Both the position numbers and the translations under genes were made by a program. The notes under the pieces were generated by a model, which saw only the letters and a list, made by a program, of their open reading frames with translations, ran no database searches and was not told where the DNA came from. A stretch of DNA of 20,000 nucleotides, from the IMG/VR virus record IMGVR_UViG_3300028805_000095. One strand, given 5' to 3'. This DNA comes from an uncultured virus (IMG/VR IMGVR_UViG_3300028805_000095) (taxonomy: Duplodnaviria > Heunggongvirae > Uroviricota > Caudoviricetes). How positions within the stretch are numbered: position 1 is the stretch's first letter; each line of letters begins with the position of its first letter. Below are positions 1 to 20,000 of the stretch, one piece after another.

Positions 1-454
1 CTCTATAATATCATGGCTAAACAGGCTAAGTATATTAATCGTAATAAACGTTCTATGGATAGAAATCTCAATCTAAAGAATCAACAGTTATTTAGATTTC
101 AATCTAAATATATAGAATTATATGATGAAGTAGTAGAGATTCTATCTGGAAAGAAAGGTGAACTAAGAACACTTGTATCTGGTAGATTTAACTTTAGTTC
201 TAGAAATGTTATTAAACAGAATCCGAACTTAAGAATCGACCAGGTCGAATTACCTTATGCGGAATTGGTAATTACACAAGAACAGAGAATCATTAATATA
301 TTGCATAGAACTTATAATATTACTTATCAAGAAGCATATAATCAATGGTTCAAAGCAGTAGGAGAAGTTGATCCAATAATTGTAAATATATTACAGGATA
401 TAATTAAATCCTCATGTAATGGAGAAGGATTACCTGTAATAATTAATAGAAATC
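1..454 (+). CDS. Phage multisubunit RNA polymerase beta' N-terminal (catalytic) subunit, first exon in window (open at left edge)
   Basis: Frame is open from base 1. KKGELRTLVSGRFNFSSRNVI..NPNLRIDQVELPY and PVIINRN match beta' motifs (K.G.FR..L.GKRVDFSGRSVI; LLNRAPTLH). Similarity stops at C454, where GTGCG begins. Confidence 0.9.
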
Positions 455-1049
455 GTGCGACTTGTTCAATATTGAAAAGATATTGCATAGATTATAAATC
501 TATGAACTGATAACTCGAGAAGTGGAATGATAGGGTAACGCCTTGAAACACTCCTCTAATACTCCGACATGCATTAAGGTGAAAACTTTTTTGTATGAAG
601 CTCGGTGAAGTCGGCATTTATATATGTCGGGAGTCTATAAAGTATCCATGGTGAGTATGATAATTTATCTGACGAACTTCTGAATTAAAGTCTTGTATTA
701 GTGTGGTCTAGTAAGAAGGGTTTCTATGAACGACCATAGTATATTATAGGTATATTCTAGCTAATATAATTCACAAGAAGCACCTAAAGATACATATGCA
801 AAGATAGAGTTATTGGAACAAGGAAAGGTAGATATGTTCATATCTGCTGAAAAGCGGTGATCGAAGCGTAGATAATTCTTGTAATGAGAATAGGAGTAAT
901 GGTCACCAGTCAATATATTGTATATAATAGTATCTCGAGAATTATTATATATCTTATATTGATGGCACGCCGTATGCGGTGAAAGTCGCATGTACGGTGT
1001 AGAGTGGGGGAAAAGATAGAGATAACTTCAAAGTCTTACCTATCACTAT
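455..1049 (+). mobile_element. Group II intron, ORF-less (595 nt; resembles bacterial class B / IIB)
   Basis: 5' GTGCGA at 455. 34-nt domain V ACGCCGTATGCGGTGAAAGTCGCATGTACGGTGT at 967-1000 (CGC triad, GAAA loop). Domain VI ends TTACCTATCACTAT at 1049. EBS1 GGTTTCT (719-725) is complementary to the exon end AGAAATC (448-454). Removal restores NRN-PTI. Confidence 0.92.
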
Positions 1050-1067
1050 CAACTATATCATATGGAT
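1050..1067 (+). CDS. RNAP beta'-N micro-exon (18 nt; P-T-I-S-Y-G-S)
   Basis: C454+CA ACT ATA TCA TAT GGA T joins both neighbouring exons in frame to give NRNPTISYGSIL, equivalent to bacterial NRAPTLHRLGI. Confidence 0.88.
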
Positions 1068-2210
1068 ATGTTATTTGTCCGGCTGGATAGTGATATCCAG
1101 TAAAAACTACCGTATTAATTGCTGGAAACTCCTTAGAGCTTAAAAGTACTAGTAATAGTAATAATCTTTTAAGATTGGACAATCAGCAGCGAAGAAAAAG
1201 TATATTTAAATAAAATAAATAGGAGGTGATATTTCATGACTCCTATAAAATGTGCATATGAAAAGTTTGTTGACATAACAGATAAAATTGTCCCAAATGT
1301 TAAACCATATTATAAGATTAGTAATATGGGAAGAGTTTATAGTTTACATTCTGAAAAAATTATATCGAATGCTATAGATTCCAAAGGATATTATTATGTA
1401 CAGCTACAAACATATAATGGACCCAAAGCTTGTAGAATTCATAGACTTGTATTAACAGCATTTGATTATCATGAAGGTTGTGAGAATGAATTGGTGAATC
1501 ATGTCGATGGTGATAAATTAAATGATGATTTATTTAATCTAGAGTGGGCAACTTATTCCTCTAATCTTTGTCATGCTATTAGTCATGGATTAATTACATA
1601 TGATAATAGAGGTTCATTATCAAATGAACAAGTTGAAACAATATGTAATTATTTGATGGATTTAAATTATTCACCAACAATGATTGGTCAAATATTAAAT
1701 ATACCGCAAAATATGATATATTCTATATATTATAGAAGGGCATATTTGAGCATTTCGTCGAAATACACATTTCCTGATAGATCAAATATCAAATATAGTC
1801 GTATATTACCTATGAATAAAATAGAAGATATTTGCAAAGCATTTCAGGATACGGTAAACGAAAGACAATCAATGGGTGCAGATGATTATATTCGTTTATG
1901 TTTGAATATCGCAAATGTTGATATTAACAAATCAACAATTAGACTTGCTCAGAGAATATTATATAAATCAGTAAATACAGAAATATCAGATAAATATACT
2001 TTTTAACGTTCAACGACTATCAAAAGCATAGTATAGGAGAAAGACCTATATGAAGAAGCGAGTAGAGTAGAATACAAGTGTATTCGAAATGTACGGGGAC
2101 TCTATATTGGTAACAGATATAGAGTTGAAGATATAGTCTAGTATCCCATTATAATGATGGGGAAGTTCATAAGAGAACTGCACAGATTAACGACCTGTGT
2201 GAATGATACG
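1068..2210 (+). mobile_element. Group I intron (IA2-like) carrying an HNH homing endonuclease
   Basis: P1: exon UGGAU pairs with GUCCG (1077-1081), with U.G at the splice site. P AATTGCTGGAAA 1117-1128; Q AATCAGCAG 1181-1189; R GTTCAACGACTA 2008-2019; S AAGATATAGTC 2128-2138; P9.0 GTATC/GATAC then omega-G 2210. Confidence 0.92.
1236..2006 (+). CDS. Intron-encoded NUMOD4/HNH homing endonuclease
   Basis: YKISNMGRVYS (NUMOD4-like) and RIHRLVLTAF...VNHVDGDKLNDDLFNLEW (HNH_3-like). SD AGGAGGT at 1221-1227. The ORF lies in the P6 loop between Q and R. Confidence 0.9.
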   Translation: MTPIKCAYEKFVDITDKIVPNVKPYYKISNMGRVYSLHSEKIISNAIDSKGYYYVQLQTYNGPKACRIHRLVLTAFDYHEGCENELVNHVDGDKLNDDLFNLEWATYSSNLCHAISHGLITYDNRGSLSNEQVETICNYLMDLNYSPTMIGQILNIPQNMIYSIYYRRAYLSISSKYTFPDRSNIKYSRILPMNKIEDICKAFQDTVNERQSMGADDYIRLCLNIANVDINKSTIRLAQRILYKSVNTEISDKYTF

Positions 2211-2302
2211 CAATCTTACAGATGTACTGCGTTGGTATTAACTTCAACTATTGTATGAGTGTTCCTCTTAGTGTATTAGTACCTCTCGCGGCGGATTTTG
2301 AT
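2211..2302 (+). CDS. RNAP beta'-N exon (92 nt) ending in ...PLAADFD
   Basis: T1067+CA ATC TTA CAG ATG ... CCT CTC GCG GCG GAT TTT GAT translates as SILQMYCVGINFNYCMSVPLSVLVPLAADFD, the first half of the catalytic ADFDGD motif. Confidence 0.9.
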
Positions 2303-2593
2303 AAAGATATAAGCTGTCAAAGTAAAACTCCTTTAATTGCTGGAAACCCTCGTTAGGCTTAAGGTACCAAAGTGTGACAATCCTTAAGATAGAGACAATC
2401 AGCAGCGAAGCTCTAGAAATAGAGAACGTTCAACGACTATCGAAAGCATAATATAGAAGAAATATCTATATGAAGAAGCGAGTAGAGTAGAATGCAAGTG
2501 TATTCGAAACGGGGAGCAGTGTAAGTATGGTAATAGTATTTATACTGAAGATATAGTCTAGACTATATAGAGATATATAGATATTAAACATCA
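2303..2593 (+). mobile_element. Group I intron, ORF-less (291 nt), inserted within DFD/GD
   Basis: P1: UUUUGAU pairs with GUCAAAG (2316-2322), with U.G at the splice site. P AATTGCTGGAAA, Q AATCAGCAG, R GTTCAACGACTA (2428-2439) and S AAGATATAGTC (2548-2558) are present. Removal restores DFD-GD. Confidence 0.9.
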
Positions 2594-2833
2594 GGCGATG
2601 TCTTAAATATCATGCATATTGTGAACTCAAACTTTTATGAAATGGCTAGGGAAGTATTTAATCCTAGAAATGCCATGTATATATCTAGAAATGACGGTAT
2701 GTTGAATAAAGATGTATTACCGCAAAAAGATACATTGGTAAATCTTAATACTTTGAACGATATGTCCTTACGTAAATATAGTGACTCTGAAAGAGAGCAT
2801 ATCGAAAAGATTAAAGCTAAATTTGTAGGCTAG
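2594..2833 (+). CDS. RNAP beta'-N last exon (GDVLNIMH...FNPRNAMYISRNDG...stop)
   Basis: GGC GAT GTC TTA AAT ATC is in frame with the 2612-2833 ORF. The subunit ends about 80 aa after DFDGD, as in the split beta' of phiKZ/AR9-type phage RNAPs (probably the non-virion enzyme). Confidence 0.88.
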   Translation, partial: GDVLNIMHIVNSNFYEMAREVFNPRNAMYISRNDGMLNKDVLPQKDTLVNLNTLNDMSLRKYSDSEREHIEKIKAKFVG

Positions 2834-2893
2834 TTTAAAAAGAGCAGTAATGGAATAGTTATAGAGAATGTGATTTTCCTATCTGCTCTATTT

Positions 2894-2978
2894 GGTAGTG
2901 TGGCAGAGCGGAATTGCGGAGGCTGAGAAGCCTCGGTATCTGATCAATACCATGATGGTTCGACTCCATCAACTACCA
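2894..2978 (+). tRNA. tRNA-Leu(GAG)-like gene, aberrant (6-nt anticodon loop; possibly pseudo-tRNA)
   Basis: Acceptor GGTAGTG/AACTACC (one G.A mismatch), D arm with GG, anticodon stem GAGGC/GCCTC, long variable arm GGTAT/ATACC, T arm GATGG-TTCGACT-CCATC, discriminator A; no encoded CCA. Confidence 0.7.
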
Positions 2979-2986
2979 CATGGCAT

Positions 2987-3156
2987 TGAAGGTTTGGCTT
3001 GCTTAGGACCTTCATAAAAACCTGTTCCCAACGATGATTTCTAAAGAGCAAGTAGAATCATCTGGCAAGGGCGGAAGATAAAAAACTTGGGAAGGTGTGA
3101 CGAACGGTTGGGGTGTCCTCGACGTTTAGTAGTCCGTGCTTAGAGTTACCCTTGCA
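2987..3156 (+). ncRNA. Unidentified structured RNA (kissing loop plus pseudoknot)
   Basis: GC-richer non-coding stretch with five recognisable helices and a 7-bp loop-loop complementarity; details in findings. Confidence 0.55.
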
Positions 3157-3186
3157 TTTAAATATATATTTGGAGGTATTATATAA

Positions 3187-3396
3187 TTGGATAATAAATA
3201 TTGTAAATGGGTCATAAGACCTGGGACTAGTGGAAGTTTATGGGCTCATACACCATGTAAACATGGATTTAATTATCTAAGTAAAATAAGTAGACCTAGT
3301 GAGGTAGAAGATGCATATAATGGAAGATTATGCCCTATATGTGGTAGAACTATTAAGATAGATATGTCATTAATGGTAGATGATATGGAGGTGTGA
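3187..3396 (+). CDS. Small Cys-containing (zinc-ribbon-like) hypothetical protein
   Basis: SD GGAGGT, TTG start, CPICG motif plus upstream Cys residues. Confidence 0.7.
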   Translation: MDNKYCKWVIRPGTSGSLWAHTPCKHGFNYLSKISRPSEVEDAYNGRLCPICGRTIKIDMSLMVDDMEV

Positions 3397-3404
3397 GGTA
3401 ATAT

Positions 3405-3740
3405 ATGCTAAGTAAACAAGAGTTATGGAATAAAGCTGGAACTAGTGAGATTATTACTAGAGATGATTTAGGTGTAGATCCATCGGATAATGATTACGGA
3501 TTTGTAATATTAAATGAAGGATTTACACTAAAATCTTTAGATAAAAGGAGGCTGAATAAAATGAATGGTACTATAGAGATTCCTGCAGAATTAATAGAGA
3601 CATTTGAAACTTATAAGACAAAATACGCTGAATTAGAAAAGCGTAAAGCATCTGGAGAACCTTCTATTGATCACTGGAGATTAAACTCTGAAGTTAGTAA
3701 GATGGAACAACAGATACTTGAATACATAAGAGGTTTATAA
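3405..3740 (+). CDS. Hypothetical protein
   Basis: 111-aa ORF, SD GAGGT, tight operon spacing. Confidence 0.75.
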   Translation: MLSKQELWNKAGTSEIITRDDLGVDPSDNDYGFVILNEGFTLKSLDKRRLNKMNGTIEIPAELIETFETYKTKYAELEKRKASGEPSIDHWRLNSEVSKMEQQILEYIRGL

Positions 3741-3743
3741 TAT

Positions 3744-3971
3744 ATGGATACTAAAGATGGTAATCATAAAGTTACTTTGAAAATAGGATGTTCATGGACA
3801 ACTATTTTACAAATTGTCTTTATAATACTTAAGCTTTGTAAAGTTATTAACTGGAAATGGATCTGGGTATTGGCTCCTACATGGATGAGTATTTGTTTAG
3901 CAATAGTAGCTTTTATGATATTTATATTCATATGTGTTCTACGTGGTTATATTAAAAAGAAGAGGGATTAA
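3744..3971 (+). CDS. Small two-helix membrane protein (phage 'transmembrane Fragile-X-F'-like)
   Basis: LQIVFIILKLCKVINWKWIWVLAPTW pattern is typical of this widespread phage family. Confidence 0.7.
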   Translation: MDTKDGNHKVTLKIGCSWTTILQIVFIILKLCKVINWKWIWVLAPTWMSICLAIVAFMIFIFICVLRGYIKKKRD

Positions 3972-3987
3972 ATTTCCCTCTTCTTTT
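3959..3987 (+). terminator. Rho-independent terminator
   Basis: GAAGAGGGA/TCCCTCTTC stem followed by a T tract. Confidence 0.75.
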
Positions 3988-4036
3988 ATTTTTATCTATA
4001 ACACCCATATAATTAATATATAGGAGGTAATTAACC

Positions 4037-4237
4037 ATGGCTAATATTGGATCATGTATGGGTGATGGTATTAATAAATGTGATTATTGTGAATTTAGAG
4101 ATTTATGTTCTATTAGAAATGAAATAGATTCTACAGATAGTGGCGATCCTTGTGAAGGATGTCCTGGTCCTAATAATGGTAATAACTCTGATAAGAAATT
4201 ATATCCTAATTACTTAAGATGGTGGACTAAAGGATGA
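4037..4237 (+). CDS. Cys-rich small hypothetical protein
   Basis: SD AGGAGGT; CDYC..C and CEGCP motifs. Confidence 0.7.
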   Translation: MANIGSCMGDGINKCDYCEFRDLCSIRNEIDSTDSGDPCEGCPGPNNGNNSDKKLYPNYLRWWTKG

Positions 4238-4313
4238 TATTTTAATAATTTATAACCCTTATCACTTAAATATAATGCCAGAGAAAGTTATATTTATAGG
4301 AAGGGAATCTTTT

Positions 4314-4727
4314 ATGTCACATAAGAAAATGTTTAAATTTGGAAGTAGAGGAGTTGAGATAATCTGTAAAGAAGATTTAACCGTAGAGAAGTTAATTGAT
4401 AGAGATATTATTAAGTCTTATATGATTAAATCTAAAGACCATAAGTATGCTTTGATACAGTGTACTAAGAAGTATTTCATTGTAGCATATTTAGGTCAGG
4501 AATGTGGGTATATAGAAAACAAGAGAACTAAGACTAGAGATTTATTTGAATTTGAATGTCCTGAAGAAGACATATCATTCTTTAAGTTAAAGAAGTATAA
4601 GTCATCAAATCACACATATGATTATGAGAATGAAGATTCAGATAATGAGAGAACTATGATATTTAAAGAGGGAGTTTTCTATCTTAATTCGAAAGGATAT
4701 ACACATCATGAAAAAGAAAGAGCTTGA
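4314..4727 (+). CDS. Hypothetical protein (start 4314 preferred over 4275)
   Basis: Purine-rich SD AGGAAGGG precedes the in-frame ATG at 4314. Confidence 0.65.
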   Translation: MSHKKMFKFGSRGVEIICKEDLTVEKLIDRDIIKSYMIKSKDHKYALIQCTKKYFIVAYLGQECGYIENKRTKTRDLFEFECPEEDISFFKLKKYKSSNHTYDYENEDSDNERTMIFKEGVFYLNSKGYTHHEKERA

Positions 4728-5238
4728 GAAAGCAATAGCATTGTATGATACTATTGAAGGTGCTGTATTAGTTGATAATTATATAGCAAAATTATATAAA
4801 GAAGAGATTGACGAATTAGCTACATTCGTTAAGAAAGTAAGTGAAGATGTATTATCTACACCTAAACATGTTAAAGCGCATGGTTTTATTGAGGATATTA
4901 AGAAGACTTATTTAGTACAACTTAATGAGACTAATCAAGTAGTTATAGTATTAACTATTGATACTGAACCATTTGATAGTGTTGAATATGGTAAATATGA
5001 TGTAGATATAGCATTATCATTTAGAATATTTGATAAATCTACATGGTTAGATCAGTTCGTGGTTACTGGTGTTGGTAAACATGGTGGAATGGATTTAGAC
5101 GAATTCCAAGATTGGGTGTTATTACTTAGATTCTTATGTACTAAGAAGAAAGAGAATGCTAAATATATTCCCACGAATGAACAGATGATAGTCAATATTC
5201 TAAACGATGTTGAAAAGACATTAGAAGGAAAAGACTAA
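4708..5238 (+). CDS. Hypothetical protein
   Basis: 176-aa ORF, SD AAAGGA, overlaps the upstream gene end. Confidence 0.75.
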   Translation: MKKKELEKAIALYDTIEGAVLVDNYIAKLYKEEIDELATFVKKVSEDVLSTPKHVKAHGFIEDIKKTYLVQLNETNQVVIVLTIDTEPFDSVEYGKYDVDIALSFRIFDKSTWLDQFVVTGVGKHGGMDLDEFQDWVLLLRFLCTKKKENAKYIPTNEQMIVNILNDVEKTLEGKD

Positions 5239-5244
5239 TATAAA

Positions 5245-5271
5245 ACCACTAGAGCATAACGCTCTAGTGGT
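5245..5271. terminator. Bidirectional terminator between convergent genes
   Basis: Perfect 11-bp stem ACCACTAGAGC/GCTCTAGTGGT flanked by A and T tracts. Confidence 0.8.
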
Positions 5272-5278
5272 ATATTTT

Positions 5279-6136
5279 TTATATTATTACCCAACCGATG
5301 GTTTCTCCACCTTTAACATCAGTAACTCTGATTCTATTGTTCAATATTCTAGCATTAGTAATATAAACTCTACCACTAATAATCTTTAAAGGAGTACTAG
5401 CAATACTAGTCTTATATACTTCTGCATCTTTTACATTGAAGAAACCACCTTCTTTATAAGTTTTCTTCTTTTTGATTCTTTCTTTCTTAGGCTTCTCTTC
5501 AACAAAGTCATCTTTAAGATAAGGATTAATAATCTCAGAAGTTTCGTTTAATGAAACATGTCCTGCGATTCCTTTCACTTCATGTTTATCTGATACTCTA
5601 GTCATAACTACATTATCTATCTTAGAATCATCATCTTTAATAACCCAGAAGAATGTATTATTAATGACAGATACATCAAGATGTGATTTAAACCATGAGC
5701 TAGTAGCCATAATACCACACTTTAAACCAAGAGTACCACATTCTTCCACGAATGTTTTAATAATCTTACTTCTTTCATCTACTGTAAGAGAATCTGATCT
5801 TCCTTTATGTGTCGATGAAGTCCATTCTGAACATACATAGATAGGTAATGATAATCTTACATTACTCTGATGAATTAATGATACAAAGAACTGTGCTTCT
5901 GCTTTAGCTTCTTCTTCTGTGATAGCTGCAGATACATAGTAACTACCAACACTAATTTTATTATTACTTAATTCTGTTATGTATGGGAAAAATCTAGGAT
6001 CAATAGAAGGAACACCATTCATGTTTCCTGAGAAACCTGCACGAACTATAACACCATCTATAGATTGTGCAATTGTAGAAAAGTTTACTATAGCATTCCA
6101 TTTACTAATGTCTAGTATATTCAATACTTTTTTCAT
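5279..6136 (-). CDS. GH25 muramidase (lysozyme)-like protein with a C-terminal putative binding domain; active site degenerate
   Basis: LDISKWN, VIVRAG, IDPRF, VGSYY, A..EAQFF follow the GH25 barrel pattern. SD AAGGAGG precedes ATG 6136. Confidence 0.8.
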   Translation of the reverse strand: MKKVLNILDISKWNAIVNFSTIAQSIDGVIVRAGFSGNMNGVPSIDPRFFPYITELSNNKISVGSYYVSAAITEEEAKAEAQFFVSLIHQSNVRLSLPIYVCSEWTSSTHKGRSDSLTVDERSKIIKTFVEECGTLGLKCGIMATSSWFKSHLDVSVINNTFFWVIKDDDSKIDNVVMTRVSDKHEVKGIAGHVSLNETSEIINPYLKDDFVEEKPKKERIKKKKTYKEGGFFNVKDAEVYKTSIASTPLKIISGRVYITNARILNNRIRVTDVKGGETIGWVII

Positions 6137-6264
6137 AATAACCTCCTTTAAAACAAACAAGTGGTATTTTACTAAAATGTTCGCATATGTAAAATCGTAG
6201 GATTTAACTTTATTATAATAAGTAATTAAGGCTTATAACCTATAGAAAGGAGCTTTATGCTATA

Positions 6265-7260
6265 ATGGAAACAAGAAAGATAAAGACATATGCAGATACA
6301 TATGTATATAATGCTTCTACATCAGAAGAAGGAAGTTTCGCAAGAAGTCTTATAGAATTCATTAGAACTTCAGATAGAATAAATGTAAATAGTACAGCAT
6401 TCGAACAAGTTAGAAATCAGGTTAAAGTTAGACAGACTACAGCTGTTTTATATAGAATTCTTATGAATAAGAATGTAGTTCTATGTATGAATGGTAAAGA
6501 AGCACCTGCTTCTTTTAAAGTATTCATGGCTAAAGATGTTTTAACTAACAAGGATAAGAAAGTGTTCATCGATGTAACTGGATTACTTAAGATGAATAAT
6601 GGTATGTACTATTGTAAAGAGATAGATAAACTCTGTGCTTATCTTATTATGGCTTTAGTACAGTTCTTATACTATGATAATAATCAGAGATTAATCGATG
6701 ATAATGTGGTTTGCAAAGCATCTATGGAATGCTTTATTAAACTCTTTACTGGTATTTTAGATAATCTTAGAGTTGCTAATTTTGCAGAGAATAGAATAAA
6801 GATTTCTTATATTGCTGGTGTATATTATGGTTATGCTGTAATGGGTAAACCTTTAGATTCTGCTAGAAAGTATGCTGCTAGTGTAACTGGTATCAATCTT
6901 AAAGATGCTGGTGGATATGACTATTGGTATAAGTTAGAAGACTTTAAAGATATCAATAAGTTTATCACATTCCTCAGTGATGCTTTCCATTTGAATGGTT
7001 TAACTACAGGAGTATTTCTTGTAAGATATATGCAGATGTATGGTAAAGGAACAATATTTGGATTGGAAATTCTTCCTTCATTTATCAGTATTATTACTAA
7101 TGCATATAGCGGTTCATTTATTAATTCTCAGAAGACTATTGAGAAATTCTGTGGCAGAGAGATGATTAATTTATCCACAGAAATTTTAAGATTAGGCGCT
7201 GAGATTTATAGTAATGGATTTACTTATGAATCCAATGCTAAAAGAGAAGACTATGAATAA
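6265..7260 (+). CDS. Hypothetical protein, 331 aa (possibly a conserved jumbo-phage protein)
   Basis: Long ORF with SD AAAGGAG, followed by a strong hairpin. No motif recognised. Confidence 0.8.
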   Translation: METRKIKTYADTYVYNASTSEEGSFARSLIEFIRTSDRINVNSTAFEQVRNQVKVRQTTAVLYRILMNKNVVLCMNGKEAPASFKVFMAKDVLTNKDKKVFIDVTGLLKMNNGMYYCKEIDKLCAYLIMALVQFLYYDNNQRLIDDNVVCKASMECFIKLFTGILDNLRVANFAENRIKISYIAGVYYGYAVMGKPLDSARKYAASVTGINLKDAGGYDYWYKLEDFKDINKFITFLSDAFHLNGLTTGVFLVRYMQMYGKGTIFGLEILPSFISIITNAYSGSFINSQKTIEKFCGREMINLSTEILRLGAEIYSNGFTYESNAKREDYE

Positions 7261-7268
7261 AAGATAAC

Positions 7269-7293
7269 GGGAGAGGATAATTTATCCTCTCCC
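7269..7293 (+). terminator. Terminator-like hairpin
   Basis: GGGAGAGGATA/TATCCTCTCCC stem directly after the stop codon; weak T tract. Confidence 0.65.
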
Positions 7294-7435
7294 ATAAATT
7301 TCGCCTAAATTACGGAATTTTAACGATAAACCGATAGATTATATAGAAAATGCTAGAAATCGTCTAATTTGAATATATACTGTTCGTAACAGTACCTAAA
7401 TAGGTATCCTGACGAAGGCTATTAAAAGAAATTAT

Positions 7436-7457
7436 AATAATATATTATAAAAATGTA
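7436..7457 (+). promoter_or_regulatory. Putative phage early promoter
   Basis: AATAATATATTATAAAAATGTA, 18/22 identical to 12068-12089. Both lie at the head of + strand transcription units. Confidence 0.45.
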
Positions 7458-7496
7458 ACGTAAACAATATTATATCTAGGAAGGGAGATATATAAT

Positions 7497-7925
7497 ATGA
7501 AATGTCCTTATAGAACAAAGAAGACTGCTACTTATAATACTGAATATGATGATGATGGTAATGTAGCATACAACAATCTCGAAGAGGAGATTACTGATTT
7601 TGAAGAATGCTTAATGAGTGATTGCCCGCTTTATAAAGTTGAGGATGATTCAGAGAGCTGTATGAAATCAGAGATAGAAAAGAAAAACTTCTCTGATACT
7701 ATCGCCGGTTTGACGGGTGAAGCAGATGATCGCTATAGATCATATGTAACGGATTTGATCAATAATGAATTTATTACAGAAGTAAAGAATTCTAATCAAC
7801 CTGTAGATTATCACAAGATACTTATATGGTTATCATTATATGGTGCTAGATATGAAAACTTTAGAAAAGAATTACTCGACTATTTCTATAAGCACTATGA
7901 TGTAACTGTAAAAGAAAATAATTAA
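7497..7925 (+). CDS. Hypothetical protein (MKCPY...C...CP)
   Basis: 142-aa ORF with SD AGGGAG. Confidence 0.75.
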   Translation: MKCPYRTKKTATYNTEYDDDGNVAYNNLEEEITDFEECLMSDCPLYKVEDDSESCMKSEIEKKNFSDTIAGLTGEADDRYRSYVTDLINNEFITEVKNSNQPVDYHKILIWLSLYGARYENFRKELLDYFYKHYDVTVKENN

Positions 7926-7950
7926 AAATTAAATATTGGAGGTATTATTC

Positions 7951-8610
7951 ATGAGTAAGACAATTGAAGAATTAAGAGAACAGATTAATAGTATTACCAC
8001 TATTCTCGAAATCGCAGATATTTTATCTGTGTACCCTGTTAAAGAATCTAACTACAGAGCTAATATATCCATAGTTAGAGTAAATGGTTATGTAATCGGT
8101 TGGTCAACAGATGGCGAGATGATTTATGTGACCAGTGCTGGGGAAGAAATTCTCCATGAAACTTCAGATGAACTCATCAGTGAGAAAGCTAAGAATTTTA
8201 TCTTAGATAATATACTTAGATTAAATAACTCAGATGACTTCTATAAATATTATTTCAGAAGATATGGTTATGATACAGCAGATATAAATTCTGAAACTGT
8301 AAGAGAAGCATTAAACTTCTTTGAAAGTAATAGAGCTATTATTAATCATTTATTTATCAATGATGATTATCATTCTATTACACTCACAGGAAAGAGAGTA
8401 AGTAATCAAAATGAGTTGGAATACCGCATTGCTAACTGTGACAAGCAGGATATCTTAGATATCGTAGAGATAACTCATATTACCCCTGCTATTAATAAGA
8501 GAAACACATTTGATTATGAGAATCCTTATTATAATAGACCATTTACAAGTAGCCAAGATATCTTAGATTCTTATAACGAGTATAGAGATTCTCAGAGATA
8601 TGATGACTAG
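7951..8610 (+). CDS. Hypothetical protein (start 7951 preferred)
   Basis: SD GGAGGT precedes the in-frame ATG at 7951. Confidence 0.75.
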   Translation: MSKTIEELREQINSITTILEIADILSVYPVKESNYRANISIVRVNGYVIGWSTDGEMIYVTSAGEEILHETSDELISEKAKNFILDNILRLNNSDDFYKYYFRRYGYDTADINSETVREALNFFESNRAIINHLFINDDYHSITLTGKRVSNQNELEYRIANCDKQDILDIVEITHITPAINKRNTFDYENPYYNRPFTSSQDILDSYNEYRDSQRYDD

Positions 8611-8620
8611 GAGGTAGAAT

Positions 8621-8944
8621 ATGGCTGTTAAATACGAGTGTGACAAATGTCACAATTTATTTGATACTAAACTAACTCCTGTTGACTTAGGTCATCTTCA
8701 TTATCAGGTATGCAATGCTTGCTTACATGAATTCTCTCAATTAATGCTAAATCCTAAATTTAGTTTACATGCTAGAGTAGAATTAGTAAGAGAAGATGAT
8801 GGTACAGTAGCATTCGAAGGAGAGATATTTAGGCGAATTAGATTTCCTCAGAGTGGTGATCACTTTTATCATTATGATGTAATGCTAGATGATGGAGAGT
8901 TAATAACAGATATTCCTGAGAATGTATTAAGGATTAAAAATTAA
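8621..8944 (+). CDS. Zinc-ribbon-containing hypothetical protein
   Basis: CDKC...CNAC pair; SD AGGAGGT. Confidence 0.75.
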   Translation: MAVKYECDKCHNLFDTKLTPVDLGHLHYQVCNACLHEFSQLMLNPKFSLHARVELVREDDGTVAFEGEIFRRIRFPQSGDHFYHYDVMLDDGELITDIPENVLRIKN

Positions 8945-8961
8945 ATATGGAGGGTAACCTT

Positions 8962-9285
8962 ATGAAAAATATTAATCTTAAGGATGAGAGCACTCTTAGA
9001 AGTGCACTCATTATTTTATATAATATCAATAAGGCATTAGACACTTTAGAGTCTATAGGAATCAATATCGAAGATGGAGAAGGAAATATCGGTAGATATG
9101 TATATGGTTCTAGTACAGAAGGATATACAATTATCGAAAATTGCTTCGAGAATATTGAACCATCTGATGAGTTGGTTATAGCTGAGATTGTTGAAGACTT
9201 GTACAGTGGTATTGAGAGTAAAGAAGAAGCTATAGATAGAGTTGTAGAAGCTCTTAAGACCAAGTTCGGTTTATTGGAGGATTAA
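8962..9285 (+). CDS. Acidic hypothetical protein (start 8962 preferred)
   Basis: SD GGAGG precedes the in-frame ATG at 8962. Confidence 0.72.
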   Translation: MKNINLKDESTLRSALIILYNINKALDTLESIGINIEDGEGNIGRYVYGSSTEGYTIIENCFENIEPSDELVIAEIVEDLYSGIESKEEAIDRVVEALKTKFGLLED

Positions 9286-9286
9286 T

Positions 9287-9712
9287 ATGAGCAAAGAATT
9301 AATTATATTTTCTATGATATTCTGTCATATAATCGATGATTATTTATTACAAAATGCACTTGCTAATCTTAAACAAAAGAAATACTGGGAAGATTATGTA
9401 AAGTCTCATTATATAGGAAAAACATTACCGGATACTATGTATAAACACGATTATATAGTTGCTTTAATATGCCATGCTTTTGAATGGGCTTTTATGATTA
9501 ATCTTCCAATAGTAATTTATATGATTCATAGATTAGATGAACCTAAGTTCATAATATTCTATAGTATATCTATAATAGTTAACACAATAATCCATGCATT
9601 AATTGATAATTTAAAGGCTAATAAATTGTCTATTAATTTAGTTACAGATCAATTATTTCATTTAGCTCAGATATTTATTACTTGTGGATTATTTAATCTA
9701 TTTATAATATAG
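9287..9712 (+). CDS. DUF3307-family membrane protein
   Basis: HIIDDYLLQ...K, H, HALID..K and DQLFH motifs with hydrophobic helices. Confidence 0.8.
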   Translation: MSKELIIFSMIFCHIIDDYLLQNALANLKQKKYWEDYVKSHYIGKTLPDTMYKHDYIVALICHAFEWAFMINLPIVIYMIHRLDEPKFIIFYSISIIVNTIIHALIDNLKANKLSINLVTDQLFHLAQIFITCGLFNLFII

Positions 9713-9747
9713 AAGATATATAATATCTTCAAAAACAATTTAATATT

Positions 9748-9781
9748 ATCCAGAGAGAATTAATCTCTCTGGATTATTTTT
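9748..9781 (+). terminator. Rho-independent terminator
   Basis: ATCCAGAGAGA/TCTCTCTGGAT stem plus T tract. Confidence 0.7.
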
Positions 9782-9799
9782 ATGAAAGGAAAATGGATA

Positions 9800-10309
9800 A
9801 TGAAAACCTATGTAACTTATGGCCTTGGCAAATTCGATAAATCTAAATTGGTAGTGAATTTATCTCCAGGAATACAAGGCAAACCGGTATGTGCATTTTG
9901 GGGTTCTCCTATAGATTCAGAATATGGTTGGAAAGACTGGTGTGAAGCCAATGAATTTTATGGTAATCCTAATAAGATATTCTCTCCAGAGAATACGATC
10001 ACATGGACTTTAGAAGATGATAGTAAAATATTAGATATAGAATCTATAGATGATTTAGAGAATTATTTTCATATGGATTATATAAAGAACTATCAAAGAT
10101 GGCCAGGAGAAATAAACTATAATTTCGATTTCGTTAGAATATTGAAAGATGGATATAGTGCGATAGAATTACATGACTCAGCAATAGGACATATGTTTTT
10201 CTTATATTTAAGAAACGAAGAGAAACATCAACTGGATATGATGATGAATAGCTGGGATTGTGAATCCATAGTTGTATTAGATCCTGATAAGATTAAGATA
10301 ATAGAATAA
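9800..10309 (+). CDS. Hypothetical protein with ADP-ribosyltransferase-fold-like motif order
   Basis: YVTYG..FDKSK / KP..FWGS / LKDGYSAIEL / WDCESIVVLDPDKIK. SD AAAGGA precedes ATG 9800. The CDS is secure; the function is tentative. Confidence 0.6.
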   Translation: MKTYVTYGLGKFDKSKLVVNLSPGIQGKPVCAFWGSPIDSEYGWKDWCEANEFYGNPNKIFSPENTITWTLEDDSKILDIESIDDLENYFHMDYIKNYQRWPGEINYNFDFVRILKDGYSAIELHDSAIGHMFFLYLRNEEKHQLDMMMNSWDCESIVVLDPDKIKIIE

Positions 10310-10322
10310 TTGGAGGTATATT

Positions 10323-10499
10323 ATGAAACTTACAGAAAAAGATAAATTACTTTTGATAACAATGTATAAGATTGTTATTGCCATTATCAAGTGCACATCA
10401 TATATTATGCTAATAGATGATGATGGTTATAGCAGCAGTGACTTTTATGATCTTATGTGTAAACTTGGATTAGAAGACGATATACAGGAGATTAAATAA
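10323..10499 (+). CDS. Small hypothetical protein, 58 aa (not in ORF track)
   Basis: SD GGAGGT; MKLTEKDKLLL...QEIK; stop overlaps the next ATG (TAATG). Confidence 0.7.
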   Translation: MKLTEKDKLLLITMYKIVIAIIKCTSYIMLIDDDGYSSSDFYDLMCKLGLEDDIQEIK

Positions 10500-10711
10500 T
10501 GGGAAGCTTTGAAGATTTAATAGATTTTTTCCAATCTCAAATTTTATATGAACTGGTTATTCCAGATCCAGAGCCTAATGAATGGTTTTGGAAAGTTATT
10601 GATGTTAATCTACCATTTGATGTGGACTTATCAATTAATTACAGTGCAAAGGAATACGCATTATATGATATACATGAATATTTTAATGTACTGTTATTGA
10701 AAGGAGATTAA
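10499..10711 (+). CDS. Hypothetical protein
   Basis: SD AGGAG; translational coupling with the upstream ORF. Confidence 0.65.
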   Translation: MGSFEDLIDFFQSQILYELVIPDPEPNEWFWKVIDVNLPFDVDLSINYSAKEYALYDIHEYFNVLLLKGD

Positions 10712-10714
10712 ATA

Positions 10715-10906
10715 ATGGATATGTTGCAAGATGATACAGATAATATCAAGAATATGCTGGATGAATTACATGTCATATTTAAGAAATATAATTTTATTCC
10801 TGATGAAACTACATTATCTGATGAAGACAAGATAAAGATGTGTAATGAAGCTGTACCATTATGTGATAAATATGGTTACGAATTCAAAATGCAGTCTAAT
10901 TATTGA
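10715..10906 (+). CDS. Hypothetical protein
   Basis: SD AAAGGAG; 63 aa. Confidence 0.68.
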   Translation: MDMLQDDTDNIKNMLDELHVIFKKYNFIPDETTLSDEDKIKMCNEAVPLCDKYGYEFKMQSNY

Positions 10907-10928
10907 TTCAAAGAAAGGAGAATAAATA

Positions 10929-11333
10929 ATGAGACATAATATAGTTGAAGTTAAGTTATATCCTAATATAGGAAAACTTTATGTGAGATATGTTGGAGAT
11001 GTTGATGTAGTGCCACAATATATACCTCATGAGAACTTAGATGATCATTCTATATCTATGTATTGTGCAGAAGGTAATATAATAGACACAATACAAATTG
11101 TTCTTAATTGTTCAATAAGTCGTCTTATTAATAATATTAATCACGATACCGCAAAAATTGAGAATTTAAGAAATATATTAAAATCTTATACAACTGGTTA
11201 TCCTGGACAGGAAGAGATATTAGAGAAATGTGAGCGTCTATGTGAAGATATAAATATATCTAACTCTAAATCTTCTACTGTTAAATCAGATAATAGACGT
11301 AAGAGAGTTGATGTAACTAAATTAGTACTTTAA
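10929..11333 (+). CDS. Hypothetical protein with C-terminal NRRKRVDVTKLVL tag
   Basis: SD AAAGGAG; 134 aa. Confidence 0.75.
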   Translation: MRHNIVEVKLYPNIGKLYVRYVGDVDVVPQYIPHENLDDHSISMYCAEGNIIDTIQIVLNCSISRLINNINHDTAKIENLRNILKSYTTGYPGQEEILEKCERLCEDINISNSKSSTVKSDNRRKRVDVTKLVL

Positions 11334-11346
11334 TGGAGGTGTTACT

Positions 11347-11475
11347 ATGACATTATCTATAATACAATTAATAATTTTATGTATAGTTAATATAGCAGTA
11401 GGTATATGTATTAGTAGTACTATGTGGATATTGATGGTCAGTAATATATTCGAAAATAAAATAAGTGATTCATAA
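11347..11475 (+). CDS. Small single-pass membrane peptide, 42 aa (not in ORF track)
   Basis: SD GGAGGT; MTLSIIQLIILCIVNIAVGICISSTMWILMV... Confidence 0.65.
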   Translation: MTLSIIQLIILCIVNIAVGICISSTMWILMVSNIFENKISDS

Positions 11476-11486
11476 GGAGAATAACA

Positions 11487-11627
11487 ATGAACAAAATTAA
11501 GTGGTTATTCACTTCAAAGGTTAAGAGATTAGAGCATACTATGAAAGTTATGTATGAGAACAAACAAGCATTGCACTTCGCAGGGTTTAGATTTGATTTT
11601 AATTCTATGACGATTGAGAAAGATTAA
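11487..11627 (+). CDS. Small hypothetical protein, 46 aa (not in ORF track)
   Basis: SD AAGGAG; MNKIKWLFTSK...IEKD. Confidence 0.62.
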   Translation: MNKIKWLFTSKVKRLEHTMKVMYENKQALHFAGFRFDFNSMTIEKD

Positions 11628-11639
11628 GGTAGAATAACA

Positions 11640-11771
11640 ATGGCAATACTTTTTTACGATAAGAATACACCCCTATGTGCATTTTCATCTTGGACAAAGG
11701 ATAAAACAAAGTATGTTAAGGAAACAACGGATAGGCAGTTTGTTGAAAAGAAAAGGAGAACAAAACAATGA
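11640..11771 (+). CDS. Small hypothetical protein, 43 aa (not in ORF track)
   Basis: Fills the gap between ORFs; stop overlaps the next start (ATGA); weak SD. Confidence 0.5.
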   Translation: MAILFYDKNTPLCAFSSWTKDKTKYVKETTDRQFVEKKRRTKQ

Positions 11772-12046
11772 AAACATTTGATATTTATTTCAGTGATTTA
11801 AATATAGATGCACAGAAGCGATTAATGGATGCTGTAGGCATTTCATCACCTTCTGAAGAAAACTGGGATATAGACATGTGTCCGATAGCAATATATGAGT
11901 TTGAGAGCTCAGATAAAGATTCAAAAGATACAAAGGGAAATAACCCGAAAGTTATTATTAATGTAAGTGATGCAATACCGAATATCGATGTAAGCGATAA
12001 ATTAAATAGACGTAAGAGAGTAGATGTAACTAAATTGGTTCTTTAA
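11768..12046 (+). CDS. Hypothetical protein with C-terminal NRRKRVDVTKLVL tag
   Basis: SD AAAGGAG; 92 aa. Confidence 0.75.
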   Translation: MKTFDIYFSDLNIDAQKRLMDAVGISSPSEENWDIDMCPIAIYEFESSDKDSKDTKGNNPKVIINVSDAIPNIDVSDKLNRRKRVDVTKLVL

Positions 12047-12067
12047 TTAGTAAAAGTTCAAAATTTC

Positions 12068-12089
12068 AATTATATATAATATAAGTGTA
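12068..12089 (+). promoter_or_regulatory. Putative phage early promoter
   Basis: AATTATATATAATATAAGTGTA, a near copy of 7436-7457. Confidence 0.45.
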
Positions 12090-12408
12090 TAAAGACAAAG
12101 ATTATCCTTTATACGGCGAATCATAGTTTTTATAGAATCATTTAACGTGGCGCTTCACTGGCGCAGTATATAAATAGAGTGCGGCTCTGTTAATCGACCG
12201 ATACGTGATTAACTATGGATTATAATAATAAATAGATCTTATATTATAATCTGAAGATGAATCATAGTGTACATGTATAGAGTATTCTGCTCAAAACAAA
12301 TGAATGGGCTAGACCCACAAGCCAGAATAACAGAGCTGGGTCACTGGAACCAGCAGCAGTGAGTCTCTATTGGAATAAAGTTAAGGATCTATCTTAACTT
12401 TATTTTTT
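12086..12408 (+). ncRNA. Unidentified structured RNA with its own promoter-like site and terminator
   Basis: ORF-free stretch of about 320 nt with nested long-range helices and a potential pseudoknot; details in findings. Confidence 0.55.
12374..12408 (+). terminator. Rho-independent terminator
   Basis: AATAAAGTTAAG/CTTAACTTTATT stem plus T tract. Confidence 0.7.
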
Positions 12409-12450
12409 GATAATTAATAATTAAAATATTTATATGAAAGGAGATCAATA

Positions 12451-12846
12451 ATGATAATTTATGAAGGATTCTTTATAATCTCTAAAATAGCAAGTTCATT
12501 ATCAACAGATATTGAACATAAGCATGTAACTACAGAATTTAGACCTGAAATCACTCATGAAGAGCTCTATGGTTCAAATGTTATTCTTCACGTTTCCAAA
12601 TATGGTAATGATGGAGAGAATGAAGGACTTTATGTGGATAGTATTGAAACCGACAATAACACACTCAATAACCTTTTTAATAGTATAACTGTCCCACACA
12701 TTACATTATCAGTTTCTGATACAGGAAAACCTGTCAATACATCAAGAATTAAATTTGATAAAGATTGGAATGGTGCCACTGTATTAGATGCAATATTTGG
12801 TGGATTTAGAGATAATGGAGTGGTAAGTCAAAATAAAAAGCCCTAG
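12451..12846 (+). CDS. Stand-alone 2H phosphoesterase (cyclic phosphodiesterase-like)
   Basis: Two Hx(T/S) motifs: KHVTT and PHITLS...KP. SD AAAGGAG. Confidence 0.72.
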   Translation: MIIYEGFFIISKIASSLSTDIEHKHVTTEFRPEITHEELYGSNVILHVSKYGNDGENEGLYVDSIETDNNTLNNLFNSITVPHITLSVSDTGKPVNTSRIKFDKDWNGATVLDAIFGGFRDNGVVSQNKKP

Positions 12847-12862
12847 GGAGAATCCCTAGGGC
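12840..12862. terminator. Terminator hairpin between convergent genes
   Basis: GCCCTAGGGA/TCCCTAGGGC stem; an A tract on the left gives a T tract on the minus strand. Confidence 0.75.
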
Positions 12863-12911
12863 CTTATCTTTACATAATAAAATATTTTATTTAAGGCTTA
12901 GTAATTAGAAA

Positions 12912-14666
12912 TTACTCAGTACGTAATCCACTAGGATTAAGAACCTTAATCCTACTCTGGCACGACATGTATTCCATAACAAGGAATCTATCGAAGGCCT
13001 GTACAGCGGGAAGTGCCGGATTAGCTATATTTCTAATCTCGTTACTTACATAGAGCTGATAATCATAAATTCTGTAAACAATACGATCGTTGTTATGAGG
13101 ATTAATGAGAACCATAAGCTCGTTTGTGTTACGTAACTTATCTGAACCAACGAAGTTGTAAACTCTCTTATCGGAAAGGTTGCAAATTGTCTGTGTGTAA
13201 TCCAAAGTAACAGGTCCGATTGTTGCAGGAGCTGTGTAAGCGTAATCCTTGGGAGTAATCTTACGAACGATACGAGGATCGCCGAATACAGTGATTGTCA
13301 TGTTAGGATCGTTGAATACCTGGAGCATTTTTGTTACAAGATCATCCAAGAAATCCATGAACATTTTCTGTCTGTATTCTACAGCTGTAAGAGCGTACTC
13401 TGCAGGAGGAGCGAAGTCGAACTCATCATAGAGGCCTCTTCTCTCGTCGAGTCTTGAGTAGGATTCATCAAGGAAGTCCTTAATGTCTCTATCTCTCTTC
13501 TCAGAAAGTACGTCCTTATAGATGGACATAATCTTTGTAAGCTGGTTTACATTGTAAAGAGCAGCGATATCCTTAACTTCCTCAGGTGAGATAGTTGTGT
13601 TCAAACCGCTGCAAGTTGGAATCTCTACTAAATCAGTATCGATTCTCCATGTAGCGCTAACCTGCTCGAATGCTCTAGAAGAAGCATCAAGTTTTGCTGC
13701 AAGTCTAACCTTAGCAATCTTACCAGCTAAATCAGCGATGTTGAATCTGTTCTTATTCATAGAACCTGTAATAATAGGTCTAATTGTAGTAACAGCACCA
13801 CCGTTTGTACCATCCTTGTAAGTAATTGAAAGAGGTGTAGTTACGGCTCTCTCGAAATGGTTAGGTCCACCATAGTTAGGTGTAAATCTGATGTCTGTCT
13901 TGAACCATACAGTAGCATCTGTGATTGTCTCTGTAGCAACTTCACCGTTCTTGTTGATGTATCCATTCTCATCAGGAAGGATATCTCCAACATCGATCTG
14001 AACACCTTCAACCTGTACAGCGTAAATACGTGTAGAGATGTCAAGGTTATCAAGTGAGTTACCGCCAAAGTAATCTACGATGATGTCTTTCTCTTCAGTT
14101 ACAGGAAGTTCAAGTTCGATAATCTTCTCAGGATTTGTCTCACGGATAGCATCTGTGATCTTATTCTGCTCTAAGAACATATCGATCTCTGTACCATCGG
14201 GTTTAACTAAGATACGTCTCTCAAGAGAGATAGGGAACTTAGGGCTAACTGCTGTAACCTTCTGGATACCACCTTTATCGAAAACGTTGTTCATAAGGAT
14301 AAGCTTATGAATAGGAAGTGCAAGACCAATCATAGGTGAGTAATCTGCAGGAGCAGAATGCTCGTACATAGCCTTGACGTCGTTTTCAAACTGCTGATCA
14401 GCCATTTCCATGATATCATCGATATCAGCTGAATCAAGTGTTGTATTGTTAGGGTCATAAGAATTCTCTACGAAGAATTTCTTCATAGCTTCCTTAGATG
14501 AACCTCTACGGAGAACCTTCTGAGGCTCTTCGAAAATGTCATATCCGCTCTCTTTAAGAACGAGATCAGCTGCTTCGCTAAAAGCCTTAGCATAAGCATG
14601 TAAAGGGTCTTTTCTATAAGAATTACCCATTACACTATTATTATTGGAAATTCCCATAATAGGCAT
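12912..14666 (-). CDS. Probable major capsid protein precursor (AR9-like jumbo phage)
   Basis: 584 aa; strong SD AAGGAGG; own promoter-like site and terminator; codon usage shifted to TTC/AAC/TAC/ATC/CGT as in highly expressed genes; acidic N-terminal region resembling a propeptide. Family identity is from recollection, not a search. Confidence 0.6.
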   Translation of the reverse strand: MPIMGISNNNSVMGNSYRKDPLHAYAKAFSEAADLVLKESGYDIFEEPQKVLRRGSSKEAMKKFFVENSYDPNNTTLDSADIDDIMEMADQQFENDVKAMYEHSAPADYSPMIGLALPIHKLILMNNVFDKGGIQKVTAVSPKFPISLERRILVKPDGTEIDMFLEQNKITDAIRETNPEKIIELELPVTEEKDIIVDYFGGNSLDNLDISTRIYAVQVEGVQIDVGDILPDENGYINKNGEVATETITDATVWFKTDIRFTPNYGGPNHFERAVTTPLSITYKDGTNGGAVTTIRPIITGSMNKNRFNIADLAGKIAKVRLAAKLDASSRAFEQVSATWRIDTDLVEIPTCSGLNTTISPEEVKDIAALYNVNQLTKIMSIYKDVLSEKRDRDIKDFLDESYSRLDERRGLYDEFDFAPPAEYALTAVEYRQKMFMDFLDDLVTKMLQVFNDPNMTITVFGDPRIVRKITPKDYAYTAPATIGPVTLDYTQTICNLSDKRVYNFVGSDKLRNTNELMVLINPHNNDRIVYRIYDYQLYVSNEIRNIANPALPAVQAFDRFLVMEYMSCQSRIKVLNPSGLRTE

Positions 14667-14766
14667 AATGTATTTCCTCCTTAAAATATTAAAGTTTTTT
14701 ATGATTGTAATAATACAATATAGAAAATTGGGACATTAACGTATACCTTTAAATATACATTAATTT

Positions 14767-14778
14767 TACTTAAATGTT
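14767..14778 (-). promoter_or_regulatory. Putative late promoter AACA-N6-TA
   Basis: AACA-TTTAAG-TA upstream of the capsid gene matches the AR9 non-virion RNAP promoter consensus. Confidence 0.5.
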
Positions 14779-14825
14779 ATATATTTATACCCTTAATTTA
14801 TTAGTAAAATACCATAAAAACACAA

Positions 14826-14864
14826 TAAATAAGTCTCAGAGTATAATACTCTGAGACTTATTTA
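14826..14864 (-). terminator. Terminator hairpin
   Basis: Long perfect inverted repeat TAAATAAGTCTCAGAGTA/TACTCTGAGACTTATTTA just after the 14875 stop codon. Confidence 0.75.
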
Positions 14865-14874
14865 ATTTAGATAA

Positions 14875-15594
14875 TTATTCTTCTTTATTATTTTTATTAA
14901 TATTCTTTGTTACATTTTTTATAGCATTAAATACTGCCAGATATCTATTAAATATCAAATCATTCTCTACATAAGATTTTAAATCATATAAATTGAGAAT
15001 ATAAAATGATATCATTCCTTTAATATCTAATAACAGACTAGAGATTTTCTTTATATGAGTAATATCTTCTTCACACTCTAATGAAATTTCATTAAATCTA
15101 TCTATAAGAGATACACAATTATTATATAAATCTACAAAATTATTTTTGAGTTCTCTAATCTTAATCTGTTGTTCTGCTAATGTGAGACTATCAAATAATT
15201 CTCTATCTTTAGCCTTTAATGCATCAGACTTCTGAGTATTTTCTTCATCACTATTAGAAGAATACATATCATCTTCAGACGGTTCTTTATTCTCATCATT
15301 ATTGTCATCATCATTTATGGTGAAATCATCGTTACCGTCTTCTTCATCTTGATTATCATCATTATTGTCATCATTCTGATTTTCGTCTTCTTGATTATCT
15401 TCTTGCTGATTATCATCGTTATTCTCTTCTTCTTGATTATTATCTTCTGTCTGATTATCATTAGCAGAATTATCTTCAGTATTATTATCTGCAGAGGTAC
15501 TATCATTAGTCTCTGCAGCATCAGCTGTATTATCAGCAGCAGTCTGATTATCATCATCTGCTTCAAATAAAAATAATCTTCTTTCAGAAATCAT
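14875..15594 (-). CDS. Acidic low-complexity protein (possible head/internal or scaffold-type protein)
   Basis: D/E/N-rich N-terminal ~120 aa plus a helical C-terminal domain; adjacent to the capsid gene; SD GAGGT. Confidence 0.7.
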   Translation of the reverse strand: MISERRLFLFEADDDNQTAADNTADAAETNDSTSADNNTEDNSANDNQTEDNNQEEENNDDNQQEDNQEDENQNDDNNDDNQDEEDGNDDFTINDDDNNDENKEPSEDDMYSSNSDEENTQKSDALKAKDRELFDSLTLAEQQIKIRELKNNFVDLYNNCVSLIDRFNEISLECEEDITHIKKISSLLLDIKGMISFYILNLYDLKSYVENDLIFNRYLAVFNAIKNVTKNINKNNKEE

Positions 15595-15617
15595 GTTTAT
15601 AATACCTCTGGTAAATA

Positions 15618-15758
15618 TTATTCTTCTACACCTACGATTTCGATGTACTCTTCTTCTGTAATTCCATTAGGATGTCCAACTACATTATGAACTCGTTCTT
15701 TAGTCCATCTTCCAGTATCATAATAGAATTTAATCTTTTCAAAATTCTCGCTATGCAT
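15618..15758 (-). CDS. XkdX-family small phage protein, 46 aa (not in ORF track)
   Basis: MHSENFEKIKFYYDTGRWTKERVHNVVGHPNGITEEEYIEIVGVEE matches the XkdX pattern (K.YY..G.W......V....IT.EEY..I.G). SD GGAGGA. Confidence 0.8.
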   Translation of the reverse strand: MHSENFEKIKFYYDTGRWTKERVHNVVGHPNGITEEEYIEIVGVEE

Positions 15759-15759
15759 A

Positions 15760-16122
15760 TTATAAATCCTCCATAATCATAATATAGTCAATATCAGCTT
15801 TCTGCTGAACACTCTCATTTGTAAGCTGTTCTGCGGATAACTCATACTCTTCTGCTCTTACGAACTCACCATCTACATATTTAAATACTCTGGGAACAAC
15901 ATTTTCAGGAATCTCTTCAACTCCAACCACAGACATAATATCTTCAAACTGTTGAACGAAATTATATCCGACTTTGGCAAAAATCTTTTCGTTGTTACCC
16001 ATATATCCCTGTGCTTTATCAACATAGCAAGGAATAATAATGCCGTTACTATTTTTAAGTACAGGCTTAACATCATCAACTATGTCAATGATTATGTTGT
16101 TAATGTTTAGATATAGATACAT
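15760..16122 (-). CDS. Tail-fibre-associated small protein (XkdW-like position)
   Basis: C-terminal ADIDYIMIME pattern and location directly before the XkdX-like gene; SD AAGGGAG. Confidence 0.65.
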   Translation of the reverse strand: MYLYLNINNIIIDIVDDVKPVLKNSNGIIIPCYVDKAQGYMGNNEKIFAKVGYNFVQQFEDIMSVVGVEEIPENVVPRVFKYVDGEFVRAEEYELSAEQLTNESVQQKADIDYIMIMEDL

Positions 16123-16213
16123 TTTTATTCTCCCTTTTCAATAACTTGTTGAATATTGAAATATAACCTCTTAACTCACTTGCTTATTTCAATAAGTGTT
16201 TGAGTTTTTGAAA

Positions 16214-17116
16214 TTATGAATCTGCAGCAACTTCAAAACAAGGTAAAATATAAATATTTCCTGTGTTATAAACATAATAGTTTTCTGCACCATTTGTTTC
16301 AATCATCGTTACACTATTTCCGCCATTACTTGTCAAATCTCTTGTCCACCAATTTCGTAATGTATCGCTTGTGTCCGTTTTCACTCTGTTTGCTTGTGTG
16401 GTAAAAATAGGGAATTGTGCAAGTGGATATGTTGGAGTTCCGCTGTTTACATATCCTGTTACCTCTGTTCGTGATGGTATCCATACTTTCGCCGTAAATG
16501 TTTTCCAACTTCCACTCCAAGACGAACTGTTATAAGTGGATATATACTGTTGTTCTTCTTGGCTTATGGCATTGTAAAATTGATTTGTTACTCCGTAAAT
16601 TGTAGAATCTGAATAAGCAATACCATAAGGACTTGTCGCAGTGTACCAAACTGATTGTTGCCAAACATTGTCGCTTACAAGGATAACATTATGCGCTGAA
16701 CAGTGGTTAATAGCACCAATCGACATTTTCCAAGTATTTCCACTAACTGTGATATTTACTTTATCGCCTATGGTTAAAGTATCATTTTCATTTCCAGCAT
16801 TTAATATAGATTTGATTCCTTTAAGTGTTGACTTGTCCAAAACATTTACAAAGTATGTCTGTCCGTAATCAACTGTCTTATAAACTCCACCAACTTCGGT
16901 AGCAACTCCACCAATATCTTGAACTGTGCAAATCTTATAATAGTCATAAGGTGGAACTGTAAACACTAAAGCCGTACCTACTGTTGCAACTTGCTTATTC
17001 CATACCTTATTACTATCTGTCATACTACGGACACGAATTGTATCTCCAACACTAAAGGTTGATGTATCACATATTATTCTGCCTTGTCCGTAATAGTATC
17101 CGTCTGCATATCCCAT
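16214..17116 (-). CDS. DUF6273-like (C-type lectin fold) putative tail/receptor-binding protein
   Basis: IGDKV, KVWIPSRTEV, FPIF, NWWTR...NG...ILPCF C-terminal pattern; SD AAAGGAG. Confidence 0.7.
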   Translation of the reverse strand: MGYADGYYYGQGRIICDTSTFSVGDTIRVRSMTDSNKVWNKQVATVGTALVFTVPPYDYYKICTVQDIGGVATEVGGVYKTVDYGQTYFVNVLDKSTLKGIKSILNAGNENDTLTIGDKVNITVSGNTWKMSIGAINHCSAHNVILVSDNVWQQSVWYTATSPYGIAYSDSTIYGVTNQFYNAISQEEQQYISTYNSSSWSGSWKTFTAKVWIPSRTEVTGYVNSGTPTYPLAQFPIFTTQANRVKTDTSDTLRNWWTRDLTSNGGNSVTMIETNGAENYYVYNTGNIYILPCFEVAADS

Positions 17117-17324
17117 TGTCTATTCTCCTTTATTAAATAACTTCGGTTATCTAATTTCCATTTACATTTAAGGATAATTAGATAACCATTAATATTCTAA
17201 TTATTATGGAAATATAAAATATAAACATCATAAGATGACAATTAATCAGGAGATTAATTAAAAGACATAATAATTAGAAAGGTTAACGTTACTGATATTG
17301 ATTCCTCAATATTATTAAGATGTG

Positions 17325-17353
17325 AATAGGGTGAGAATTTATCTCACCCTATT
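17325..17353 (-). terminator. Terminator hairpin
   Basis: AATAGGGTGAGA/TCTCACCCTATT stem just after the 17371 stop codon. Confidence 0.72.
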
Positions 17354-17370
17354 TAAATAAACATTTATAC

Positions 17371-19364
17371 TTAGAATTTTACATATGTTGTCTCATGTCC
17401 AGTAGGAATAGCAACATCACGAGTACTTTGAGATACACCATAATCTACATATTCTTCTGTACCAAACTTATCATAGAACTGAGGATTAGAATATGCAGCA
17501 GCAGATTCTTCTGTAGGGATCTCAGCTTCATAAACAAGATAATGTCCAGACATGGCTGATTTAAATACAGCTGGGTCAGTATAATTATCATCTTTAATAT
17601 TGATAGCTTTAGCTGTCAATGCTCCGGCAATCTCACCATTTAATAATTCCTGATATGTTTTTGCTACAGGTGTATATTTATCACATATAAAATTAGTATA
17701 ACTATAGACTGTACCTGTTGTCTTTTTATTAGGCAAATTAAGAGTATACATTACATTATATTCTGCATTTCTCATCCAATCTATTGTACCCATATCAATT
17801 ATTTCATAGTTTCTAGTAATAATTCCAGTACTCTCATAGATATCACCATCACAATATAACTTATTGGCACTATCTAATTTAAAGATACCCCTAATTTCTT
17901 TAGAAGAATCAAGAGCATAAGAATGTGATTCATAAGGTTCATAAGTAGCACTTGTAGATGCAGGTCTTATCATAGGTCTGAAAATAAGGTTGTCTGCCTT
18001 ATAATCTTTCTTGATTATTATGCTTAATCTCCACTTACCAGTATCTGTAACATTAATGGTTACTCCGTTTCCTGAATCATCATTAGAAGTAACTTCTAGA
18101 TCAGAAATTCTTAAATAATATGTAGAGCCACCACCACCTTCAGGGCATCCGTTAAGAATGTAACCTACAAAGGGGCAACTTTCCTGAGTTGTAGCATATA
18201 TGTTAAAAGAAGTATCAGCACTGGCTGTTCCGTTTGCGGTTACTGTTCCATCTGAATTAACAGTAAATACAACATCGTTTATAGTAGTACTAGTTGCCTG
18301 GTTATTAAATTGGTTCTTTCCAGTAAACTTGTGTTCAGATAATTTCACACTTTGTAAACTACCAGCATCATAAGCATAGTAATTATTAGGGAATAATTTA
18401 CGTACATAAGCAACACCACTACCAGGTGATGCTGTTTCAAGTCCATAAATATAGTTTGCTATAGTTGAACCGAATAAAAGTGTAAGGTCGATATACATTG
18501 CATTTTTAATATTTATTGTATTTTCACCATCAGTAATATTTGAATAAAATTGATAATTTATTGAAGATGTAGTTGCATTTAGTACATTTGTTATTTTAGT
18601 ATAAATATTAGTAGCAGGAAAATCATTTTTAAAATGAGTTCTCATTAGTTGTGTACTCTTATACTCAAAACTTACTAAATACTTATGATTAACTATTGTA
18701 TTTATCGATTGATAAATACCACCAAATTGTGCTTGCGCAACTATTGTTGCTTCATTATTATTGGCAGTAAAAGTAGTTGAAGCACCAACATTTACATTCC
18801 AATTACTTGTACTTGCAAAATTACCATTCTGTACCAACTGGTTCCAAGCAACAGTTCCACCTATTATCTTATCATAGTAATAGTTAGTTGCTCCAGAAAA
18901 TGCTAAAGCATTTCTCTTTGTATAGGGAGATTTATCAATTGTTAAGATTCCCCCCCCCCTGATACTGATTCGATGATAGAGCTTCCTATGAAACTAGTGG
19001 TCTTTGTTGTGGTTACACCATCTATTTCAACAGCTTCAGTAATACTACCATCAGCATTAAAAGTTACTGTCTTATCAAATCCTTCACCTTCGATACTAAT
19101 ACTACCATCATCATTAAATGTAGTAGTTTTAGGAATCAAATCAAAATTAACGTCATTAAACGCACTCTGTACACTAATTGAATTAACTCCAAGAACACTA
19201 TTATCAAATCCTACATCACTCGCAGGTATTCTACCATAATCATCAGGTGCATCGGTTCTTATCCAAAATTCAGGTTTTACTTCTAAGGCATCATATTGCG
19301 CTTGTGTTAGTTCAGGCATAGAATTAACACCAGCAACCATTTTGCCGTTGTAATAAAGTGCCAT
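17371..19364 (-). CDS. Tail fibre/receptor-binding protein, frameshifted at a G10 tract (18950-18959); about 664 aa if G11
   Basis: The N-terminal module (19364-18942) has tail-fibre motifs LTQAQYDAL and ASDVGFDN...VQSA. The second frame is open from the G tract through DKIIGGTVAWNQLVQNGNF to 17371 and lacks a convincing own ATG/SD. Confidence 0.78.
18950..18959 (-). repeat. Poly-G tract (G10 on coding strand)
   Basis: Ten consecutive C on the + strand in an AT-rich genome, located at the frame junction. Confidence 0.95.
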
Positions 19365-19464
19365 GTATAGACCCTCCTATAATTATTTTTATAGCATAAA
19401 TTTTATACGATTTTATATAATAAATAAAGTATTATAAAGATGTGAATAATATGAAAAAATAAAA

Positions 19465-19493
19465 AGTCTATGGAGCAAAACACTCCATAGACT
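19465..19493 (-). terminator. Rho-independent terminator
   Basis: AGTCTATGGAG/CTCCATAGACT stem followed by a T tract on the minus strand. Confidence 0.78.
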
Positions 19494-19515
19494 ATATAAT
19501 TTATTAAGAAGATTT

Positions 19516-20000
19516 TTAATTATCAATGTATATTTTTCTTACTCTTAATACAGGATTAGTATATGAACTTGCAGTTCGAGAGCCACTATATACATCAGAA
19601 TTACTCGTAACTGCGTACTCAGGAAATTCTTCAGATGTTAATCCCACCGCATATGGATATTGCCATCCTCCACTATTTATAGTACCTAAACCACATACAA
19701 CTCTTTTTGAAGATGCTGTTATATTGAATGTTTTTGTGATTATAGCTCCACTGCCATTTATAGAAATATCAAATATTAATCTTTTACCTTTATACTTAGA
19801 TAAATCCAATCCATCTAAGTAAATAGCATCTGAATATCCACCATTCAATCCCTTAAAACAAATACCATCACTTATTGAATGTGATTTAGTATAGTATGAA
19901 CCACCTGATGCACTGTACTTTATACCTACTTCAGATACACCATCTAAATATGTATCATTTTCGAAAATAACAGGATTAGAAGGAATATTCCCCCCCCCCC
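19516..20000 (-). CDS. C-terminal domain of a second putative tail fibre/receptor-binding protein (open at right edge)
   Basis: Frame is open from the poly-G tract: GGG-NIPSNPVIFENDTYLDG...LDLSKYKGKRLIFD...VRKIYIDN. The beta-rich DLSKY..L / .I..I pattern is typical of fibre tip domains. Confidence 0.65.
   Translation of the reverse strand, partial: GGGNIPSNPVIFENDTYLDGVSEVGIKYSASGGSYYTKSHSISDGICFKGLNGGYSDAIYLDGLDLSKYKGKRLIFDISINGSGAIITKTFNITASSKRVVCGLGTINSGGWQYPYAVGLTSEEFPEYAVTSNSDVYSGSRTASSYTNPVLRVRKIYIDN
19990..20000 (-). repeat. Poly-G tract (>=11 nt, truncated by window edge)
   Basis: At least 11 consecutive C on the + strand. Confidence 0.95.

Follow-up and report, generated by a model that had tools for sequence, protein, structure and literature searches.

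In the passages we draw on, the survey by Merk, Jones and Eddy (NAR 2025; PMC12350094) reports 20 group II introns in curated phage genomes and group II matches in 9,229 IMG/VR contigs, and reads such introns as mobile elements. Six of the 20 lack an open reading frame (ORF), ∼600 nt being typical of the ORF-less form, and Clostridium phage c-st supplies a IIB reference. Virion RNA polymerase (RNAP) β′-N genes, for example AR9 g145, carry a group II intron together with a group I intron; by the report's own statement, splicing was not confirmed experimentally. The preliminary description of the DNA studied here had called group II introns rarely reported in phages, a view that these counts overturn. 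Tight packing of self-splicing introns is described for Staphylococcus phage Twort, whose orf142 is interrupted by three group I introns, with a 23-nt exon separating two IA2 introns that are similar, and whose exon skipping was demonstrated by RT-PCR; the same account includes a Coxiella intron system with a 34-nt exon and exon skipping (PMC10136302, as excerpted). Because the presence of both intron classes in one phage RNAP β′ gene was published in 2025, the locus below is a further case rather than the first. What is new here is that its third intron ends in A rather than in the canonical terminal G.

The window, i.e., the whole 20,000-nt stretch of uncultured virus DNA that we analyzed (IMG/VR IMGVR_UViG_3300028805_000095), starts inside the gene for the β′-N subunit of a non-virion multisubunit RNAP, the N-terminal half of a β′-like subunit that carries the Mg-binding DFDGD loop. 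Its source is an uncultured jumbo (giant gut) phage, distant kin of AR9, PBS1, and phiR1-37. Very probably, the ∼125 nt that are most conserved in this gene have been colonized three times by selfish self-splicing elements. The features, all on the plus strand, are as follows:

1 to 454, plus strand: exon 1 of the RNAP β′-N gene, open at the 5′ edge of the window and ending on the first base of the NRNP Pro codon
455 to 1049, plus strand: ORF-less group II intron of 595 nt (RF02004, RF00029), starting GUGCG and ending AU
1050 to 1067, plus strand: exon 2, a micro-exon of 18 nt that completes the Pro codon and continues T-I-S-Y-G
1068 to 2210, plus strand: group I intron 2, 1143 nt, with sub-threshold Intron_gpI pieces and a core like that of intron 3
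1236 to 2006, plus strand: HNH homing endonuclease gene (256 aa) in the P6 loop of intron 2, with a NUMOD4 DNA-binding motif
2211 to 2302, plus strand: exon 3, 92 nt, ending with the D-F-D codons of DFDGD and aligning to relatives L007, L008, and L009
2303 to 2593, plus strand: group I intron 3, ORF-less, 291 nt (RF00028, P1, P10, RNA junction)
2594 to 2833, plus strand: exon 4, opening with the G-D of DFDGD, continuing VLNI, and ending at the stop codon

Rfam, reading frame, and homologue alignment agree on the three introns of two classes at 455-1049, 1068-2210, and 2303-2593, as the preliminary description had proposed from the sequence. Exon 1 matches phrog_2987 ("RNA polymerase beta subunit") at 5.3e-20, and in tblastn it is matched by phiR1-37 g274, BpSp gp018, and AR9 g270 at 31-35% identity; g270, annotated as a non-virion RNAP subunit, is the best AR9 match to the window. 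With Pfam RNA_pol_Rpb1_2, exon 1 alone scores 19.9 bits, below the cut-off, and the protein of the uninterrupted relative L007 scores 44.6 bits (2.4e-11); the latter also matches PDB 7S01 chain d ("DNA-directed RNA polymerase beta′ subunit") at 1.7e-45. Alignments of uninterrupted homologue proteins cover positions 4-453 of exon 1, and tblastn HSPs of the phiR1-37 and BpSp proteins cover 2594-2761 of exon 4. Joining the four exons (454|1050, 1067|2211, 2302|2594) yields 804 nt in frame whose sole stop is terminal, and it rebuilds both NRNPTIS-G-SIL and DFDGD, motifs of jumbo-phage non-virion RNAP β′-N; in protein alignments, NRNPTISxGSIL is unbroken in the homologues. The joining needs no frame adjustment, and it reproduces letter for letter the peptide that the preliminary description had given. 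Its expectation that the spliced product would be continuous with phage β′ homologues is borne out as well: identity to uninterrupted L007 is 50% over 262 aa, with no gap at any of the three junctions. Since exons 2 and 3 comprise 18 and 92 nt, all three introns fall within 110 nt of coding sequence, also as claimed. Megablast of window positions 1-3000 against 50,697 phage records gave no match, nor did an Rfam scan of positions 2800-20000 at E ≤ 0.1.

The Rfam scan that the preliminary description had proposed placed the group II intron and intron 3 above gathering thresholds and recovered intron 2 as sub-threshold pieces. For the group II intron, the full RF02004 model (group-II-D1D4-5; 1-201) matches positions 502-641 (120.8 bits; E 2.4e-26), and RF00029 (Intron_gpII, D5/D6) reaches 56.9 bits at 965-1049 (gathering score 40; E 4.8e-09). 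The D5 catalytic triad position reads CGC in the RF00029 alignment. In the minimum-energy fold, D6 has A1042 as a bulge, 7 nt short of the intron's last base, and the fold has a z of −3.77. Candidate EBS1 (GGUUUC, 719-724) could pair with GAAAUC at 449-454 and candidate EBS2 (UAUUAG, 696-701) with UUAAUA at 443-448, each to be read against a control in which 64 of 443 exon 1 positions pair equally well with domain 1 by chance, the sequence being A+T-rich. The intron has no same-strand ORF of at least 40 aa, and no reverse transcriptase family was found among the 28 ORFs scanned for a reverse transcriptase/maturase in the 20-kb window. Group II introns without an ORF count as an accepted form (6 of 20 in Merk et al.), and thus a missing reverse transcriptase does not exclude membership. 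The intron is a discrete insert, absent exactly at 454|1050 in relative L023 and in one contig of run X4. Going by similarity, it may belong to subclass IIB, and it is presumably spliced in vivo. Separately, a 28-nt group II D1 pattern had a single match among viral contigs, L022, where an intron related to that of the window (D5/D6 87% identical) lies in a different host gene.

Intron 2 gave two Intron_gpI pieces, 1120-1228 (20.9 bits) and 2042-2160 (24.2 bits), both sub-threshold because the ORF at 1236-2006 splits the core. That core is 83% identical to intron 3 over 142 nt and 80% over 83 nt. The last four bases of exon 2, GGAU, form the exon strand of P1 and pair with the guide sequence GUCC at 1077-1080, and the 5′ exon ends in U; the terminal nucleotide of the intron is the canonical G (G2210). 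The product of the internal ORF matches Pfam NUMOD4 (6.7e-08; 33.1 bits, cut-off 23.4) and phrog_59 (9.4e-29), with a match to HNH_3 below the cut-off (20.6 bits against 24.8; 3.6e-04), and it shares 39% identity with AR9 g271 and 36% with the intron ORF of L008. Its nuclease motif, NUMOD module, and location within an intron together mark it as a predicted HNH-family homing endonuclease, which presumably drives homing.

We compared the locus with sequencing runs as assembled contigs, not reads, with no inference on amounts and with depths left unranked. Run X3 is a metatranscriptome from a study other than that of the likely source sample. One of its contigs (260 nt, 0 mismatches) passes straight from 2302 to 2594, no base being ambiguous; its short side is 26 nt, under the caution mark of 30, and an intron-less variant is a possible source. 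Another X3 contig (280 nt) joins 2210 back to 1070 with a 56-nt side and looks like intron 2 circularized through its terminal G. A third covers only the interior of the group II intron (471-996). The preliminary description had suggested looking for all three spliced junctions in RNA: 2302|2594 was recovered in this way, and no listed RNA contig crosses 454|1050 or 1067|2211. Run X4 has one contig with the group II intron and another without it, the latter passing from 454 to 1061 via 11 synonymous replacement letters. In run X1, contig 971-2157 runs from the 3′ end of the group II intron through exon 2 into intron 2, contig 2151-2425 from the 3′ end of intron 2 through exon 3 into the 5′ half of intron 3, and contig 2461-3000 from the 3′ half of intron 3 into exon 4, each with 0 differences. 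Run X1 is the likely source sample and therefore tests the assembly rather than serving as an independent replicate. Other joints (454 to 2397, 616 to 955, 1222 to 2443, 2182 to 2396, and others) were set aside; they have short sides and look like related introns of other organisms.

Intron 3 matches RF00028 (Intron_gpI) at 2259-2580 with 82.2 bits (E 7.1e-20; gathering score 50). Its P1 pairs UUUGAU (2297-2302) with GUCAAA (2316-2321) and is present in the minimum-energy fold; its P10 pairs GGC (2594-2596) with GCU (2313-2315). Exon ligation by group I introns normally requires a terminal G of the intron. Intron 3 ends instead in A2593: DFDGD is restored by no other junction, and at 2302|2594 there is no base that could belong to either side. 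In the Rfam alignment, the final G of the model lands on G2580, and the tail beyond it (2581-2593) aligns with the start of the P9.1/9.2 extension of the family. Intron 2 and all six comparator group I introns of the gene family end in G. Because of its core, P1, P10, and RNA junction, we keep intron 3 as an atypical group I member; from its sequence, it looks like a 3′-truncated derivative of the intron family resident in this RNAP gene. A 29-nt pattern over the exon 3/intron 3 border, exact or degenerate, had no match in viral or in metagenome contigs, and no second copy of intron 3 turned up there. The group I-like insert at AAD|FDGD in relatives L027-L033 appears likewise to have a last base other than G, and these inserts and intron 3 may represent one lineage of phage RNAP introns with a relaxed terminal-G requirement. 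Raghavan et al. in 2007 reportedly described a functional group I intron without the canonical terminal G; the terminal base of that intron, from Coxiella, is said to be A.

Intron content among the relatives ranges from 0 to 3. Introns are absent from the stretch in 12 of 15 viral-contig loci, L007 and L020 (= phiR1-37) among them, and L024-L026 and L034 are uninterrupted as well. The metagenome contig L023 (82% identity in DNA, 94% in protein) lacks only the group II intron: its exon goes from window position 454 straight to 1052, and intron 2 is in place. The intron 2 site is also occupied in L009 as well as in L023; two group I introns are present in each of L008 and L009, at other sites or at the intron 2 site, and in AR9 g270 a single group I intron, with an HNH gene, lies at DYDG|D. 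Other introns of the relatives occupy five more sites within the same ∼125 nt, which argues for a homing hot spot, and comparison across the relatives maps six insertion sites around the catalytic loop. Rfam gathering thresholds missed all ORF-containing or divergent introns, namely those of AR9 g270 (L001), intron 1 of L008, and the inserts of L027-L033; since known introns are missed, we did not take lack of an Rfam match as absence of an intron. Querying viral contigs with exon 1 alone gave 14 pattern matches, 0 of them confirmed; the relatives came from an alignment query.

Variation in intron number and site, together with a relative that lacks the group II intron only, is the pattern of selfish mobile elements. 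Under the model that we favor, a group II intron would have inserted after the first base of the NRNP Pro codon, an HNH-bearing group I intron 18 nt beyond the group II site, and intron 3 between the DFD and GD codons, and an active subunit would require excision of all three from the transcript. The group II intron would leave via branching at A1042, or via hydrolysis, and the group I introns via guanosine-initiated transesterification, guided by their P1 helices, which end in a U-G pair. Clustering of the sites would reflect homing into an invariant target, not benefit to the phage.

The preliminary description had proposed that three splicing reactions gate the catalytic subunit and could time late transcription. 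The appeal of such a device, by which the phage would delay or tune production of the subunit, is that the DFDGD loop forms only once all three introns have been removed, by two chemistries. A conserved device would not vary from 0 to 3 introns among relatives, though, or be missing its group II intron alone in L023; moreover, a homing endonuclease within one of the introns is the mark of a selfish element, and the excerpted text of Merk et al. takes such introns to be mobile (PMC12350094). We found no support for the timing claim and consider a regulatory role very unlikely. It is more improbable still that the locus is an assembly chimera, in which introns of different strains were stitched together and no genome has all three. 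The two group I cores are repeats, and in the source run breaks between Logan contigs fall at 971-996, 2151-2185, and 2410-2490, stretches to which numerous related intron pieces of other organisms map; against this, the zero-difference contigs of run X1 bridge the elements, albeit in the likely source sample and without independent replication.

The terminal A of intron 3 might block correct ligation, with G2580 or G2594 used instead to give a frameshifted, truncated protein; the RNA joined at 2302|2594 would then come from an intron-less co-resident, and the window copy would be defective or dependent on coinfection. The A2593 end, the placement of the model's final G on G2580, and the terminal G shared by intron 2 and the six comparators all fit such a crippled intron, as does the coexistence of variants in run X4. 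Yet a phage with a dead catalytic subunit would be unlikely to attain a depth of ∼10 on long X1 contigs. In run X3, the contigs of the group II intron, intron 2, and the spliced junction all match the window with 0 mismatches, which argues that they derive from the same strain; P1 and P10 both indicate 2302|2594; and a functional group I intron lacking the canonical terminal G is on record, to go by the title of Raghavan et al. 2007. On balance, a defective intron 3 seems unlikely. Short of even odds, we tentatively put forward the reading that intron 3, as a natural group I intron, ligates its exons in vivo despite its last nucleotide being A, with P10 rather than a terminal G setting the 3′ site.

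The locus is another clear instance of the group II introns recently found in phages, here in the non-virion polymerase paralogue, and it is the densest arrangement among the gene-family members that we compared: three introns of two classes, separated by exons of 18 and 92 nt. Public RNA data supply one ligated junction and one intron circle, going beyond the unconfirmed splicing of Merk et al. With insertion sites clustered around the catalytic loop, the gene should serve well as a natural system in which to study how homing elements compete, and the terminal A of a group I intron could shed light on the choice of 3′ splice sites. Unless its introns are modeled, gene callers will annotate this essential gene in pieces.

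Among known systems, AR9/PBS1 g145 is likewise a jumbo-phage β′-N gene with both intron classes. In Rfam, AR9 g145 (L004) scores 80.7 bits with RF02004, 55.2 with RF00029, and 86.7 with RF00028; RF02004 thus matches the group II introns of both loci, and their D5/D6 are 82% identical. The group I intron of g145, at DYD|GD, shares its codon boundary with intron 3 but ends in G whereas intron 3 ends in A. Furthermore, g145 belongs to the paralogous virion enzyme and has two introns, in contrast to three in the non-virion gene of the window; its group II intron encodes a homing endonuclease (g147), whereas that of the window is ORF-less, and lies about 5 codons downstream of the window site, as read from motifs. 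AR9 g270 is the ortholog of the window gene, and its group I intron also bears an HNH plus NUMOD4-type endonuclease (g271). That intron is in the catalytic loop, 3 nt downstream of the position of intron 3, but it is the only one: g270 has no group II intron and none at NRNPTIS. The ORF-less group IIB introns of Listeria phage LPJP1 and Clostridium phage c-st have D5/D6 that are 82-86% identical to those of the window intron, which is also ∼600 nt long, but they occupy a different host gene and site.

In layout, the locus resembles Twort orf142, which also has packed self-splicing introns, a micro-exon, and a near-twin group I pair. All Twort introns are group I, whereas one of those in the window is group II, and the guide sequences of the window's group I introns differ (GUCC and GUCAAA). 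Judging from the window sequence, skipping of exon 3 would shift the frame. The Coxiella intron, reportedly natural and functional, parallels intron 3 in being a group I intron without a terminal G beside a very short exon; it lies in a bacterial rRNA gene, whereas intron 3 lies in a phage protein gene.

The frame open across positions 1 to 454 matched phrog_2987 ("RNA polymerase beta subunit"; 5.3e-20) and was 31 to 35% identical by tblastn to the beta'-N genes of Yersinia phage phiR1-37 (g274), Bacillus phage BpSp (gp018), and AR9 (g270), the last annotated as "non-virion RNAP subunit ... N-terminus"; the 5' part of the gene falls beyond the window edge. Features of the window (31% G+C) are as follows.

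1-454: exon 1 of the beta'-N gene
455-1049: group II intron
1050-1067: exon 2
1068-2210: intron 2, group I
1236-2006: 256-aa ORF in the P6 loop of intron 2
2211-2302: exon 3
2303-2593: intron 3, group I
2594-2833: exon 4
2894-2979 (+): tRNA-like gene, directly downstream of the RNAP gene
2980-3170 (+): noncoding stretch separating the tRNA-like gene from the following ORF
elsewhere in the window: major head protein (phrog_20655; 3.8e-20)
elsewhere in the window: GH25 endolysin
elsewhere in the window: virion structural protein

ARAGORN folded the tRNA-like gene as a type II (Leu|Ser) cloverleaf whose anticodon loop has 6 nt and whose "anticodon" has 2 bases; the Rfam tRNA model gave no match to this interval at E<=1 or E<=0.1. 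The noncoding stretch, which is apparently richer in G+C than its surroundings and had no Rfam match, might be a structured RNA.

Joined by script, the four exons give an 804-nt in-frame product whose sole stop is terminal, and from it we recovered the peptide that the preliminary description had claimed without frame adjustment. The phiR1-37 and BpSp genes are uninterrupted, and their proteins match 4-453 and 2594-2761, and the junctions rebuild the stretch NRNPTIS-LGSIL ... G-DFDGD-VLNI of these phages. The best test of continuity is L007, a viral contig of 230 kb whose gene has no interruption (50% identity over 262 residues); this alignment to a phage beta' homologue, as suggested in the preliminary description, was continuous at all three junction positions. 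The 520-aa L007 protein itself matches RNA_pol_Rpb1_2 (2.4e-11); among solved structures it is closest to PDB 7S01 chain d (1.7e-45), a "DNA-directed RNA polymerase beta' subunit," with a phiKZ polymerase chain (PHIKZ055; 8.7e-15) next.

The stretch was present in four public sequencing runs, all compared with the window as assembled contigs: two of a sheep-gut metagenome (X1 and X2), the likely source, one of a sheep-gut metatranscriptome from another study (X3), and a further run (X4). The RNA junctions predicted in the preliminary description were recovered in part: a 260-nt X3 contig joins 2302 directly to 2594 with no mismatch, as predicted for exons 3 and 4, its short side being 26 nt, just below the caution mark of 30, and among the RNA contigs listed none crosses 454/1050 or 1067/2211. 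A 280-nt X3 contig joins 2210 back to 1070; circularization of intron 2, with its terminal G attacking two bases inside the 5' end, would look like this, and the joint sets G2210 as the last base of the intron. Because zero-difference X1 contigs span 971-2157, 2151-2425, and 2461-3000, we place all three introns on one molecule in that sample. In another X1 DNA contig, a group I core is linked to the final 24 nt of exon 1 (joint 454->2397), which may represent a co-resident variant with a group I intron at the window's group II site; the related locus L009 carries a group I intron 2 nt from that site.

The three introns of two classes previously claimed, including a group I intron with HNH, were confirmed. 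In the group II intron, RF02004 (D1-D4; 502-641; 120.8 bits) and RF00029 (D5/D6; 965-1049; 56.9 bits) both exceed Rfam gathering thresholds. It begins with GUGCG at 455 and ends with AU at 1049, A1042 is bulged from D6 in the minimum-energy fold, and by similarity the intron is a putative member of subclass IIB. Candidate EBS/IBS pairs did not exceed the chance level of this A+T-rich DNA, in which 64 of 443 control positions did as well. Its D5/D6 shares 82 to 86% identity with its counterparts in c-st, AR9, LPJP1, and MarsHill. At about 2330-3130 (- strand), near the end of a gene other than RNAP beta'-N, a 210-kb viral contig, L022, holds a relative of this group II intron, with identities of 87% in D5/D6 and 78% across part of D1.

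Intron 2 gave only two partial group I matches (20.9 and 24.2 bits), and the flanks of its ORF resemble intron 3 (80% identity over 83 nt and 83% over 142 nt). The ORF product has a NUMOD4 motif (6.7e-08), a weak HNH_3 match (20.6 bits, below the Pfam cutoff of 24.8), and a match to phrog_59, "HNH endonuclease" (9.4e-29), and is 39% identical to the AR9 intron endonuclease g271. At the 5' site, upstream GGAU pairs with GUCC at 1077-1080.

Intron 3 is matched by RF00028 at 2259-2580 with 82.2 bits, above the gathering threshold. UUUGAU, which precedes it, pairs with GUCAAA at 2316-2321 in a helix present in the predicted fold, and GCU at 2313-2315, immediately upstream of this guide, can pair with the first three bases of exon 4 (GGC) as a P10 in the usual position. 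Its last base is A2593, and the 2302/2594 junction is present in RNA despite this; six of six comparator introns, as well as intron 2, end in G. With the cut sites shifted, a different ligated sequence results (T2302 does not match A2593, nor A2303 G2594), and ending the intron at G2580, G2594, G2595, or G2597 wrecks DFDGD or the frame in each case. In the Rfam alignment, the model's final G falls on G2580, closing the P9 hairpin. The 13 bases 3' of G2580 align with the beginning of a tail ("GAAGTTCATAAGAG...") that intron 2, AR9 g145, and the two L008 introns have in common, and intron 3 therefore has the look of a family member truncated at its 3' end. A self-splicing group I intron of Coxiella reportedly also "lacks the canonical omegaG."

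The group II intron is polymorphic among close relatives, as seen in two sources. The metagenome contig L023 (82% DNA and 94% protein identity to the window) lacks this intron only, exactly at its predicted borders: window 454 runs straight into 1052, and intron 2 with its ORF is kept at the same site. One X4 contig joins 454 to 1061 through 11 replacement letters, in which six synonymous base changes leave the four residues unaltered; a second runs from exon 1 on into the group II intron. The four codons after the group II site (window 1050-1060; L023 274-284) are recoded in both intron-less alleles, with 6 changes in 11 nt of the X4 contig versus 7 in the 454 nt of its exon 1. A recombination tract or a target-site change could account for this.

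Our alignment query retrieved 15 viral-contig loci, 12 of which (L007, 10 others, and L020 from phiR1-37) are uninterrupted across NRNPT...DFDGD; AR9 (L018) has one intron, and two loci, L008 and L009, hold a pair of group I introns each. Among 12 closer metagenome loci (L024 to L035), four are uninterrupted (L024, L025, L026, and L034), L027 to L033 are interrupted at AAD/FDGD by an insert that measures 542, 1279, or 1509 nt, and L035 resembles L009.

Insertions around NRNP...DFDGD (slash, insertion point): site; element; where found
inside Pro codon of NRNP; group II intron; window
P/T; group I intron; L009
inside Ile codon of PTI; group I intron; L008
Ser codon after G, past first base; group I intron; window, L009, L023
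AAD/F; insert; L027-L033
DFD/GD; group I intron; window, also AR9 virion paralogue g145
DFDG/D; group I intron; L008, AR9 g270

The L027 to L033 proteins are 47% identical to that of the window. Their insert (for example, L029 4577-5106) has a weak group I match (17.3 bits; E 0.069) and no G ahead of the inferred 3' exon, the inferred last base being A or C, or U if an ambiguous T is shifted; the 3' ends hold imperfect copies of the exon junction.

For the earlier suggestion that the introns gate or time late transcription, we found nothing in favor. The pattern is one of many independent insertions, variable in occupancy and with an endonuclease in some copies, and fits selfish elements homing into an invariant target from which imprecise loss would be lethal.

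Nor are group II introns as rarely reported in phages as the preliminary description had it: Merk, Jones and Eddy (NAR 2025, PMC12350094) give 20 in 29,015 curated phage genomes, 6 of the 20 ORF-less, and 9,229 IMG/VR contigs with group II intron matches. The paper also shows virion RNAP beta'-N genes that hold an intron of each class, group II and group I. In agreement, RF02004, RF00029, and RF00028 all match AR9 g145, whose group I intron lies at DYD/GD. Compared with the cases described there, the window gene is the non-virion paralogue, has three introns, places an 18-nt exon between the group II 3' site and the group I 5' site, and has splicing partly seen in RNA. The arrangement adds to an already described kind and is not a new one.

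Follow-up and report, generated by a model that had tools for sequence, protein, structure and literature searches.

A group I intron in a jumbo phage RNA polymerase gene ends in A instead of G

The terminal G of group I introns is treated as universal, the textbook account being that it docks into the pocket of the guanosine cofactor, and a U...G rule sets the intron boundaries in annotation pipelines and intron databases. The locus described here, part of a 20,000-nucleotide stretch of DNA from an uncultured virus (IMG/VR IMGVR_UViG_3300028805_000095; hereafter the window), raises the question of whether a group I intron that interrupts the catalytic motif of a phage RNA polymerase can end in A instead, and of how its 3′ splice site would then be placed.

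The window includes a gene for the N-terminal beta-prime subunit of the RNA polymerase of an AR9/PBS1-like jumbo phage. In tblastn searches, exon 1 matched phiR1-37 g274, BpSp gp018 and AR9 g270 with 31-35% identity (E 2e-10 to 4e-6) and exon 4 matched phiR1-37 g274 (E 1e-3); exon 1 also gave a weak match to the Pfam family RNA_pol_Rpb1_2 (19.9 bits, under the cut-off of 25.3). The NRNPT and DFDGD motifs are both present after splicing, and the gene stops shortly past DFDGD, as expected for the AR9 g270 type; membership of this polymerase in the non-virion set is presumed from the annotation of AR9. One group II intron and two sister group I introns split the gene, a layout (Table 1) that we read from the window DNA against the intron-less relative L005, which reads NRNPTISYGSIMQCFCVGINFNF...PPLAADFDGDTLNIMHI. 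The boundaries of the group II intron restore NRN-P-TISYG, matching L005. Exon 2 measures 18 nt (1050-1067), and two ribozyme classes, group II on one side and group I on the other, must each recognise this one tiny exon. The P1 helix of intron 1 pairs GGAU with GUCC, a pairing for which L006 carries a compensatory change (GGGU with GCUC), and the 5′ splice site of intron 1 was placed at 1067/1068 (a slash marks the splice site here and below) because of the intron-less L005 together with this covariation. The candidate site 1061/1062, with GUGAUAU as its guide, was ruled out by the same two relatives, the supposed guide being the loop of the P2 hairpin. The reading frame within intron 1 (1236-2006) matched NUMOD4 at 33.1 bits and HNH_3 at 20.6 bits, the latter under the cut-off. 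Intron 2 has no endonuclease gene and lies 92 nt from the endonuclease-bearing intron 1, and the cores of the two introns are close. Beyond the gene, ARAGORN reported a 'tRNA-???' with a two-base anticodon at 2894-2979; the Rfam search at E <= 1 gave no tRNA match in 900-3300, and so none under this prediction.

Table 1. Exons, introns and helices of the polymerase gene in the window, and positions of intron insertions in the DFDGD codons of the window and its relatives.
Feature	Position	Strand	Sequence and evidence
Exon 1	1..454	+	Runs off the 5′ end of the window; 3′ end ...AAT AGA AAT C
Group II intron, ORF-less	455..1049	+	GUGCG...CACUAU; RF02004 120.8 bits at 502-641; RF00029 56.9 bits at 965-1049 (Rfam)
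Exon 2, 18 nt	1050..1067	+	Between group II intron and group I intron 1; intron-less L005 = NRNPTISYGSIMQ
Group I intron 1 (sister)	1068..2210	+	Homing-endonuclease ORF 1236-2006; last base G2210; RF00028 weak in two halves, 20.9 + 24.2 bits
Exon 3, 92 nt	2211..2302	+	3′ end GCG GCG GAT TTT GAT (AADFD); relatives P0002, P0003, P0006 uninterrupted
Group I intron 2, 291 nt, no ORF	2303..2593	+	RF00028 82.2 bits (gathering 50), E 7e-20, at 2259-2580
Exon 4	2594..2833	+	5′ start GDVLNIMHIVNS...; to stop codon 2831-2833; tblastn to phiR1-37 g274; 155 protein relatives
P1 of intron 2	2297..2321	+	Exon UUUGAU 2297-2302 with guide GUCAAA 2316-2321, 6 bp; U2302.G2316 at the 5′ splice site
P10 of intron 2	2594..2596 with 2313..2315	+	GGC with GCU (P1 loop), 3 bp; directly abuts P1
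P7 5′ strand of intron 2	2433..2439	+	A(C)GACUA; G2435 pairs with C2558 (guanosine-binding pair); same strand in intron 1
P7 3′ strand of intron 2	2554..2559	+	UAGUCU; contains C2558
P9.0 5′ strand of intron 2	2561..2562	+	GA; 2 bp with U2591-C2592
P9 hairpin of intron 2	2563..2580	+	CUAUAUA-GAGA-UAUAUAG; read in sequence and in Rfam match
P9.0 3′ strand and last base of intron 2	2591..2593	+	UC (2591-2592), then A2593 (omega-A); pairing and junction enumeration
Insertions at D/FDGD			L006, L038, L040, L041, L044; L020 as D/YDGD
Insertions at DFD/GD			Window, L028, L030, L031
Insertions at DFDG/D			AR9, L042
Insertion after DYDGD			L025
Insertion within the G codon of DFDGD			L037

To place the end of intron 2, we combined each 5′ end in 2270-2340 with each 3′ start in 2540-2630, which gave 6461 splice pairs. 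The frame stays open to the stop codon at 2831-2833 in 1056 of them, and a single pair restores D[FY]DGD, namely 2302/2594, with T2302 as the last exon base, A2593 as the last intron base and G2594 as the first base of the following exon (2586-2599 reads AAACATCA/GGCGAT). Forty-six of the open-frame pairs combine U at -1 with a terminal G, and DFDGD is restored by none of these; taking G2594 as omega yields GAT GCG ATG TCT TAA, the same result that an earlier note on this DNA had given. The junction is fixed to the base: T2302 is unlike A2593 and A2303 unlike G2594, so it cannot be shifted in either direction. Intron 2 lacks the omega-G that nearly all group I introns have, A2593 being the only last base that fits DFDGD. 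In the intron-less relatives the same codons are continuous (...AADFDGD[VT]LNI...): AADFDGD is uninterrupted in L005, P0002, P0003, P0006, P0010 and P0123, three of these proteins (P0002, P0003 and P0006) read MYCVGINFNY...AADFDGD without a break, and the passage from exon 3 to exon 4 reads straight through as ...PLAADFDGDVLNI in P0002, P0003, P0006 and P0010.

The frame argument decides the 3′ site, because helices of 2-3 bp would on their own be at chance level. The core of intron 2 from P3 to P8 is recognised by RF00028 above the gathering threshold (Table 1). In its P9.0 register, the P7′ strand is followed by one base and then by the two P9.0 bases; in a comparison that took in 15 introns, the same register was found in intron 1 (GU with AC before G2210), L044, L042, L017, AR9 and AM1. 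The P7 strands are identical between the two introns, of which intron 1 ends in G, and no compensating specificity change is present in intron 2, since G2435-C2558 and both P7 strands match those of the sister intron. The earlier note had placed the 3′ splice site after A2593 on the grounds of the frame, of a P10 formed by GGC with GCU beside the U.G pair, and of a P9.0 pairing of GA with UC in the register of the sister intron, and had described the guanosine-binding G-C pair of P7 as unchanged; P10 can be read in the sequence as described, and the other observations hold likewise. Over the regions P7-P7.1-P7.2-P3′-P8-P7′, introns 1 and 2 align almost base for base. In intron 2, P7.1 pairs AUAUAGA (2451-2457) with UCUAUAU (2465-2471), and P7.2 pairs GAAUGC (2490-2495) with GUAUUC (2500-2505). 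The IA2 subgroup, as Michel and Westhof are said to have defined it in 1990, has the extra hairpins P7.1 and P7.2 between the P7 5′ and P3 3′ strands, and on the hairpins read in its sequence intron 2 appears to be IA2-like. The likeness of the two introns suggests that they may have arisen by local duplication and spread by co-conversion.

Contigs assembled from sequencing runs were compared with the window across this region. In the Logan re-assembly of run X1, 2461-3300 is covered at a depth of 10.4 with 0 differences and 0 gaps, a result that is independent only as an assembly and not as data, because X1 may hold the source reads of the window itself. Run X4, a metatranscriptome from another sample and another study, contains a 260-nt contig (record 22) that matches 2594-2827 in 234/234 letters, with 0 differences, and that extends upstream by 26 further letters without continuing into intron 2. 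These 26 letters may be exon 3, from spliced RNA or from an intron-less DNA allele in the library, or they may belong to another intron variant; whichever their origin, the contig breaks exactly at the predicted boundary between intron 2 and exon 4. The X4 RNA library may contain DNA, and this contig cannot separate …CA/GGC from …CAG/GGC. A 280-nt contig of the same run, also with 0 differences, joins 2210 to 1070, the last to the third base of intron 1, which is what a circle of intron 1 would look like if G2210 had attacked after U1069. This joint suggests that intron 1 is active and behaves as an intron with a terminal G should. The remaining joints among the contigs, whose sides are short, probably derive from different introns in the metagenome, and only 2210>1070 was used; conclusions were based on neither uncovered parts nor depths. 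Neither a 2302>2594 joint nor a loose end at 2594 was found among the joints and loose ends listed for the Logan contigs. In runs X3 and X5, contigs of ~88-90% relatives span 2460-2825 and so cover the A2593 site.

We then asked how the interrupted motif ends its introns in other phages. In the protein collection, 155 short ORFs resembling exon 4 are related to that of the window, and 41 of them were fetched. The proteins P0004, P0005 and P0020 start with 'MGD', a start that implies an NTG codon before GGN and hence, judged from the start chosen by the gene caller, a DFD/GD intron ending in G; P0123 is an intron-less allele within the P0004 cluster. A profile scan of IMG/VR covered 30 loci, with DFDGD uninterrupted in 13 and interrupted in 17, the latter being 12 distinct loci after 5 duplicates were collapsed. 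Of the 12, eight have G immediately before the 3′ exon (L017, L025, L028, L030, L031, L040, L042 and L044), three have A (L020, L038 and L041) and one is ambiguous, G or A (L037); adding L006 and AR9, both G, and the window, A, brings the totals to 10 G, 4 A and 1 ambiguous (n=15). The earlier note had proposed comparing same-site introns in other jumbo phages: the relatives interrupted at DFD/GD itself (L028, L030 and L031) end in G, and the terminal A was found at a neighbouring position of DFDGD. When the window, L006, AR9 and the IMG/VR loci are taken together, the 15 nt that encode DFDGD contain five insertion points for group I introns, or six if L037 counts (Table 1), and these 15 nt are a very dense homing target in gut jumbo phages.

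An orthologue of intron 2 itself was not retrieved from the IMG/VR, phage-record and genome-contig searches. IMG/VR gave 0 matches to the back-translated pattern GD[VT]LNIMHI and 0 to the exact 31-nt stretch from P7′ to P9, and blastn of 2100-2850 against phage records returned conserved-core matches only, with no record matching over at least 80% of the query. A MAFFT alignment of the same-site introns ruled out L031, L030 and L042 as close orthologues. The single-protein IMG/VR scans with exon 1 and exon 4 as queries returned nothing but L001, which is spurious, and the four weak loci from the scan of genome contigs (L007-L010) are unrelated. Rfam at the gathering threshold gave no match in L001, L004, L005 and L006.

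Several of the interrupted loci are themselves unusual. In L017 (1700-2500; the same in L018) the upstream exon ends in ...NAD and the downstream exon starts with GDV, and FD is not simply supplied between them; these loci may hold two introns around a micro-exon. The insertion in L037 (2132-2500) has G and not U as the last 5′-exon base and no RF00028 match, and the same locus has RF00028 matches elsewhere, at 1094-1406 (80.8 bits) and at 1689-1966 (47.4 bits, under the gathering threshold of 50). L031 shows three RF00028 matches within one stretch of the gene (1130-2487; 53.6, 57.1 and 40.6 bits), and a heavy intron load is typical of its phage clade.

The introns that end in A deserve a closer description. 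Those of L038 and L040, both at 1953-2494 and both at D/FDGD, are 98% identical, the former ending in ...UUUAGA and the latter in ...UUUAGG, and their flanking exons have 97-100% amino-acid identity to the intron-less L039. The introns of L041 (1090-2494) and L020 (969-2256), inserted at D/[FY]DGD, encode endonucleases and have A as their last base. In L020, L038 and L041 the last base is A or formally U and never G, because the first intron base and the first base of the 3′ exon are both T. RF00028 matches to these introns are weak (L038, 18.3 bits, E 0.03) or, for L041 and L020, absent at E <= 0.001; the P4, P7 and J8/7-P7′ motifs can still be read in all three. Outside the polymerase gene, intron 2 of nrdF in Lactococcus phage AM1, whose 5′ site is fixed by a P1 of GUCGGU with GCUGAC, ends in ...GGUACUA/UCACGG, with UCAC and GUGA forming P10 and AG and CU forming P9.0. 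The column aligned to its terminal A is G in Enterococcus phage LG1 (...UAUUG/ACAUGG) and Brochothrix phage ADU4 (...UACUG/ACACGG). Seventeen Lactococcus phage records are 97-100% identical over the AM1 query and, being so similar, give little conservation depth; the terminal A was read in AM1 and WRP3 only. The P9.1/P9.2 region of the AM1 intron is homologous to that of window intron 1, so that the terminal A arose more than once within one broad phage intron family.

We consider it probable that intron 2 is a working group I ribozyme of IA2-like type whose last base is A, a prediction drawn from its boundaries and pairings, from the unchanged G site and from the recurrence of a terminal A in related introns. 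The first step would be ordinary: the U.G pair would keep U2302 in P1, and a free guanosine occupying the P7 pair G2435-C2558, which is unchanged, would attack after U2302. In the second step, the 3′ site would be placed mainly by P9.0 (GA with UC) and by P10 (GGC with GCU, abutting P1) and not by docking of a terminal G, so that U2302 could attack the A2593-G2594 phosphate in line. Once ligated, the message would read ...GAT TTT GAT GGC GAT... and encode DFDGD, the magnesium-binding loop of the polymerase. The second step would presumably be slower than with G and its efficiency reduced, and the two reactions that depend on a terminal G, circularisation and hydrolysis at the 3′ splice site, would be suppressed. 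The suggestion of the earlier note that splicing is a slow step which limits synthesis of the polymerase is speculative. Having no endonuclease gene of its own, intron 2 may spread by co-conversion with intron 1, 92 nt upstream.

Against a working intron stand, among other points, two observations. In the Tetrahymena ribozyme, as Michel in 1989 and Been and Perrotta in 1991 reportedly found, changing the terminal G to A blocks exon ligation unless the P7 pair is also changed; intron 2 has an unchanged P7 pair, unlike the compensated ribozyme. In addition, the same-site introns of relatives (L028, L030, L031 and, by their start codons, P0004, P0005 and P0020) end in G. Both would also fit a recent disabling mutation, in which the terminal G became A in the lineage of the window, splicing is poor or fails, and the genome is a defective or declining variant. 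Such an event would agree with the L038/L040 pair, where A and G differ between near-identical introns, and with the want of an orthologue of intron 2 among the sequences retrieved. However, the gene is otherwise intact and open through its four exons, a contig of 259,257 bp carries the exon 4 ORF (P0121), and 234 letters of exon 4 recur without a difference in X4, a run from another sample and study, where the matching contig breaks off right at 2594. Moreover, at least four more phage introns end in A, that of the AM1 group among them. On this evidence we regard a disabling mutation as unlikely.

It is more doubtful still that the ribozyme uses mixed 3′ sites. The G-binding site would often take G2594, leaving the message one base short (DFD-AMS-stop), and only a fraction of the transcripts would encode active polymerase, as waste or as a regulatory throttle. 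G2594 adjoins the splice site and a G is what the P7 site is made to bind, and in an excerpt of PMC6545197 more than 70% of mushroom-coral ND5 precursors are unspliced around an intron without a terminal G. Against such mixing, P10 and P9.0 both fit A2593 and not G2594, and the sole contig on the exon side of the junction begins at 2594 and not at 2595, although contigs drop rare variants; we therefore hold this to be very improbable. An error of sequence or assembly is what we would least expect. The true DNA would then have G at 2593 or a third G (…CAG/GGC…) and not …ATCAGGCGAT…, and the intron would end in G after all. The first exon base is a G within a GG run, where the loss of a base is conceivable, and the X4 contig, as noted, is blind to this difference. 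Yet the X1 contigs agree with the window without a gap, albeit perhaps from the same reads; an extra G would put CA before omega, which does not pair with GA (2561-2562), and the P9.0 register of the sister introns would be lost; and the terminal A recurs in independent assemblies.

Given a working intron that ends in A, its terminal base could be more than an accident. With P9.0 intact and the G-binding pair unchanged in each, at least five introns (those of the window, L038, L041, L020 and AM1 nrdF) might have acquired the terminal A independently, as a recurrent and tolerated state that is possibly even selected, a reading that we put forward tentatively and think unlikely to be correct in full. 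If it were selected, a 3′ site read only by the intron's own P9.0 and P10 would insulate against exon skipping by a sister ribozyme, the terminal A would abolish 3′ splice-site hydrolysis and circularisation, and it could throttle the supply of polymerase; the setting would be one of similar ribozymes that crowd a homing hot spot or stand in tandem. If this is true, L038 (A) with L040 (G) and intron 2 (A) with intron 1 (G) are ready test pairs for the second step of a G-specific ribozyme on A.

How far does intron 2 resemble systems already described? Tandem group I introns in the 23S rRNA of Coxiella burnetii, one of them without a terminal G, are reportedly the subject, by its title, of a 2007 paper by Raghavan and colleagues (J Bacteriol 189:6572). 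We know of no report of a non-G terminal base in the orf142 introns of Staphylococcus phage Twort. The window pair is like that of Coxiella in that the introns stand in tandem, here flanking a 92-nt exon, and that one of them, here the downstream one, lacks the terminal G; unlike it, the Coxiella introns lie in an rRNA and not in a protein gene and, according to the part of PMC10136302 available to us, belong to subgroups IB2 and IA3. The same excerpt describes introns 2 and 3 of Twort orf142 as a highly similar IA2 tandem with a 23-nt exon between them, in which likeness to the window pair is evident, and reports that exons are skipped where similar group I introns follow one another in Twort orf142 and in Coxiella (PMC10136302). 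In ND5-717 of the sea anemone Stichodactyla haddoni, the terminal G is 'replaced by' A, as worded in an excerpt of PMC8146996, and mushroom-coral ND5-717, without omega-G and with most precursors unspliced as given above, nevertheless yields perfectly ligated exons in vivo in the passages available of PMC6545197. On these partial sources, ND5-717 and intron 2 are alike as group I introns in an essential protein gene whose last base is not G, and as in the ND5-717 type intron 2 has a terminal A that P9.0 and P10 place at the 3′ splice site. ND5-717 differs in being mitochondrial, obligatory and vertically inherited, in its giant gene-carrying P8 insertion and in its subgroup, and it back-splices in mushroom corals, whereas intron 2 is a 291-nt phage IA2-like intron in a homing hot spot.

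Among phages, AM1 nrdF intron 2 belongs to the same broad family and shares with window intron 2 the terminal A, an intact 2-bp P9.0 and a P10 abutting P1, but it lies in a ribonucleotide reductase gene, comes from another host group and has a long P9 extension. The g270 intron of Bacillus phage AR9, likewise of group I, interrupts this catalytic motif in the orthologous gene and has an identical J8/7-P7 sequence, and the AR9 endonuclease g271 (HNH) is of the same NUMOD4 and HNH_3 type as that of window intron 1; unlike intron 2, the AR9 intron is inserted 3 nt downstream (DYDG/D) and ends in G (…AAAUG/GAC). In our literature search no phage intron with a terminal A came up; as the Greek letter omega is not searchable, reports may have been missed. 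The earlier note had taken intron 2 for a rare natural omega-A: the rarity stands, but the state is less singular than was assumed there, for related phage introns show the terminal A again and, for bacteria, the title on Coxiella points to a published case. The terminal A of intron 2 is a real and rare state, and the phenomenon, known in kind, is found here in a phage protein gene with natural A/G pairs.

In view of the published exceptions, omega-G is near-universal and not strictly defining. Introns 1 (G) and 2 (A) form a natural system for how far P9.0 and P10 can replace recognition of the G, and a comparison of the two could show the gains and losses in reaction rate, in hydrolysis, in the making of circles and in the skipping of exons. 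A gene caller bound to a terminal G would join the exons of this gene wrongly or break it up, and breakage of the gene is already visible in the many short exon 4-like ORFs of the protein collection. In an excerpt of PMC11620839, the endonuclease of an intron lying in the polymerase gene of a jumbo phage serves as a weapon against a second phage infecting the same cell, and the dense homing target at DFDGD fits such a role of intron endonucleases between co-infecting jumbo phages.

Follow-up and report, generated by a model that had tools for sequence, protein, structure and literature searches.

A probable folded RNA behind an atypical tRNA-like gene in a ruminant-gut jumbo phage

Does the stretch of DNA that follows a tRNA gene in an uncultured tailed phage (IMG/VR record IMGVR_UViG_3300028805_000095) give rise to a functional RNA of its own, and if so, to what kind of RNA? 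The original prediction had placed here, at positions 2987-3156, an unrecognised RNA of about 170 nt with a kissing loop and a pseudoknot, and had proposed it as a candidate ribozyme, riboswitch-like or scaffold RNA. We addressed this question in the context of the window, by which we mean the whole 20,000-nt stretch of DNA that was analysed and to which all coordinates refer. The window was taken from the 259-kb contig of a jumbo phage, and near-identical sequence is present in ruminant-gut sequencing runs, namely in sheep-, bovine- and goat-gut metagenomes from three studies (runs X3, X4 and X7). A minus-strand gene at 12912-14666 encodes a 584-aa protein with a match to the PHROG major head protein; among its 1517 relatives, several lie on contigs of 200-316 kb.

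The tRNA-like gene and the segment behind it

The segment belongs to a module (2893-3156) that is situated between a gene for an RNA polymerase beta'-like protein and a gene for a small zinc-ribbon protein. The upstream gene encodes an RNA polymerase beta'-N-terminal-like subunit, with PF00623 seen in intact homologues, and a tblastn comparison with one such homologue (P0126) divided it into exons at 1 to ~454, ~2210-2258 and ~2594-2833, with the stop of the gene at 2833. Three introns are present in the window, and at gathering thresholds the Rfam matches over its whole length were to group II and group I intron models only. Downstream, the zinc-ribbon gene (69 aa, plus strand, feature span 3172-3189) has a GGAGG ribosome binding site (RBS) at 3172-3176 and a TTG start codon at 3187, the latter confirmed by aligning 69-aa homologues that begin MDNKYCKW. 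All neighbouring genes are encoded on the plus strand, as is the predicted RNA at 2979-3156. From the tRNA-like gene to the RBS at 3172 we found no terminator-like site, and in the 3' part of the RNA nothing that would sequester the RBS beyond a 4-bp CCUC/GAGG match.

At 2894-2978 (plus strand), ARAGORN and the Rfam model RF00005 identified an atypical type-II tRNA-like gene of Leu(GAG)-like character, with a long variable arm, a normal T-arm, an A as discriminator (2978) and no encoded CCA. The RF00005 score was 35.6 bits, above the cut-off of 29, and the alignment skips one model position in the anticodon loop, whereas tRNAs in related phages score 58-67 bits; the ARAGORN output was 'tRNA-???' with a two-base anticodon. 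The anticodon arm reads GAGGC-UGAGAA-GCCUC and thus has a 6-nt loop, UGAGAA, in place of a seven-nucleotide loop with a three-base anticodon. Counting the U-A pair, it becomes a 6-bp stem (GAGGCT/AGCCTC) with a GNRA-type tetraloop, GAGA, on top, and its predicted fold is ((((((....)))))). Contigs from runs X4 and X5 cover the gene fully with 0 substitutions and 0 indels, and the X7 contig, which covers it from 2925 on, likewise carries no substitution or indel. Since the identical 6-nt loop, free of indels, recurs in X4 and X5, which come from two other studies, an assembly error is excluded. Judged from its sequence, 2894-2978 is probably a Leu(GAG)-like tRNA-shaped element that does not decode. 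RNase P and RNase Z act on elements of tRNA shape, and the 6-bp, GAGA-capped arm makes it possible that the element may serve as a processing handle instead of a decoder. LeuRS does not read the anticodon, so the element could still be a chargeable Leu-type tRNA. The RNA had been described as lying directly after the tRNA; its neighbour is indeed tRNA-shaped, but of an atypical kind to which ARAGORN gives no identity. Between the discriminator and the first hairpin of the predicted RNA is a linker defined from the sequence (2979-2986, plus strand; T>C at 2981 in X4), which would be the expected 5' end of the trailer once tRNA 3' processing was complete.

The trailer itself is non-coding. Neither strand contains an ORF of at least 40 aa in 3018-3186, and as mixed stop types occur in all three plus-strand frames, no single stop reassignment opens any of them; a hidden coding region was rejected on these grounds. 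On the minus strand, one frame of the RNA stretch has a single stop and contains no start codon. The GC content is 42-48% across 2950-3150 (100-nt windows), compared to 25-33% in the flanking genes and a mean of 31.5% for the window. Other islands of equal GC are the core of the group II intron (950-1049) and the core of the group I intron (2337-2419), the remaining ones being non-coding (12139-12395) or coding sequence.

Pairings of the trailer and their energetics

Base-by-base reading and an independent exhaustive list of perfect helices both recovered every pairing of the original prediction at the positions assigned to it. Hairpin A (2987-3014, plus strand) consists of seven Watson-Crick pairs between TGAAGGT (2987-2993) and ACCTTCA (3008-3014), can be extended to nine pairs with U-A/U.G, and contains CUUGCUU within its loop. 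Hairpin B (3033-3062, plus strand) is formed by GATGATT (3033-3039), the bulged T3040 and CTA (3041-3043) on one side and TAGAATCATC (3053-3062) on the other, giving 7 + 3 bp, and its 9-nt loop AAGAGCAAG is complementary to the loop of hairpin A, such that CTTGCTT (2998-3004) matches GAGCAAG (3046-3052) with six Watson-Crick pairs and one G.U pair. Helix X (plus strand) joins TTCCCAA (3025-3031) to TTGGGAA (3087-3093) with a duplex energy of -8.0 kcal/mol and is crossed by helix Y (plus strand), which joins GCAAGGG (3065-3071) to CCCTTGC (3149-3155) with -11.0 kcal/mol. Hairpin C (3102-3127, plus strand) is built on GTTGGGG (3107-3113) and CCTCGAC (3117-3123), includes two G.U pairs and a UGU loop, and has four further outer pairs with G3106 bulged.

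The RNA region has more perfect Watson-Crick helices than expected. Four helices of at least 7 bp are found in 2987-3156 compared to a mean of 0.65 in 2000 dinucleotide-preserving shuffles, of which a fraction of 0.0035 reach four, and eight helices of at least 6 bp compared to 2.63 (fraction 0.0025). The excess is absent once G.U pairs are allowed (11 versus 13.4 in shuffles). Taken by itself, the RNA has a nested minimum free energy (MFE) of -44.6 kcal/mol, while its shuffled versions average -46.5 +/- 4.0 kcal/mol (z +0.47); the native stability was equalled or exceeded by 138 of 200 shuffles. The longer unit 2834-3190 (357 nt), by contrast, is more stable than its shuffled versions (z -2.06, with 3 of 100 equally good), and both the MFE and the centroid structure of this unit contain an irregular leader hairpin (2841-2889, plus strand) between the polymerase stop at 2833 and the tRNA-like gene, closed by a 7-bp Watson-Crick stem of AGAGCAG and CTGCTCT (2841-2847/2883-2889). 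When the whole window was scanned for helix clusters, counting only helices with at least three G/C, 9 out of 3967 windows of 170 nt had three helices of 7 bp, and these windows were distributed over four places (2986, 7141, 12786 and 18726); with similar clusters at three other places in 20 kb, such arrangements are evidently met by chance.

In terms of energy, hairpins A, B and C together contribute -26.5 kcal/mol to the fold of the original prediction, to which X would add about -4.6 and Y about -8.2 kcal/mol, while the loop-loop duplex between A and B, calculated with 8 pairs, amounts to -9.3 kcal/mol. By this estimate, in which no pseudoknot penalty was applied, the fold is energetically competitive with the nested MFE, and not better. 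The centroid structures of both the RNA alone and the 357-nt unit retain only hairpins A, B and C. Hairpins A and B are also formed in the two MFE structures, and the MFE of the RNA alone pairs 3022-3030 with 3063-3074 in place of helix X. The 5' strand of X (3025-3031) thus has other partners, either 3063-3074, as in the MFE, or 3107-3112. Several motifs are present alongside their complements, with two copies of GAAGGT and one of ACCTTC, two of TTGGG and one of CCCAA, and two each of GCAAG and CTTGC. These duplications make several mutually exclusive folds possible, which we counted against any one specific fold. The alternative pairings could reflect a switch, an antisense arrangement, or 7-bp matches that arise as by-products of repeats. 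On these statistics, we regard the kissing loop together with the pseudoknot as an unverified lead.

Divergence, distribution and alternative readings

Contigs of near-identical relatives showed that the block formed by the tRNA-like gene and the trailer (2894-3156) has changed little. In this block, 2 of 263 positions differ in X4 and 1 of 263 in X5, compared to 11 listed changes in 335 flanking positions (X4) and 18 in 409 (X5), yielding Fisher p values of 0.046 and 0.0013, respectively. For the trailer alone against the flanks, p was 0.24 (X4) and 0.019 (X5) with listed changes only, and for the RNA alone 0.026 (X4) and 0.0016 (X5) with whole-piece difference totals; as some changes are common to X4 and X5, the two comparisons are not independent of each other. 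The non-coding leader 2834-2893 (60 nt), of which the window contains no second copy, changes at the flank rate (2848, 2871 and 2892 in X4/X5), and both X4 and X5 have an inserted T right after 3156. The change at 2892 and this insertion define the quiet block as extending from the 5' end of the tRNA to one base past helix Y. An RNA-library run, X3, yielded a 178-nt contig identical to 2998-3175 (0 differences), although DNA is possible in such libraries; X3 is without cover at 2828-2997 and 3176-3199, and neither its contig ends nor its gaps are evidence on transcription, RNA ends or abundance.

Only three substitutions fall within 2987-3156 among the three near-identical relatives, and all of them affect proposed pairs and keep them. 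C3049>T (X7) turns a G-C pair of the A-B loop-loop contact into G.U, G3111>A (X4 and X5) turns a G.U pair of hairpin C into A-U and would break the alternative helix 3027-3032/3107-3112, and C3117>T (X7) turns a G-C pair of hairpin C into G.U, which preserves pairing on the plus strand only. Hairpin A has 0 substitutions in X4, X5 and X7, the contigs of these runs contain none in helices X or Y, and no compensatory double substitution occurs among the three variable sites in the three relatives. By our own estimate, three out of three compatible one-sided changes would be seen by chance with a probability of about 0.4, and hence they do not amount to covariation. For the proposed kissing loop and X/Y pseudoknot, the complementary strands are real, but the three relatives provide no covariation for them and the centroids keep only A, B and C.

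A GC-rich and slowly evolving segment makes a folded RNA product probable. From its sequence characteristics, we conclude that 2979-3156 probably makes a folded RNA and that it is very probably not a junk spacer. The notion of a functional RNA is thus plausible for a stretch that is non-coding, GC-enriched and less changed than its flanks, while the specific fold proposed for it lacks comparative support. Low divergence could also stem from a recent transfer of the block and not from selection.

Searches for homologues suggest that the 264-nt module 2893-3156, comprising tRNA-like gene and trailer, is lineage-specific. The window contains no further copy of the RNA. The INPHARED phage database gave 0 matches (blastn in distant and near modes), two patterns gave 0 matches in GTDB genome contigs, and no homologue of the RNA was obtained from JGI metagenomes with a DNA pattern or from IMG/VR, either by single-protein searches or with DNA patterns for hairpin B, the tRNA, the segment from the B loop to the 5' strand of helix Y (Y5), and the junction with hairpin C. 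An RNA polymerase alignment (A1) retrieved 294 relatives from IMG/VR, of which 78 loci with identities of up to 54% were kept, and at these 78 loci the RNA was absent by blastn, nhmmer and covariance model. ARAGORN, run on 60 of the 78, found tRNAs only in L021, L022, L024 and L025 (Leu-TAG and Met-CAT), several kb off; in the loci covered by these searches, neither a tRNA nor a similar RNA follows the polymerase gene. In five whole IMG/VR records, BLAST matched only the AT-rich 3159-3185 and the covariance model (R1) nothing. The 69-aa zinc-ribbon protein is itself rare, with only 5 clusters among 5.8 billion proteins, and the 10 JGI metagenome loci retrieved with an alignment of this protein (A2; relatives 49-68% identical) have other small genes in front of the 69-aa gene and no tRNA, RNA or polymerase C-terminus upstream. 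More distant relatives are consequently without the block both 3' of the polymerase gene and 5' of the 69-aa homologue; closer relatives are known only as proteins from ENA/Logan assemblies, namely the RNA polymerase homologues P0122-P0125 (89-95% identity) and the homologues P0206-P0209 of the 69-aa protein (58-78%).

This distribution would fit a reading in which the block is a hitch-hiking piece of higher-GC DNA, derived from a host or a different phage and recently inserted between two phage genes together with a decaying tRNA gene, and in which the helices are due to chance and have no function at the RNA level. Repeats would then have aided the helix matches, and the low divergence would reflect recent insertion or exchange between strains. 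We consider this reading unlikely, yet it is the rival that we take most seriously, being consistent with the absence of the block from the 78 IMG/VR and 10 metagenome loci, with one X5 contig that departs from the window sequence at 2842, right after the polymerase gene, with a GC content of ~45% in a 31% GC genome, and with the defective 6-nt anticodon loop and modest score of the tRNA-like gene. The MFE z-score and the helix clusters elsewhere in the window point in the same direction. However, no donor emerged from the GTDB genome contigs or the phage database. In addition, the boundaries of the quiet block coincide precisely with the start of the tRNA and with the last proposed helix while the leader just before it changes as fast as the flanks, each of the few changes is compatible with pairing, and the excess of perfect Watson-Crick helices is local, all of which argues against a passive insertion.

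We next turn to known RNA families. The segment 2987-3156 matched 0 of 4227 Rfam families at gathering thresholds, in agreement with its description as unrecognised. At E<=10, a search of 2800-3300 returned, besides the tRNA, only the chance-level matches atoC (16.3 bits) and SNORD103 (16.2 bits) and no HDV-type covariance model, and neither GOLLD nor ROOL matched at the gathering threshold anywhere in the window. Although helix Y, with 7 bp and a span of 91 nt, might pass for an acceptor stem, no T-arm can be formed from 3132-3148, and neither Rfam at E<=10 nor ARAGORN found a further tRNA; a second or decayed tRNA within 2987-3156 was rejected. Three 14-nt strings had 0 occurrences in the supplements of PMC10690425 (all but 3 files), and the literature on phage tRNA-linked stable RNAs provided nothing specific beyond the theta-ribozyme paper and a csRNA catalogue.

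Theta ribozymes had been named as an analogy, and according to the report describing them (PMC10879173) they cleave within +/-5 nt of the 3' end of the phage tRNA. A permissive HDV-like descriptor applied to 2960-3200 yielded 367 helix combinations, the earliest of which has its P1 start at 2990, that is, 12 nt past the discriminator at 2978 and outside that range. As HDV-like we defined a nested double pseudoknot P1-P2-P3-P1'-P4-P2' in which P1' is immediately preceded by a P3 of 3 bp and J4/2 begins with a catalytic C. With X in the role of P1 and Y in that of P2, no P3 can form from the 15 nt that separate Y5 from the 3' strand of X (X3), CGGAAGAUAAAAAAC, and hence the X/Y knot is not HDV-like; the best alternative combination (P1 at 2990) has no C before the P2' strand. 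A theta- or HDV-like ribozyme was thus rejected by both position and architecture, and with it the theta analogy.

More generally, the RNA might be a new pseudoknotted ribozyme or riboswitch-like RNA, in which X, Y and the A-B contact build a compact tertiary fold and duplicated motifs might allow it to alternate between two conformations. Four perfect 7-bp helices that include the crossing pair X/Y, an 8-pair loop-loop duplex at -9.3 kcal/mol, summed helix energies in the range of the nested MFE of -44.6 kcal/mol (before any pseudoknot penalty) and sets of motifs and complements that fit alternative pairings are all in keeping with such an RNA, as is a window rich in catalytic RNAs, with its three introns. 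Nevertheless, we judge it improbable. Nothing points to a ribozyme or riboswitch among the family matches even at E<=10, the distance of P1 from the tRNA end and the missing P3 distinguish the knot from the theta and HDV-like designs, no variation bears on X or Y, and no downstream metabolic gene suggests a ligand. An extended version of this idea, which we regard as speculative and quite improbable, is that the GAGA-capped, non-decoding handle and the 170-nt trailer form a new phage RNA module with the X/Y and A-B fold and a two-state toggle between the motif sets GCAAG/CUUGC, GAAGGU/ACCUUC and UUGGG/CCCAA. If true, excision of the handle by tRNA-processing enzymes would free either a switch set off by processing or a new ribozyme, through which the operon that follows the RNA polymerase gene would be controlled.

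RNase P-processed immunity RNAs are found in phages P1 (c4) and P4 (CI), and sponge RNAs derive from tRNA 3' spacers. By analogy, the trailer could be a trans- or cis-acting antisense regulator freed by tRNA-type processing, an exposed motif of which, for example the CUUGC loop, pairs with repeated GCAAG targets, either within its own transcript or in another one. An RNA that carries CTTGC and GCAAG twice each, in loops or strands, and is located immediately 3' of an RNase P/Z-type substrate would suit this role, but there is no match to C4 or any other Rfam family and the best complementarity within the 20-kb window extends over 12 nt (E 0.17), which makes it very improbable in our view. Finally, an element that works at the DNA level (a set of protein-binding sites, for instance, or a signal for recombination or packaging) and is composed of short pentamers and hexamers in inverted orientation can be given little credence, since, although CTTGC/GCAAG, GAAGGT/ACCTTC and TTGGG/CCCAA repeats do occur in both orientations and perfect Watson-Crick complementarity free of a G.U excess is as expected for DNA inverted repeats, the motifs are short and irregularly spaced, the G.U pairs of hairpin C exist in the plus-strand RNA only, C3117>T pairs on that strand only, and the block is contiguous and conserved together with a tRNA-shaped RNA gene.

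Working model and known tRNA-linked RNAs

The reading that we favour, with a probability of roughly 0.45, is that 2979-3156 constitutes the 3' trailer of the atypical tRNA-like gene and at the same time the 5' leader of the next operon, and acts as a functional folded RNA. The module would be transcribed on the plus strand within a polycistronic RNA, from which host RNase P and RNase Z, or their equivalents, would excise the tRNA-shaped element, so that the remaining RNA would begin at a defined position about 8 nt ahead of hairpin A. The trailer would then form local hairpins, at least A, B and C, which X, Y and the A-B loop contact possibly tie together. With no terminator-like site before the GGAGG at 3172 and the TTG at 3187, a structured 5' leader is its most probable role, most likely a protective or regulatory one for the downstream mRNA; a separate stable trailer RNA would be less likely.

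RNAs that originate from trailers of tRNA operons include RtT RNA from the tyrT operon of E. coli and the 3'ETS-leuZ sponge, and the tRNA cluster of phage T4 comprises two small stable RNAs. The RNA described here resembles these in its location downstream of a tRNA, in its size (~100-200 nt) and, in our working model, in a 5' end generated by tRNA 3' processing, but differs from them in that 2979-3156 runs without a terminator into the RBS of the next gene and matches no Rfam family. GOLLD and ROOL are large, ornate phage RNAs of several hundred nt that are located near tRNA genes, are widespread and show strong covariation. Like them, the present RNA is phage-borne and close to a tRNA gene; unlike them, it is ~170 nt long, occurs in a single narrow lineage of phages and is not matched by the model of either family. 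Non-decoding tRNA-like modules are known from the MALAT1 mascRNA, the tRNA-like domain of YrlA and the tRNA-like structures (TLS) of plant viruses. The element at 2894-2978 similarly keeps acceptor, D, T and variable arms, with an anticodon arm that is GAGA-capped, but has no match to those families.

The practical value of the locus will be modest until diverged homologues or RNA end-mapping exist. It comes from jumbo phages of ruminant-gut sequencing runs, which encode a multisubunit RNA polymerase of their own and are unusually rich in self-splicing introns. A close parallel in setting is provided by the theta ribozymes (Kienbeck et al. 2024, PMC10879173), which likewise lie directly 3' of a CCA-less tRNA-type gene on the same strand in tailed phages of the animal gut and contain crossing helices, as proposed here. 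They are described there as minimal motifs, whereas the element at 2987-3156 comprises ~170 nt and has neither an HDV-like P1 before 2990 nor a P3 nor an HDV-type Rfam match. Collectively, these comparisons make the RNA a candidate addition to the loose class of phage tRNA-linked non-coding RNAs, outside every described family. If real, it would join theta ribozymes, GOLLD and ROOL in the growing group of RNAs that phages place beside their tRNA genes, as a folded RNA without classification, and with it would come a tRNA-shaped element, probably non-decoding, that acts as a processing handle for its neighbour.

Introns in the RNA polymerase beta'-like gene

Three introns interrupt the RNA polymerase beta'-like gene that lies upstream of the tRNA-like gene (window 455-2580). 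The first is a group II intron without an ORF, which begins with GTGCG at 455, matches the D1-D4 model at 502-641 and carries domains V/VI at 965-1049. It is abutted by a group I intron that contains a NUMOD4/HNH endonuclease ORF (1236-2006), with no detectable exon between the two, and the adjoining pair could represent either a twintron or two distinct introns that flank a very short exon. The endonuclease-bearing group I intron was missed by Rfam and was instead identified as a paralogue, 80-83% identical, of the third intron, an ORF-less group I intron (2259-2580) inserted at the codons for the catalytic DFDGD motif.

Sequences flanking the tRNA-like gene and trailer

The leader hairpin that precedes the tRNA-like gene includes a 37-nt segment (2855-2891) with no second copy in the window. 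In X5, a sequencing run with contigs near-identical to the window, this segment recurs with 6 differences in a contig of 1902 nt whose flanking sequences are unrelated.

Downstream of the trailer, an AT-rich stretch with a GGAGG site (3159-3185; TATATATTTGGAGGTATTATATAA) has short matches (14-26 bases, 83-100% identical) at several places in the genomes of three distant relatives; this stretch could represent a common motif of the promoter/RBS type or low-complexity sequence only. The 69-aa protein encoded after it (3187-3396), in which Cys6, Cys24, Cys49 and Cys52 (CPIC) are invariant, is probably a zinc ribbon. It matched no Pfam or PHROG family and was represented by only 5 clusters among 5.8 billion proteins, the closest Atlas clusters being unnamed phage proteins.

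Other ORF-poor stretches

The window contains a second stretch without ORFs, 400 nt in length (12047-12450), with GC islands of up to 50% GC at 12139-12395 and, at its end, a hairpin with a T-run after it (about 12378-12408). It gave no match to Rfam at E<=5 and may be another small RNA gene.

In the distant relative L021 (10205-11160 of that locus), tRNA-Leu(TAG) and tRNA-Met(CAT) are followed by ~900 nt with short overlapping ORFs only. This stretch, which matched no Rfam family at gathering thresholds, may be a large non-coding RNA. The tRNA pair itself is common to two further relatives, L022 and L025.

Follow-up and report, generated by a model that had tools for sequence, protein, structure and literature searches.

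Two uninterrupted G tracts, one of 10 and one of 12 bases, lie in neighbouring genes of an uncultured jumbo phage, and on a modest balance of probability we read them as hypermutable poly-G contingency tracts that toggle receptor-binding modules. A phase-variable receptor-binding system had been proposed at this locus from a sequence-only reading; the tracts themselves, the computed frames, the module boundary, the missing start codon, the predicted carbohydrate-binding (CBM) fold and the truncations of relatives at Gly runs speak for it, and against it stand the G10 length found in all assemblies and the absence of the fused protein of about 664 aa among 99 matches to homologues of the downstream module (C-module). 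The gene with the G10 tract is referred to here as gene B, and its neighbour as gene A.

Results

The phage and its genomic setting

The window (the whole stretch of DNA that was analysed, 20,000 nt) belongs to an uncultured phage of 31% GC whose source is a sheep-gut metagenome. The same proteins were found on a 259,257-nt contig, another assembly of the same phage, which places the genome above 200 kb; together with an RNA polymerase beta' fragment (the ORF at 1–510, matching phrog_2987 at E 6e-20) this contig agrees with the earlier description of a jumbo phage. When the head protein was compared with cultured phages by tblastn (50,697 phage records) it matched only Yersinia phage phiR1-37, at 22% identity (2 records), and neither this search nor a DNA search showed a specific relatedness to AR9/PBS1. 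The DNA from 17000 to 20000 had no match in the 50,697 phage records, and the fused protein gave three weak partial tblastn matches only in the same set (coverage 17–23%); as a query, the fused protein found no related loci among viral contigs, and the exact 30-mer at 19960–19989 had 0 matches in the viral and metagenome contig sets. An alignment search with the N-domain of gene B found no loci in genome contigs, and so gave no lead to a host. Promoter-like sites in the window numbered 25 where 23.4 were expected, and were uninformative.

The two G tracts

Both tracts were present on the coding (minus) strand where the sequence-only reading had placed them (Table 1), each followed directly on its 3' side by AAT as it had noted, and its remark that G/C runs of this length occur nowhere else in the window was confirmed: three G/C runs of at least 5 bases were found in the 20 kb, i.e., the two tracts and a G5 (1006–1010), the next longest. 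With an iid base model at 31% GC, 0.0004 runs of at least 10 bases would be expected in the window. Each tract is an uninterrupted G/C run of about 8 bases or longer inside a coding region. GGG made up 4 of the 222 Gly codons (1.8%) elsewhere in the window (22 ORFs or segments outside the tracts), and a Gly4 stretch within gene B itself (18128–18139) is coded GGT GGT GGT GGC. Both tracts are far beyond chance and contrary to the Gly codon bias of the genome.

Table 1. Coordinates of the features of genes A and B within the window.
Feature	Position	Strand	Remarks
Second G homopolymer (gene A)	19990..20000	minus	11 G's visible in window (C11 on plus strand); G12 from 170-aa product
Body of gene A, 157 codons + stop	19516..19989	minus	downstream of G tract; no family match
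Intrinsic-terminator-like hairpin + T run after gene A	19465..19493	minus	terminator scan; 13-bp stem
Small fibre protein, residues 1–135 (gene B)	18960..19364	minus	ATG 19364–19362; phrog_9525 tail fibre match; ends ...IIESVS
G10 homopolymer (gene B)	18950..18959	minus	C10 on plus strand; upstream frame reads GGG GGG GGG G
Out-of-frame tail of G10 state	18942..18949	minus	(G)AA TCT TAA = E S stop
C-module, 525 codons + stop	17371..18949	minus	frame reached by G11/G8; stop 17371–17373
CBM4/16/29-like jelly-roll domain in C-module (predicted)	18478..18870, approximate	minus	about residues 30–160 of P0003; AF2 + Foldseek; limits estimated from alignment lengths and pLDDT blocks
Hairpin AGGGTGAGA..TCTCACCCT after C-module stop	17328..17350	minus	read in the sequence; without T run; not called by terminator scan

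Gene B: a short fibre protein and an out-of-frame module

The upstream part of gene B follows a GGAGGG ribosome-binding site (19372–19377) and encodes a small fibre protein with a conserved N-terminal domain (residues 1–57) and three TTFNADGSITE-like beta-hairpin repeats (residues 73–135); it matched the tail fibre family phrog_9525 among the PHROGs at E 1.3e-5, and its AF2 model had a pLDDT of 85. Foldseek comparison of this N-module model with the PDB gave 0 matches at E<=1e-3; the top rows were lipid-binding beta-barrels at E>0.2 and were taken as meaningless. At G10 the ORF 19364..18942 translates, as had been predicted, into 140 aa ending SVSGGGES, i.e., ESVS followed by GGGES and the stop. 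The same reading had regarded this product as an anchor-only stub that is left over in the OFF state, a view which the relatives contradict: in 30 of the 31 proteins matching to query residue 125 or beyond, the repeat-domain match ends no more than 8 aa from the protein's own C-terminus. Judged from these alignments, the 140-aa product is a complete, family-typical small protein that ends at the usual C-terminus of the repeat family. The exact 140-aa product, which requires G10, is found in JGI, ENA and Logan records, and the gene is split in public records into products of 140 aa and 488 aa.

Addition of one G or loss of two (G11 or G8) joins the 140-aa ORF to the module of about 525 aa, giving a protein of about 664 aa; here too the sequence-only reading was right, the frame being open from the tract to the stop. 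The C-module frame reads GGGILTIDKSPY...GGTVAWNQL...YVKF, and its 525 codons are intact within an AT-rich genome. It had been allowed that this downstream ORF might be translated from its own start; no start codon occurs before the TTG at 18837, the first ATG, GTG or TTG in the frame, which lies inside the conserved GGTVAWNQLV motif. Among the 99 matches to C-module homologues, this junction motif is internal to a single ORF (at residue 54–852) in 50 of the 50 that carry it, with 48 other homologues lacking the motif and the window's own P0004 left out of the count. By its codons the C-module cannot start on its own. In the alignment, homology to the C-module begins at DKSPY, 4 residues after the tract, and the G10 tract sits exactly at the module boundary, on both its upstream and its downstream side.

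No Pfam or PHROG family matched the C-module (P0003) at E<=0.01. Its AF2 model (pLDDT 81) gave 29 Foldseek matches in the PDB at E<=1e-3, and compared with 1gui (CBM4) the TM score was 0.60 by target length, with an rmsd of 3.7 over 155 columns; from the model, the first domain is predicted to match the CBM4/9/16/22/29-type beta-sandwich fold. This predicted CBM-like fold, the phrog_9525 match and the tail-module context of the relatives (see below) would fit a receptor-binding character for gene B.

A short product with a longer frame behind it might also represent programmed recoding: the genome would remain G10, while ribosomes (by a -1 slip on three consecutive rare GGG codons) or RNA polymerases (by slippage on the tract) would read through in a fixed proportion. 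A complete and family-typical short product is what would be expected if both forms were wanted, every assembly is G10, the C-module lies in the -1 frame, in which a homopolymer lets the ribosome re-pair perfectly, and the rarity of GGG (4/222) favours pausing. We nevertheless consider recoding quite unlikely: no stimulatory RNA structure was seen downstream (136 nt around G10, z -1.33; 21 of 200 shuffles fold as well), the in-frame tract of gene A, 9 codons after the start, is left unexplained, and in two relatives with Gly runs, P0150 and P0253, the difference in frame lies in the DNA, as deduced from their peptides. Known transcriptional slippage sites are, furthermore, mostly A/T runs. Programmed recoding would yield, in each infection, much short fibre and little long CBM-bearing fibre, much as capsid and tail proteins of some Gram-positive phages gain C-terminal extensions through programmed frameshifts.

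Gene A: a G12 tract near the 5' end

Within the 259,257-nt assembly gene A is a 170-aa ORF, MAIGIIRNIGGGGNIPSNP..., whose product (P0252) reads ...RNIGGGGNIPSNP. Because this product spans the second tract in frame, the tract is exactly G12 in that assembly; it occupies codons 10–13, 9 codons after the ATG. The sequence-only reading had put this tract directly before the C-terminal domain of gene A, and this part had to be abandoned, gene A being no long gene with an N-module and the tract lying near the 5' end of a 170-aa ORF. Gene A has no Pfam or PHROG family, and its domain found no match to longer proteins. Its sole relative on record, P0250 (166 aa, 92% identical, starting MELFVTSGGNIPSNP), reads SGG at the position of the tract, and the leaders upstream of it are unrelated (MELFVTS in P0250 vs MAIGIIRNI in gene A).

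Two other readings of the second tract were considered. One was a 57-aa N-domain upstream of the tract, which is unsupported by the protein records, two relatives having an in-frame ATG 7–9 codons upstream; the other, which was rejected, was a dark-cycle poly-G read artefact, from which the tract is separated by an independent product that reads through it, and probably by its orientation as well. It had also been stated that each gene has its own terminator. At the level of the terminator consensus this was retained for gene A (19493–19465), where a 13-bp stem is followed by a T run, and dropped for the long gene, whose hairpin (17350–17328) is without a T run and was not called.

Relatives of the N-domain

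The small fibre protein gave 148 HMMER matches, and in 103 of 147 matches the N-domain stands at the protein's own N-terminus; these 103 relatives (62–542 aa, median 165) share the 57-aa N-domain and then continue into unrelated C-domains. The loci examined comprised 2 viral and 6 metagenome loci (8 loci, 6 distinct contigs), and none contained a G/C run of at least 6 bases, so that G tracts are not a general trait of the N-domain family. In locus L002 the relative lies after genes for TMP, Dit, a minor tail/fibre protein and one unassigned ORF, in locus L001 after a tail fibre protein gene and one unassigned ORF, and in both before lysis genes, a position distal in the tail modules of siphophages.

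In other members of the family (P0137, P0150, P0253) the protein terminates shortly behind a Gly run that is located at the N-domain junction; the homopolymers of these three, and of P0230, are inferred from peptides. As far as the run, P0150 (62 aa) and P0253 (60 aa) have the same sequence; beyond it they can be fitted, with one mismatch, to a single DNA translated in two frames. In P0137 the third frame agrees with the family motif at 8 of 8 positions, as was reached by 5 of 2000 shuffles, and the deduced ON frame of P0150 agrees with it at 4 of 6 positions, where 1983 of 2000 shuffles did as well.

Tract length and rearrangement among assemblies

We compared the first tract between assemblies. 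The Logan contigs of X1 and X2 read G10 across it (differences 0, gaps 0), and no heterogeneity of its length was seen in the assemblies (Logan X1 and X2, ENA, JGI), all of them G10, where the X1 and X2 contigs may stem from the sample behind the window's own assembly and contigs lose rare variants. The survey of tract length across samples that had been proposed earlier was thus run at the level of contigs only, with G10 throughout and no indel in Logan X1/X2. The full-length phage is present in one sample only, at a depth of about 9–10 in X1 and X2, and a single sample may underlie all the assemblies. At the second tract the Logan contigs stop, at 19986 (X2) and 20001 (X1). The related contigs of X3 and X4 do not reach the G10 tract, either ending short of it or departing from the window's sequence ahead of it; no conclusion on absence or habitat was drawn from the uncovered parts and small word shares in X3/X4.

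The C-module is missing from a related phage that is more abundant in the same sample. In the contig of this relative, 12 other letters connect 19000 with 17160 (depth 26.8 in X2, 11.8 in X3), and because this phage is without the whole module, the C-module is dispensable. In another related contig 1739 other letters replace 16136–17027, a further continuation differs from 19024 on, and the region 16136–19024 is a replacement hotspot among related phages. A joint 17083->19975 in X3, with a shorter side of 25 letters only, was disregarded.

The uniform G10 could mean that there is no switch, either because the true tract is a G11 that was miscounted, gene B then being an ordinary intact 664-aa fibre gene, or because G10 is a recent inactivating slip and the C-module a young pseudogene. 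Short-read platforms tend to err at long G runs, and an Illumina length error is possible at G10–G11; the depth of about 9–10 in both runs, the perhaps single sample behind the assemblies and the dispensability of the module in the more abundant relative all fit such an explanation. Against it, G10 was obtained in two separately assembled runs plus the ENA and JGI assemblies, the 525-codon frame is free of stops, and the plus strand closes 3' in poly-C, which would be the wrong orientation for dark-cycle poly-G read tails. If the tract were really G11, it would still form an uninterrupted run set against 1.8% GGG usage, near a run of 12; it would continue to call for an explanation and would remain hypermutable. 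We judge the absence of a switch to be unlikely, though of appreciable weight.

The tracts had also been suggested as recombination points for the swapping of tips, and they could in principle be mainly joints or module-exchange scars that couple interchangeable tips to conserved anchors, frame switching being incidental. The replacement hotspot at 16136–19024, the unrelated leader of P0250 upstream of the gene A tract and the joining of the N-domain to wholly different C-domains in 103 proteins would be in keeping with this. The breaks themselves are not: relatives of gene B diverge at 19000 and 19024, 41–65 nt upstream of the tract, and G runs are absent from those relatives whose C-domains are swapped. 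To our knowledge, no recombinase requires a homopolymer. The suggestion was accordingly not upheld, and recombination joints are a very improbable explanation of the tracts.

Discussion

In the reading that we favour, a toggling of receptor-binding modules by contingency tracts, gene B at G10 would encode a complete small fibre with an N-terminal attachment domain and a beta-hairpin repeat domain. Polymerase slippage (+1 G or -2 G) would remove the stop, and the ON form would continue through a Gly linker into the 525-aa module, whose opening carbohydrate-binding jelly roll would serve as a receptor-binding tip. Gene A, in frame at G12 in the recorded assembly, would be turned off by a one-G change. 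In the computed frames a +/-1 change in tract length alters the product (140 aa at G10 and about 664 aa at G8 or G11 for gene B; 170 aa at G12 for gene A). With two switchable fibre genes, the phage population is proposed to hold virions with different fibre sets. It is our inference that the tracts change in length in this phage and that the two products are virion proteins which bind the host.

The two genes recall several known systems. Campylobacter, Neisseria and Haemophilus have poly-G/C contingency tracts near the 5' end of surface-structure genes, and gene A, with G12 at codons 10–13 of its 170-aa ORF, has this classical bacterial ON/OFF layout; unlike the bacterial loci it belongs to a phage. 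Programmed frameshifts add C-terminal domains to structural proteins in lambda (G/GT) and in SPP1 and Listeria phage capsid/tail proteins, and gene B resembles these in that one gene would encode both a complete short protein and a longer one to which a binding domain, here a predicted one, is added. The programmed-frameshift genes, however, use short slippery heptamers at fixed ratios with no DNA change, whereas gene B has a 10-nt homopolymer without a downstream structure. Receptor-binding proteins (RBPs) of Gram-positive siphophages (lactococcal type) are small and modular, their N-terminal attachment domain being conserved and their head variable. The 103 relatives that share the 57-aa N-domain and then carry unrelated C-domains are built alike, and the L001 and L002 copies lie downstream of tail tip genes; unlike the lactococcal type, the N-module matched no solved receptor-binding protein in structure or in sequence (0 in the PDB at E<=1e-3).

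Hypermutable polyG tracts have been described in receptor-binding protein genes of Campylobacter phages (Sorensen et al. 2021, Cell Rep 35:109214, via PMC10579305 and PMC12823448). The likeness consists of an uninterrupted G run in a candidate host-recognition gene, a shift of frame on change of its length and more than one such gene per genome. The differences are that here the phage is an uncultured 31%-GC ruminant-gut jumbo phage with no sequence relation shown to the Campylobacter phages, and that switching is here a prediction. A further difference is one of layout: because the gene B tract coincides with the point where a complete small protein naturally ends, the predicted toggle would affect a 525-aa extension and not the whole protein.

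Contingency loci have likewise been described for coliphages T2/T4 and others (Gomez, Barrick and Waters, bioRxiv 10.1101/2025.10.21.683753). In section 8 of that preprint, repeats of at least 6 are under-represented in coliphage tail-fibre genes (0.77x), which counts against the switch reading. The coliphage loci share with ours that they are homopolymers in phage genes, and theirs give reversible polymerase-slippage frameshifts as bet-hedging; their repeats are mostly of at least 6 bases and occur in many gene classes, whereas here the runs are of 10 and 12, both in fibre-like genes. As far as our literature search shows, poly-G phase variation of phage RBPs is documented for Campylobacter phages only, and contingency loci in general for few coliphages and vibriophages.

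A wider generalisation, which we put forward tentatively and hold to be unlikely, is that G runs act as couplers at protein termini in a lineage of gut jumbo phages: the phage would make the complete short fibre and a minority with the 525-aa lectin tip, three rare GGG codons giving rise to slippage in the DNA, in the RNA or on the ribosome, with mixed fibre sets in each burst, and the device would recur in P0137, P0150/P0253 and perhaps P0230. If this were true, homopolymer-coupled module addition would be a general host-range strategy outside Campylobacter phages.

Gene callers split genes of this kind, as in the 140-aa and 488-aa records of gene B, and in metagenomic phages the annotation of host-range modules may therefore go systematically wrong at homopolymers. 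If the contingency tracts are real, the poly-G device would extend to an uncultured ruminant-gut jumbo phage, and in a different layout, with a large lectin-like tip added to or removed from a complete fibre protein, beside a gene with a classical 5' tract.

The short product of gene B

We queried 1.84 billion representatives by exhaustive HMMER search with the 140-aa product of gene B (the small fibre ORF, its G10 run and the out-of-frame C-module), and the 147 non-self matches (148 with the query itself) were re-scored locally for the N-terminal and repeat parts. The N-terminal 57 residues (MALY..LT.AQYNAL.VKPEFWIRTDAP...) stand at the protein's own N-terminus in 103 of the 147, in proteins of 62–542 aa (median 165) with unrelated C-terminal domains following; the second half, three TTFNADGSITE-like hairpins, was matched to query residue 125 or beyond by 31, and none of the 147 holds both parts. 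In 30 of the 31, no more than 8 residues lie between the end of the repeat match and the C-terminus of the matching protein, typically ...I.E.(V/I)S-stop, so that the 140-aa product (...IIESVS-GGG-ES-stop) reaches at ESVS exactly the domain's normal protein end; the run, read GGG GGG GGG G, contributes just five further residues and the stop. What the sequence-only reading took for a stub is rather a complete small protein.

A putative virion-fibre role is supported by a PHROGs match to the C-terminal end of the tail fibre profile phrog_9525 (E 1.3e-5) and by the gene context of two contigs with relatives of the N-domain. In the 54-kb siphophage-like contig L002 the order is tape measure protein, Dit, collagen-bearing minor tail/fibre protein, one unassigned ORF, the relative, then holin and endolysin; in contig L001 a 753-aa tail fibre protein and one unassigned ORF precede the relative, and lysis genes follow. 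AF2 models the 140-aa protein confidently (pLDDT 85), with 0 PDB matches for the model at E<=1e-3. In L002 (8001–8913) a 153-aa family member is directly followed by a 156-aa ORF having the post-domain motif (..DVEYSTGVSVKDKID..) and lacking the N-domain; the latter may represent a tandem paralogue or else a second tip cassette.

The downstream C-module

The G10 position, the end of the 140-aa ORF and the out-of-frame C-module were all confirmed as first described. With one G added or two lost, the frame reached stays open to its stop from a point just ahead of the run, 525 codons beginning GGGILTIDKSPYTKRNALAFSGATNYYYDKIIGGTVAWNQLVQNGNF...; it is stop-free in an AT-rich genome. The C-module is subject to selection or else has separated very recently. 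Searching 5.8 billion proteins yielded 99 matches, and the alignment places the start of homology at DKSPY, four residues past the run. The motif at the junction, PYxFR followed after about 15 residues by I(V/I)GGTVAWNQLV, occurs in 50 of the 99, always inside one ORF (50/50, at residue 54 to 852) behind differing N-terminal parts; 48 others are without it, and only P0004, the window's own called product, begins within it. Translation from an own start had been named as refuting the proposal, and the earliest ATG, GTG or TTG lies within this motif; the C-module appears unable to stand alone as a protein. It has no family match in Pfam or PHROGs. An AF2 model from 35 sequences (pLDDT 81) gave for its first domain 29 PDB matches at E<=1e-3, to carbohydrate-binding modules (CBM4 1gui, TM 0.60 by target length), and it is receptor-binding-like with a predicted carbohydrate-binding fold.

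Features of the window, and family members ending after a Gly run at a module junction
Feature	Position	Strand	Length	Description
RNA polymerase beta'-like fragment	1–510	+		ends at 510; phrog_2987, E 6e-20
G5 run	1006–1010			sole other G/C run of >=5 within the 20 kb
NUMOD4/HNH homing-endonuclease-like ORF	1236–2006	+		phrog_59, E 9e-29
GH25 muramidase-type endolysin	5279–6160	-		PF01183, E 5e-11; strand opposite to neighbours
Acidic protein	14875–15594	-	239 aa	no family match
DUF6273 gene	16214–17116			E 3.9e-10; next to fibre genes
C-module stop	17371–17373	-
Gly4 within C-module	18128–18139	-		GGT GGT GGT GGC
Earliest C-module start codon	18837	-		TTG
Gene B run	18950–18959	-	G10	C10 on + strand
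Small fibre ORF start	19364	-	140 codons	GGAGGG ribosome-binding site 7 nt upstream
Gene A run, visible part	19990–20000	-	G11	C11 on + strand
P0137			69 aa	ends ...SDVSFTSGGGYLPLMYRML
P0150			62 aa	ends ...DDIEYGGGGYLLKIK
P0230			95 aa	ends ...NVSGGEE; mirrors ESVS-GGG-ES of gene B

The poly-G runs and gene A

At 31.5% G+C, 0.0004 G/C runs of >=10 are expected in the window (iid base model). Outside the runs GGG serves for 4 of 222 Gly codons, and Gly4 in the C-module is coded without a G run, therefore a homopolymer is unnecessary for a Gly linker; given both, the G10 and G12 runs look selected.

The phage was found by protein cluster look-up as a 259,257-nt contig assembled elsewhere, and is by this size a jumbo phage. 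There gene A, the neighbour of gene B, is a 170-aa ORF beginning MAIGIIRNIGGGGNIPSNP; four Gly codons between Ile and Asn, with the 11 G's visible in the window, make its run exactly G12. The run is in frame at codons 10–13 instead of directly before a C-terminal domain as first proposed, a layout that corresponds to the classical 5'-proximal contingency-gene arrangement. In a 166-aa relative with 92% identity the sequence is MELFVTSGGNIPSNP, the leader being different and the run shorter or interrupted.

Sequencing runs and alleles

Words in common with the stretch were found in 11 runs of 7 studies; two alone (X1, X2) hold it, both from one sheep-gut sample which may be the window's source; its contigs are not independent of the window. 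Logan contigs of X1 (17054–19279) and X2 (17054–19986) cross G10 without difference or gap, and at the gene A run contigs of both end, at 19986 and at 20001. The length variation to be looked for across data did not appear, all being G10; these are contigs, in which rare variants would not appear. A homopolymer miscount or recent pseudogene would fit a depth of just 9–10 in a single sample, and leaves unexplained two long runs against the codon bias; we regard it as unlikely.

In a related-phage contig of higher depth (26.8 in X2, 11.8 in X3, a run with related phages) 12 other letters link 19000 to 17160; this allele has no G run and no C-module, and the product of its small fibre gene would be shorter by about 10 residues. 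Another X3 contig diverges from 19024 onward. A related phage that is more abundant in the same sample has 1739 other letters in place of 16136–17027, therefore the DUF6273 gene is also a swappable cassette. The fibre locus presents itself as a replacement hotspot, like host-recognition loci. The suggestion that the runs are recombination joints for tip swapping fared badly, since relatives break 41–65 nt upstream of G10 and not at the run; we hold it to be very improbable.

Gly runs in other family members

Four of the 147 matches terminate shortly after a Gly run, three of these at the module junction (see table). P0253 (60 aa), in the same 90% cluster as P0150, shares the sequence of P0150 as far as the run and continues with VICKR; by enumeration a single DNA read in two frames accounts for both tails with one mismatch, which implies that public assemblies contain that gene with two or more run lengths, the homopolymers of P0137, P0150, P0253 and P0230 being deduced from peptides. 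The third frame of P0137 is compatible with the post-N-domain family motif (..ATNVQDA..) at 8/8 positions, reached by 5 of 2000 shuffled tails; P0150 gave 4/6 in the same test, not significant (1983 of 2000 shuffles). P0230 and P0255, both of 95 aa and encoded on Logan contigs (3720 and 10096 nt), are small repeat-domain proteins ending ...NVSGGEE-stop, and may be further G runs sited at a natural C-terminus. No G/C run of >=6 was found in 8 loci of relatives (6 distinct), therefore the family as a whole does not share the device.

Programmed recoding at a stable G10 would suit the constant G10 state, the complete short product and a homopolymer built of rare GGG codons. It is quite unlikely: no downstream RNA structure was found (fold z -1.33), and recoding accounts neither for the gene A run nor for P0150 and P0253 differing in frame at the DNA level.

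Other genes of the window

The beta' fragment followed by the homing-endonuclease-like ORF suggests that the phage RNA polymerase gene is split or interrupted by an intron. The 239-aa protein may be scaffold-like; its N-terminal half is very acidic, Asp/Glu/Asn-rich and of low complexity, and in gene order a 584-aa head protein (phrog_20655, E 3.8e-20) lies just downstream of it. The GH25 endolysin is extended at its C-terminus by about 110 aa with no known family.

Discussion

The mechanism proposed is the same as that described for polyG tracts in receptor-binding genes of Campylobacter phages, as cited in PMC10579305 and PMC12823448, and agrees with the wider claim on phage contingency loci in bioRxiv 10.1101/2025.10.21.683753, which also describes repeats as under-represented in coliphage tail fibres. 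Compared with the Campylobacter system, this is another phage lineage, in which switching is proposed; the run sits at a natural protein end and thus adds a module; and the device recurs in a small-fibre protein family, with runs deduced from peptides. A literature search of a limited collection returned no report of poly-G tracts in jumbo or ruminant-gut phages.

The readings by slippage, recoding, miscount and joints are not mutually exclusive, and any G10 slips at some rate at the DNA, RNA and ribosome levels alike. We lean towards polymerase slippage on G10 and G12, making genes B and A contingency loci. Slippage would toggle gene A ON and OFF; with it gene B would yield either the complete short fibre or this fibre with a lectin-like tip added.
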